Part shown: positions 1 to 64,000 of the stretch, piece by piece
How positions within the stretch are numbered: the stretch's first letter is position 1
Layout: every line of letters starts with the position of its first letter
Assembly: GCA_964016885.1 (NCBI GenBank)
Contig: OZ024743.1
Location: forward strand, 42,532,001-42,596,000
Length of the DNA: 64,000 nucleotides
Source: Eledone cirrhosa
Taxonomy: Eukaryota
Reading direction: 5' to 3'
Notes under the pieces: generated by a model
The model's database searches: none
What the model saw: only the letters and a program-made list of their open reading frames with translations
What the model was told of the DNA's origin: nothing
Program-made: the position numbers and the translations under genes

Positions 1-503
1 TTTATCTCTCTGGTGGCCATGGCGAAAGAGATAGTATGGTGGATGCGCCTGAAAGGGCTGAAGACGAATATTTACGTCTTCGGTGATGCCCTGATTAACT
101 TTTTCCAATTTCATTTGAAAAGGAAAATCAGGGTAGAGAGGGAGGTGCTCTATTCCCAGCTTGTTGTTTTATGGATGGGTGAGAGAGGCAAGAATAGCCC
201 GAGTGAATTGACCTACTCTCAGTATATGCCTGTAAATTGAAGGTGGAACACTCGGAGAGGACAATTGCCCTGGTGGTCAGGGTCACCGTGGCTTCATTTT
301 AACGGGCTTTCTCCACGATGGCCCTCGGAAGTCTCCCCGCTATTGGGGAATGTTTCATTGTTCTCTTATTACATCCTCTGTTTTTGTTTTGTTTTTTTTT
401 TGTTTTTTTAACACGCAGAAATGCCCATTTGTACCGTCCTGTATTGTCCTGTACTGTCCTTAATGTCTACTTTGTGTAAACCCTTGTGGTTAGTAAAGAA
501 AGC
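1..503 (+). mobile_element. 3' end of a Tx1-like (L1 clade) LINE: ORF2 C-terminus plus 3'UTR, ending in (TTA)n
   Basis: ORF 13..240 (AMAKEIVWWMRLKGL...FHLKRKIRVEREVL) aligns by eye with the ORF2 C-terminus at 22165..23145 (AMLKEVVWWTRLKGL...YHFGRRIRMEREVL). Confidence 0.8.
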
Positions 504-526
504 TTTATTATTATTATTATTATTAT

Positions 527-3500
527 AGTTGCATTTATCTTGCGTTATGTTCATACGAGTTATCGCCAAGTCACAACCAGTGACCTCAAGAGACAAGGTC
601 CGCCATGTTCAAGAAAGAACATACATACACACACATGCATCTTTAGGTGTTTAGACTTGTGATGTACTTATATTGACCGAATCTACCTTAGTATATGGGC
701 AGTTCCCATTAGTACTGTCTTTTGTATTTCTCCTATACGCGGGTTTCCTGGGATTTGCGATAAGTAATCATTAGACCCCTTAGGTATCATTCCCAGAGCG
801 CCTACAACCACTGGTATTGTTTTAGTTCTCAATTTCCACATTTTTCCAATTTCTATCTCCAGGTCCTTATACTTGCTCAATTTTTCAAATGTTTTTATAG
901 ATACATTCTTGTCTATTGGAACGGACATATCAACCAGCAGGCATACCCTCTTTTTAAAGTCCTTCAGTATTATATCAGATCTATTTGCATCTATTTTTCG
1001 ATCTGTTTGGATGCTAAAGTTCCACAAGATTGAGATGTGATCTGTTTCAAGTATGGGAGGTGGTTGATGGTCCCACCAATTATTTTAATGGGGCAGGTCA
1101 AATTGCTTAAACATTATCCAATGTATGTATTGTGCAGCTCTGTCATGCCTATTTAGGTATTCGGTTGGAGCTATAGGACTGCACATTGAAATTATATGAT
1201 CAATAGTCTCTGGTTGTTTTTTACATACACGGCATAATGGGCTGCATCCATTTTTTATTATGTTGGCTTGGTAATTTGTTGTTGGGAGACAATGATCTTC
1301 TGCTGATATAATCAGTCCTTCAGTCTCCGATTTCAGTCCAGAGGATGCCAACCACAGATGGGTTGAAGTTTTGTCAACATCAGGATTGTTAGCTCTTTCT
1401 GGGTATTTTCCATACAGAGGCTTTTCTTGCCATTTCTTAGCCAGTTTCTGTAGCAGTTCTTTCTTTGCAGTTACTTTTACCTGCTTTGCTTTTTCTGTGT
1501 TTTCCATTTCAGCAGTAAATGGGACTTCTGAAATATGTAGTCCATTACTGTATCTTTGTGCATCTTTTGTAATGGAGTATGATCTTTTGATGCTTTCGTG
1601 TTTCAAAACGAGTTTGATCATCCAATCATGTGATTCCCTTAGATATGTAGATAATCCAATTGTTGCAGTTTTCAACGCAATATCTAACTGGATTAAACTA
1701 TGTCCTCCTTCTTTCCTATCTGTATCTGCCTTAGGGTGATGCATTCTGTGCATGGTTAAGAATTTTCGATTTTTTGTATCGAGCCTACGGATCTCTGTGC
1801 TTGACCAGTTGATGACTTTGTAACTGTAGGTTACGACTGGTATGGCAAGCGTGTTTATGGCATCGATCATATTCCTTGCATTCAATTCCGTTCTTAAGAT
1901 TGCTCTTACTCTGCGGTAACATTCCTTCCTTATCCTTTCCCTGATTGTCGAGGGCTTGTGTCCGTCTCCTTCACAAACAGCTAGATATTTGTAAGTTTCC
2001 TCTTGATCAAATTCTCTTATCACATTCCCCGATCAAGATTAATGTCTGAACTCCTCAGCAGCTTTCCTCTGGTGAACGTTGCTTTGGCGCATTTATCTAG
2101 TCCAAACTCCATTTTAATGTCATCACTGAACTGCTCCACATTGGATAATAGCCCTTGCAATTGTTCATCATTTTTTGCAAATAGTTTCAGGTCATCCATG
2201 TAGAACAAGTGATTAATGGTTTTGTCATAGACTTTATATACATGTTTTGTTTCATTGAGCATTTTACTTAATGGTATAAGTGCGATGCAGAATAAAAGCG
2301 GTGATAAAGAGTCAACCTGAAAAATTCCACAATTAATATTAACTGCTCCAGCTTCCAGTGATTCCTTTTCACTGTTCAAAAGGAGTGTCGTTTTCCATGT
2401 CTTCATACTGAATGACAAGAACCTCCTGACAACGGGAGATATTTTGAAAATCTCTAAACATTTTTCAATCCAACTGTGTGGCAAACTATCGAATGCTTTT
2501 TTATAATCTATCCAAGCAATTGATAGATGTTTGTGTCTATTATGACAATCTTCCAGTATCATTTTGTTAACCAAAAGCTGATCCTTACAGCCATATGAGC
2601 CTCGTTTACACCCTTTCTGCTCATTGGTAAATAGGTCATTTGTTATCAGGTGGTCATATGTAGGACTGATGTTAAAATGTTATACATTGTCGTCAAGCAA
2701 GTTATCGGTCTGTAATGTTTGGGATTGTTTGTCTCATCATTCTTCGCAAGCAGGAATGTAATGCCGTTAACTAGCCATGATGGTATCTTTTCTGGCTCCT
2801 TAACTATTTCATTGTAAAGTTGGGCTAACAGCTCATGAGACTCTGTGAAGGCATTTATCCAAAAATTTCGTATTTTGTCTTTTCCTGGCGATTTCATTTG
2901 CTGGGTTTTTCTAAGAGCCAAACGCAACTGTTCAACTGTTATATTTTCCCTTGTTTGTTCCTCAAGGTGAGCTGTATCTTTCATTTATCTGTCTATCCAT
3001 GGGGCATGTATATTATGAACTTTTTCTTCGACCCAGAACTTTTCCCAGAATTCTTGCACTTCCTCCTTGGGTGATATTGATTTAGCAGTAATTGTTGACT
3101 TGCCAATTTTTCTGTAGAAGTTTCTTTGGTTGTTTTTGAACATATTATTGTCCTTATAGAATCTAGATCGTTTTTCAAAGCGCCTTATACGAGCAGCTTT
3201 GGCCGACACTTTTTGCTTGATTATTTCTATCAGCATGTCTATGTCACCTGTTGATTTTATACTGTACTTTCTTTTCAATTTTCTAAGTTTAGTTTGTTTA
3301 ACATGTTCACCTACTTTGTTGTTTGTTAAAATTTCTGTCAGATCGGAGAACGTTTATTTGGCGATTGATGTTCTCTTGCCAAGTAGATTTCTTGTGGGAA
3401 TTCCTATGTTTTTTTTCATTTTCACTCCACATAAGTGAGTGGTGACTTTAGCCGATGCATAATAGAGATGATTTAAATCAGTAATGTTTAGTTTGTTTGT

Positions 3501-3812
3501 GATGATAATGTTTTTGAGAATTATGTTAGTCTTGTGTATTATCTTTTGGTTCTGTTTGGAGTTCTGGATCTTAGGGAGGGTGTCTCGTTCCCCCATGTCA
3601 GATTCTTTCATTTTCATCCATTCGATCATAATTTCATCCTTCAAGTTGGCAAGTTCATACTCATTCATTTCTTTATCATTTACGATCTCATTGTTTTCAT
3701 TTTGAGTTTCATCTTCAGCATGCACTCCCTCCACTTTTTCGATCCTTTCTTTAATTTGTTCTGTTGTCAGTGATTCCTACCCAACCCTGGGATCCGAAGT
3801 GTTACAATTTAC
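527..3812 (-). mobile_element. R4/Dong-like RLE non-LTR retrotransposon, family A copy A1; 5'-truncated, multiple frameshifts
   Basis: ORF fragments carry RT motifs (WIDYKKAFDS, HLFYMDDLK), a CRVC...HIISMC zinc finger and an RLE region. Highly similar to 3847-7356. (TAA)n on both sides. Confidence 0.92.
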
Positions 3813-3846
<34 letters not shown>

Positions 3847-3847
<1 letters not shown>

Positions 3848-6800
3848 TGCATTTATCTTGCTTTATGTTTATACGAGTTATCACCAAGTCACAACCAGTG
3901 ACCTCAAGAGACAACAAGGTCCGCCATGTTCAAGAAAGAACATACATATTCACACATGCATCCTTAGTGTTTAGACTTGTGATGTACTTATATTGACAGG
4001 ATCTTCCTTAGTATATGGGCAGTTCCCATTAATACTATCTTTTGTATTTCTCCTATACGCGGGTTTCCTGGGATTTGCGATAAGTAGTCGTTAGACCCCT
4101 TAGGTATCATTCCCAGAGCGCCTACAACCACTGGTATTGTTTTAGTTCTCAATTTCCACATTTTTCCAATTTCTATCTCCAGGTCCTTATACTTGCTCAA
4201 TTTTTCAAATGTTTTTATTGATACATTCTTGTCTATTGGAACAGACATATCAATTAGCAGGCATACCCTCCTTTGAAAGTCCTTCAATATTATATCAGGT
4301 CTATTTGCATCTATTTTTCGGTCTGTTTGGATGCTAAAGTTCCACAAGATTGAGATGTGATCTTTTTCAAGTATGGGAGGTGGTTGATGTTCCCACCAAT
4401 TCTTTTGATGGGGCAGGTCAAAATGCTTAAACATTATCCAATGTATGTATTGTGCAGCTCTGTCATGCCTGTTTAGGTATTCGGTTGGAGCTATAGGACT
4501 GCACATTGAAATTATATGGTCAATGGTCTCTGGTTGTTTTTTGCATACACGGCATAATGGGCTGCACCCATTTTTTATTATGTTGGCTTGGTAATTTTTT
4601 GTTGGCAGACACTGATCTTGTGCCGATATAATCAGTCCTTCAGTCTCCGATTTCAGTCCAGAGGATGCCAACCACTGATGGGTTAAAGTTTTGTCAACAT
4701 CAGGATTGTTAGCTCGCTCTGGGTATTTTCCATACAGAGGCTTTTCTTGCCAATTCTTAGCCAGTTTCTGTAGCAGTTCTTTCTTTGCAGTTACTTTTAC
4801 CTGCTTTGCATTTTCTGTGTTTTCCATTTCAGCAGTAAATGGGACTTCTGAAATTTGTAGTCCATTACTGTATCTTTGTGCATCTTTTGTAATGGAATAT
4901 GATCTTTTGGTGCTTTCGTGTTTCAAAACGAGTTTGATCATCCAATCATGTGATTCCTTTAGATATGTGGATAATCTAATTGTTGCAGTTTTCAACGCAA
5001 TGTCTAACTGGATTAACCCACGTCCTCCTTCTTTCCTAGGGAGATATATTCTATCTATGTCTGCCTTGGGGTGATGCATTCTGTGCATGGTTAAGAATTT
5101 TCGGATTTTTGTATCGAGCCTACGGATATCTGTGCTTGACCAGTTGATGACATTGTAACTGTAGGTTACTACTGGTATGGCAAGCGTGTTTATGGCATCG
5201 ATCCTATTCCTTGCATTCAATTCCGTTCTTAAGATTGCTCTGACTCTGCGGTAACATTCCTTCCTTATCCTTTCCCTCATTGTCGAGTGCTTGATTCCGT
5301 CTCCTTCACAAACACCTAGATATTTGTAAGTTTGTTCTTGATCAAGCTCTCTTATCACGTTCCCCCGATCAAGATTAATGTCTGAACTCTTCAGCAGCTT
5401 TCCTCTGGTGAACGTTGCTTTGGCGCATTTATCCAGTCCAAACTCCATTTTAATGTCATCACTGAACTGCTTCACAGTGGATAATAGCCCTTGCAATTGT
5501 TCATCATTTTTTGCAAATAGTTTCAGGTCATCCATGTAGAACAGGTGATTAATGGTTTTGTCATAGGCTCTATATCCATGTTTTGTTTCATTGAGCATTT
5601 TACTTAATGGTATAAGTGCGATGCAGAATAAAAGCGGTGATAAAGAGTCACCCTGAACAATTCCACAATTAATGTTAACTTCTCCAGCTTCCAGTGATTT
5701 TGTTTCACTATTCAAAAGGAGTGTCGTTCTCCATGTCCTCATACTGAATGACAAAAACCTCCTGACAACTGGGGATATTTTGAAAATCTCTAAACATTTT
5801 TCAATCCAACTGTGTGGCAAACTATCAAATGCTTTTTTATAATCTATCCAAGCAATCGATAGATTTTTGTGTCTATTATGACAATCTTCCAGTATCATTT
5901 TGTTAACCAGAAGCTGATCCTTACAGCCATATGAGCCTCGTTTACACCCTTTCTGCTCAATGGGAAATAGGTCATTTGTTATCAGGTGGTCATATGTGTA
6001 TTCAGTTAGGACTGATGATAAAATGTTATACATTGTGGTCAAGCAGGTTATCGGTCTGTAATTTTTGGGATTGTTTGTCTCATCATTCTTCGGTAGCAGG
6101 AATGTAATGCCGTTAACTAGCGATGATGGTATCTTTTCTGGCTCCTTAACTATTTCATTGTAAAGTTGGGCTAACAGCTCATGAGACTCTGTGAAGGCAT
6201 TTATCCAAAAGTTTTGTATTTTGTCTTTTCCTGGGGATTTCCATTTGCTGGTTTTTCTTAGAGCCAAGCGCAGCTGTTCAACTGTTATATTTTCCCATGT
6301 TTGTTCTTCAAGGTGAGCTGTTTCTTTCATTTGTCTGTCTATCCATGGGGCATGTATGTTATGAACTTTTTCTTCGGCCCAGATCTTTTCCCAGAATTCT
6401 TGCACTTCCTCCTTGGGTGGTATTGATTTAGCAGTTATTGTTGACTTACCAATTTTTCTGTAGAAGTTTCTTTGGTTGTTTTTGAACATATTATTGTCCG
6501 TATAGAATCTAGATCGTTTTTCAAAGCGCCTTATACGAGCAGCTTTGGCCGACACTTTTTGCTTGATTGTTTCTATCAGCATGTCTGTGTCACATGTTGA
6601 TCTTATACTGTACTTTTTTTTTCAATTTTCTAAGTTTAGTTTGTTTAACATGTTCACCTACTTTATAGTTTGTTAAAATTTCTATGTCAGATCGGAGAAG
6701 GTTTATTTGGCGATTGATGTTATCTTGCCAAGTAGATTTCTTGTGGGAATTCCTTTGTTTTTTCATCTTCACTCCACATAAGTGAGTGGTGACTTTAGCC

Positions 6801-7351
6801 GATGCATAATAGAGATGATTTAAGTCAGTAATGTTTAGTTTGTTTGTGATGATAATGTTTTTGAGAATTATGTTAGTCTTGTGTATTATCTTTTGGTTCT
6901 GTTTGGAGTTCTGGATCTTAGGGAGGGTGTCTCGTTCCCCCATGTCAGATTCTTTCATTTTCATCCATTCGATCATAATTTCATCCTTCAAGTTGGCAAG
7001 TTCATTCTCATTCATTTCTTTATCATTTACGATCTCATTATTTTCATTTGGAGTTTCATCCTGAGCATGCACTGCCTCCACTTTTTCGCTCCTTTCTTTA
7101 ATTTGTTCTGTTGCCAGTGATTCCGCCCCAACCCTGGGATTCGAAGTGTTACAGTTTACCTCGTTTTCACTGACACATGCTTCATTTTCCCTTCGCTGAC
7201 TTTGTGCTACTAGCTTGATCTGATCAATTTCTATATCAGTTAGTAACTTTTTTCTTACAATATTTCTTCGTATATTGGCTAGTTTGTTACTATCAATATA
7301 GCCTCTGTTTTCGGGATGTTTCTTTTTCCAGTTGATATATGTTTGTTCTGT

Positions 7352-7356
<5 letters not shown>
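3847..7356 (-). mobile_element. R4/Dong-like element family A copy A2; 5'-truncated, near-intact ORF
   Basis: 864 aa ORF plus upstream ORF 6590..7411, joined by a frameshift in a T9 run near 6614-6622. (TAA)n flanks. Confidence 0.95.
3988..6582 (-). CDS. Reverse transcriptase + CCHC zinc finger + PD-(D/E)xK restriction-like endonuclease (family A)
   Basis: NYRPITCL, QGDSLSPLLF, YMDDLK, CRVCKKQPETIDHIISMC, RHD, NRPDI...IDMSVP...K..KY. Confidence 0.93.
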   Translation of the reverse strand: MLIETIKQKVSAKAARIRRFEKRSRFYTDNNMFKNNQRNFYRKIGKSTITAKSIPPKEEVQEFWEKIWAEEKVHNIHAPWIDRQMKETAHLEEQTWENITVEQLRLALRKTSKWKSPGKDKIQNFWINAFTESHELLAQLYNEIVKEPEKIPSSLVNGITFLLPKNDETNNPKNYRPITCLTTMYNILSSVLTEYTYDHLITNDLFPIEQKGCKRGSYGCKDQLLVNKMILEDCHNRHKNLSIAWIDYKKAFDSLPHSWIEKCLEIFKISPVVRRFLSFSMRTWRTTLLLNSETKSLEAGEVNINCGIVQGDSLSPLLFCIALIPLSKMLNETKHGYRAYDKTINHLFYMDDLKLFAKNDEQLQGLLSTVKQFSDDIKMEFGLDKCAKATFTRGKLLKSSDINLDRGNVIRELDQEQTYKYLGVCEGDGIKHSTMRERIRKECYRRVRAILRTELNARNRIDAINTLAIPVVTYSYNVINWSSTDIRRLDTKIRKFLTMHRMHHPKADIDRIYLPRKEGGRGLIQLDIALKTATIRLSTYLKESHDWMIKLVLKHESTKRSYSITKDAQRYSNGLQISEVPFTAEMENTENAKQVKVTAKKELLQKLAKNWQEKPLYGKYPERANNPDVDKTLTHQWLASSGLKSETEGLIISAQDQCLPTKNYQANIIKNGCSPLCRVCKKQPETIDHIISMCSPIAPTEYLNRHDRAAQYIHWIMFKHFDLPHQKNWWEHQPPPILEKDHISILWNFSIQTDRKIDANRPDIILKDFQRRVCLLIDMSVPIDKNVSIKTFEKLSKYKDLEIEIGKMWKLRTKTIPVVVGALGMIPKGSNDYLSQIPGNPRIGEIQKIVLMGTAHILRKILSI

Positions 7357-7382
<26 letters not shown>

Positions 7383-7394
7383 GTTATTGTTATT

Positions 7395-7481
7395 CCTTGA
7401 ATCTCAGTCATTGATGTTGGTTAACTGGAAAGTCCGTTGGATTGAATATCAAGCCACTACCTGCAGCCTCAGATATTCAGG
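7395..7481 (-). mobile_element. 87 bp 3'-terminal fragment of family B element
   Basis: Identical to the first bases of 7528 onward and bounded by (TAA)n tracts. Confidence 0.9.
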
Positions 7482-7601
7482 TATTATTATTATTATTATT
7501 ATTATGATTATTATTGTTATTGTTATTCCTTGAATCTCAGTCATTGATGTTGGTTAACTGGAAAGTCCGTTGGATTGAATATCAAGCCACTACCTGCAGC
7601 C

Positions 7602-10289
7602 TCAGATATTCAGGACGTATCGGAGGGTTCTTGCTGTTCCAAGCAAGCATGACTTTTGAAGCGTTCCAAAAAGCGTGAAGGGGCCGATTTTCTTTAACCA
7701 TCCCTGGAAACCTTTGGAGATAGTCCCCAGTGCGCCTATGACAATCGGGATCACTTTGACTTCATGGCAGTTCCAAATCCTTTTCACCTCCCTCTTTAGG
7801 TCCTGGTATCGGTTAATTTTCTCCCTCTCCTTCTCTTGCACTCTCGTGTCGAACGGGCAGGCCACATCCACAATCAGGCATGATCTTTTTTCTTTGTCCA
7901 CAACCACCAGGTCAGTTCTATTGTGTTCCAGTTTTTTGTCCGTCTTTATCCTAAAATCCCACAGCACCTTCACCTGACTGTTCTCCATCACCGCCTCTGG
8001 CCTATGCTCATACCATTTCTCAGAATGTGGTAGATTGTTTACTTTGCACAGGTGCCAGTGGATCACCCTGCCCATCACATCGTGTCTCCAGCCCTTATAG
8101 TGGGTCTGGCCTAGGTGTTTACACTCGGACACAATGTGAGCCACAGTCTCCTCTCTCTCTCCACAGATCCTGCACAGTGGGCTAGCCTCCTCCTTGTAGA
8201 TATGGTGCTTCAACCACTTCGTTTTGAGGGCCTGCTCCTGCGCAGCCATTAGCATTCCTTCTGTAGCCTTTTTGAGGTCTCCTCTTCTCAACCAGTTCCA
8301 TGTCTGTGGATCTCTAAATTCAGTTTTCTCAAAGAAGGTACTATGAAGGGATTTTCCCTTAAGGCTGCTCTTCCTCCATGATGTTATTTCCTCCTTGGAT
8401 ATCCCCTGGCCTACTGTCCCCTCCTTCAGTACAGCTCTGAGCATTGGCTCCTTACTATAGGTCACGTATTTGTATAGGTTGTTTTTCTCCATCTGAACAC
8501 AGTCCTCTATGCTGATAAGACCTCTTCCACCCTCAGATCTCCTTAGGTAGAGTCTATCGACATCACTCCTCTTGTGGAACATGTTGTAGATAGTCAATAG
8601 CTTCCTAGTCTTCCTATCCATTTCTTTTTGTTCAGCAACATTCCATCTCAGAATTCCCGCACTGTACCTAATAATAGACACAGCTCGGGAATTTACTGCG
8701 CTTATGGCATTTCTGCTGTTCAGATGTGACTTCAATACGCTCCTTACTCTCCGAATGTATTCAGTTCTTAACAATTCCTTCATTTTTTTGTTCTTTATGC
8801 CATCAGCCTCCAGAACGCCCAAATACTTGTATCCTTCCTCAGAGTCAATTTCCTTTATCATCTCACCTGTTGGTATCTGGATCCCGTTACTTCTGCTCAA
8901 CCTACCCCTCTTCATCACAATGACTCCACATTTACCAATACCAAACTGCATACGTATATCACTGCTGAAAATACGGACAGTGTCAACAAGCACATCCAAC
9001 TCCTTCTCACTTTTCCCGAAGAGCTTAAGATCGTCCATGAAGAGGAGGTGATTGATGGTAAGCTCTCCCCTTCCCAACTTGTATCCTGCTCTCACTTTTC
9101 GCAGCATAATGGTCAAGGGCATCAGGGCAAGGACAAACAACAGAGGGGACAGGCTATCTCCCTGGAAGATACCTCTCTTGATCTTCACGCTTCCCAAGGA
9201 TACTCCAGTTGATGTCAACTCTGTCTCCCAGGACCCCATACTCCTGCCCAGCAACTGTCTGATGTTATCTGCCACCCTGAAGATCTCCAGGCTTTTGGTG
9301 ATCCAGGAATGAGGCACCATGTCAAATGCCTTTCTGTAGTCTATCCATCCCATGGCAAGATCAGTGTGTCTCCTCCTGCAATTCCCCATTACCATCTTAT
9401 CAATAAGCAACTGGTCCTTTGTACCACGAGACTTCTTTCGGCATCCTTTCTGTTCGTCCGGTAACAAGTTCTTTGTGTGGAGGTGATGGTAGATTTCCTC
9501 AGACACAATGCTCGTCAACAGTTTCCACATTACGGGCAGACATGTGATAGGTCTATAGTTGGTAACATCATTACCCTTGATTCGGTCTTTCATTATCAGA
9601 ACTGTGGTACCTTTTGTCAACCACTCTGGCACCTCACCCGACACCAAGCAGTCATTGAACATGGCCGTCAGCTTCGGGTGGAGGGATGTTAAATGTTTAA
9701 TCCAATACCCCTGCACACCATCTGGGCCTGGTGATTTCCAGTTGGTTAGTTTTTTGGCTTGCCCCTTAAGAGTTTCAACTGTGATACTCAAATCAGTCTG
9801 TTGTTGTGCCTGCTCACCGATCTCCCTCTGTACTGTCTCAATCCACCCTGCCTGGGCATTGTGTCTAACATCCTGCTCCCATATTCCTCTCCAGAATGTT
9901 TTAGCTTGTTCCGCCCCAGGGATCAAGTCGTTGCCTCTTTCTTTCCCCTCAAGCTGTCCAAACAGCATCTTCTGGTTGTTGTCGAACATGCGGTTCTGTT
10001 TATACTGACTGACTCTGTTCTCGTATCGCCTGATTTTGGCACTCTTTGCTACAATGCGTTGCTTCAATTCCTCTATGATAATATTTAGCTTTTTACTCCT
10101 AGTTTTGTATTTTATTTCCAGTCTATGTTTAGTGCCTATGTTTTTTAGTGTCCCATTCAGTAGGGACTCAAGCTTTCCTATGTCATTTCTCATTTCCCCG
10201 ATTTGCCCACTCAGTCGCTTCTTCCACCACGGCTCTGCTCTTTCTTGTCTGTTGTTTCCTCTCGCTTTTATACCAAGTAGTTTCCTCAC
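7602..10289 (-). CDS. RT + CCHC zinc finger + restriction-like endonuclease (family B)
   Basis: NYRPITCL, WIDYRKAFD, GIFQGDSLSPLLF, FMDDLK, CRICGEREETVAHIVSEC, RHD, NRTDL...VDVACP...EKINRY. Confidence 0.93.
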   Translation of the reverse strand: MRKLLGIKARGNNRQERAEPWWKKRLSGQIGEMRNDIGKLESLLNGTLKNIGTKHRLEIKYKTRSKKLNIIIEELKQRIVAKSAKIRRYENRVSQYKQNRMFDNNQKMLFGQLEGKERGNDLIPGAEQAKTFWRGIWEQDVRHNAQAGWIETVQREIGEQAQQQTDLSITVETLKGQAKKLTNWKSPGPDGVQGYWIKHLTSLHPKLTAMFNDCLVSGEVPEWLTKGTTVLIMKDRIKGNDVTNYRPITCLPVMWKLLTSIVSEEIYHHLHTKNLLPDEQKGCRKKSRGTKDQLLIDKMVMGNCRRRHTDLAMGWIDYRKAFDMVPHSWITKSLEIFRVADNIRQLLGRSMGSWETELTSTGVSLGSVKIKRGIFQGDSLSPLLFVLALMPLTIMLRKVRAGYKLGRGELTINHLLFMDDLKLFGKSEKELDVLVDTVRIFSSDIRMQFGIGKCGVIVMKRGRLSRSNGIQIPTGEMIKEIDSEEGYKYLGVLEADGIKNKKMKELLRTEYIRRVRSVLKSHLNSRNAISAVNSRAVSIIRYSAGILRWNVAEQKEMDRKTRKLLTIYNMFHKRSDVDRLYLRRSEGGRGLISIEDCVQMEKNNLYKYVTYSKEPMLRAVLKEGTVGQGISKEEITSWRKSSLKGKSLHSTFFEKTEFRDPQTWNWLRRGDLKKATEGMLMAAQEQALKTKWLKHHIYKEEASPLCRICGEREETVAHIVSECKHLGQTHYKGWRHDVMGRVIHWHLCKVNNLPHSEKWYEHRPEAVMENSQVKVLWDFRIKTDKKLEHNRTDLVVVDKEKRSCLIVDVACPFDTRVQEKEREKINRYQDLKREVKRIWNCHEVKVIPIVIGALGTISKGFQGWLKKIGPFTLFGTLQKSCLLGTARTLRYVLNI

Positions 10290-10368
10290 CGTATTTGCTG
10301 TTGCTTTGAGGATATTGTTGCACTGGTGAAGACTCCTCGCGTCAAGGTATGGGATGACTTTGTTTACC

Positions 10369-10995
10369 TTAGCTGTTGTTTCTTTTAACTTTTTTCCTGT
10401 CTACAAATCTTAGGTTCATAGGTCTCCCACTATCATTGTTCAACTCATCTACCACTAAATTTAGGATGTCAACCGAATCTTGTCCTAGCCCGTCAGCATT
10501 CATCTCCTCAGTGGCCGTATCTCTGTTCCAGGTATTATTTATCTCAGTATTCAGATCATTGTCTGCTTCGGGTGGTTCCTCCGTTCTCAGGACCTCCTCA
10601 CCTTCATTTCCCGCCGGCTCGCTTGTCTGGCATACTACACCCGCCATCTCCAAGCCATTCTCTCTGCTCAGTTCCTCCAGTTCCAGCTCGCTTATCCACC
10701 CATTAGTTCTTATTACCCGAGCCTGCCCGGCCAATTTTTGTTCATCTAATTTAAATAAACCAATCTCGTTCCAGATGTTATGCATCCGTCTCCTGTAGCC
10801 CCTCTCCTTGGGGTTACTTTTCAGGTAGCATTGCATAACAGTTCTATTCAATTCTTTCGTCCAGTTGGTTCTGGCCCCTTTCCTTCTTCTTCTTCCTCCA
10901 ACATCAGCAGTATTTGGTTGACAGTCAGGTTCCTGCTGCTGAGCCAGGGGGCACCTGTTGGGTGAGAGTCTGTCACATGACGTTCTAGTCTCCAT
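10369..10995 (-). CDS. N-terminal part of the family B ORF (frameshifted from 7602..10289)
   Basis: RTNWTKELNRTVMQCYLKS...YRRRMHNIW resembles the R4-type N-terminal DNA-binding region. Homologous to 16613..17059. Confidence 0.8.
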   Translation of the reverse strand: METRTSCDRLSPNRCPLAQQQEPDCQPNTADVGGRRRRKGARTNWTKELNRTVMQCYLKSNPKERGYRRRMHNIWNEIGLFKLDEQKLAGQARVIRTNGWISELELEELSRENGLEMAGVVCQTSEPAGNEGEEVLRTEEPPEADNDLNTEINNTWNRDTATEEMNADGLGQDSVDILNLVVDELNNDSGRPMNLRFVDRKKVKRNNS

Positions 10996-12063
10996 TTCAC
11001 CGTTATTCGAACTGTTTATGTTCGATATTTAAACACTCTTATCGAGGATTGGCGAATGTATGTTTACATAGCCATCTGTGGATCCGCCATCCCACTTGGC
11101 CCTTGTGTGGCATTATCACCACGCTGTATACGAACACACATAAACAAACAAACACACGGGCAGAAAGGGCCCCAAAAATGAATAAGCATAAGTTTCATTG
11201 TAATGTAGTATTCGAATGTCTGACTTAGTTTTTGTTTTTTAAGTTTTACTTTTTCCCCCCTCTTCTCTGTCCGTCCGCCTGCTTCTCTCTTCATTCTTAT
11301 TTTCATTACGTTTTTGGGGTTTCTTTTTTTGTTTTTGTTTTTCTCTGTTTGTTTTTCTCGTTTTTTGCTGTTGTTGCTGTGCTGCTTTGGTTTTGTTGTT
11401 TGTTTTTTCTTTTTTCTTTTGAGTCTATCTATATATTTTGATGCCTTCCTCTTTGTTAGTAGTAGGAGTTCTATAATGTGGAAGTGGCAGCCAGCAGAGA
11501 CTGGCGGCGTTGGCGATACTGAGACAGTGGTGGTGGTGATGTCGATACCGAGGCAGTGGTGGCGGTGATGCGACCGTATTACTGTAGTGATGGTGCTGTA
11601 GCGGTGGCAGCAGCAGTGAAGGAGTCAAGGGGTGGTGGCGGCGGTGATGGGATAGTGGTGGTAATGATGGCCGTAGTGAGCGGTGGCGGTGAAGGTGAAA
11701 ATGCTGTTGTGTTTAGTGTACACAGATGATGGGGTGGGTGGTGTATCTAGTTTCTGGTGTTGGTGAGTTTAGCTGTCCTATATAGTGTAGCCAGAGGAGA
11801 GGAGGGGGGGGGGGGGGTTCTTCTTCTTCCATTTATAGCCATTTTTTTTTTTTGGATATACAGTGTACAATACAAAGTTGAATATGTGAATATTTGAGCC
11901 TTATAACAATATATTTTGGGTCCGAATTTTTTGGGGCTCAAGCCGGGTGCTTTACGTAGCATTTGTACTAAGAGTTGTTATTTCACAAATGATTTAAATA
12001 TGTTAAAAATTCAAAACTTACGGGAGCGATTTCATGACCTCCGTCACCTCGTGCGTCTTCTTC

Positions 12064-12139
<76 letters not shown>

Positions 12140-12140
12140 G

Positions 12141-13085
12141 TTCTTTGAGTCTCAGTCATTGATGTTAGTTAACTGGAAAGTTTGTTGAAATGAATATCAA
12201 GCCACTACCTGCAGCCTCAGATATTCAGGACGTATCGGAGGGTTCTTGCTGTTCCCAGCAAGCATGCCTTTTGAAGTGTTCAAAAAAGCCGGGCGGGGCC
12301 AATTTTCTTTAACCGTACGTGGAAACTTTTTGAGATAGTACCTAGTGCGCCTATGACAATCGGGACCACTTTGACTTCATGGCAGTTCCAAATCCTTTTT
12401 ACCTGCCACTTTAAGTCCTGGTATCGGTTAATTTTCTCCCTCTCCTTCTCTTGCACTCTCGTGTCGAATGGGCAGGACACATCCACAATCAGGCACGATC
12501 TTTTTTCCTTGTCCAAAACCACCATGTCAGGTCTATTGTGTTCCAGTTTCTTGTCCGTCTGTATCCTAAAATCCCATAGCACCTTCCCTGATCGTTTTCT
12601 ATCACCGACTCTGCCTTATGCTCATACCACTTCTCAGAATCTGGTAAATTGTTTACTTTGCATAGGTGCCAGTGGATCACCCTGCCCATCACATCATGTC
12701 ACCAGCCTTTATAGTGAGTCTGGGCTAGGTGTTTACACTCGGATACAGTGTGACCCACAGTCTCCGCTCTCTCTCTACAGATCCTGTTCAGATGGGCTCG
12801 CCTCTTCCTTGTAAATATGGTGTTTCAGCCACTTCGCTTTGAGGGCCTGCTCTTGCGCAGCCTTTAGCATTCCTTCTGTAGCCTGTTTAAGGTCTCCTCT
12901 TCTCAACCAGTTCCATGTCTGTGGATCTCTGAATTCCATTTTCACAAAGAAGGTACTATGAAGGGATTTTTCATGAAGGTTTCTCTTTCTCCTCGTTGTT
13001 ATTTCCTCCTTGGTCACCCCCTGGTCTATTGTCCTCTCCTTCAGTACAATTCTGAGCATTGGCTCCTTACTATCGGTCACGTATT
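12141..13085 (-). mobile_element. Family B copy B2; 5'-truncated, decayed
   Basis: Homologous to the B1 3' ~950 bp, with frameshifts. (TAA)n flanks. Confidence 0.92.
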
Positions 13086-13108
13086 TATTATTATTATTAT
13101 TATTATTA

Positions 13109-13668
13109 CAGCTGCATTTATCTTGCTTTATGTTCATACGAGTTATCACCAAGTCACAACTAGTGATCTCAAGAGACAACAAGGTCCGCCATGTTCAAGA
13201 AAGAACATACATACTCACACATGCATCTTTAGGTGTTTAGACTTGTGATGTACTTATATTGACAGAATCTTCCTCAGTATATGGGCAGTTCCCATTAGTA
13301 CTATCTTTTGTATTTCTCATATACGCGGGTTTCCTGGGATTTGCGATAAGTAATCATTAGACCCCTTAGGTATCATTCCTAGAGCGCCTACAACCACTGG
13401 TATTGTTTTAGTTCTCAATTTCTACATTTTTCCAATTTCTATCTCCGGGTCCTTATACTTGCTCAATTTTTCAAATGTTTTTGTAGATACATTCTTGTCT
13501 ATTGGAACGGACATATCAACCAGCAGGCATACCCTCTTTTTAAAGTCCTTCAGTATTATATTAGGTCTATTTGCATCTATTTTTCGGTCTGTTTGTATGC
13601 TAAAGTTCCACAAGATTGAGATGTGATATTTTTCAAATATGGGAGGTGGTTGATTCTCCCACCAATTA
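13109..13668 (-). mobile_element. Family A copy A3; 5'-truncated 3' fragment
   Basis: Same 3'UTR as A1/A2 and the WNFSIQTDRKIDANRP endonuclease segment. (TAA)n flanks. Confidence 0.92.
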
Positions 13669-13691
13669 TTATTATTATTATTATTATTATT

Positions 13692-16600
13692 CTTTGAGTC
13701 ATTGATGTTAGTTAAATGGAAAGTTTGTTGAAATGAATATCAAGCCACTACCTACAGCCTCAGATATTCAGGACGTATCGGAGGGTTCTTGCTGTTCCCA
13801 GCAAGCATGCCTTTTGAAGCGTTCCAAAAAGCGTGAAGGGGCCAATTTTCTTTAACCATCCCTGGAAACTTTTTGAGATAGTACCTAGTGCGCCTATGAC
13901 AATCGCGACCACTTTGACATCATGGCAGTTCCAAATCCTTTTTACCTCCCACTTTAAGTCCTGGTATCGGTTAATTTTATCCCTCTCCTTCTCTTGCACT
14001 CTCGTGTCGAATGGGCAGGGCACATCCACAATCAGGCACGATCTTTTTTCTTTGTCCACAACCACCTGGTCAGGTTTATTGTGTTCCAATTTCTTGTCTG
14101 TCTGTATCCTAAAATCCCACAGCACCTTCACCTGATCGTTTTCTATCACCGACTCTGGCGTATGCTCATACCACTTCTCATAATATTGTAAATTGTTTAC
14201 TTTGCATAGGTGCTAGTGGATTACCCCGCCTATCACATCATGTCTCCAGCCCTTATAGTGAGTCTGGGCTAGGTGTTTACACTCGGATACAATGTGAGCC
14301 ACAGTCTCCTCTCTCTCTCACCATAGATCCTGCACAGTGGGCTAGCCTCCTCCTTGTAAATATGGTGTTTCAACCACTTCGTTTTGAGGGCCTGCTCTTG
14401 CGCAGCCATTAACATTCCTTCTATAGTCTTTTTAAGGTCTCCTCTTTTCAACCAGTTCCATGTCTGTGGATCTCTGAATTCAGTTTTCTTAAAGAAGGTA
14501 ATACGAAGGGATTTTTCCTGAAGGCTGCTCTTTATCCTTGATGTTATTTCCTCCTTGGACATCCCCTGGTCTATTGTCCTCTCCTTCAGTACAGTTATGA
14601 GCATTAGCTCCTTACTATCAGTCACGTATTTGTGTAGGTTGTTTTTCTCCATCTGAACACAGTCCTCTATGCTGATAAGACCTCTTCCACCTTCAGATCT
14701 CCTTAAGTAGAGTCTATCGACATCACTCCTCTTGTGGAACATGTTGTAGATAGTCAATAGCTTCCTAGTCTTCCTATCTATTTCTTTTTGTTCAGCAACA
14801 TTCCATCTCAGAATTCCCGCACTGTACCTAATAATAGACACAGCTCGGGAATTTACTGCATTTATGGCATTCCTACTGTTCAGATGTGACTTTAATACGC
14901 TCCTTACTCTCCGAACGTATTCAGTTCTTATCAATTCCTTCATTTTTTTGTTCTTGATGTCATCAGCCTCCAGAACACCCAAATACTTGTATCCTTCTTC
15001 AGTGTTAATTTGCTTTATCATCTCACCTGTTGGTACCTGGATTCCGTTGCTTCTGCTCAATGTACCCCTCTTCATCACAAGGACTCCACACTTACTAATA
15101 CCAAATTGCATACATATATCATTGCTGAAAATACGGACAGTGTCAACAAGGACATCCAACTCCTTCTCACTCTTCCCGAAGAGCTTAAGATCGTCCATGA
15201 AGAGGAGGTGATTGATGGTAAGCCCTCCGTTTCCCAACCTGTATCCTGCTCTCACTTTTCGCAGTATACTGGTCAGGGGTATCAGGGCAAGGACAAACAA
15301 CAGAGGGGACAGACTATCTCCCTGGAAGATACCTCTATTGATCTTCACGCTTCCCAAGGATTCTCCAGTTGATGTTAACTCTGTTTCCCAGGACTTCATA
15401 CTTTTGCCCAACAACTGTCTGATGTTATCTGCCATCTTGAAGAACTCCGGGCTTTTGGTGATCCAAGAATGAGGCACCATGTCAAATGCTTTTTGTAGTC
15501 TATCCATCCCATGACAAGACCAGTGCGTCTCCTCTTGCAATTCCTCATTACCATCTTATCAATAAGTAACTGGTCCTTTGTACCACGGGATTCTTTCGGC
15601 ATCCTTTCTGTTCGTCCGGTAACAAGTTCTTTGTGTGGACGTGATGGTAGATTTCCTCAGACATAATGCTTGTCAACAGTTTCCACATTACGGACAGACA
15701 TGTGATAGGTCTATAGTTGGTAACATCATTACCCCTGATTCGGTCTTTCATTATCAGAACTGTGGTACTTTTTGTCAACCACTCTGGTACCTCACCTGAC
15801 ATCAAGCAGTCATTGAACATGGTTGTCAGTTTCGGGTGGAGGGATGTTATATTTTTAATCCAATACCCCTGCACACCATCTGGGCCTGGTGATTTCCAGT
15901 TGGTTAGTTTTTTGGCCTACCCTTTAAGAGTTTCAACTGTGATACTCAAATCAGTTTGTTGGTGTGCCTGTTCACTAATCTCCTTCTGTACTGTCTCAAT
16001 CCACACTGCCTGGTCATTATGTTTAACATCCTGCTTCCATATTCCTCTCCAGAATATTTTAGTTTGTTCCGCCTCAGGGATCAAGTCGATACCTCTTTCT
16101 TTCCCTTCAAGCTGTCCAAACAGCATCTTCTGGTTGTTGTCAAACATGCGGTTCTGTTTATACTGACTGACTCTGTTCTCGTATCGCCTGATGTTTGCAC
16201 TCTTTGCTACAATGCGTTGCTTCAGTTCCTCTATCATAATATTTAGCTTTTTCCTCCTAGTTTTGTACTTTATTTCCAGTCTACTTTTAGTGTCTATGTT
16301 TTTTAGTGTCCCATTCAGTAGGGACTCAAGATTTCCGATGTCATTTCTCATTTCCCTGATTTGACCACTCAGTCGTTTCTTCCAACAAGGCTCTGATCTT
16401 TCTTATTTGTTGTTTCCTCTCGCTTTGATACCAAGTAATTTCCTCACCGTATTTGCTGTTACTTTGAGGATATTGTTGCACTGGTGAAGGCTCCTCGCCT
16501 CAAAGTATGGGATGACTTTGTTTACCTTAGCTGTTGTTTCATTTAACTTTTTCCTGTCTACAAATCTTAGGTTCATAGGTTTCCCACTATCATTGTTCAA

Positions 16601-17645
16601 TTCATCTACCACTTAGTTTAGGATATCAACCAAATCTTGTCCTAGCCGGTCAGCATTCATCTCCTCAGTGGCCGTATCTCTGTTCCAGGTATTATTTATT
16701 TCAGCATTCAGATCATTGTCTGCTTCGGATGCTTTCTCCGTTCTCTCGATCTCTTCGCCTTCATTTCCCACTGGCTCAGTTGCCTGGCATACTCCGCTCT
16801 CCATTTCCAAGCTAATCTCTCTGCTCAGTTCCTCCAGTTCCAGCTCGCTTATCCACCCATTAGTTCTTATTACCCGAGCCTGCCCGGCCAATTTTTGTTC
16901 ATCTAATTTAAATAGACCAATCTCGTTCCAGATGTTATGCATCCGTTTCCTATAGCCTTTCTCCTTGGGGTTACTCTTCAGGTAACATTGCATAACAGTT
17001 CTATTCAATTCTTTCGTCCACTTGGTTCTGGTCACTTTCCTTCTTTTTTCCTCCGACACCAGCAGTATTTGGTTGACAGCCAGGTTGCTGCTGCTGAGTC
17101 AGGGAGCACCTGTTGTGTGAGAGTCTGTCATATGACATTCTAGTCTCCATTTCACCGTTATTCGAACTGCTTAGGTTCGACATTTAAACACTCTTATCGA
17201 GGATTGGCGAATGTATGGTTACATAACCACCGGTGATTTTTGTGTGGCATTATCACGCTGTAGACGAACCCAAATAAACAAACAAACAAACAGGCAGAAA
17301 AAAACCCAAAAATGAATAAGCATAAGTTTCATTGTAATGTAGTGTTTGAATGTCTGACTTAGTTTTTCCCTTCCCTTTTCTGTCCGTCCGTTTGTTTTTC
17401 TCTTCATTTTTATTTCCTTTACATTTTTCGTTGTTGCTGTGCTGCTTTGATTTTAATTTTTGTTTTTTTTTATTTTGACCGGGCCATCAATTCAGTCTAT
17501 TTATATATTTTGATGCCTTCCTCTTTTAGTGAGAATTCTACACTGTAGCAAGGGCTAGCGGGAGAGAATAGCGGCGGTAGTGACACTGAGGCAGCGGCGG
17601 CGGCGGCGATGGCGGTGCTGTGCTAGCAGCAACTAGCAGGAGGTA
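13692..17645 (-). mobile_element. Family B copy B3; near full length, decayed
   Basis: Colinear with B1 through the ORF and most of the 5'UTR, with stops and frameshifts. (TAA)n flanks. Confidence 0.92.
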
Positions 17646-17647
17646 TG

Positions 17648-17690
<43 letters not shown>

Positions 17691-18660
17691 TTATTATTAT
17701 TGTTATTATTCTCTTTCTCCTCCTTCTGCTTCACCCACTTATTCCTGAGAGCGTCAAGGGCGCAGAGAACTTGAGCGTGTCCTGTCAAAAGCAACCATCG
17801 GTAATTGATCTGGGGCGATCCACAAGCGAGACCAGCCAAGCTCATGAATGTTATTCAACCATCTTGTGCGGGATCAACTGGTTGGTTTTGCCCGTAAAAG
17901 TCTGTCCAGCGATTCTTTCCTGGGACCTTGTAATCACATGCCTATATTATCGGAGCTGTCATCTCTAAAATCGAAGATGTGCTGGCTCTACTAGAAGTGA
18001 CTCTATTCTCCGAGCTACCCACTTTATCGAATAAAGTTAATCGAAAGACCCTTCGGACGAAACCTATTTCGGCCGCTTTTATTCGCGATAGTATTCTTTC
18101 GGTTATTACCCAATATGCATGACCATCGATGACGGTTGGCGCGAATACCGAATTGAAGATAGCTAGTTTGGTTTTTACGCCTAGCTCACTTCTTCTGACA
18201 ACTGAATGCTGAAGCTGGTGTATTACTGCACCAGCTCCTGCAATTCTTGCACTTGTACGTTTAAATACAACTTCTTAACTTATCATGTTAGCTGTCTATG
18301 AATTAACCGATAACTTTATGAGATGCCTTACTTTTACCTGCTGTACAAAATAGCACAGGAATGTATGCTTAGTTCGTACACGGAAAGGTTTCAAATCAGA
18401 TTTGCATCCCCTGTTACAAGCATAAATTTCTACTGTTCGGAGAGAGTTTTAGCCGAGGAACAACAATTGACCTTTTTCATATTTTTGTCCAGGTGCCTGA
18501 ATGAGGTGTATGTTTAAAAGTACCTCCTCATTGACTGGACCCCAAAACCAAAATTAGCACATACATGTTAAGTGTATGTAACTTTGTTTATACTAAATAA
18601 ACGCTTTTCGAACACATTGAGCACTGCTCTCATTGATCTTTCGTATACGGACTTCAACTA

Positions 18661-18725
<65 letters not shown>

Positions 18726-18779
18726 CAATGAGATTAAAAACCTTTCTTGTATAGCAAACCATGTCAATCTTCTTTCCTG

Positions 18780-18870
<91 letters not shown>

Positions 18871-18898
18871 TATATATGTATATATATATATATATATA

Positions 18899-19554
18899 TA
18901 TTGCACCAACGTGAGGTATATGATTTTTAATGCAATGAAATATCTATGATCGTTGGCAAATCACTGATGAGGGACTCATTTTATAACATGTTATCCATGT
19001 GCAACCTGCAGTATTCTTCTCCCCATTTTTTCACATATATTTACCTAAACTGCGATTCTGTTTTTCTCTCTCTCTCTCTCTTACTGCTCCCTCGTTCTCT
19101 CTGTTTCTCCTACTTTCTTTCGCTCCCTTTGTCATGTCAGTTAACTCTTCCTCACACTTCCACTCACTCACTCACTGTTTCTCCCCTTCTCACTTCACCC
19201 CGTTCGCGACGAATACATTTTCCTTCTTTCTTACATTTGGATTCATCTCGAAAGGACTTTTTTTCTAAGCGCTCATATATTCACCTAGCTTATGCTAACA
19301 GAATAACTATGTAGCTTGTTCCCTTCCTATCTACGGTTAGCTTTCCTCTTTATTGTTTACTTGTCTCACTCGCTTTACGCGTTTTAATTGTCTTAATAAC
19401 TTAATTTAGTTATTATTGCACCAACGTGAGGTATATGATTTTTAATGCAATGAAATATCTATGATCGTTGGCAAATCACTGATGAGGGACTCATTTTATA
19501 ACATGTTATCCATGTGCAACCTGCAGTATTCTTCTCCCCATTTTTTCACATATA
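18899..19554. repeat. Direct repeat of ~140 bp with 515 nt period, between (TA)n tracts
   Basis: TTGCACCAACGTGAGG...TTTTCACATATAT occurs at 18901 and 19416, essentially identical. Confidence 0.9.
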
Positions 19555-20211
19555 TATATATATATATAAATCAGGAAAGAAGATTGACACGGTTTGCTAT
19601 ACAAAAATGGTTTTTAATCTCATTGCTGACAATTGTTTCTCTGAACTGGTAGGTCTAGAGATCGCTATTCGCTTGTTTTCACGTTACTCGATCGCCAATA
19701 CAAAATTATAACCAGTCAGTTCTTCGGAGCATGCGAGAATGAAGAGGATATACAGGCATGAAAGGAATATACAGGCTACTATATGAAGTAGTAATGGCAT
19801 TCAGTTACAACAATAACACAATAACAACAATTACAACAATGCTAGTAATAAATTATTTGAGATGATCCTGACATTATACTAGGTGGGGGGGGGGGGGGTA
19901 GAGTGTATCTAAGATGTTGGCGTGTAAAACTAGCTGACATGAAGCAGAAGTATAAAGTTGACATGTAAAGATTGTCGTAGGGTGTATTATATCAATTTTA
20001 AAGATAAGCCGGTGTTTATAAACAATGTAGGTCAGGTGGCCGTAATGTTCAGTTTTTATCTGACCGACGAAGCATTTATCACTGAGTAGAATTTGTGTGG
20101 TCTATATTAGATGAGAGTACAGTCTCTCTTTTCCATCCTCAATAATATACATGTATAGGACAACACTGTCAAAGCTAAATAATCGGCAAGTTAATACAGA
20201 GGTTAAGGAGG

Positions 20212-20260
<49 letters not shown>

Positions 20261-20329
20261 TATATAGACACACACGCACGTGCACACGAGCCTAGTGTAC
20301 ATGTGCACGGTCAACTCGGATAACTCAAC

Positions 20330-20660
20330 CTGACATTACATTGGATCCACTGCGGGTTCTTTTAAAATAAGATGGTATGTGCACAGGAACTCGATGAAAA
20401 ATCGTGCACTCATGGGTTCCACAACCCTCGCCAAAAAAATATGGGAACTGAAGGACAACAACACTAACTACAGTATTAACTGGTCGAGGTTGTCGGCTGA
20501 TAAAACCTATAGTACAGGTATGTCCCACTGCGGGCTATGTGATCTAGAACTAATGTATATCCTTAAAAATGTGAAAAGGCTACTTAACAATAAGCTAGAA
20601 AGATCTATCTTCTGCAGACATAGAATTGCCACTAAATTCATAAGATTCAAACCTCCGTGA
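20330..20660 (+). pseudogene. PLE GIY-YIG endonuclease C-terminal fragment
   Basis: STTLAKKIWELKDNNTNYSINW...CGLCDLELMYIL...LLNNKLERSIFCRHR matches the typical PLE tail (IW.LK...C.LC..E...LLN.R.E....CRH). Confidence 0.8.
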
Positions 20661-20997
20661 ATCGAACCAACATAACATAGCTTTAAACTAGGATACCCAC
20701 TACCCTGCATGAATCACCACAGAAATATACTCATTAAGTACATTCTAGCCTTCTCAGTTCTATACCACACAAATGTCTGTAAGTACCTCATCAACCCATA
20801 AACTTATTTCTTCTCAGCTGCTGTCATCACATGATCCTAAATCCAAGAAATGTTCAAAACACTACTACAATGTAACTTTACCTTCCTCTTGCCATAATTA
20901 TAGTCAACATGTTTTTCTCTTTGCATGTATGTACGTATTTGTACGAGTGTGTATTGATGAGTATGTATATGTCTGTGTGCACGTGCGTGTGTGTATA

Positions 20998-21054
<57 letters not shown>

Positions 21055-21517
21055 CCTCCTTAACCTCTGTATTAACTTGCCGATTATTTAGCTTTGACAG
21101 TGTTGTCCTATACATGTATATTATTGAGGATGGAAAAGAGAGACTGTACTCTCATCTAATATAGACCACACAAATTCTACTCAGTGATAAATGCTTCGTC
21201 GGTCAGATAAAAACTGAACATTACGGCCACCTGACCTACATTGTTTATAAACACCGGCTTATCTTTAAAATTGATATAATACACCCTACGACAATCTTTA
21301 CATGTCAACTTTATACTTCTGCTTCATGTCAGCTAGTTTTACACGCCAAAATCTTAGATACACTCTACCCCCCACCTAGTATAATGTCAGGATCATCTCA
21401 AATAATTTATTACTAAATTGTTGTAATTGTTGTTATTGTTATAACTGAATGCCATTATTACTTCATATAGTAGCCTGTATATTCCTTTCATTCCTGTATA
21501 TCCTCTTCATTCTCGCA

Positions 21518-21625
21518 TGCTCCGAAGAACTGACTGGTTATAATTTTGTATTGGCGATCGAGTAACGTGAAAACAAGCGAGTAGCGATCTCTAGACCTAC
21601 CAGTTCAGAGAAACAATTGTCAGCA
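21518..21625 (+). ncRNA. Type I hammerhead-like ribozyme with enlarged stem II (inverted copy at 19624-19731, minus strand)
   Basis: TGCT-CCGAAGA-[A CTGA CTGGT...ACCAG T TCAG A]-GAAA-CAATTG-TC-AGCA. Stem I is TGCT/AGCA, loop III is palindromic, the site is GUC, and the core has a U4C variant. Confidence 0.7.
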
Positions 21626-21851
21626 ATGAGATTAAAAACCTTTTTTGTATAGCAAACCGTGTCAATCTTCTTTCCTGATTTATTATTACTCCAAGTGTTT
21701 ACAACATAGGAATTACAGCATACTCGCAACATCACTATGAAAACGCCTTGTTGAGTCAAACTTAGCCGAGCGTTGATATCATCCACTACCCGGAATACCA
21801 TAACTGGACTACACCTAAGTGGACTGCATATAAATATTATTTGTTACCCCG

Positions 21852-21947
<96 letters not shown>

Positions 21948-22164
21948 TATTGCTTTATTTACCATAAAGGCATAAAAAGAAGGGACAAATACAATGGGGA
22001 AGTTTACATACAATCGAGTAAAAAGGGTGTAACATGAAAATAATCGAAAATAACCTCAAAAGGGAGGGGACGTGATGGGGGTTGCACACACCCCCGAAAA
22101 AGTGTGCAATCCTTTGCCCGGGGAGCATATGGAGAAGGTGCTCCCCTCTCCTTTACTTCTTTAC

Positions 22165-25100
22165 CTACAGGATGGTATACAGAGAAGGCCCATTTACACG
22201 AGCCATTCTCGCCACTATCACCCACCTTTCATAAAACTGCCTGTGGCCAAGCACCTCTCTCTCCATTCTTATCCTTCTTCCGAAGTGATATCGGAAGAGG
22301 TAGACCAGACTATGGCCAGAGAGGAAGTTGCCTGACCTCAGACCTTTCAATCGTGTCCACCAAACAACCTCTTTCAACATGGCTATTACGCACAGAAAAA
22401 CCGCCTTTGCTTCCTTTGTGAAGAGGGGAGGCGGTTTGATTGTCATCACGGATTCGGCGGTCAATTGAATCGGCGCCACCCGCGACAGCAGTTGTTCGGC
22501 GTAGCCCCACAGATCAGCCACGCCCGGACATTGCACCAATGCGTGCGCAACGGTTTCTTCGTGACGCACGCATCTAGGGCAAATCTTTTTTGAGGGATCC
22601 CTGCCCGGGCGCCCGTGTCTGTAGAGCCTCTCTCGAACGGGTAGAGCCCCCCGGTAGCACTGCCAGGCCAGTGACTTCTGGAAGTTGTCCATTGGTCCTG
22701 GGCCGAAAGTCCTACCGAACAGGCTGGCCAGTTCGTCTTCTTCCATGTCCAGCGACCCTCCAAGGGTGTCATCGCCCCTGCTAGCCACCAGCCCTCTATA
22801 GAATGATGAGGTGGTTTCTCTACCGATGGCCTGGCCCGCTTGCCAGAGAGCCCTGAGCGCCTGAGCACACTCAGTGTGCCAGTCTCCCAGTTTTCCGGAT
22901 CTTTGCTTGACCCAGGACTGTAGCTCGGTGAGCGAAACGAGTCTCGGAAAGGCTCGTTTCACGAACGGAGCCCACACCGGTTGACCAGTGAGGAATACCT
23001 GTAGGTGCCGTAGCCTTAATGCGTGCCTACGCATCATCAACCACGGCATCCCCAGCCCTCCTTTCGAAGGTTGTTGGCAGCAGATGGATCTTCTCACCAT
23101 AGGAGGGCGCTTCTTCCAAAGAACTTGGAAGAGCATGCGTTCCATGGTGGTGAGTGTTTCCTAGGGCAAGGCACGACAGTCAAGCGGTAGTAAGTGACGG
23201 ACGCTATGTAAATGTTCGCCACCTCCGCCCGGCCTTTTAGGGACAGATTACACTTGGCCCATTTCTGGGTTAGTGCAAACACCGTGTTCGTAACCTCGTT
23301 CCAGTTCTTTTCCACCTGGAGGTCCGGTCCAAACCAGACCCCAAGCAACTTTACCGGGCCCTCCGTCCAGTGTCCGACGACACCGTCAGGAGGCATCGGT
23401 CTGCCTCTCCACGTTCCGAGTTGCAGCCCGATGGATTTTTCCCGGTTCAGTTTCGCTCCTGACAACCTTTCGTAATCCTCCAGTAAGGTACCGATCGCAT
23501 CGATGCCGAGTCGGTCGATACCATTACTGTTACGTCATCGGCGTAGGCCGACACCGCTTTGCTCAATCCTGGTTCCAGGGGGATACCCTGCAACAACTCC
23601 AACTTCCTCAGTAAAGGCTCGAGAGTCAATACGTACAGATGGGAGGAGAGAGGGCACCCCTGTCGAATGGATCGTTTGATTTCGAACGGCTTCGAAAGGT
23701 AGCCGTTCACCTTGATCCTAGAACAGATGTGGTTGCTATGTAAGGCAGTGATCCAGCCTCCATAAACAGGACCGAACCCAGCCGCCGCTAGCACCGCATC
23801 CAGGTAACCATGGTCGACCCTATCGAAGGCCTTAGACTGATCCAAGTTGATCAGGGCCCCACCGAAGCCGGGTTTGTTGCCAACCCTCTCTATGATGTAT
23901 CGCATGAGGTGGAGGTTATCGTGAATGGACCGGATGGGATAGCACATGTCTGCGCATCTCCCACCAGGCCACCCACGACAAGCGCCAACCTCTTTGCTAA
24001 CACCTTGGCCAAAATCTTTAACTCTGCGTTTAGCAGGGTTATGGGCCGAAAATTATTTATACTATCTCCCTTGTCTCGTCCTTCCTCACCAGCGTGACTA
24101 CGCCCTTGGCTACAGAACAAGGAATTCTCCCGTTCTGCTGCCAATTGTAGTAGACCGCTTCGAGGAGTTCGGAGAAGAAGACCGACATTGCTAAATAAAG
24201 TTCGTAAGGTATACCATCGAGACCTGGAGATTTGCGTCTGCTGCATTGGCTCAGCGCATCTCCGATCTCATCAGCCGAGATTGGTCCCTCGCAGGACTCT
24301 GCCTCTTCGCTCGAGAGACGCGGACCCTCGCCTCCCCCGAATAATCGGGCAAAGTGCCTTTGAAAGGCCTCGCACATCTGCTTAGGCTCCCGGATCACCC
24401 GTCCATCTTCGTCTTGCAACGACCGGATGGTGGATCGATTTCCACTCTTAGCTTCTGTCACGCGGGCCCAGCCAACGGCTTTGGTCCCCTCATTACCTAG
24501 AGCACGTATTTTACTTCGAATGACGCAGCCTTCGTGCTTTGCATCGAAAAACTGGTTCAAGGCCGTCCTCGATGCCAGCACTCTGGCCACATCTTCGCTC
24601 TTGATTGCCTCTTCTAATTTACCTGTTAATTCTTTCTCGTTTCTATTCCTATCGGCAGCTAACATCTTGCTATAACTTATTGATTCTGTTCTAATCTCTC
24701 TTTTGAGAGATGCCCACCATCGGTTGTTGACGATTGCACCCGTCAACCTCTCCTTAACTAATCTGCTAATCCGGTTTCTGTAAGTCTCTTTTGCCGGTAA
24801 AGACAAATTAAGTTTCCAGTAACCGGGACCCTGTTTATGTGTTTTCTCGAGATTGACTACGCAGGTCACTAATTTGTGATCCGTGTAGCCCACCGTGCGC
24901 ATTTCTGGACAGCTTAATATATCCCTATCCTTTCTTCTAACTAAGAATCTATCTAAGTACGATCTAGATTGACCACTGTGGTTTCTCCAAGTCTAGGTAG
25001 GCACAGTTGGAAAATCTAGTCGATATCTATAGACCAAGTTAAAACGGTCGAGTAACCCCTTGAGGCTGTTACACCCCCTCTATTAGGACATGCTCCTGCA

Positions 25101-25555
25101 TAGTCCCAACGTGCATCTAGGATGTCATTCCAATCCCCCGCTAGAAGCAGGGAACGCGACGTTCCCAGAAAAGTCTCCAAACGCTGGAAGAAGTCGGGCC
25201 GTTCAGCTCCGAAAGGGGAGTAGACGGCGACCAGTCTCAAGGCCGCACTTTCACTACTGCCAACGTCTAGCACCAACAAACGACCCTCCGAGTCCGAGTG
25301 CACAACCTGTACGGCAAGACCCAGGTGTTTTTGCAGCAGTACGACAACCCCACCCCCACCTCCAGGTTGTCAGAGAGATGCATGCACCTCAAAGTCATCG
25401 AAGGTGGGGGCCAGCTGCCGCACGACGCTGATTCGAGTCTCACAGATAACCATTACATTTATACTACATGACCTGAGGTCATTTAGAAGCTTTGCTTGCT
25501 TCCAAGTTGAGCCAAGGCCACGTGCATTCAGACATCCTACTCTTAACACATCCAT
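22165..25555 (-). pseudogene. Tx1-like ORF2 (APE-RT-zinc finger), broken into at least 7 frames
   Basis: Consecutive ORF pieces 25370..25555, 25016..25303, 24057..24902, 23447..23947, 23094..23465 and 22165..23145. Confidence 0.9.
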
Positions 25556-25588
25556 GTGGGCGGCAGAGCCAAAGGAGAGTGTAGAGAC

Positions 25589-26875
25589 CTACCTTTCCGC
25601 TTCCCGGGGTTCGGGTTGCACGACTTCCATGGGGTCGGGGGTGTTGGGTGAAGGAGTGTCTTGTGGTGGTGTGGGGTCGTCAGTGTGTGGTGGGGTTGGG
25701 GTGTTTGGAGTTGTGTTGGGGAGGGGAAGGGGAGGGGGAAAGCTTTTTAGTAGGACGCGGTTTATGGGTTTGACAGAGGGTGGTCCTACGTCCTCCTTAA
25801 AATCCTTTTTTAGTTTTTGGTAGAGGTTCATTGGGATCTTTATTAATTTTAAATGTGGGTAGTTTTCTGAAGAAACAAAGTTTACACCTTCGGTTTGTAC
25901 CGAAGGATTATTGTATATGAGTTCATTTAATTTATTATTGTTTCTGTTGATGTAAGTATAGTGTAATGTCTTTTTTTCGGATGGTGTGAGTGTTTCGAAG
26001 AGGGGAGGGGCAGGTTTGGATTTGTTTGTTGCTGGAGGGGTGTTTTCTGTTTTGTTGGATTGTGTTGAGATTTGGGTGGGGGTTGTTTGGCTTTGTGTGT
26101 TTTGCAAATGTTTTCTTTTTTTCCTTTTAATCTGTCTGAAGGACTCCGTTTCTTCCTCCGAATTCGTTGGGTTATCTTCAGTGTTGGAGGGAAGAGGTAT
26201 GTTTGCTGGTAATGTTTCCATGTTGGTTTTCTTTGTGGGGGAGATGGATGTCACTATGTTAGACTGTGTTGTGTGTTGTGTCTGCGGTGGTTGTGTTGTT
26301 CTATTGAGTGAGAGGTTGGGTGGGCCTGTATTTTGTTTTGGGTTAAAGTGTTGTGACTGTTTGTGTTGCGGTGGTGGTGTGGTTTTACTGAGGGACGGGT
26401 TGGGTGGGACTGAGTTTTGTTGTTTGTTTATCTGTTGTGGTGGTGGTGGTGATGGAGCTGGTGTTGGTAGCAGGGTTTTCTTTTTGTTGAGTTGGGGACA
26501 AGCGGCCTTCAGGTGCCCTCTGCCTGCACAGATATGGCAGGACGGCCTTCTCCCCTCCACGCTAATGTTTATATACCCGTGGCCCTCTAATAGGATTCTG
26601 TCGGGTATTTGGGCGATGCGTTCAGGCTTCATTTGCACTACCAGCTCTATACCTGTTCCACTGAACGCATTGCCTGTGGTTTTCCCAATGGAAATCACGT
26701 TGTCATTCACTGGATCGATGAAGCCAGCTATGAGCCAGCAGTAGTCCACATCTGGCATCATTGCATCCAGCCATATGCGTTGAGTTCTTTTACCCATATA
26801 AGATGGATAAAAGGTAAAATTTTTCGAACGAATCGGTGACAAAGCACATTTTTTTGCCGCCGATTCGTTCTTCAT
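25589..26875 (-). CDS. Tx1-like ORF1 (gag-like CCHC knuckle, Pro/Thr-rich tail); N-terminal pieces at 26911..27521
   Basis: VEGRRPSCHICAGRGHLKAACP motif, located directly upstream of ORF2. Confidence 0.8.
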   Translation of the reverse strand: MKNESAAKKCALSPIRSKNFTFYPSYMGKRTQRIWLDAMMPDVDYCWLIAGFIDPVNDNVISIGKTTGNAFSGTGIELVVQMKPERIAQIPDRILLEGHGYINISVEGRRPSCHICAGRGHLKAACPQLNKKKTLLPTPAPSPPPPQQINKQQNSVPPNPSLSKTTPPPQHKQSQHFNPKQNTGPPNLSLNRTTQPPQTQHTTQSNIVTSISPTKKTNMETLPANIPLPSNTEDNPTNSEEETESFRQIKRKKRKHLQNTQSQTTPTQISTQSNKTENTPPATNKSKPAPPLFETLTPSEKKTLHYTYINRNNNKLNELIYNNPSVQTEGVNFVSSENYPHLKLIKIPMNLYQKLKKDFKEDVGPPSVKPINRVLLKSFPPPLPLPNTTPNTPTPPHTDDPTPPQDTPSPNTPDPMEVVQPEPREAER

Positions 26876-27791
26876 GATAATTGCTAGGCTTCCATACAGT
26901 CTGTCTTTTCTTATGAAAGTGGTTTCATTAAGTACTTCTGTGAGTACTGTTTTGATATCTGCTTGAGAAGGCTGTTCAGGTTTTTTGTACTGTTGTTGAT
27001 GGTGCGGAACTTGACCGTTCGGCTTTCAATGTCTTTGGTGAATTCTTGAGGCATTTTTACCGATAAAATACCATTCTCTCCTTCACTTATGTATTGTTTG
27101 GCGTCTGTGTTTCTTCGTGCCACATCTGAAATATTTTCCGGTATATAAGTCAAAGATTTCTTTGTTGTCTGTGCAAATGAAATCTTGTCGTCTGCTTTGC
27201 TTTCTGTTATGGTGTTATTTTCAAATGTTATTTTTGTGTTTGTTGTGTCTTTGTTTGTGTTATTAGTATTGTCATGCAATTTTTCAAATTTATTTTTCCG
27301 TTGTTGGAATCCATGTCCAGATTTGTGTTTTCGTCATTTTTTTTCTCCGCAGATTCGTCTGTTTTTATTTTTATTTTTCCTTCCTTCTCTATGACGTTAG
27401 TGAGGAAGGAAGGGGGGACTAAAGCGTGCGAGCTTACAACTCTTACGGCTGTCCCCCCACCACTATTTCCGTTCGCTGCGTTTAACATTTCTGTTAGACG
27501 ATTGAAATTTGTTTGCCACAAAATTTTTTAAAACAGGTTTTTCACCTCTAGGAGGGGTAAAGATGAGCTGACCCACCACCTGACAGTTCAGACGGGGGGT
27601 CAAGCTACACAATTGTATCAAAATTAAATTTGAACTCACAAAATTTCCGCAATAAATTTGAACAAAACTTCTGCGCGAAGTGAATTACATCCACACTGTA
27701 GAACAGACGACAGCTAGATTACATATAGATAGATAGATAGATAGATAGATAGGTAAATATACACGGGTGTGTATGATTGTGTATAGAAGAT

Positions 27792-28041
27792 TATATTAAT
27801 AAGAGGAATTCCAACTTTGTCTGATTTACTCGTTTTATTTACAATCCTTTAAAATTTATAATGGTATTATAATGAAATAGTATGATAGAATATTAAATTC
27901 TAAGTGTTAATTGAACGTTCAATTAACACTTAGAATTTAATATTCTATCATACTATTTCATTATAATACCATTATAAATTTTAAAGGATTGTAAATAAAA
28001 CGAGTAAATCAGACAAAGTTGGAATTCCTCTTATTAATATA
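27792..28041. repeat. Perfect 250 bp spacer-less palindrome derived from a PLE terminal repeat
   Basis: Axis GAAC|GTTC at 27916/27917. The arm is homologous to 56297-56419. Confidence 0.93.
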
Positions 28042-28619
28042 TATATATATATACGTTGGTAGAAGTATATATATATATACATAGATACAGACATATGTGC
28101 ATATATATATATATATATGTTTGTGTGTGTGTTTGTGTGTGTGTGTGTGTATGTGTGTATGTGTGTGTGTGTGTGCGAGTGTCGGTGAGTATCCGAAACA
28201 TAAACTGAAAACAATTGACACAATGAAGAAATATGTTAGTTTAACGCTTGATATAACAGGAATATGGTCTTAACGTTTCAGACTTTAATCCTTCATTAGA
28301 ATATAGGATGAGAAAGAAATAGAAATATAGTGATGAGTGAGGAGATTAAGAAACAGAAAAATACTTTGGAATAAATGCAAGCATGATTTCAGTGAATCAG
28401 TTTGGGGAAGTCAGTATATATGTACGTTTGTGTGTGTATGTGTGGGTGCGTGTGTGTATGTGTGTGTGTCTGTGTGTGTGTGCGTGTGTGTATGTGTGTG
28501 TGTGTGTTAAAATAAATTCAGTGTGACCATAAAAAGAGCTTTTTTATTGTTATTCTATATAAGTGAAAGTGTTTCCTTCCTTCTTCGTTTGTAACAAGTA
28601 AACGTTCAGACTATATTCT

Positions 28620-28801
28620 ATAATTGTTTCTACTTTTGGCACAAGGCCAGCAATTACCCAGTGCATTACTGGTACTTTATTTTATCGACCCCGTAAGGAT
28701 AAAAGGCAAAGTTAACCTCGGCGGGATTTGAACTCAGAATGGCAAGGGCCGTAACTCTATTCGTCAAAGCATGGCGTCCGACCCTCTACCGATACTGCCA
28801 A
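28620..28801 (-). mobile_element. tRNA-derived SINE
   Basis: B-box GAGTTCAAATCCC and central GCCTTTYATCCTTACGGGGTCGATAAA; multiple copies in the window. Confidence 0.88.
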
Positions 28802-29523
28802 ATTCTATAATATGCCTATGTTTGGTAAATTATTGAAATGTATTTGATATCTATTCAAATAACAACGTTTATTTAAACTTCTCTACCTGCTTTAGTGGAA
28901 GCCCATTCACATGTACAGTGCACTGCGTAGATTTCCAAATTATAATATGATGAGAGGAACGAAGACGAAGCATATCGCATCGTCCTTCACCTGGGTTAAC
29001 AAGGGTCACGTAAAAGCTTTAGGTGTGTCCTGTTTGTAAAGGCTTTACAGTGGCCTGTTTGAAAGATGTATTGCATTCACTATTCCCTGCCGCAAGACTA
29101 ACGATGGGACTGTAACCAATGCTGGAATGCATGGGATGGATGCACAATGAATGCATATCACGAGTTAAGATCGTTCAGCTCAGCAGATTATTTTCTCCTG
29201 GTAAAAATTACTACCATTGTTTCATTTAAATAGCAGTACTATCAACTTCTATTTACATGCAGAACCAGAAGTGTACTAAGGGCCAGGCACAATATTTGGA
29301 GCGTACCATTGAATGTTCCAATCGTGGCATACGTAGCGGTTAAATTTAGCTAGTAACACGATTTAAGATAGCCTCCTGACCATACAGTACATTTAGCGTA
29401 GTCCACTTTCTTGCCAGCATTGGCAACAGGAGTGCACAAAAGCGAAGGCAACTCCTCTCTCTCTTAGGTAACAATTGCTAATAAAATGGCCCCATTATAT
29501 GTATGTATGGACCTGCCTATCTA

Positions 29524-29555
<32 letters not shown>

Positions 29556-29558
<3 letters not shown>

Positions 29559-30902
29559 TTATATATATAAAAGCTAGGATGTGTGTGTGTGTGTGTGTGT
29601 GTCTGTGTACAAATTTGCATGCTTAAGGTTTTCACAATTGCCAACTGAATTTGACCAAATTTTCTGTACACGTTGCACAGGTCGCTAGGTTTGTCACATT
29701 TTTCAAATCGACCCACATTGAGCAATAAAAAAATCGATATCAAAATTATCGGTAGAAAAACTGATGTAAGGTAGATAACAAACTTTATGGACAATCCTTA
29801 TAAAAAAGGGAGATAACCAACTTTTCAGAGATATAAACATCACATTCATTTGAAGATAAATCACTAATATTATCGTTTGTTTCTTGTTTATTCTTTGTTG
29901 CACTTTCAAAGTTAAAAAACACTTGTTGTTTTAACTTGTTTCACTATATTAAGTGTTAATTTTCGCATCACCGTTGGCTGTATTAACGATCAGCTTCTTC
30001 AGCTTCTTCCTGGATGTCCACGGATATATAAATCTATTGATACTGTATGTGATCCACAGGATGCGGTCAATTATCCAGTTGAATTTCGAAATTCTTTAAA
30101 TCCTCCTGGTTTACCTCCTAATACATTGGTTCTGAAAGAGGGAACACCAGTTATTTTGCTGAGAAATATCACTCCTCCAAAACTATGCAATGGTACACGC
30201 CTTGTGTTTAAAAAAACTGTCTCCACTTAGTATTGACGCTACTATTCTATCCGGATGTGGAAAAGGCGAGGATGTGATAATGACAAAAATTAGCCTGACT
30301 ACATCAGGCGTGGATACTCCCTTCTCCTTTCGCCGACCCCAATTTCTCCTTCGTGTTGCCTTTGCAATGTCCATAAACAAGTCGCAAGGTCAAACTCTGT
30401 CCGTCGCTGGAATTCACTTGGATGAACCTAACTTTTCGCACGGACAATTCTACGTTGCCTGCTCACGAGTTGGCAGTCGAGATAATCTCTTTGCGAAAAG
30501 AAAAACAAAGAATATTGTCTATCCTGAAGTGCTTTAGTGTTAACAAAAACACTTATTACAGCTCTGTCTTGACTTCACCTTACTCATTACAAAACATACC
30601 AATGAATATGTCATGCAGGATATTTTGGATTATAGGTTAAAAATTTCACCATACACAGCAAAGGACGCTCTCAAAGAATAGATTTCTCTTATTCTATTCT
30701 CATTGTTTTTTTTGTTTGTATACAACTCTGCTTTCATTGCAACTTTTTCTACTTTAGCAAGACTGCCTTTTTACAGATTTTCAACGTGTATTGTCTTTAA
30801 TTATTTGTATAATTACATCCTGTTCAGTGTTTTCTTTTACTTCCTAGCTGTATATTCTTATCATAATTTCAAACCCCGAGCAACGCCGGGTAAATCTGCT
30901 AG
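29556..30902 (+). mobile_element. Internally deleted Helitron carrying a PIF1 helicase fragment
   Basis: 3' end CCCGAGCAACGCCGGG hairpin followed by CTAG|T, with helicase motifs inside. Confidence 0.88.
30030..30537 (+). pseudogene. Helitron PIF1-family helicase C-terminal fragment
   Basis: LNPPGLPP...LLRNITPPKLCNGTRL; AFAMSINKSQGQTL; FSHGQFYVACSRV; TKNIVYPEVL. Confidence 0.9.
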
Positions 30903-31327
30903 TATATATATATATATACAAGAAAAGGGGCAGGCTCTGTGGTTACTGTAAACAAAGTGTAAGATGGTAATAGGAACGTAAACATATATATATATATATA
31001 TCATATAAGCGATGTCAGTAGAATGACCCCGTAATTCTTTCTCTTGTGTTGGCATATAAAGAGAAAGGCAGACAATAGTGTTTCTGGGTGATTACCCTAC
31101 ATTAGTACTGTATACTGTTTATCCGCCCACTGTCAGAGCTAGTGAAAATATATGATATTTCTGAAATATACAGTGACTGATCGGTCTTATTTGCATATTA
31201 GCAGACTGCCTGATCAGTTAGATCTGCATATTAGTAGATAGGCCAGTCAGTTTCATGTATACGAGAGATTAATGGCCGGATTTGCCATATTTAAATAACT
31301 AACCAATAGTTTTATCACTCTATGTAT

Positions 31328-31364
<37 letters not shown>

Positions 31365-32083
31365 GAACCGAGGTGTGTTGCTGATCTCTTGACTATCTAC
31401 TTATTTATCTTTTTTTCTCTCTCTCTTTCTATATATATATATATGTGTGTGTGTATGTATATAATATATGTACATATGTGTGCGTTTGCGGTCATGTTTG
31501 TGTGTGTGTGTGTGTGCGCAGGTGTTTGTGAGAGTGTGTGTGTGTGCGCAGGTGTTAATGAGAGTGTGTGTGTGTGCGGATGTGTATGTGTGTGTCTGTA
31601 TGTATCTATGGCAGGCAAGTAATATATATCTGACCAGTTTACAACAATGGATGTTGTTGATGTTGGCCGGGTGAATTGAAAAACAGTGTATGTGTCATGT
31701 AAATATGATTTGACGATCAGTCTTAGAGAGCAACGGAAACGCGCGTATGTCACATCGATTATATTTCATTGCCGCACAGAGAGAACAGTATTGGGTATAT
31801 GCTATAGATTATATACATTATAGTACGTAACCATAGAGATGACTAGGGGAGTTGGGTTAGAGATGTTTATGTTAGAATAAAAGTGCATCTAACTGTAAAA
31901 CCTACGGGATTTTCGGTATGGTTAACAAATATAAATGTGATACGATGTAATGTGTAAACTATGTCAGAGTGTTACGTTGTTGGTAGGGACATGTAACTTA
32001 ACTTACTTAGATGATGTCTTACAGATTTATATTACAGTTTTCATTATGAAATTTGGTGTTCCCTGAGAGATATGTCTTAAAAT

Positions 32084-32218
<135 letters not shown>

Positions 32219-32287
32219 ATAAACAAATATATTTCTTCATTGTCATTTGCTCTGTTATTTCTGTCTCACTTTGAGACAAACAAGCAC

Positions 32288-32338
<51 letters not shown>

Positions 32339-32727
32339 GATAGATATATAGATATAGATATATACATGAACCCTGTGACCGTTGGTGGGGAGGAACATCC
32401 ATAGACTAGTTTGTTGTGTTTTGGGGTAGTAGTCAGTTAGCTTGTCTACATCTTCCACATTTGCGCCTGCACCAACTTATGGAGGTGATTCAGGGCTCAC
32501 AGGGAACGGGCATTCGCTTCAAGAACATCATGTCTGTCCGCTTCCTTGTTGCTTCAATTTAGGATTACCCTCTAATTGCAACCTTATTATGTAAGAAGCT
32601 GTCTGATGAGATCATGGCACTTGGTACTACGCGGAATCGCGTGGCTACTGTCGTCATCCAAATAGGTATCACGGCGCCTTATCAATAATGGACTTGAACA
32701 TCTAAACTAGTTTGTATTTCCCTATTA

Positions 32728-32758
<31 letters not shown>

Positions 32759-32882
32759 CTGAAGGACTAGCGTCCGAAACGTTAAGACCCTCTGCTCTGC
32801 TTACTATATCAAGCGTTAACCTAATATATCCCTTCCATATACTGTACCGACTGTGTTGTTATTTTTGTTTACCTTTTACATG

Positions 32883-32930
<48 letters not shown>

Positions 32931-33302
32931 AAATTGCAAGTTGTATCTGAGGTCGTCGATTAGCTAAATATTTAATTGATATTTGTTTGTAACATTTAAG
33001 GTTTATGATGCGGATGTTATCAAGGCCCGCATGCTGGTTCGCATGTATTTCTTCCGCAGCCCATAAGAATCATGCGGTAAAAGATACAGTATTCGTCTAT
33101 CCACTTATCTATAGCCCATAGTGAAATAGGAATGTTACATAACAACCTTATTACTTAAGATGTTGTCTGATGAACTCATGTTGATTGTTGTTGACTTCAT
33201 TACGTAATCATGAAGGCCACATAAATATGTATTACGGCAAATTGTGAATAAAATGAATTATATCTATCTGGCCTTTCCAATTATCATTATTGTAAGTAGA
33301 AA

Positions 33303-33461
33303 CGGGCGTGGATTGGCAGTATCAGTAGTTACGTCCCTTTACGATCTGAGTTCAAATCCCGCCGAGGTTGACTTTGCCTTTCATCCTTACGGGGTCGATA
33401 AAATAAAGTACCAGTAATGCACTGGGTAATTGCTGGCTTTGTGCCAAAAGTATAAACAATT
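33303..33461 (+). mobile_element. tRNA-derived SINE (internally deleted)
   Basis: Same family as 45832-46021. Confidence 0.88.
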
Positions 33462-34797
33462 ATTGTACGAGTATTCCGTCATGAACTACAATATCGTATT
33501 TGGAAGGATACACAACTCGTTGAGCACTTGAATCTAACTGAATACGTCTACAAAGTGGAGTATTGCATATACAGTGGTTGGTCAACATCTTATACAAAAG
33601 TATGCATGCATATATATACATCTTGGTATAATGAAGACATATATTAACATTTTCTCCGGTGATTCAAATATTATTATTCGAATCTCATACCCGAATACAT
33701 ATGAAATCATGTTTTAATATGCATATATATCTTACAATATATATGAAAGGGGTGTATTGTTTCCGTTCCTGTAGAAACATTAGTTCTGTATATAATAATT
33801 TAGTTTCATCTTTGCCGTCTGTTGTATTATTACAAACGTGTTCTGTACAACAATACGCTTACAAAATACCGAATTTACGTAGACGAGGTATGATTCTTAA
33901 ACAACCTATAGAATATTTGCTGAATGTTGATATTTTGCAGCTCGCAATAGTAGCCGCAAATTCTTTATTTCTCGCGATTTCGAAAATTGCCATCTCTTGA
34001 TCCTTTGCGTATACAATGTTGGCAGCAACAGAAGAAGAAGAAGAAGAAGAAGAAGAAGAAGAAGAAGAAGAAGAAGAAGAAGAAGAAGAAGAAGAAGAAG
34101 AAGAAGAAGAAGAAGAAGAAGAAGAGCTTTTTTTCCGACTGCGGCCAGGCATGCGCATCCTATTCACGTGAAAGGTGTTAGGATCAAGTAATGCCCGTGC
34201 TTCAAGCTCTTCCAAGAGAAAATACTTGCACTTGACCAATTCAACTGAAGAACGGTATTCGTAAAAGGTGTCAACATGTTTGGCTGACAAGTCGTAGGTT
34301 TAACATCAGAGTTCTCCTACTCCTAGTATGGTGTCCTCATATGTACAATGTTTGGCAAACTCTCGGTAGGCTAACTACACACTTGCACACCAAACAGAAT
34401 ATTTTCATATATATAGATATATATGAAAACATAAGGGAGTTTTCACTTTCTGTTGGTAAATCGAACTTGTGAAATGATTAAACATATATTAATTAAATAA
34501 CAAGTTACCAAGTAATTGTACTTGGCGTATTTAATACGATCCTCTGCTACAATATTCAAGTTGTTGTATTCTCGAATATGGTGCACGATCCAGTAACTCG
34601 CGGAGTAAATTACTATAAACTATTATTTTTTTAGGAAAAAAAGGCAAGGGGTGAGTAAAAATTTCGAAAGATGTATTATATAATCTAACACGTGTTTCAT
34701 CGCCGAATGACGTTTTTATCTACAAGAGATAAATAGAGATATTTTTTCTCTTCATTCACTCGCATTACATCTGTTACTAGTGATTCTCCAGAGAAAA

Positions 34798-34973
34798 ATA
34801 ATTGTTTCTACTTTTTGCCAGCAATTATCCCAGTGCATTACTTGTACTTTATTTTATCGACTCCGTAAGGATGAAAGGCAAAGTTAACCTCAGCAGGATT
34901 TAAACTCAGACCGTAAAGGGACATAACTCTATGCTGCAAAGCATAGCGTCCGACCCTCTAACGATACTGCCAA
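34798..34973 (-). mobile_element. tRNA-derived SINE
   Basis: Same family as 45832-46021. Confidence 0.85.
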
Positions 34974-35093
34974 TTGTTTATTGTTTTTCTCCCGAGAAAA
35001 TAATAAAAAATAATATGATTTTTATGTTATAGAAACTGTATAAGTTGGTTCAGTATAAAAGTAGAATTATAATTTAACTTCAAAATGACAGTA

Positions 35094-35945
35094 TACGAGG
35101 TGTGTCCGAAAAGTTCCAAGACTGATGTCACAAAAGATTTATTTCAAACCCAAACTTCACACTAAGAATGTTCTCCTTCAAAGTAATCCACCTGGAGTAT
35201 GTACCTGTAATCTTAGCTCTCTGCAGCGAGCAAACCTTTTTCTTCATAATTTTATATACATGTCCTCCATTTCAGGTCGTCAAGCAATGAACACAGAGCA
35301 ACGAACAAACTTGAAGTTCCTGGTACGTTTGGGGGAAACTTCGTCAGAAGCACTGGGATTGCTGCAGCAAGTGTATGGAGATGAGACGATGTCACGATCA
35401 CGTTATTTTGAGTGCTGCAAGATGACCCCAGCAGCGGAAGGCCCTCAACAACCAGGACTGAGGTCAACGTTGAGCGCGTCAGGCAGATGGTGCGTAGCGA
35501 TCGTCGGCTGACTGTTCGACTGATGGCAAATGAGCTGGGCATGAATTGGGACAGCGTCTGGAAGATTCTCACTGAAGATTTGGACATGCGGAAAGTCTGC
35601 GCGAAGATGGTGCCAAAACTGCTGAACAATAACCAGAAGGGTCGACGCATGCAAGTATGCCAGGACATCCACGAGCGTCTTGAAACCGAACCAGACTTGC
35701 TAGGGACAGTCATCTCCGGGGACGTTTTGAAGGCGTGGATGACATCAAAAAGGCCTTGACGACGGAACTACGGAGGATCCCGGAATAATCCTTCTAGGAG
35801 TGCATGCAAGCGTGGCAGAAAAGGATGGAAAAGTGCATTAGATTCCAGGGGGATACTTTGAAGGAGAAAACTGTTTGTGTGAAGTTTGGGTTTGAAATAA
35901 ATCTTTTGTGACATCAGTCCTGGAACTTTTCTGACACACCTCGCA
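35094..35945 (+). mobile_element. Internally deleted mariner transposon with ~68 bp TIRs and TA target duplication
   Basis: TA|TACGAGGTGTGTCCGAAAAGTTCC...GGAACTTTTCTGACACACCTCGCA|TA. Transposase N-terminus (EQRTNLKFLVRLG; DDPSSGRPST; KVCAKMVPKLL; VISGD) is fused to the C-terminus, with the catalytic middle missing. Confidence 0.93.
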
Positions 35946-36130
35946 TATGTATATATGTATTTATTTGAATTTAGTATATCTAAAGTTGTCCCTCTCTGCT
36001 TTCGCTGAAATCGGTTAAACTGCGCTGAATGTCAGATTTTATTCATAGCTGGGCTTTCAAACTGTTTATTTATTAAACATGCCGTATACCTTCAAATATA
36101 CGAAATTCATACACACACACACATATTTAC

Positions 36131-36231
<101 letters not shown>

Positions 36232-36835
36232 GACCTACCATACATCTTGCTTATATATATATATATATATGTATATATGAGCGGAACAAGTAAACATTAA
36301 ACAATCTTTTAAATAAATTAAAATACGATTTAAATATTTACCTCTTCTAGTGCCATGACCGACGGTTTCTCTTATCAAAAGACTAGAAATTCAGAGAATT
36401 TCCAATGGAAAGATATAGCTGTTCAGATAGCTTTTACAAATCTACTAGACATAAGTCCGCATAGATGTTGATATATCACCCTCTGCCCAGTGTAAGAATA
36501 AAGCCGTTAAAATGACCCACACACTTATTGGACCGTTAGAAAAAGCTGGAATTATAAACTCTCTGATATTTCATGCTGCTAGAAATAGCAGCATTTTTTT
36601 CTCTACATTAAGGAGAATACAGATAAATGATATAGATATCTCAGTAGGTACTAGGTACCCACGGAAATATATATGGTGTATTTTAATTTATTTAAAAGGT
36701 TGTTTAATGTTTTCTTGTTCCGCTCATATTTACAGTTGTGGTATCTCAAATTAGTACCATAGAACAACCACTATTATAGACACCATATATATTTCCGTGG
36801 GTACCTAACACCTACTGAGATATCTATATCATTTA

Positions 36836-36882
<47 letters not shown>

Positions 36883-36937
36883 CGTTTCTGAATTTGTTTA
36901 GCAAGATTCTTTATCTGAAATCGTGTGTTGAAACCGA

Positions 36938-37031
36938 TATTGTTATACTTTGGGAGGGTCATGTTGCCAATAAGAAACACACGCACCAGTGCGTGTGTTT
37001 CTTATTGGCAACATGACCCTCCCAAAGTATG

Positions 37032-37039
<8 letters not shown>
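36938..37039. repeat. ~100 bp near-perfect palindrome; single arms recur at ~59236-59285 and ~61410-61461
   Basis: ATACTTTGGGAGGGTCATGTTGCCAATAAGAAACACACGCAC-CA-GTGCGTGTGTTTCTTATTGGCAACATGACCCTCCCAAAGTAT. Confidence 0.88.
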
Positions 37040-37077
<38 letters not shown>

Positions 37078-37078
37078 C

Positions 37079-37125
<47 letters not shown>

Positions 37126-37136
37126 GGAGAGAGAGA

Positions 37137-37201
<65 letters not shown>

Positions 37202-37979
37202 GAAAGATACGCATAAACACATACATACTCATATACATACACGTATGTGAGCGTGCGAGATACTTGTGTATTTTTGTGTTGATTGGAATCATGCCTGTAT
37301 TTAAGTTTTAGCTATTTATATCTTTTTCACATTTTCCTGGTTTTGATTTGTGTTTTGCATTGAAATATTGCCAATTTTAGATACCCAGCAACAATTCTGT
37401 TCAAAATAAAGGCAACTAAAGTGTTCGTGCATGCGATGTCTCACTCAATTGGAAACAGCGTTGGCGATCCTCTGCAGACTTGTAGAGCCAATTTTCAAAT
37501 TCTGCGCACGATAATTTTTGGTTAATAATGAAATTCCCATTATATTCCGTTGTCGTTATTCCATCATTTACTGCAATAGCGTTTCACAGCATCTTTGTAG
37601 ATCCTTTAAGGGCGAAGATTCATTTCTACTATTAAATCAAAATACCTGAATGTTGTTTGACACGTTGCATCAACGCCAACAGTTTAATCTATAGATTGTG
37701 CTGCTACACATGCATTGAACCTCCCATGAAACCTGAAGCGCATGAAATGTCGAATGTGTTTATTAGTTTGATAAAATATGGAGACAACTTCCCATTTTTG
37801 TCGTGAATGTTCTCATATTCTGAAAGGGAAACAACATTTATTGTTTACGGTAGAATGACTGCACATTAGACGGAGATGGAACTTAATAAAACTTGCTTAA
37901 CAATTTTAGACCGAAAACCGGACAGAGTGTTTGTTTGAAGCTAATGGCGAGTGAGAGAGAGGGGAGGAGGATAGCATCG

Positions 37980-38046
<67 letters not shown>

Positions 38047-39118
38047 TGTGTGGGTGTGGGTGTGGGTGTGGGTGTGTGTGTGTTTGACTCATAGTGTATA
38101 AATATTTACTGATTGCTGCTCAATATGAATGCATCATAAAGCAGGATATAAAAAAGTATGCAATCACTTTGAAACTAAATACATGTCAACATATTGCAAT
38201 AAATATAAATGTCGTTTTCCTTTTATTATGAACAAAAATTATTCGGCCCTCTCTAAAAAGAAAATATACATCAAAGATTCAATGAACAATATATACTATG
38301 AAAGGGGAGTAATCACAAAAAGTTATTTCATTTTGAAGATATCAAATAGCTATTGCAATCAACGTATTTATCATAATACTGATAGCATTAAAATACAGAT
38401 CAATAATTTCTATTGCTTTTACCTGAAGGAAAACAAACTAAGATTTAATAGTCAGGAATAATATTAGTGGGCTAGGAATCTGAACTAAACCCGTTCCCAA
38501 TTAACATTTCTCTTTATGTGATCAATTCTAATTCATTTTGCAGACATCATTCATCACTCAATTTGTTGATTTTCACCAATGGGCTAATGTGACTCTGTTA
38601 TATTTACGATACGTGACTATGTAGGTTTGCTGTCCCATCTTTCGCTTCTGCTATAATATATTTTTTTTAATCTAATTTGTCCCTCACCTTCAGTATGTGT
38701 AATATGCCATTCCAAGATAATTTGGGTTATTTTGACAATGAAAAGCATCTATAACAATACGCCATGTGTGTTCGTACATTCCCTATCTCAGTTATGTTGC
38801 TACAATACGGATTTCGCTTTTCAATCACAGCCTAAGGAGTTCTAACCCTATATGTGTACATATATTCTAACCATGTATCAAATATTATCATAAATATAAG
38901 TTAATAAAATATCATGCTTACTTTTAATCGCTTCCATGCATCAGCAATGATCATAAAATGTATGCTTTCCCTTCTGATATCCAAAATTGTATGAAAAAGC
39001 AAATGTTCAAGTTTGTTCGTATATTCGATAACCCTCGTATAAATGACATGTAAGTTCTGGACTCCAAAATTCTATAGTTTCAACGCTATTGCCGTAATAA
39101 TTAACGCAATATCACTCA

Positions 39119-39522
39119 TCTCCTTATAATATATAACCAGCAATTTCTCTGTCTGTCTGTCCGACAGTGGAAACACGTGCGCGCGTGCGAATGTTTTTGC
39201 GCACGCGTAGAGAGAGAGTGAGAGTGAAACAAAGAGACAGACTACGAGAGGGGGATAGCCGGAGGGAGAGAGGGAGAGAGAGAGAGTGAATAGACGCTAA
39301 AACACGTGCGCGCGTGCGAATGTTTTTTGCGCACGCGTAGAGAGAGAGTGAAAGAAAGAGACAGACTACAAGAGGGGGATATCGGGAGGGAGAGAGGGGG
39401 AATTGAGGAGTGCTACAGAAACATATATACATGTCTGTGTGTGTGTAATATATATATATATATATACACACAGAAATATATATATATACACACAGAAATA
39501 TATATACATTTCTGTGTGTGTA

Positions 39523-39555
<33 letters not shown>

Positions 39556-39583
39556 GAAATATATATACATTTCTGTGTGTGTA

Positions 39584-39616
<33 letters not shown>

Positions 39617-40164
39617 GAAATATATGGGCATTTCTCTGTTTATCTGTCTGTCTGTCTGTCCTTCCCTAAAACTCAAATGTAGGTGCTACAGAAATATTAC
39701 CTTCCCTTCCTTTCTCCACTTTGGTACTACCAAGAGAAACACTGTCGCTATAGAAACATTACCTTCCCCTCTCCACTGACTTTGGTCACTGAGGCCGAGG
39801 GAATCGCTGGTTGCTATAGAGACACCTTGCACAAGCCAGAAGTAACCAGTTCGAGGCGGTTCTGACTTGACACCATGCCAATGACCATTTGAAGATATAT
39901 TTCCATCGTTATATCATAACGTTTATGTATCGTAACGTTTATATTTCCGTCACTAATCTCTTTTTCTCCTTTTTCGTTTTAACATATATTTATTTCAAAG
40001 ATTTCACCGTATAGATAACATATATATTTATACATGCATAAAAGACACACCGAGAGACGGTGAACATGTGGTGCCGAAAAGATTTCTCATCCAAATCTCA
40101 ACAATTTCAGTATATACACTAGATTTGCTAGCAGAAAACCGCCCACCGGGTGGTTTTCTGCTAG
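39119..40164 (+). mobile_element. Probable non-autonomous Helitron
   Basis: A|TC start and internal tandem duplications. Ends in a GC-rich hairpin plus CTAG. Confidence 0.55.
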
Positions 40165-40773
40165 TCTCTATATATAAAACTGAGGATGTCTGTCTGTGTG
40201 TGTTTGTGAGTTTGAATCCCTAAAACTCGAGAAGTACCCAACCAATTTTTTTCAAACTTTACATGTGTATTACTTATGTTTCAGGGAGTGTTATATCCCC
40301 TAGGGTCCGCATTAGGGGAAAAACTGCGTTTTTACAGCTTTTTAGGAATTTTTTTGAGGCGTTACGTCAGACCGATATCCTTAAAATTGTAACTATCTAT
40401 TAGTCAGTCTCTTCTTCATACCGTGATAAAAGAAAATTCAAGTTTTTTGTGGCCTAGGGCTCGCATTAGGTGAAAAAATTCTTTTTTTTCAGCTTTTTAG
40501 GGCTTTTTTGAGGCGTTACGGCTGGTCAATTTTCCAGAAATTTCAAGGCATATTATGCACATAAAAAAATTCATTTTCTTGATCCCGTATTAGGTGAAAA
40601 CCTGCTTTTTTCCTGATTCATCGAGGAAAATCTTACAGATTATCCAGCTATCAGAGTATTCCGTTTATTTTCTTTACATATTGTCCAGGCATGTAATTTT
40701 TCCACGATTAGATCTGTTGGCGGCAGGCGTTCCAAAATACCGTATCCCGTGCAACGCCGGGTACCACTGCTAG
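40165..40773 (+). mobile_element. Non-autonomous Helitron
   Basis: TCTCTATATATAAAACTGAGGATGT start resembles 29560. End CCCGTGCAACGCCGGG...CTAG|T matches 30875-30903. Confidence 0.8.
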
Positions 40774-41470
40774 TGTTGTAATGAAATTGTTGCTTGTTGT
40801 TCAAAATTAGGATTTAGATTTTTTCTAAATGTTACTTAGAATAATTACGTTTTGTAGCTAAATTTAAAGTATTATGATGAATTAAAAAATATAAACGGAT
40901 TTGAATGTCACAAAAGTGTATTCAGTTAAAATAGTTAATTTTTATTCTTATCTTAATTTTCGATCGAATCGTGTCTTTCCAAAGACTACTATATTATCAT
41001 TCATACCTGTGTAGCAAATCTTAGAGCACTGGCTGTCTCATTTTCAAAAGCAATGTAGAACCATATGATAGAAGATAATATTACATAATATTTGCGTTGA
41101 GTAGTTTTTGCTATTATTCAAAATATATTGTTTCACAATCGCAATCTGTTCAATAGCATTGTACTATGTATGTGTCTTTCTATATATATAGATTCTGACA
41201 TTATCTGTTTAACCCATCGTAATATACGTAAATCGAGAATCTTCGAAATGGAAATTTGTATTACCTTCTCCGCTAGTTAACCTGTTGTTTATAAATCGAC
41301 ATACATACAGATTTGACTTAACCTAATAAAAAGGCGGCAAATTGGCGGAGTCGTTAGAGCGTCGGTTAAAATGTTTATGTATTTCCAACTCCAGCTATGA
41401 TCCACTTTGCATTTCCTCCAGAGAGAGTGTCGATTGTTCCTCTATACTTATTTCTAGTTTCATCTCTCTC

Positions 41471-41511
<41 letters not shown>

Positions 41512-42966
41512 GGAAGAAATTGACTGCTGCTGTGCTCCTGCTATGAGACGTGATGGGCTCCACCAGACATATATATCAAGATCATCCAACAACTCAGTTG
41601 TTGCAGGGTTAAAATTGAATGAAAGTGTAGTTATTTTACATATCAATATTTTCTATATTTTTAGACATTGATGAGTTTAAATCTAGTTTGAAAGAGTATC
41701 GTTGGATAGAATTAAATGAAAGCTTTATTTGTTCATACTTAAACAGCATGAATAATCTATTTAAACAGATAAGCCGTTAAACAATATATCTTCGATAAAA
41801 TGGGTATTGCAAATGATTGACAGGATATACTGAGGCCATGCAAATGGGAGCACATCTATCTAGATAAGTATTGACGGCCTTCTATATAATGGAAAGAAAA
41901 TAAAATAGTTCGTCGTTCGTCACAGGAGAAAGACCAAGGCATTTATATCTGTTAAACAGATGTGAACATCTGAATTACATAAATAAATATAAATACTCTG
42001 TAGATAGCATGATAAAAAGCTGATAGCAGCTACATATTTTCTACTTGTCGAAACACGTACATCTGTTATGATTGAAAATTAATCTACATTATCCCGGAGC
42101 AAATGCTGATTACACATTGTTAAATATTATTCATGACCATCCCACATAGTAATGTGGAACATACGTCTGTCAGATTGGTTATATCTGAAGCATTAGTTTA
42201 TTCATGATAGCAATTGCATAAACCCTTCTCCGCAAAAAGCTATATGACACCTATCACTAAGATCCTACGGTAATGAGAAGAGAGCCACTGACAGATCCAT
42301 GTATATAAAAACTAATTGTTTCGTTTCTTGCTATATATTTCAGCATTTTAGTATGTAAACCTTTCATTGCAACATTTCCAATGCACAAAATTATCAGAGC
42401 TTTGACAGCCACATTCATATTTAAAGAGTTGCTGCCTGAAAGTGGTTTATCTATCTATTTTCGTTGTAGCTATTGCATTCTGGCGAAATTAGGAATGCAA
42501 ATATATCCGAAAAATCAATGTTTTTAAAGATTTCGATCATGTTTTCCTTTTACAGATTTGTCTAAATTGCACATTTATTGTATCAAGCTGATTTTAACAC
42601 TAACGTTTCCCGGAATGGCCTCCTGGAGTATAAAAAGCACGTATTTTTGCTTCAAAATTCTTCGTTACAAATCACTGAATCTCATCCGGTGTGTACGTGC
42701 CTAGGTACGCAACCAGTTTAGAGAGGGCGTCTATACGACATCTTTTGTTTTGTCAAAGCAATATTTTAAAAGGAAGTGTTCGCAGTGATATTAAATTCGA
42801 AGTACGTACTATTTTATGAGGTTATGTTTAACAAGTTAATGTCTGTACAGATTCAACAACTCTAAGAGAAACTATATTTCTATAACTATTCAAATGTTTT
42901 AACGATAAATCTTTGAAATTTTCTGCTAAGACACACCCACACGCACACACGCACACACATACACAC

Positions 42967-43086
<120 letters not shown>

Positions 43087-43627
43087 CCATATGTGGATGG
43101 GTTCATTTGTGTGTGTATATATGTATAATTTGTATACGTTGATAGCCAGTATACTGCAGATTATATGTGACGAATAGCAAGAAATCGATACAAAGTAGAA
43201 TGAGTTGCATAATACAGTCTGCAGAAGAATTACTGTTGCTGCAAAAGTATCTCCAACAGAATATATAATAACCTACGGGTATATTATAATTTCAAGGTCA
43301 TATAAACGTAATCTCGTCATTCATTAATTCCACATTGAAACTCCTTTGTATTAATTTCTGTTATGGCCAATTATAACACGTAGAGATCCCTGTAATAAAT
43401 GACATAAGTCATACGTTTTTGTGGGGATCAAGCCTCATATCTAACAAATATATTCAAACTTGCTATCGTGCCGTATCTTTGCAATTATTCACATGACATC
43501 ATCGACAATCCCACTCCCTAAACCAATCATGCTTGCACAAACACACACACACACACACACACACGTATATATATATAAATATACACACATAAATATATAT
43601 ATATATATTTATATATATATATATATG

Positions 43628-43700
<73 letters not shown>

Positions 43701-43879
43701 ATATAAGATCAAAAGATGGTTAAAAGAGTTCCAAGTATTTTATTATGCGCATTTCAAAAACAAATGTCATCGTGGGATGATATCTGCGTTAGATTTAGTA
43801 AATAAAATTTCACCAACTTTGATGCTCATATGCATATATACATATGTGTTTAATTCTATATCTTGCACACATACATACA

Positions 43880-43976
<97 letters not shown>

Positions 43977-44044
43977 CTCTCTATCTCTATCTCTCTCTCT
44001 CTTTATCTATCTATCTATCTATCTGTCTCTTTATCTCTCTCTCT

Positions 44045-44079
<35 letters not shown>

Positions 44080-44175
44080 GACCAGGGTAGAGGGTGCTAA
44101 ATGTTCGGTCACCCTCATGTCTCTGATTTTCAGCCCCATGGATTTTGTCTATTATACTCCTTTGTTATATTTCGA

Positions 44176-44232
44176 ATACCTGATGATGTCACCGGTTCAT
44201 ACTGAACCCGGTCATTGAAATGATCATAGTAT
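44176..44232 (+). ncRNA. Type I hammerhead ribozyme motif
   Basis: ATAC-CTGATGA-[stem II ACCGGTTCA/TGAACCCGGT]-GAAA-TGATCA-TA-GTAT. Confidence 0.75.
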
Positions 44233-44306
44233 AATGAACCTTTTAATGAATTACACCAGTCCAGCCTCCTGTTATTTTATAATATATATATATATGTATA
44301 TACACA

Positions 44307-44381
<75 letters not shown>

Positions 44382-44662
44382 GAACGTGAAGAAGACAGAT
44401 ATATTGTGTTGTTCAATTTCTAATTAAATAGTTCTGTTTGATACATAGAGCACTCATTTTTCTTTTGCTTTTTCTTCGGAAATACAAAGATATTATATAT
44501 ACAAAAGTAGTTTTTCCTTTTCAGCACCATATAGATACCTTTATTCAACGTTTCAAAAGACGGCCAACTGAATTAAACGCTCCAATCAACAGTTCTCCAA
44601 GACATAGCGAAATGAATAGACCTGCTTTTTCCCCATGTATTATTATTATTTTGTTTAATTCT

Positions 44663-44853
44663 GGCCGATGGATTGGCAGTATCGGTAGAGGGTCGGACGC
44701 TATTCTTTGACGCACAGAGTTACGTCCCTTGCCATTCTGAGTTCGAATCCCGCCGAGGTTAACTTTGCCTTTCATCCTTACGGGGTCTCTAAAATAAAGT
44801 ACCAGTAATGCACTGGGTAATTGCTGGCCTTGTGCCAAAAAGTAGACACAATT
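44663..44853 (+). mobile_element. tRNA-derived SINE
   Basis: A-box-like TGGCAGTATCGG, B-box GAGTTCGAATCCC and the conserved core. Confidence 0.9.
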
Positions 44854-44921
44854 ATTTTGTTTAATTCTGATCATGAACATTCCTTCTATATTTCTATTCC
44901 TTCTATAATTTGTCATTTTAA

Positions 44922-44955
44922 TTTCTGATGAATGATTAACAATCGAAACGTTAGT
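44922..44955 (+). ncRNA. Minimal hammerhead-like motif (weak stem I); degenerate relatives at ~28272-28302 (-) and ~32759-32785 (+)
   Basis: CTGATGA-AT-GATT-AAC-AATC-GAAA-CG-TT, followed by a hairpin at 44950-44993. Confidence 0.5.
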
Positions 44956-45041
44956 TTTGTTTGTCTACTATATGTAGACAAACAAAACTAACATATTTCT
45001 TCATTGTACTTTGTCGTTTACTTTGTACCCCTGTTTACTTT

Positions 45042-45075
<34 letters not shown>

Positions 45076-45078
<3 letters not shown>

Positions 45079-45210
45079 GGCTTGATAATGTCAACCTATG
45101 GACTGGACTTGATCTTTGCTCTTTAAAATCTGCTGTTGGTGATCGAACTTTGTGGAGAAAAATATCTCAGTCTGCAACTGGCGGAGATTAACGTCAGAGT
45201 AGTAAGGAGA
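45076..45210 (+). mobile_element. RTE/BovB-like LINE 3' fragment
   Basis: RWLDNVNLWTGLDLCSLKSAVGDRTLWRKI resembles the RTE C-terminal RW.D...DR..WR motif. Confidence 0.65.
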
Positions 45211-45245
45211 ATACCTATATATATATGTATATATATGTATGTATG

Positions 45246-45279
<34 letters not shown>

Positions 45280-45361
45280 TGTATGTATAGCCACACAACT
45301 GCCTACACCGCAACTTTCTGTTCCACTTCTAAAGGGATTATACATGTTTCATGTGTGATAG

Positions 45362-45418
<57 letters not shown>

Positions 45419-45669
45419 CAAAGGAATTGTGGTAAGGAATCAGATGGACCATAACGCACTAGAGTACTCAATACTTAGGGTAGTACAGTGGGAAATAGGA
45501 AAAAGTATGACCCCGACGGCAGAGCTCAAGTCGTTTCGACGGCTATTTCTGGACTCATACATTATATAGTAATAATAATAAATGTGAAGACTAAAATCCG
45601 AACAGGGCTCGATTAGGATAATATATATATATCAAAATATATAAAACCATAGAGAAAATATTTATTATA

Positions 45670-45800
45670 ATAACAGATTAAAGTTTAAGCAAAGAATCGC
45701 TGCTTTCACGCTTAACGGCATCATCTGAAAACTGAGTTTTCAGAAGATCCCGCTAAGGGTGAAAGCTCTGATTCTTAGCTTAAAATTTAATCTGTTATTT
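45670..45800. repeat. Imperfect ~130 bp palindrome
   Basis: AACAGATTAAA...CTGAAAACT-G-AGTTTTCAG...TTTAATCTGTT. Confidence 0.8.
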
Positions 45801-45831
45801 TAATGTATATTATATATATATATATAGCCAA

Positions 45832-46021
45832 TGGCGGTGGATTGGCAGTATCGGTAAAGGGTCGGACGCCATGCTTTGACGCATAGAGTTATGGCCCTTG
45901 CCATTCTGAGTTCAAATCCCGCCGAGGTTAACTTTGCCTTTCAACCTTACGGGGTCGATAAAATAAAGTACCAGTAATACACTGGGTAATTGCTGACCTT
46001 GTGTCAAAAGTAGAAACAATT
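45832..46021 (+). mobile_element. Full-length tRNA-derived SINE (Meta-type central domain likely)
   Basis: GGCGGTGGATTGGCAGTATCGG...GAGTTCAAATCCCGCCGAGG...GGGGTCGATAAAATAAAGTACC...GAAACAATT. Confidence 0.9.
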
Positions 46022-46265
46022 ATATATATATAGCCACACAACAGCCTACACCGCATCTTTCTCTTCTCCTTCTAAAGGGATTATACATGTTTCATGTTTG
46101 ATAATAAGGTGCGATTTATACATATCCTTACCTATTGTGTACGCTGAGATGCAACCGACGGCTAATTCTGGGGTCCTACTCGTTCCTATTACCCACTCTA
46201 CTACCCTACGTATTGAGTACTTTGGTGCGTTATGGTCCACCTGGTTCCTTACCACATTTCCTTCG

Positions 46266-46312
<47 letters not shown>

Positions 46313-46320
<8 letters not shown>

Positions 46321-46807
46321 TAAACGGAATAGAAAATGCTAATAAATTGTTCACAGTTGAAAAATGGTTTAATTAGTAATAAAAGAGTATTAGTGATTGT
46401 ATGGGTTAGCATTCAGTTGTGGTTTTAAGTTTTTAAGTTTTTACCGGTTGCGCATTTCTAAATGCTTTTCAAAAATAATTTTGAGATAGAGTGTCCGTGT
46501 TGTTTGCTCTGATCTGATTAGTTTTGGGAATTCTACCTGTTTTTATGTTAAAAAAGTGGCTCCAGCGTTACTTTGGTGTTGCAAAAATTCTTGTGGTCAA
46601 AACAATTTTGATTGGTCGGTAGAGGTCATGTGAATGTAAAAAATTGATTTTGCGCCAAGACTGTTTTTATGTTAAAAAAGTGGCTCCAGCGCTATTTGGT
46701 GTTTGCAAAAATTCTTGTGGTCAAAACAATTTTGATTGGTCGGTAGAGGTCATGTGAATAAAAAATTGGTTTTGCGCCAAGATTGAGAAATGACTCTTTC
46801 ACAACAA

Positions 46808-46883
<76 letters not shown>

Positions 46884-47238
46884 AGTAGTAGTAGTAAGGT
46901 GTTCGATGTTGTGATAATGGTTTTATTGTTAAGATTTTTGATGTTCTATTAAGAGAACCGATTTTACTGAAAAAATCGAATAATGTACACCATTTTACCA
47001 TTTTGAAAAAAAATACTGGTCCACCCACACACACACACACACATATATATATATACACACACACATACACACGCGTACATCAACATACAAAGAGACTTAT
47101 ACACACACACACACACACACACACGCACTTCTCCGTATAAGACAAAAGCTGAAAAATATCTTTTGACATGCTAAAATACGCCCCATTGCTTTCAGACACA
47201 TTCTTACTGACCATCCCTGCTACCACGAATTACTCTGC

Positions 47239-47309
<71 letters not shown>

Positions 47310-47375
47310 ATCTTAATAGCCATTTGACACACATCCCTGCTAACCATTATCACAACATCGAACACCTTACTACTA

Positions 47376-47423
<48 letters not shown>

Positions 47424-47786
47424 TTGTTGTGAAAGAGTCATTTCTCAATCTTGGCGCAAAACCAATTTTTTTATTCACATGACCTCTACCGACCAATCAA
47501 AATTGTTTTGACCACAAGAATTTTTGCAACACCAAAGTAACGCTAGAGCCACTTTTTTAACATAAAAACAGGTAGAATTCCCAAAACTAATCAGATCAGA
47601 GCAAACAACACGGACACTCTATCTCAAAGTTATTTTTGGAAAGCATTTAGAAATGCGCAACCGGTAAAAACTTAAAACCACAACTGAATACTCTTTACAA
47701 TCACTAATACTCTTTTATTCCTAATTAAACCATTTTTCAACTGTGAACAATTTGTCAGCATTTTCTATTCCGTTTACCAATATATA
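46313..47786. repeat. Large inverted repeat (arms ~46313-46922 and ~47342-47786); the left arm has a ~125 bp tandem duplication
   Basis: TATTGGTAAACGGAATAGAAAATGCT... mirrored by ...AGCATTTTCTATTCCGTTTACCAATA. (TA)n flanks. Confidence 0.88.
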
Positions 47787-47815
47787 ATAACGTGTGTGTT
47801 ACACCTCTATTCTTT

Positions 47816-47951
<136 letters not shown>

Positions 47952-50900
47952 TTAAACTCCTTGAAATTTACACAATATATTTCTTAACTCCAAATATTTC
48001 TTCCATTATACAATGGCAATAATAAGTTCACATTCCAATCAGAAGTTCCTAGGTTCAAATTCTTCATTCGTCTGCATTAATAGTTATCCTTGCATTTAAT
48101 CATGTTGGTCTTGTGTCCATATTTGCGGAAAATTTATGTAACTATAGTATAGAAATAAACGATTAAAATGTTTCTTAACCTTAATACTTCCGAGTGTCAG
48201 TAATCATAATAAACGCAGATGTCCCAGTTTGCATGAATGTACATATATTTCTGTAATCCTGGTTTATATGGCCTAAACGACCCAGACATTAAAAGTTAAA
48301 TACTGTCAAAAATAATGTCGTCATTATTGAAATAATGCAGCCGTTAGTATATATATATATATATATATATGTATATCCTGAGGGCGAAGGATTCACTGTC
48401 GCATATATAGAATCACATACATAAATGTATCAATATTTATAGTTTATTCGTGTATGTTTATGTGTGGATGTGTTTTTTTATGTGGGAGAGGGGGAAGCTG
48501 TGTGTAATATCCTCATTCATTGCATTTGCTTTCTATAATAGCAAAGTTAAATATTTTGTGCATAATTTTTATCGCTTCTGTGAAAGCTCATAAATATAAA
48601 CTACTTATTAATTTTGGTAATGTTTCTTTATTTATCATAATTTGTTTGTGATTTACGTTCTCACACGAGGGCGTATGCTCGTAAATGAGGGTATATATTA
48701 TAGAATCAGGATATATATTCATCTAAGGTGACACATATTCATATTTAAATGACAAATTTTTCTATATTTATAGTCTATGAATACGTTTTTCATCCCAGAA
48801 AAGAACATAATTCTTTATAACACATTTAAGAGGTAATGTTTCAGAATATGCGGAATTTCCGAAAGAAGACATTTAAAATTTAGTCACGAATCTAATATCC
48901 CTACCATTATTCTATTAATTGATTTTCAAGCAGTTTTTTACATAAACTCTATGGAAATATATTATTTTTATTTCTTCATTTAATTTTTTAATTTAATTAT
49001 ATATTTATGTTTATATTGTTTATAATATATGTATATTATATATTTTATGCATCATTATAAGAAACCCATTACAATAACTTTGTTATTGTATCGTAGATAT
49101 TTTTTTATGTTTCTGAAGCTAAGTATTTGAATATCCTTAGAAAACTAGTTCACTGTAAAAACGATATATATTATGTAAAATCTTCTACTACAACTGTTAC
49201 TGCCATTCAATATTTTACCGTGTATTCCTCCCAGATATTGTTGTACACAATCTTGTATCTAACGTGCCTTATATACATTCTTGCCCTATGGTTTGAAATG
49301 TATTCATATTTTATACAAGTTACGCTCGCATGACCTGAGGTACACCAAGACTCTAGTGAAGACATGTGCCCAGGGTGGTAGACAATGGAATGAAACACGG
49401 ATATTATAATTGTGAAGGGTGTTTCCTAACCACTTAGAAATGTCTAGGTTCATAGAGAGATGTTTTATGAAAAAGAAGAATATATTATTGCATTATTTTT
49501 ACAATTATTTAATTACTTGATCCTTTGTGTTTCGCGATATCTCAGTAGAGGGGAGGATTGTAAATCCTTAGGTCAGTGGTTTGCATCTATATTTTGATAT
49601 ATCCACTTTACTAATGTGAGCACAAATCATTATCAATATATTCCTCTAAGAATGATTAGATATACTGACATCAATGATTGAAGAGCTGTGTGATATAACA
49701 ATCATGCATTCTACATTCCATTCTGTATATCTGAAATCGAATGTTTTCCTAGTAAAATCACTACCATTAAAAGTTATTCCATATGTCCCAATGTTAATCC
49801 ATGAGAACTGCAGAAAATGTTTTGACAATCAACGTTTCAGGTTTTTGAACAACAGAAAAGCCTTCTCCGGAAATAACGTAGGACCAAATGTGCATTCCAC
49901 AGACAGGTGGATACATGAGGTAGTTCTCAAAGAGATTCAGTGAGACACTGCAAGTGGCAAGACAGACAGTTTCCTTTAAAAATACAGCTCTTTACTACAT
50001 GTTTAGATAACTACGACAAAGAAGAATAAAATGTTGTACTCAAGAACACAACATGCAAACTGGAATCAAACTCAGGATATTACAACACGGACGCAAGCAC
50101 CCTAACCATAATAGAAGATTACCAGCTATGATAAGTAAAATGACATCCATGATAGTAAAACACTGAAAATGACAATTACCTATAAGTGGGTTCAAACATT
50201 TTATATTGTAAAAAAAAAAAAGAAAAAAATGTTTATACTGGGTATATCGGCATTAAATGGGTGTGGTTTACTACACTCAGTGGATCGAAACTTAATTGCT
50301 TTTGCATTATCAATATAATTTTTTTCAAGTTTCAGTAGAGTTTTTTAAGGAAAATCGATAGCTATTTATCCTATCCTGCCCGCTATTTATACACTTTTAT
50401 TCATTTTCTTTTCCTATTAAATCGTCTTGTAGGATTCACAATTGTTACTAAAAACGTGACTCTAAGGTATCCCAACAATATCTCGTATTGAAGCGGTTAT
50501 TATATTATATAACATTATGCTATATGTGTGCCTGTGTCTATGTGTACGTCAGTGTATGTATGTGTACGTCCATATATGTATGTATATAAACATTTATGTA
50601 CACACACACATACACACATACACACACACATATATATAAATATATTTGTGTGAGTATGAGAAAGATGGAGAGAGAAAGCGTCTCTGTTGCTGGATGTGTG
50701 TCTCTATTTGAATCTATTAATCTATCTCTATATGTAAATATATGTGAGCATGTATGTATACGTGTGTCTACTATACATTTTCTGAAAAATGAACAACGGT
50801 GGACTGTGCTGTCTCGCAAAGTAAATGGCCAAGGCTATATATCTGCCAAAACCAAATAAAGATTTCCCCGATAAATGTTATCTATAACTTTTCTTTGACA

Positions 50901-51202
50901 GAGAAGACACTTCCTTACATTTTAAGAGCCATGGGCATAACAAGACGGTAAACCTATTATCTTAGAAATTACATTTCTTTCCAAACGATTCTCTCATTTT
51001 AAATATTCTACGATTAAATTGTAACAAAATACTTTTTATTATTAGTGGTACAGTTGTGGGTTTTGGTGTCATTTGCTTATGTGTTTTTCTGTTTGTGTTG
51101 GTGATGGTTTAGTGTGTTGATGCTTTGTTTATCTATTCATTTAGTTTTAGTGGGCAGATATTAAACTGATTTTTCTGGTATTTGCTACACACACACATAC
51201 AC

Positions 51203-51297
<95 letters not shown>

Positions 51298-51336
51298 TAT
51301 GTGACACAGATACACACACATATATATATATGTGTA

Positions 51337-51441
<105 letters not shown>

Positions 51442-52148
51442 ATATTTGCTGCATTGACTGTTTTGAAGTTCAATAATGTTATTAAATATTTCTTATGTTC
51501 GATTGTTGATTCCATATTTTATTGTTGTGTTGCTGCATTTAGCTATATAAATGCAGTATACATTGTTTTGATATCCAGGCTCTTTTCATGAATACTATAT
51601 AGAATAGTAGTGTTTTCAACTAATATGTTCTTTGGGTCAGAAGATGAAGCCAGGTATATAGAAATGTTTGACTCAAAAATATTATTTTTCCATAATAAAC
51701 ATAATGAAGTATTGGCAAATAAGGAATCTAAAAATCGGAAACTGTTATGCATAAATAATCAAAGGCGCCAGTCGTTACTTCAGACCAGGGCAACAATGTT
51801 GCCATTGGTCTTTCCATTCCAGATATTATCTGGCGTACACACCTGGTACTAAAATGAGGCAGAATTTGAACAAAGGACTCATTGCGCCCGGTGATTGCTA
51901 TCGAGATAGTGTAATCAAACCTCTATCGACTCTGTCATATATATATATATATATTAAATTAGAAAGTGAAGAACACAAAATATAACTACTACATTACCAA
52001 AGGTTTCTGGATCCCAGAGAATATTAATATACGTCTGAATGGGCCAGGACCGATATTATATTTTGTGTTGTTCACTTTTAATTAAATAGCTCTGTTCTAT
52101 ACATAGAGCACTCCTTTTTCCTTGGTTTTTCCTTCAGAATCACCTAAA

Positions 52149-52181
<33 letters not shown>

Positions 52182-52533
52182 AAGAATCAGTATATCTAGT
52201 AACATATATATACACACAGATGCATACTTATGCTAGCAAATATATAGGTTTTGTCTTAGTAACTTTGCGGTTCAATGCATGGGGTTGCAGAACAATAATA
52301 TGAGAGACGTAAAATAAGAAAATTATAAAATTAACTTATTTACTAAAATTTCACTCCCAACTAATTAGTTTCTGAAGGGGATTGATTCTTTTGAATTTGC
52401 CACCGACGCAGTAGGCAGTGATTTTCTCAGTGGCTAGGAATGTAGACCACGCTTTGCTTTTTTCTATCCACTGAATTATTTTTGTATAAGTTCCCAGTGT
52501 CCACGTATTGCCTGGAAACTTAGCTGAGAATAG

Positions 52534-52616
52534 ACTTCCCTGATGACGAAAGGCTTCTCTGTACACATCTTCGGAAAGTATGTTTATTCCCTTTCAGAAA
52601 CTAATTAGTTGTGAGT
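52534..52616 (+). ncRNA. Type I hammerhead motif, copy 1
   Basis: ACTTCC-CTGATGA-C-GAAAGG...CCTTTC-A-GAAA-CTAATTAG-TT-GTGAGT. Confidence 0.65.
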
Positions 52617-53058
52617 GAAATTTTAGTAAGTAAGTTAATTTTATAATTTTCTTATTTTACGTCTCTCATATTATTGTTCTGCAACCCCATGCATTGAACC
52701 GCAAAGTTACTAAGACAAAACCTATATATTTGTTAGCATAAGTATGCATCTGTGTGTATATATATGTTACTAGATATACTAATTCTTTATAATTATCTCC
52801 AAATTATTTGTCGAGCAAAATTGGCCAAGACTGCTGCTATGGTAACAGTCAGGCTGCTGTCTTCTTAACAAACCACTTTCCACTAATTGACCTCGATGTC
52901 ACGTGATTGATTCTTTTGAATTTGCCACCGACGCAGTAGGCAGTGATTTTCTCAGTGGCTAGGAATGTAGTCCACGCTTTGCTTTTTTCTATCCACTGAA
53001 TTATTTTTGTATAAGTTCCCAGTGTCCACGTATTGCCTGGAATCTTAGCTGAGACTAG

Positions 53059-53141
53059 ACTTCCCTGATGACGAAAGGCTTCTCTGTACACTTCTTCGGA
53101 AAGTATGTTTATTCCCTTTCAGAAACTAATTAGTTGGGAGT
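53059..53141 (+). ncRNA. Type I hammerhead motif, copy 2
   Basis: ACTTCC-CTGATGA-C-GAAAGG...CCTTTC-A-GAAA-CTAATTAG-TT-GGGAGT. 6 bp stem I, 6 bp stem II base, palindromic stem III. Confidence 0.72.
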
Positions 53142-53187
53142 GAAATTTTAGTAAGTTCATTTTATAATTTTCTTATTTTACGTCTCT

Positions 53188-53281
<94 letters not shown>

Positions 53282-53972
53282 TATGTAGTGGATGTATGTG
53301 TGTGTATGATCTGTTTATATGTGTGCATTGTGTGTACGTTCAATGGAAAGATTACTTGATTAATTCCAACAAAATTCCAACAATCAACAATAGTAAATCT
53401 CATAACTGTACTAATGTAAGTGAACCATAATATGAAATAAATAAGTGTAAGACCAATAGTAATTGGAGACGATTCTAGAAGCGATAGTTCATCACACTTG
53501 TGGATTCTCGAATGAATTGAATTAGCTATGCTGCACCATTATATACAGTATGTTGTAGTGTCAGCGTTCTTCTATGGAATTCATTGGATGTGGGTGGGTA
53601 GTAATGTTATTTACTTGTGTTGGAGACAGGGTGGTTTTATTAATTAGCAAGTTGTCTTATCAATAAGAGAATAATAGAATAATACATATAATAGGGAGAC
53701 ATTAATTGGTAGGATGTAAAAGGGGGAAATAAGGTAATAAAAAAGGGGCCGAATATACGGTTCGTTGATAGATTAATATTGGTAATATCAAAGATGTCTG
53801 TTTATACATGTCCCAGGTGGAACCAGAATTATTTGAATGGTTCCAACCCTAAGGGGCATGGTATCAATTTCTCAAAAGTGTGGTCTAACCGCAACAACAT
53901 CGCATACACACACATATATACCTCTACGTACGTACATACAGATGCGTACATATACAGATACACACATATATT

Positions 53973-54054
<82 letters not shown>

Positions 54055-54854
54055 CATGCATACATGCATATTCATATTAATAAATATGCATACTTCGTTC
54101 CCGCTTGTTTCCTCGTGTATACATATATATCAATGTTTGCATGCAGATCATATTATTCATATATTACTGCACACGTCTGTGTTACTAATGATGGTAGTTA
54201 TTAGTATTCATGGTATTTGGTATTTAATATATTGATTAATGCACGGTGACTGAAATATACACACACAGAGAAGAATGTGAAAATATTCAGTTCAGGTTCT
54301 CCACTGAATGTTGAGGTGATAATATGGACCCGCACCACGTGACATAAATATCTGTTGACGGCAATTGGACATGTTATTCAGTAACGAAGCAGTTGGATTA
54401 AATACAACTGTGATAGAACGTGGTGTAATGAGAGAACGGGGATGGGAGGAGTTGTAAGTGGTGTTAATGTGTAGTAGGATATGGGAGGCGATGTGATATG
54501 GTGAGTGATGGCAAACTGTGGAAGGTAGTGATATGAAGAGGTAGGAGTTGTGAGGTGGTGCGTGTTGATAACAGAGGTATAGAAAGATGCTATAACGGAG
54601 TAAGGGACAAAAGAAGAAACAGAAGGAATAAAAAAGGAAAGAGATAAAGAGATAGGAATTGCTGAAATAGAAATAACGATAAGTCGACAGAGAAGGAGTT
54701 TACTACTTCATTTCAGAATATAACGAATGTTGCTTCATTAGCATATCAACATGTACCTTGATTCTTCGAAAGCTAATGATCCAAGACAAATAAATGCATA
54801 AGCACACAAGTACACACAAACACACACTCACACACACACACACATTCTCATATT

Positions 54855-55172
54855 TCTTCTTCTTCTTCTTCTTCTTCTTCTTCTTCTTCTTCTTCTTCTT
54901 CTTCTTCTTCTTCTTCTTCTTCTTCTTCTTCTATCCACTATCGGTGCAATGAGGAAGTTACTACCCCACCTGACGATGCCAAGATTCACCGTCTGCATTT
55001 CCTCCATTTCCAACCCAGTGTCAACTTCGAGAACATGATTCAGCTTGGTGGTTGATCTCCCAACTCGTCTCTACAGATCAGGTTTCCAGAGAAGTAGACT
55101 ACCAGCAGATTGATTGTGACGTCTCACTTGTCCAGCTAATGCGAGCCTCCTACGTCTCGTAAGATCAGACGG
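54855..55172 (-). mobile_element. RTE-clade LINE 3' fragment with (GAA)n tail
   Basis: RRRRLALAGQVRRH...LLLWKP..RRVGR...DTGL...EM reading, followed by (AGA)n. Confidence 0.7.
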
Positions 55173-55293
55173 GCTAATGAATGAGCCGTCGCACGATTTA
55201 TATTTTACGTGATCTCCAGGATATGCCATATATGTATACGCAAAACACACACACACACACATACACACACACACATATATCTATATCTATCTA

Positions 55294-55374
<81 letters not shown>

Positions 55375-55673
55375 ATATATATATAAGCCGTATCAACCTC
55401 ACTGCGATAATGCACTTTTATAGTGCAAAAAATAGGCACACGGTTTGGCGAAACTGCAGTCGGGACTTTGAAGGAAAAATAGGTATATTTGTATATATAA
55501 TTTCCTCATATTTTGTAATTTCATGAATAGCTCTGATTATGGAGTTAATTTCATTATTTTAGTTATTTTGGCTCTTTCGGTCATCGACCAAAACTTGTTA
55601 AGGCGGACACCACACACACACACACACATACACATATAGATATGAATATGTGTGTCTGTTTCATTATTGTATT

Positions 55674-55858
55674 GCCGAATTGGCAGTATCGGTAGAGGGT
55701 AGGACGCCATGCTTTCTAGCATAGTTACGTCCCTTTACAGTCTGAGTTCAAATCCCGCCGAGATTAACTTTGCCTTTCATCCTTACGGGGTCGATAAAAT
55801 AAAGTACCAGTAATGTACTGAGTAATTATTGGCCTTGAGCCTAAAATAAAAACAATTA
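55674..55858 (+). mobile_element. tRNA-derived SINE
   Basis: Same family as 45832-46021. Confidence 0.88.
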
Positions 55859-56268
55859 TTGTATTGTCCCAATCTCCCCTATGGTCAAGTTAAACACGAG
55901 TGTATTAACTGGTTTTTCTAGCAAATGCTTCGCTCACTGTCCAACTTATACCCTTCTGTGACCACTGTATCATGGTTTTATCTCTCCCCCGCCTCTCGAG
56001 AAATTCTCACTTGCTACGATAGAAACAGTATTTTTTTTTCTCCACTGTATCACGTGTTAATCTCTCCCTCCGCGTATGAGAATTTCTCACTTGCTATGAA
56101 CGCGTCAAGGAAACAGTCCTTCTTTCTGAGGGGTCTCTTGATAGGCCGTATCAACCTCACAGCGATGACACACTTTTATAGTGCAGAGTTCGGGGCACAC
56201 GGATCGGCGAAATAGCAGTCGCGTATTTGAAGCAAAAATAGGTATATTTTTGTCTATTATTTCCTCAT

Positions 56269-56299
<31 letters not shown>

Positions 56300-56414
56300 T
56301 AATAAAAGGAATTCCAACTTTGTCTGATTTACTCGTTTTATTTACAATCCTTTAAAATGTATAATGATATTAGAATGAAATAGTATGGTAGAATATTAAA
56401 TGTTAAGTGTTAAT

Positions 56415-56453
56415 TGAACAAGTACTTTCATTCTTTCGCAATCTTCAGGTTCA
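56415..56453 (-). ncRNA. Minimal type I hammerhead in the PLE terminal repeat
   Basis: TGAAC-CTGAAGA-TTGCGAAAGAAT-GAAA-GTAC-TT-GTTCA. 5 bp stem I, palindromic tetraloop III, eroded stem II. Confidence 0.72.
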
Positions 56454-58307
56454 TATTCTGTGGTGACAGTCAAATTTGCAATGTTCAACTGTAATGAGAT
56501 GGGTAAATTGTGTGCCTTTATATACAGTGAAAAGCGGCTACAGGGTGCTAAATTTTGCAAACTGTATTTCGACCAATCAGTGTGTAGTTTGACTCGATTA
56601 CTAAAGCTGATTGGTTTAGGTGTCACGGTTGGTTGAGCATGTCTAACTACTACTATCCAAAGCATCAATTGTTTTGCTATTTTTAGAAATGATGAAAATA
56701 GCATTTTCTTGTAATCATCACCATCAACATCACTTTTATTATTATTATTGTTGTTGTTGTTGTTGTTGTTAGTGGTGGTAGTCGACATGACATGGTCGTA
56801 GTCATAGTCATAGTAGGAGTAATAACCCAATATTATTGTTCATTTAGCTTGGGTTTGAATTTATCAATAAAATTATTTTCTTTGATTTTTCTCTTGATTT
56901 CACCTGGGCTGTGTAATTTGTAGAATGGAAATATTATAAATATTCTCTGACCACATGTTGCTAGTTGGTTACTCAGGGGTATCTGACGGACATTTGGGTC
57001 TCCGATTTGCTGTCGGTGCACCCGTGCACGTTCCGATAGTGCATTTCCAGTTTAACCGACATATAGTTCTTCACAATTAGGGCATTTAATGCAGTAACTT
57101 AGATTTCTGCTTTTCCAGTTTATATTTGCATTTGGGAATATTTCTCCAGTTTTTGTGTTCATATATTGACCGGTGTGTATGGATTGACATGTGCCACATC
57201 GACTATCATTGCATTTAGATACAGTGAATGATTGGTCTTTGTTGTTAAAGACAAACTTTGCTTTTGTTAGTAATTGCTTTAAATTTTTCGGCTGTCTTTT
57301 AATAAGAGTCAAAGATCGGTCTATGATTAAGCCTTTTAATTCATTACTTTGATCAATGATCGGTAGGTTTGCTTTGACAGTGTTGAAGATATTCTGGTGA
57401 CATGGGTTGTGTGTCATTATACATGGTATGACCAGTTCTTGGTTTCCTCTTCCTTGGGTTGTCCTAAGTTGTTGTATAGGTATTTTTATAGCCTGCTGTA
57501 TGCCATTTACTATAAGTAGAGCTGGGTATTTTTGTTTGAGCAAAGATTCTCTCAGTTCTGTGAGGCGTTTGTTCCTGGTATTTGTATCTTCTACAATGGT
57601 ACAAATTCTTCTGGCTAGGCAGTATGTGATGTTGCGTTTTGTATGAGGTGGATGGCACGACTTAAACTTCAGATATTGATGGGTGTCTGTATGTTTATAA
57701 TATATATCCGTGGTAATGGTGGTGTCGATTTTCATTACCATTATATCTAGGAATGGTAAGATGTACTACTCATTGCTTTTGTGAATTGGAGAGATGGGTG
57801 TAGGTTATTCAGGAGGATATTGAACTTATCCAGAGTATCTAGACATTCTATCCAGATGATGAACCAATCGTCAAGCTATCTCTTCCAAGATTTGTCAATG
57901 TACTTTCTAAAGTCAGTGCTATATTTTCCTCTATTTCTTGGTAGAGTTGTTGTTCTAAGTATCCCATTACAGAGTTCACGTAAACGGGAGCAAACTTCGT
58001 TCCCATCGCTGTGCCTCTAATTTGGATGTAATTCTTTCCATTGAAGAAGAAAGTGTTGTTTTCCAGAATAAGTTTGACTGCGTCTAATATAAATGGTGCT
58101 GTGAATCTGGTGGGAATCACTTCTCTATGTTTTTCCACCAGTATTTAACCGCCTTTATTCCTAAATCATGTGTAATGTTGGTGTAAAGGCATACCACATC
58201 AAAACTAAGTAGAAATGAATTCGTTTCCGTGGTTTTGGGAAGATTGGACAGGAAGTCGATATCATCCCGGATGAAACTGGGTATGTGAATACATAGTGGT
58301 TTCAAAA

Positions 58308-58481
58308 TAATTGTTTCTACTTTTGGCACAAGGCCAGCAATTACCTATTGCATTACTGATACTTTATTTTATCCACCCCGTAAGGATGAAAGGCAAAGTT
58401 AACCTCGGCGGGATTTGAACTCAGAATGGCAAGGGCCGTAACACTATGCGTCAAAGCAGTCGTCCAACTCTGTACCGATGT
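58308..58481 (-). mobile_element. SINE inserted into the PLE RT domain
   Basis: The SINE sequence interrupts the THRLSNF...IILKPL reading. Confidence 0.88.
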
Positions 58482-59410
58482 CACAAAATTGCTTAGACGG
58501 TGGGTAAGGCATGTTGGACCAGCTATAATAGGTCTAAGTTTTAAGTATTTTGGGTGTTGTAATTTAATGTACTCACTGTTTTGTTCTTATACTGCCAGTT
58601 GTATTTTTTTTGACATATGAACTTTCGGTAGGCCATACAGGTTGCTGGGTTTTGGCTCAAAATTGGTGATGTAGTCTCTTTCCTTATCAATAAGTGAGTT
58701 GTGGTATTTTGAAGCCAGGTTGTTGATCTTCTTCATGATTTTGTGGTCTATAGTTGTCGGTATTTCATGATAGAATGTTGTGTCTTTCAGTTGTTCCTCA
58801 ACCAAATCTTTGTAGTACTCAGCATCCATTATAACAACTGCACCTCCTTTATCTGCTTGTTTAATTATTATTGTTTTATCATTTTGTATACGTTTAAGTG
58901 CAGACATTTCTGATTTGTTAATGTTTGGCCTAACATTAGTATTACGTCTAAGAGAAAATTTAGGCAGGATGTCAATATATTGGTCGAGATAGATATTTCT
59001 TCCTTTTGGCGGATTGAAATTTGATTTATTCTTTACTAGTGATTCATCACTTTCATTACTTTTATCATCGAAGAATTCTATAAGTCGTAATTTTCGACAG
59101 AATTCTTGGGTATCCTCCTTCAGTTCTTGGTGGTTGGAGTCGGTGTGAATTTCAGTCCTTTTGACAGAATTTGCAATTCATCATTGTCAAGATCTATTTT
59201 GGATAAATTAATTATATGTATGTATATATATATATATTGTTATACTTTGGGAGAGTCATGTTGCAAATAAGAAACACACGCACCAGTTGCTTTCCTTCAA
59301 TTTATTATGAATTTTATAAATATAAATTTCATAAATTTTATAAACACACGTTTTCATATAAAGAATCTTGCTAAACAAATTCAGAAATACAAAATATGAG
59401 GAAATAATAG

Positions 59411-59484
<74 letters not shown>

Positions 59485-59520
59485 GTGTTTTGTAGCTTAC
59501 TTAACCCATTGTTTGATTGG

Positions 59521-59744
59521 AAACACAAAGTTTAGTGTTGAGACCAACACAATGGTTATGAAGAATGATAAAATTACCAAGATAAGAAAAGAATCTTACC
59601 ATAGCAAATTTAACGATCGGGTTTTTAAACCCGAAAATATTTGGGATCGTTAAATTTGCTATGGTAAGATTCCTTTGTTATCTTGACAATTTTGACAATC
59701 TTCATAACGCATTGTGTTGGTCTTCAAATTTAAATTTGTGTTTC
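59521..59744. repeat. Inverted repeat (~100 bp arms) with the 3' half of a hammerhead as spacer
   Basis: ...AAATTTAACGATC-GGGTTTTTAAACCC-GAAA-ATAT-TT-GG-GATCGTTAAATTT... Confidence 0.8.
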
Positions 59745-59904
59745 ATATATATATAAACAAAGAAGGTCTGGTAAGATACGAGATGGACCATAAGACACCA
59801 GAGTACTCGATACTTCGGCTAGTAGAGTGGCTAGTATGAAAAGATTCAGGACCTTGACGGCTGAGCTCGGGCCGTTGAAACTCAGCCATCAGGGTCTTGG
59901 GTCT

Positions 59905-59971
<67 letters not shown>

Positions 59972-60139
59972 TTAAAAATTGGACAACACAAAATATAACT
60001 ACTCCATTACCAAACGTTTCTGGATCACAGACGATAATAATATACGTCTGGATCGGTCGTCAGACAAGATGTTATATATAAAAGATATTCTTTTTTCCTT
60101 TGCTTCTCCTTCGGAAAATATGTGTGTGTGCGTGTGCGT

Positions 60140-60297
<158 letters not shown>

Positions 60298-60403
60298 ATG
60301 TTTGTGTGTGTGTGATATGTATGTATGTAGGTATATTAAGCGGTTTACAGTTACCTTTCGCGTTTAGAATATTACAATTTTCGTAATATATATATATATG
60401 TTG

Positions 60404-60434
<31 letters not shown>

Positions 60435-60589
60435 AGATATGTATGTATGCAAAAAGTGTGCGCGTGTCCATTTGTGAATATTTCATCGTGTGTTTGTGAA
60501 GGGAGACGGAGTGGAAATATAGGGATCGTGTAACACAGTGAATGTAAAAATTTGAAAGCTATTCAAAGATTTATTGACAGTAATATAGT

Positions 60590-60828
60590 ATAATTGTTTC
60601 TACATTTGGCACAAGGCCAGCAATTATTCCAGTGTATTACTGGTACTTTATTTTATCGACCCCGTAAGGATGAAAGGCAAAGTTCACCTCGGCGGGATTT
60701 GAACTCAGACCATAAAGGGACGTAACTCTTTGCTGCAAAGCATGGCGTCCGACCCTCTACCAATACTGCCAATCCACCGCCCTACAAATAATTGTTTCTT
60801 CATTTGGCACAAGGCCAGTAATTACCCA
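60590..60828 (-). mobile_element. Full SINE (60590-60782) plus an adjacent SINE 3' fragment (60788-60828)
   Basis: Same SINE family. Confidence 0.88.
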
Positions 60829-61327
60829 GATGATTGTTCATATATTGTCAAAGTTCTTTCGTCACACATTATGTGACCTCTTCAGAGACTGGGGATTCTT
60901 TTCTTTCTTTTTTGTGCCTCTCCTTTGTTCTGTCCTACGCCATCTTGTTTTTGTGTGTGTTGTGTGCTTAGTTTGCGCATGTGTTACATCCGGGTGTCTG
61001 TGTGTGTTTATATTTGTTTATGTATTTGTTTATTTACATGTTACTGGTTGATTGTTTGTTCTATGTGTGTGTGAGTTTTCATTTTGCCTTTAATTGTAAG
61101 TTGTGATGTTGCTGTTACATTCATGTTTTCTATTTAATTTGGTTGGAGTTCATTTATGTTTATTGCCTCTGTGATTTGTCTAAACATTGCGTCTTTTCTG
61201 TGTGTAGATTCTATTTAGAACAGAACAAAGGAGAGGCACAAAAAACAAAGAAAAGAATCCCCAGTCACTGAAGAGGTCAAAGAATGTGTGACGAAAGAAT
61301 TGTGACAATATATGAACAATCATCTGG
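60827..61327. repeat. Inverted repeat (~110 bp arms), each arm with a hammerhead motif (60847-60889 minus, 61264-61306 plus)
   Basis: GTCW-CTGAAGA-GGTCA...TGAC-GAAA-GAAY-TK-TGAC in both arms. Confidence 0.78.
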
Positions 61328-61477
61328 TTGTAGAACCAACCAACCAACCGGAAATTTATAAATTCCTAAATTTATAAATTTAATTTATAATATATTGAAG
61401 TGAAAGCCTCTGGTGCGTGTGTTTATTATTGGCAACATAACCCTCCCAAAGTATAACAATATATATATGTATATGTA

Positions 61478-61564
<87 letters not shown>

Positions 61565-61608
61565 TGACGAAACATAAGTCAATTGCATGAACTCACAATC
61601 CTGTATTT

Positions 61609-61664
61609 ACTGCTATATATATTTCGATGATAGCCATTGAATGGGTATGACCTCATCAGGCGGT
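61609..61664 (-). ncRNA. Type I hammerhead motif
   Basis: ACCGC-CTGATGA-GGTCATACCCATTCAATGGCTATCATC-GAAA-TATATA-TA-GCAGT. Long stem II with two C-C mismatches. Confidence 0.75.
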
Positions 61665-61786
61665 TAGTCGCTTCTTAGATATGCCAGCTCTGTGTTTATG
61701 GTGTTGATGGTATCAGAGCCTTGGGACATATATATATATATATAATAAATTAATATATGGAAACTATATTTATAAAACCATATTTA

Positions 61787-61847
61787 TTTCATTATACATA
61801 TTTCAAGGACACCAAAGCAAATTATGGTGCACTTTCATCAGATAAAA
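61787..61847 (-). ncRNA. Type I hammerhead motif
   Basis: TTTTAT-CTGATGA-AAGTGCACCA...TGGTGTCCTT-GAAA-TATGTA-TA-ATGAAA. Confidence 0.72.
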
Positions 61848-62207
61848 TATAATATACATCATTTTTATAAACAAATATTGACATACCCTTAAAGAATGCG
61901 ACCATGTCGGTTGGAAGCTCCCGGATAGTGGAGTTACTAATTTTATTATTGGTCTATTATGCATATAAGTATCGGAGAGGTTTAAATCCCCTACATTTAA
62001 ATTAAGCCGTTGGAATAGGGAAAAAAAGAAAAAGAAAGAAAGAGCAAACCCAAAGAAGGAAAACAAAAGGAAAACAAAAGAAAAAGAAAGAAAGAAAACC
62101 CTAAGTGAGAGAATGTTGTATTAACGTAATTTTATGTGTTGATGAAGCGAAAAGATATATATATATATAGTGGTTGAATTACGCGGAGTAAATAAAGCGT
62201 GGATAGA

Positions 62208-62242
<35 letters not shown>

Positions 62243-62479
62243 ATAGTAATAACCGGAGAATTTTATCTAATGTTTAAATTTGATTAAATGTTTAATTTAT
62301 CAATTAAATTATTGAGATCCATAAATTAAAAATTGAGATCTATATATTATTAAAAGAATATATATATATATATATATATATATACTATCAAATAATATTA
62401 TTAAAATATATGTTATTATTACATAACATAATATACATTTATTATTAATCATCAACCAACAATTAATTATTAATTTTTC

Positions 62480-64000
62480 AATTAATTAACAATAAAAATT
62501 ATAAGAAATAATAAAAAATAAAAAGTTATGTTTAAAATATATGTTTAAAATATAGGAATGTTCAGAGATTTTACCGAAGAAAAATCTCTTCTTAGTAATA
62601 GCAATACAGCGTGCGGGAAATTAATTGATTTATTTGTAATTTAGATAGCGGTAAGGATTAAATGTTATAAAGGTTAAGATGATAAAAAAAGTTAAGATTA
62701 TAAAAGAACCTTATATTATTTTATAGTAAGTTATAATTTTATAAATTTTATATATTTTATAAATCCACCTGTAATACAGTTGTGACTGTTAAAATATAAT
62801 ACTGTTTACTATAGTGTCTTAATGTTTAAAGTTTTTTTATAAGAATATATCTAAAGCATAAACCGTAAAAAAACCTGTTATATGAGTTCATTCATAGAAT
62901 ATATTCAATTTATACATTTCGATATATATACACACACACATATACAAACAGACATACATACATGTATACATACGCATATATACACACATATATATATACA
63001 TACATATACACACATACATATACATATATACATATATATATATAAATACAAAATACATAATATAAAATAAAATATGACTTATAATTTTTAAAAGAATTAT
63101 AATTTTAAAAGGAATTACAATTTTTTAAAAATATAATTATATAATTTTAAAAGGAATAATATTTTTAAGCAATGTAATTTTTAAGCAATATAATTTTTAA
63201 AATATATATAAGAATATATAGAAACAACACAGTATAAAATATGAATTATAATTTTTTATATCCATCGAAAATTAACAAAAAATCTTTTTTTTTTTAGAAA
63301 CTTTCAGTATGTTTATCTTAATTTTTTATACCCATTTTTTTTTTAATTTTCGTTATGCTTATCTAGAAGAATTTTCAAGGAAAAATTTTTAAGGAAAGAC
63401 ATTTTTCTTCATTTAAGAGAGTTTTTGGCAGTCATTTGAAGGAAACTAATTATTTATCGATAGTTTTAATAAGATGAGTTATATATTACATTTGAAATTC
63501 ATATTTAAACGTTGAATTTAATCTATGTTTGCAGCAACTGAAAAGATTGTTCCTTAAATTCACAGAATTTTTGCTTTTTAATATAAAAGAATATTTCCTC
63601 TATACAAAGAGCACAATTTTCAGAAGAAGCGTTAAATGGAGGAGCTTTGGAGATAATATTACAAAGTAAAGAATAGTTAATGTTCTTTTATTTTAGGTCC
63701 CATAGTAAGCTAGATAGAGAAGTGTGCAGATTTTTTGTTAATTCCTCTCATGGATATAAAAAATTATAATTCATATTATATACTTACTGTGTTTTTTCTA
63801 TATATTCTTATATATATTTAAAAAATTATAATGCTTAAAAATTACATTGCTTAAAATATAATTCCTTTTAAAATTATATAATTATATTTTTTTAAAATTG
63901 TAATTCCTTTTAAAATTATAATCCATATATTTTAAACATAAATTTTTTTATTTTTTATTATTTCTTATAATTTTTATTGTTAATTTAATTAAAAAATTAA
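62480..64000. repeat. Extremely AT-rich region with inverted repeats and short tandem units
   Basis: ~62480-62543 mirrors ~63924-63990, and ~63078-63215 mirrors ~63800-63922. Confidence 0.65.

Follow-up and report, generated by a model that had tools for sequence, protein, structure and literature searches.

In the window, by which we mean the whole 64,000-nucleotide stretch analysed here, a perfect palindrome at 27792-28041 consists of two ends of a Penelope-like element (PLE) placed head to head, and both arms start at the base that follows the predicted cut of a hammerhead ribozyme. This observation is confirmed and is more than chance. Genome-wide, head-to-head joins of the same family pile up at this predicted bond. 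We favor the explanation, with a probability of roughly 0.6, that two cDNAs, primed on the two strands of a (TA)n target that had been cut, were copied to an RNA end likely made by the hammerhead and were then joined blunt. Throughout, +1 denotes the G right after the predicted ribozyme cut, and negative numbers lie upstream of the cut.

The two halves of the inverted repeat, 27792-27916 and 27917-28041, measure 125 bp each and are separated by no spacer. It is the sole perfect palindrome with arms of at least 10 bp in the 64-kb window that is not simple sequence. The arms share 94.4% identity with 56295-56419, the PLE terminus to which the initial annotation had related them, and both begin at the base equivalent to 56419, the start of the predicted 3′ product, in agreement with its placement of the axis at the cut. 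It had also noted that no ribozyme core separates the arms; indeed the spacer is zero and the palindrome itself contains no core. The extent and symmetry described earlier need revision: the 125-bp arms stand, but the insertion is larger and asymmetric: the left arm extends as far as 27729, taking in the family tail, and the right arm is tailless. The parts are as follows.

27729-27916, minus strand: left arm, element +1 to +188 (through the tail), inverted; 96.3% identity over 190 columns in blastn against the full-length element.
27729-27791, minus strand: family tail, about +128 to +188, present on the left arm only, its end with a short tetranucleotide run.
27916-27917, no strand: axis with zero spacer, both arms starting at the G after the predicted cut.
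27917-28041, plus strand: right arm, covering element +1 through +127 (reference numbering), the no-tail end, and followed by (TA)n.
28042-28053, plus strand: remnant of the (TA)n target; past the left end of the insertion there is a short TA run as well.

The TA runs beyond both ends make a target duplication unreadable at this locus. A 6-nt repeat flanking the palindrome was rejected as a target duplication, its left copy being part of the tail. The related copy at 56.4 kb was rejected as the source of the palindrome, since it differs at 7 of 125 positions and belongs to another subfamily. Taken alone, the locus is an ordinary young insertion. It sits just past the 5′ end of a LINE-like element on the minus strand (22165-27500), which contains an ORF1 at 25589-27025 and endonuclease-RT fragments. 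Contigs from four sequencing runs (27450-28060) are broken up by the repeat, and none of the listed pieces bridges the axis, which leaves some room for an assembly or fold-back read artefact. However, the flanking sequences show no inversion, the arms stop at two sites typical of the family, one with the tail and one without it, and more than 1,000 loci have the same layout with varied centres. An artefact is extremely unlikely.

Family copies were gathered genome-wide by sequence patterns, and a pattern search with a 31-nt motif of the arm gave 6,124 exact matches in the 3.0-Gb genome, so that the copy number is at least 6,124. A full element was found at locus L091, with a 4,202-bp unit that holds an upstream frame and a 775-aa frame. 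The 775-aa frame matches RVT_1 with E = 2.9×10−06 (27.6 bits, under the cut-off of 29.6) and, at its C-terminus, GIY-YIG with E = 3.3×10−06, which is over the cut-off; a C-X4-C-X2-C linker lies ahead of the GIY-YIG region in its translation. An RT and, at the C-terminal end, a GIY-YIG are thus carried in one frame, and the family shows pLTR repeats, an inverted 5′ copy, an optional tail and an AT-rich target, as expected of an EN+ PLE. RT followed by a CX2-5CxxC linker and GIY-YIG is also the order in described EN+ PLEs, and Neptune and Nematis elements carry such a linker between RT and endonuclease (PMC8557442). The RT-linker-GIY-YIG layout points to a Neptune/Nematis-type PLE. Within L091:5084-8664 the upstream frame overlaps the RT-endonuclease frame in −1 phase, and a U UUU UUA slippery heptamer near L091:6353 may mark a programmed frameshift; this overlap and heptamer sequence is common to both L091 arms and one other locus, L213. 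A frameshifted ORF1 is mentioned for some PLE types (PMC8557442).

The window contains one further copy of the family, with the predicted ribozyme at its end.

56295-59215, minus strand: copy of the same PLE family truncated at its 5′ end, covering element 1568-4329; its frames for RT and endonuclease are decayed, and it is of another subfamily than the palindrome.
56420-56454, minus strand: part upstream of the cut of a putative minimal type I hammerhead, recognised by motif anatomy.
56415-56419, minus strand: 3′ strand of stem I, the predicted cut lying between 56420 and 56419.

A Pfam search with four decayed frames of the window gave no match. A 166-bp repeat (58312-58477) interrupts this copy, and relatives of the repeat lie at about 28620, 33327, 34829, 44670, 45840, 55723 and 60629.

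The hammerhead elements quoted by the initial annotation are present on the minus strand at 56420-56454, in the order stem I 5′ strand, CUGAAGA, an unpaired base, stem II, GAAA, a palindromic loop III and UU. On this strand of the 56.4 kb copy, stem I has 5 bp and stem II has 3 bp with a GAAA loop. The copy carries a stem II change that is found in only 3 of 93 aligned copies, and 57 of 95 copies are identical over the 35 nt of the core. Stems I and II form in the minimum-energy fold of the reference copy and are absent from that of the window's copy. The fold z-scores are not significant, and the aligned copies are too alike for any compensatory change to be counted. As the Rfam search of the whole window (E up to 1) returned no hammerhead family among its 130 matches, the hammerhead call rests on motif anatomy. 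The motif appears to be a minimal type I hammerhead, for which cleavage is predicted. A non-LTR retrozyme was rejected as the origin, given that the palindrome lacks a ribozyme core and derives from a coding element. Loop III includes an 8-nt self-complementary stretch (duplex −6.6 kcal/mol), and cofolding of two copies gives the dimer arrangement at −18.0 kcal/mol, against −5.0 kcal/mol per monomer. In the dimer model U17 could pair with A14, which counts against cleavage. The cleavage triplet, CUU, is a slow one. The short stem I, the unpaired base after A9, the very short palindromic helix III, the need for a dimer and the low expected activity are all shared with the minimal type I hammerheads described from the PLEs of metazoans (Cervera and De la Pena 2014, PMC4209133), from which the motif differs, as far as that source goes, in a stem II of only 3 bp and in a U-G-type context at 10.1-11.1 instead of the usual G-C pair. 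That report describes PLE hammerheads as having no in vivo evidence of cleavage (PMC4209133), and a later one still calls their function unclear (PMC8557442).

Among the first 100 copies listed, 3′ ends fall at +127 in 36 copies versus near +188, the end of the tail, in 58, and 63 of the 100 5′ ends lie between −74 and −63, with 22 at −73. The 5′ ends at −105/−106 and from −344 to −423 are in part alignment stops, caused by a subfamily indel or a microsatellite, and not true ends. A TATA box begins 31 nt before −73, and reversed CCAAT boxes are found further upstream. The pile of 5′ ends together with these boxes makes −73 most likely the transcription start. A 3′ splice site was rejected as an explanation of the pile, because the ends include bases before the AG and have no common upstream exon.

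Head-to-head joins are the ordinary product of this family. The join pattern near −73 has 1,079 matches and forms the main hot spot; among the 50 matches listed, about 28 have a centre of 3 or 4 nt and four have a single base, as classed by eye. About seven of these 50 carry an untemplated base after the end, a C in the cDNA sense, as cap copying would give (e.g., C1:56607561). We counted joins by axis window with 15-nt anchors. The window from −5 to +10, at the cut site, has 103 matches, compared with 26 from −20 to −5 (eight of them nested joins whose arms lack the ribozyme core), 27 from +11 to +25 and 21 from +18 to +33, the last two windows overlapping and using other anchors. A peak at the cut site had been set beforehand as the outcome on which the earlier proposal depends, and this peak is present. 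The excess over background is about 78 joins, or ~7% of the count at −73. The further suggestion that the ribozyme defines a way of making palindromes does not stand, as ten times more joins lie at −73 and head-to-head PLE palindromes were already described. The same join types occur at −73 and at the cut site, suggesting that the latter acts as another 5′ end of RNA.

The join types at the cut site were classed by eye at 49 loci, which come from 50 listed of the 103 matches. In 15 of the 49, the arms reach to +3 and from +10; in 12, one arm reaches +1/−1 and the other starts from +9, with 3-4 bases of microhomology and a 5-nt centre. Six have a 4-nt GAAC centre or a variant of it, four are perfect about AATT, three have an arm ending at +2 and one has both arms at −2. 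Three, the palindrome among them, end exactly at +1 without microhomology. The remaining five reach further upstream, two being perfect about the 8-nt palindrome of loop III and two being variants. Neither matched arm passes −2 at 44 of the 49 listed loci, though the pattern allowed arms to about −21; at one of these 44 loci a nested outer arm reaches −4. The commonest cut-site join has four bases of microhomology, so that +1 and −1 are indistinguishable in it. The exact zero-spacer join of +1 to +1 was found at two loci genome-wide, the one in the window and one at C4:311.39 Mb.

Could sequence account for these joins? Local self-complementarity (AATT, GTT/AAC) would then attract joins, and the locus in the window would be a chance hit or the central deletion of a longer palindrome. 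Microhomology does steer joins, the recurrent types dominate the listed cut-site joins, and 7 of the 21 joins in the +18 to +33 window lie on its best hairpin. Yet better matches nearby are used less. The 8-nt palindrome upstream of the cut has 2 joins plus 2 variants among the 49, whereas the weaker AATT just downstream has 19, and a 6-bp hairpin 20 nt downstream is used at seven loci genome-wide, all of one subfamily. The join of the palindrome, moreover, has no microhomology and recurs at the C4:311.39 Mb locus, which is built differently. Together with the persistence of an exact +1 excess under microhomology weights (below), these results make an origin from sequence matches very improbable.

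We then considered all copies that lose upstream sequence between −9 and +9, which gave 452 matches, of which 200 were listed. About 22 of the 200 listed rows looked like indels by eye and were left out of fetching. In the strict set, 25 of 178 rows with an indel or point change were dropped, leaving 90 distinct joins; in the wider set 25 of 177 rows were dropped. In the dropped rows an indel or point change had displaced ribozyme or arm sequence that was still present upstream, and several loci that look like segmental duplicates were collapsed in the distinct-join counts only. Ten of the 90 distinct joins in the strict set start exactly at +1, where 4.3% would be expected (P = 0.005), and 12 of 100 do so in the wider set (P = 0.001). 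The +1 excess holds under microhomology weights of 2 and 3 (P = 0.0004 and P = 0.0005, respectively), and the partners at +1 include unrelated flanks. Among copies joined to unrelated flanks, 4 of 34 are at +1, a weak peak, and the band from −2 to +2 is weakly enriched (P = 0.03 to 0.1). The largest number of distinct joins lies at +5 (14 of 90; the expectation varies with the weight given to microhomology, between 8.0 and 13.6 per 100). Position +1 is the one most above expectation, and counts fall upstream of −2.

These counts also bear on a reading without cleavage, in which RT stalls on the folded or dimerised ribozyme and the stalled ends are joined by short matches. In the model of the cofolded dimer a continuous 13-bp duplex spans +5 to −8, many ends are found at +3 to +5, a place that stalling at stem I would equally explain (19 of the 49 listed joins require ends only there), and ribozyme mutants of the anole element inserted normally in vitro (PMC11167929). 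Part or all of the peak could come from such a stall. However, stalling should occur at the duplex's 3′ foot (+5/+6), whereas the position most above expectation is +1, with unrelated partners, and the drop of counts upstream of −2 also speaks against it. Stem I alone is weak, the entire monomer folding at −5.0 kcal/mol. Several loci carry a short duplication followed by a restart at +1, and at L308 (C3:222071000-222073300) +1 to +843 is joined to +1 twice, in a head-to-tail tandem; both fit a physical RNA end. The L308 repeat looks like what an RNA circle or a repeated jump would give. On balance we regard a stall in place of cleavage as rather unlikely, though it is the strongest of the competing explanations.

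Several loci deserve a separate description. L091 is a full-length palindrome of 2 × 4.3 kb joined at the cut. The upstream partner at L308 ends in the same four bases as the left arm of the palindrome. L161, L202 and L294 have the same duplication of +1 to +48 followed by a restart at +1, and the surrounding joins differ. At L322 (C12:19397011), a poly(A)/poly(T) run of ~23 nt was captured between the arms of a cut-site join.

To address how two arms arise, we compared the arms of 109 pairs, a set enriched for cut-site joins by the way it was gathered. A tailed arm is combined with an untailed arm in 97 of the 103 classifiable pairs, against 47% by chance. The subfamily is identical on both arms in all 49 listed cut-site loci, and at five diagnostic sites the two arms agree to 89-100%, where random pairing would give 33-56%; one or more of these sites differ in 15 of the 109 pairs. 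The shared subfamily and the concordance suggest that both arms come from one source. Of the cut-site pairs, 19 have the tail on the arm that reaches further upstream, whereas in 18 that arm lacks it; among the −73 pairs the numbers are five and five. Later flipping of the centre by recombination between the arms could blur the tailed/untailed split, but pairs with 0-1 differences show both orientations, which counts against flipping.

The initial annotation had proposed that the cleaved RNA was reverse transcribed into one cDNA, which then snapped back and copied itself into the second arm. One source for both arms is as this would predict, the 3 to 6 nt at the centre of most joins are what priming from a hairpin would leave, and snapping back is known for R2 after full-length cDNA synthesis (PMC11371274). 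A snap-back should leave a loop of at least 3 nt, always on the tailed arm. The palindrome has no spacer, and a zero-spacer centre cannot be a hairpin loop; across pairs, the loop arm is tailed and untailed about equally, as counted above. A cDNA primed at the no-tail site has no tail to copy, yet in 18 of the 37 cut-site pairs the loop arm is untailed and the short arm is tailed. A single cDNA snapping back is therefore decidedly unlikely as the whole event; it could be one step of a two-primer reaction for the looped joins. Two primers would fit the arm pairs better, an interpretation favored by the tailed/untailed split and by its match to the anole element in vitro.

In the two-primer reaction that we propose, transcription of the element would begin 73 nt upstream of the cut, as the pile of 5′ ends and the TATA box suggest, and roughly 7% of the RNAs that leave head-to-head joins would be cut by the hammerhead acting as a dimer. 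The protein would then prime reverse transcription from both target strands, at +127 and at about +188, one site per arm; the two ends are seen here, and the chemistry is known in vitro for the anole element. Both cDNAs would reach the 5′ end of the RNA, where their ends would be joined. In the usual join an end would pair by 1 to 4 bases slightly back, which would give a centre of 3 to 6 nt. Since a zero-spacer centre is not a hairpin loop, in the rare join of this kind the enzyme may have jumped to the extreme end of the other cDNA, or ligation may have united the two ends. L1 twin priming similarly starts with both target strands priming cDNA on RNA, and the two cDNAs are joined by short matches. 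In L1 the cDNAs cover different parts of the RNA and an inversion results, whereas those of the Eledone PLE would cover the same part, with a palindrome as the product.

Two internal RT start sites that correspond to tailed and untailed ends were also reported in vitro for the anole PLE PAc (Frangieh et al. 2024, PMC11167929). In that system both target strands are cut and extended, the protein is predicted to be a dimer and the target is AT-rich; the ribozyme is dispensable for in vitro insertion, and no RNA reads began or ended at the cut (PMC11167929). In the Eledone family, by contrast, ~7% of head-to-head joins lie there, and each arm uses one of the two start sites. In R2, a self-cleaving ribozyme determines the template's 5′ end, as we suggest for the Eledone family, and after full-length synthesis the cDNA 3′ end can prime on the cDNA or jump templates (Zhang et al. 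2024, PMC11371274). R2 differs from the Eledone PLE in its HDV-like ribozyme, its site-specific rDNA target and, in the portion of the source concerned, the lack of a second primed arm, and long palindromes are not its standard product (PMC11371274).

Head-to-head inverted pLTRs, junction palindromes and a tail on one arm were already described for EN+ PLEs, and the Eledone family shares all of these and the (TA)n targets (Arkhipova et al. 2013, PMC3846280; Craig et al. 2021, PMC8557442). Its tail is ~60 nt, compared with 30-40 nt in the described elements. There, self-priming on an antisense template was taken to explain the palindromes, and resolution by the endonuclease to explain the tail; joins are mapped here to a ribozyme cut and a likely transcription start, unlike in the passages concerned (PMC3846280, PMC8557442). 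The head-to-head layout of PLEs is therefore known, and where they join is what we did not find in print: our literature search, which covered few subscription papers, returned no paper mapping PLE insertion joins to a ribozyme cut. The pile of joins at the predicted bond is likely evidence, drawn from DNA only, for the existence of cleaved RNAs and for their reverse transcription, and such joins can be counted wherever a good assembly is available. The pairing of tailed with untailed arms and the random side of the loop give a testable model of the inverted repeats, which would replace self-priming on an antisense template. We would give even odds to the broader proposal that PLE insertions record the 5′ ends of RNAs across the genome. 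On this view the second hot spot would be a fossil of in vivo germ-line cleavage that gives the position of the cut and a cleaved share of ~7%, and the tail rule would reflect a protein dimer that copies one RNA from both ends of the break, with palindromes as the default.

Other parts of the window also contain inverted pairs. Inverted repeats of 391 and 253 nt (97-98%) at 19566-21683 surround a GIY-YIG-like frame at 20334-20660, and this probably represents a further insertion of the head-to-head kind, by a Penelope-like element from a different family. Pairs measuring 220 and 209 nt (96-97%), also inverted, are present at 46431-47677 and 52173-52796. On the minus strand, 683-16400 holds nested and partly intact non-LTR retrotransposon frames (877 and 932 aa), in which restriction-like endonuclease motifs were recognised by eye.

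Follow-up and report, generated by a model that had tools for sequence, protein, structure and literature searches.

A non-coding hammerhead-motif repeat in Eledone cirrhosa, probably pasted into a TA microsatellite by a Penelope-type retroelement

Animal non-LTR retrozymes are described as non-coding units with a GC content below 50% and a type I hammerhead motif per unit, which occur in multiple head-to-tail copies with autonomous Penelope-type elements (PLEs) nearby and are proposed to be moved by PLEs (PMC7229834; 10.64898/2026.07.22.740005). The reported units measure 150–450 bp in PMC7229834 and 51–972 bp in the 2026 preprint (10.64898/2026.07.22.740005). This kind of element is already known, with both the animal retrozymes and their proposed PLE origin in print. 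In the papers cited here, the case for their movement by PLEs is built on ribozymes held in common, co-occurrence, and phylogeny. For cephalopods, octopuses included, no description of a retrozyme family was found in the literature searched; cephalopod motifs may be present in the supplementary alignments that accompany PMC4209133 and PMC7229834, and the giant squid genome paper only counts 235 Rfam hammerheads.

PLE insertions, as described, combine partial tandems with an inverted truncated copy next to them, a tail of 30–40 bp, and a bias toward microsatellites (PMC8557442). In one rotifer case, unrelated cargo is enclosed by pseudo-LTRs, two of them direct and one inverted, and was mobilised in trans (PMC3846280). 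A purified lizard PLE protein makes nicks in the two strands of AT-rich DNA and initiates copying within the RNA, at two positions that mark the limits of the tail, mostly on RNA that the ribozyme has left uncut (PMC11167929). Traits of PLE hammerheads are one additional base that separates positions 9 and 10.1, a pair G10.1-C11.1, a helix II of greater length, and a helix III that is palindromic and through which they are described to work as dimers; their activity in vitro is low (PMC4209133).

Within a 64-kb window of the Eledone cirrhosa genome (GCA_964016885.1, contig OZ024743.1, positions 42,532,001–42,596,000 of the forward strand; all coordinates below count from the first base of this window), an insertion of ~1.0 kb was identified that consists of three pieces between two microsatellites. 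It is best explained as one aged insertion of a multi-copy, non-coding 525-nt repeat with a hammerhead motif, and this repeat was likely a non-autonomous passenger of the animal retrozyme type that a PLE pasted into a TA microsatellite. The direct part extends over 812 nt, equal to 1.55 units of 525 nt arranged head-to-tail, with a full turn (unit A, 52380–52904, + strand; 35.8% GC) followed by a 0.55 turn (unit B, 52905–53191, +) that ends 56 nt past the second predicted cut site. Across the shared stretch (52380–52670 and 52905–53191, spacing 525), 281 of 291 positions are identical (96.6%, E = 3.6e-137). The initial annotation, made from the sequence alone, had described a non-coding direct repeat and a tandem 525-nt unit; the direct repeat, its non-coding character and the spacing all stand, and the tandem amounts to 1.55 units instead of two. 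To the left lies an inverted, 5′-truncated copy (52178–52381, −) that retains the 3′ half of the hammerhead and the tail and has its 3′ end toward the left microsatellite. It matches unit positions 52588–52791 at 199 of 204 bases, and an ungapped repeat search extended it to 52173/52796 (209 nt, 52173–52381). This copy had been reported to break inside the 3′ strand of stem II; it is present, with its start at unit position 52588, 2 nt before that strand.

The inverted arm and unit A meet head-to-head with an overlap of 2 nt (52380–52381), a microhomology, such that both outer ends of the insertion are 3′ ends and lie on (TA)n. The inverted arm reaches 121 nt past the end of unit B, and this 121-nt tail (52671–52791, +) is present in unit A and in the inverted arm and missing at the right end. 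Part of the tail is predicted to form a 23-pair hairpin (52725–52778, +; z −2.18, 6 of 200 shuffles equally good), the best of the five stretches folded and a candidate recognition site for a reverse transcriptase. Twelve identical bases flank the two ends (52166–52177, +, within (CA)n(TA)n, and 53192–53203, +, continuing into (TA)48) and are a candidate target-site duplication, though of low complexity and maybe a matter of chance. The target is AT-rich and microsatellite at both ends, an agreement of small weight because microsatellites are common in the window.

The unit is devoid of recognizable coding capacity, with no coding frame in its circularised form (longest ATG frame 34 codons, either strand) and no coding relic in any of the six frames. 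No tRNA gene occurs in 51500–54000, and so there is no sign of a tRNA-SINE head. The repeat search recovered no further copies of the 525-nt unit within the window; TRF, as used here, stops at period 500 and says nothing on a 525-nt period. Upstream of hammerhead 2 lies a series of words that we take to be promoter-like motifs (52820–53014, +), with a putative ATTGG at 52820, an X-box-like word at 52837, CACGTG at 52900, and TATAA at 53010, of which hammerhead 1 retains TATAA (52485) alone. Separately, splice-donor-like words occur directly past the cut site (52611 and 52626), with a possible acceptor near 52736, all putative; a 5′ intron is frequent in PLEs (PMC2377424).

Two direct copies with an adjacent inverted truncated copy and a one-sided tail, as in PMC3846280 and PMC8557442, point to an insertion of the PLE type. 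The likeness to endonuclease-bearing PLE insertions (PMC3846280; PMC8557442; PMC11167929) extends from the direct repeats and the head-to-head inverted truncated copy to the one-sided tail, the AT-rich or microsatellite target, and ends that fall past the cut site. The inverted arm, which had been treated as a mere side feature, is instead the mark of Penelope-type integration, an insertion signature that the initial annotation missed. Unlike an autonomous endonuclease-bearing PLE, the locus has no RT or GIY-YIG frame between its direct repeats, and its tail measures 121 nt compared to 30–40. MRC1 of Chlamydomonas and other Chlamys PLEs that are non-autonomous are similar in being ORF-less, with pseudo-LTRs and head-to-tail insertions, but are green algal, mostly lack canonical hammerheads, and have 3′ ends that resemble those of their autonomous partners (PMC8557442).

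Compared with animal non-LTR retrozymes, the unit shares the non-coding sequence, the low GC content, the type I motif, and the multi-copy head-to-tail arrangement, and at 525 nt it is longer than the range of PMC7229834 and within that of the preprint. It differs in that the locus holds only 1.55 units with two motifs, one of them with a stem I mismatch, and in that its ribozyme resembles those of PLEs and is unusual in its long stem II, the extra C and A at the base of that stem, and the GUU triplet. The inverted arm and tail are a further difference: the word ‘inverted’ is absent from the main text of PMC7229834 and was not noticed in the retrozyme preprint from abstract to discussion (10.64898/2026.07.22.740005). 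The target-site duplications of retrozymes exceed 4 bp when present, compared with the 12-nt candidate within a microsatellite here. A plant LTR retrozyme, which would have type III hammerheads within its LTRs and a duplication of 4 bp, was also considered and rejected, given the type I topology and the animal host.

Using public sequencing runs, it was possible to explore whether the unit occurs elsewhere. Four of the 13 listed runs (X1, X4, X5, and X11) were aligned to unit A at 80% likeness, and runs X6–X10, with small shares, were left out; the best run contains 0.47 of the sampled words, so the runs may come from a relative and not the same species. The initial annotation had counted a lack of other copies among the observations that would speak against its reading, and other copies are present: 2338 contigs of X1 match the unit, 488 of them at ≥99% likeness (counts not convertible to copy number), as do 7316 of 12,467,656 reads of X11 and, in two other organisms, 75 contigs of X4 and 15 of X5. 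The 525-nt unit is a multi-copy repeated family. Pattern scans of metagenome contigs and viral contigs returned 0 loci.

The head-to-tail joint (52904→52380) was covered by 311 X11 reads with 49 starts and also by contigs of X1 and X5, and the cut site was bridged by contigs of X1 (52545–52666) and X4 (52508–52641). The seam at 52796/52797 was bridged by one contig with at least 31 letters on each side (X5, 52711–52863, depth 3) and by three shorter overlaps of 13–17 letters in X1 and X4. With joint, cut site, and seam all bridged, the unit appears continuous all round in the family, and it is this continuity that tells a non-coding repeat unit apart from two truncated pseudo-LTRs paired by chance. 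Because the unit is multi-copy, its head-to-tail joint recurs, and none of the 24 loose ends listed of 364 leads into a reading frame, it fits an animal non-LTR retrozyme, which supports the retrozyme-like character first proposed for it. No contig among the 24 pieces listed of 2443 holds the whole unit, and a link into a reading frame may hide among the remaining loose ends or pieces.

Strand-switch joints comparable to that of the insertion occur at other loci, at 52413/52568 (18 reads, 3 starts) and at 52669/52788 (1 contig), the latter within 1 and 3 nt of the two ends of the insertion. Common variant letters, as judged by eye from unphased variants, would create or preserve pairing in stem II (52552/52591 and 52565/52578) and in the tail hairpin (52733/52770), which is a lead only. 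Two sister subfamilies were noted among the 24 loose ends listed of 364, one behind 52536 in which the core is kept and stem II is different (805 X11 reads), and one behind 52739 whose version of the tail hairpin is richer in GC (373 reads, with further instances in X4 and X5). Pile-ups of X11 read ends were considered as ends of the element and rejected, since five of the six listed are on AATT words (52474, 52606, 52645, 52784, and 52802), which are read as library restriction sites; the sixth, at 52441, is without AATT.

The three pieces of the insertion likely derive from one template, as they have rare variants in common. Of the polymorphic sites listed, 20 of 23 have the same letter in units A and B, and 13 of 15 have the same letter in unit A and the inverted arm. 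The shared letters include two that are rare in the family, G52430 in both units and G52701 in unit A and the arm, from which 98% and 99% of X11 reads, respectively, differ. Where the pieces disagree, unit B or the arm carries the common letter and unit A an uncommon one, suggesting that unit A changed after insertion, including at T52612 in stem I. The one-template argument is weaker if the species of the runs differs, as the shared letters could then be species-specific.

The initial annotation had reported two co-oriented hammerheads 525 nt apart. The motifs were confirmed, hammerhead 1 at 52518–52630 (+) and hammerhead 2 at 53040–53158 (+), and the positions given for them (52534 and 53059) correspond to the outer ends of stem I. 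The CUGAUGA cores start at 52540 and 53065 (52540–46 and 53065–71) and the GAAA strings at 52597 and 53122 (52597–600 and 53122–25). A purpose-built type I descriptor, tuned to the motif, found only these two sites on both strands of the window, compared to a mean of 0.05 and a maximum of 1 in 100 block-shuffled windows. Stem II has 6 pairs (52548–53 with 52590–95) that enclose 36 nt (52554–52589, +), the most variable stretch of the ribozyme among copies, predicted to form a hairpin capped by cUUCGg, and at its base C52547 stands opposite A52596. Under constrained folding, a second helix lengthens stem I in what is predicted to be a two-part extended stem. The 6-pair stem I of hammerhead 2 is intact, while in hammerhead 1 C52538 is opposite T52612, a mismatch at the second stem I pair that affects monomer and dimer folds alike and is private to this copy (G in 33 of 34 raw reads, in copy B, and in the inverted arm). 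An alternative hammerhead through a GAAA inside the stem II insert was dropped by eye, having no stem I partner and no response from the descriptor.

The insert and the C-A opposition had been taken as a 36-nt addition and a C-A pair that made activity uncertain; both are present, but the insert is a predicted hairpin and C52547 can be read, by analogy with PLE hammerheads, as the additional base that falls between positions 9 and 10.1, after which comes the canonical pair G10.1-C11.1. The adjacent A52596, an extra A before GAAA, remains non-canonical. A natural U-U mismatch has been reported at the 10.1/11.1 position (PMC3088659), and nothing relevant was found in the literature on C-A at 10.1/11.1. 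This arrangement looks like a family trait and not decay, as neither base falls within the listed variant rows (40 of 184) and the sister subfamily keeps the C. The extra base, the G10.1-C11.1 pair, the longer helix II, the palindromic helix III, and the low expected activity are all shared with PLE-type hammerheads as described in PMC4209133, from which the motif differs in its extra A between 11.1 and G12 and its 36-nt distal stem II hairpin, while the predicted extended stem I is nearer to canonical type I ribozymes than to those of PLEs (PMC4209133).

Rfam gave no hammerhead family for the whole window at gathering scores and no hammerhead for 52150–53200 at E up to 10; the miRNA, lncRNA, and snoRNA matches were far under their cut-offs and were rejected. 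Unconstrained folding did not yield the active hammerhead, and folding of the hammerhead regions showed no gain over shuffled sequence (z +0.4 to +1.7). Stem III (52599–52610) is a perfect 12-nt palindrome with a predicted energy of +1.5 kcal/mol as a hairpin and −9.0 kcal/mol as a duplex between ribozymes. Over 52512–53161, the folds reach −136.8 kcal/mol for the dimer, −129.9 for two monomers, and −149.4 for the free fold, and the predicted probability of the active fold is ~1e-4 or less for hammerhead 1 and 2e-3 to 6e-3 for hammerhead 2. GUU is cleaved more slowly than GUC, and the predicted cuts fall after GUU at 52610 and 53135. The activity of the ribozyme is probably weak and would be greatest in a dimer formed through the 12-nt palindrome.

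The insertion may have formed as follows. A source locus would have been transcribed through more than one unit, and a PLE protein made elsewhere would have nicked AT-rich DNA on both strands and begun reverse transcription from two internal sites of the RNA, 60 and 181 nt past the cut site. The longer cDNA would have run 812 nt across both ribozyme sites and the other would have stopped after ~204 nt, and their truncated ends, joined through the 2-nt microhomology, would have left both 3′ ends facing outward. Both cut sites lie within the longer cDNA, so a linear monomer left by cleavage cannot have served as its template, which would have been either uncut multimeric RNA or a circle copied more than once. 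Uncut multimeric RNA is favoured and seems somewhat the better prospect, and such a circle, as modelled in PMC4209133 and PMC7229834, is a substantial though lesser possibility; the insertion locus alone cannot separate the two. The copy looks decayed since its insertion and would probably yield little monomer, if any, and no host function is indicated by the data here.

Several observations weigh against the explanation by a PLE-pasted passenger. Within the 64-kb window there is no autonomous PLE that shares the repeat, the tail is 121 nt instead of the usual 30–40, and the free fold lies well below both active folds, with Rfam giving no match. The 52796/52797 seam is on one fully bridging contig, from another organism, and the target duplication is of low complexity. 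Still, a retrozyme-type unit with a PLE-style inverted arm, tail, and microsatellite target provides modest structural support for PLE-driven spread, and the two candidate priming sites and the hairpin are now named and can be tested with purified PLE protein. A bolder version can be stated, in which this is the first cephalopod retrozyme family, with the PLE having copied one RNA circle for 1.55 turns, plus 0.4 turn on the other strand, from two priming sites that flank a conserved hairpin at a distance of 121 nt from each other, and with the ribozyme, an atypical hammerhead with a long stem II, cutting at GUU as a dimer. Taken whole, it is rather unlikely; if its circle-copying were true, insertions would directly record what co-occurrence and trees have argued.

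The passenger reading competes most closely with a stump of an autonomous PLE, in which the locus would represent two 5′-truncated pseudo-LTRs in partial tandem with an inverted copy and there would be no independent family. The architecture would be identical, truncated PLE insertions are the common case (PMC8557442), and the summed contig depth peaks at 52614–52811 and is lowest at 52830–52865, as 5′ truncation predicts. A stump, however, needs one locus-specific seam in the 525-nt circle, and both candidate seams recur in other copies. The long agreeing loose ends (52536 and 52739, among the 24 listed of 364) are by eye diverged versions of the unit's own stem II and hairpin and not coding. 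None of the six frames of the unit holds a remnant of coding sequence, and tblastn finds nothing in common with the local PLE relic. The stump is accordingly judged an unlikely account, and a retrozyme-type passenger the better one.

Considerably less probable is the case made by the initial annotation, that the insertion locus is itself transcribed and cut at both hammerheads, giving a 525-nt circle. Both cores are intact and 525 nt apart, retrozyme circles have been shown in coral, mussel, and axolotl (PMC7229834), and GUU is a cleavable triplet (PMC3138052). However, a circle from this locus is unlikely, and probably does not form, given the private stem I mismatch beside cut site 1 and the predicted pairing of hammerhead 1 with the inverted arm, which in a read-through RNA would sequester 28 of the 29 bases of the hammerhead's 3′ half. 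Unit A would also lack most of the upstream promoter-like words, the circular fold (57% paired) reaches a z of only −1.7 against 40 shuffles, and just one of nine frog dimers was cleaved in vitro (10.64898/2026.07.22.740005). Younger copies may make circles, a tentative possibility. Least probable of all is a dispersed repeat with a dead hammerhead that DNA repair or replication slippage duplicated and inverted in place, with no reverse transcription, which would suit the microsatellite-rich, rearrangement-prone context, the junction microhomology, and the lack of Rfam support, but not the recurrence of the head-to-tail and strand-switch joints in other copies, the two outer 3′ ends set on (TA)n, or a second outward-facing hammerhead-like inverted pair in the window.

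A decayed PLE is located 3.6 kb from the insertion (about 56830–59340, −), with an RT, a C-X4-C-X2-C linker as in Neptune or Nematis elements (PMC8557442), and a GIY-YIG domain, interrupted by several frameshifts and stops. Its relatives carry GIY-YIG, and its best homologue is an Octopus sinensis protein (73%); Pfam left the fragments unnamed, and they were identified by Atlas and homologue searches. The relic demonstrates that PLE enzymes existed in this genome, and with no similarity between the 525-nt unit and the relic or its hammerhead-like repeat (repeat search and tblastn), and hence no common sequence, it is not shown to be the partner of the unit. A short repeat that interrupts the relic near 58310–58470 and recurs in the window is presumably SINE-like.

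The second inverted pair has outward-facing hammerhead-like cores at 60885 (−) and 61268 (+), within 60826–60937 (−) and 61216–61438 (+), as part of a 112-nt inverted repeat (94%). One portion (61352–61438) matches 59258–59338, directly upstream of the PLE relic, at 83%, and the pair is therefore likely the pseudo-LTR of the relic's family. These two cores, and isolated core-like strings at 56448 (−) and 61659 (−), failed the type I descriptor. Other mobile elements were recognized by eye across the window. A co-oriented cluster of non-LTR retrotransposons (683–17100, −) contains an RT and a restriction-like endonuclease end, with two frames of 877 and 932 codons, and a frameshifted, more GC-rich LINE (22165–27025, −) has an upstream ORF, an endonuclease, and an RT of Tx1/L1-like appearance. 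Smaller fragments include a GIY-YIG piece of another PLE (20334–20660, +; no Pfam match), a PIF1-like helicase fragment that appears Helitron-like (29916–30537, +), and a mariner transposase fragment (35089–35759, +). Lastly, an imperfect palindrome of ~240 nt with a MITE-like appearance lies between TA runs at 59520–59760.
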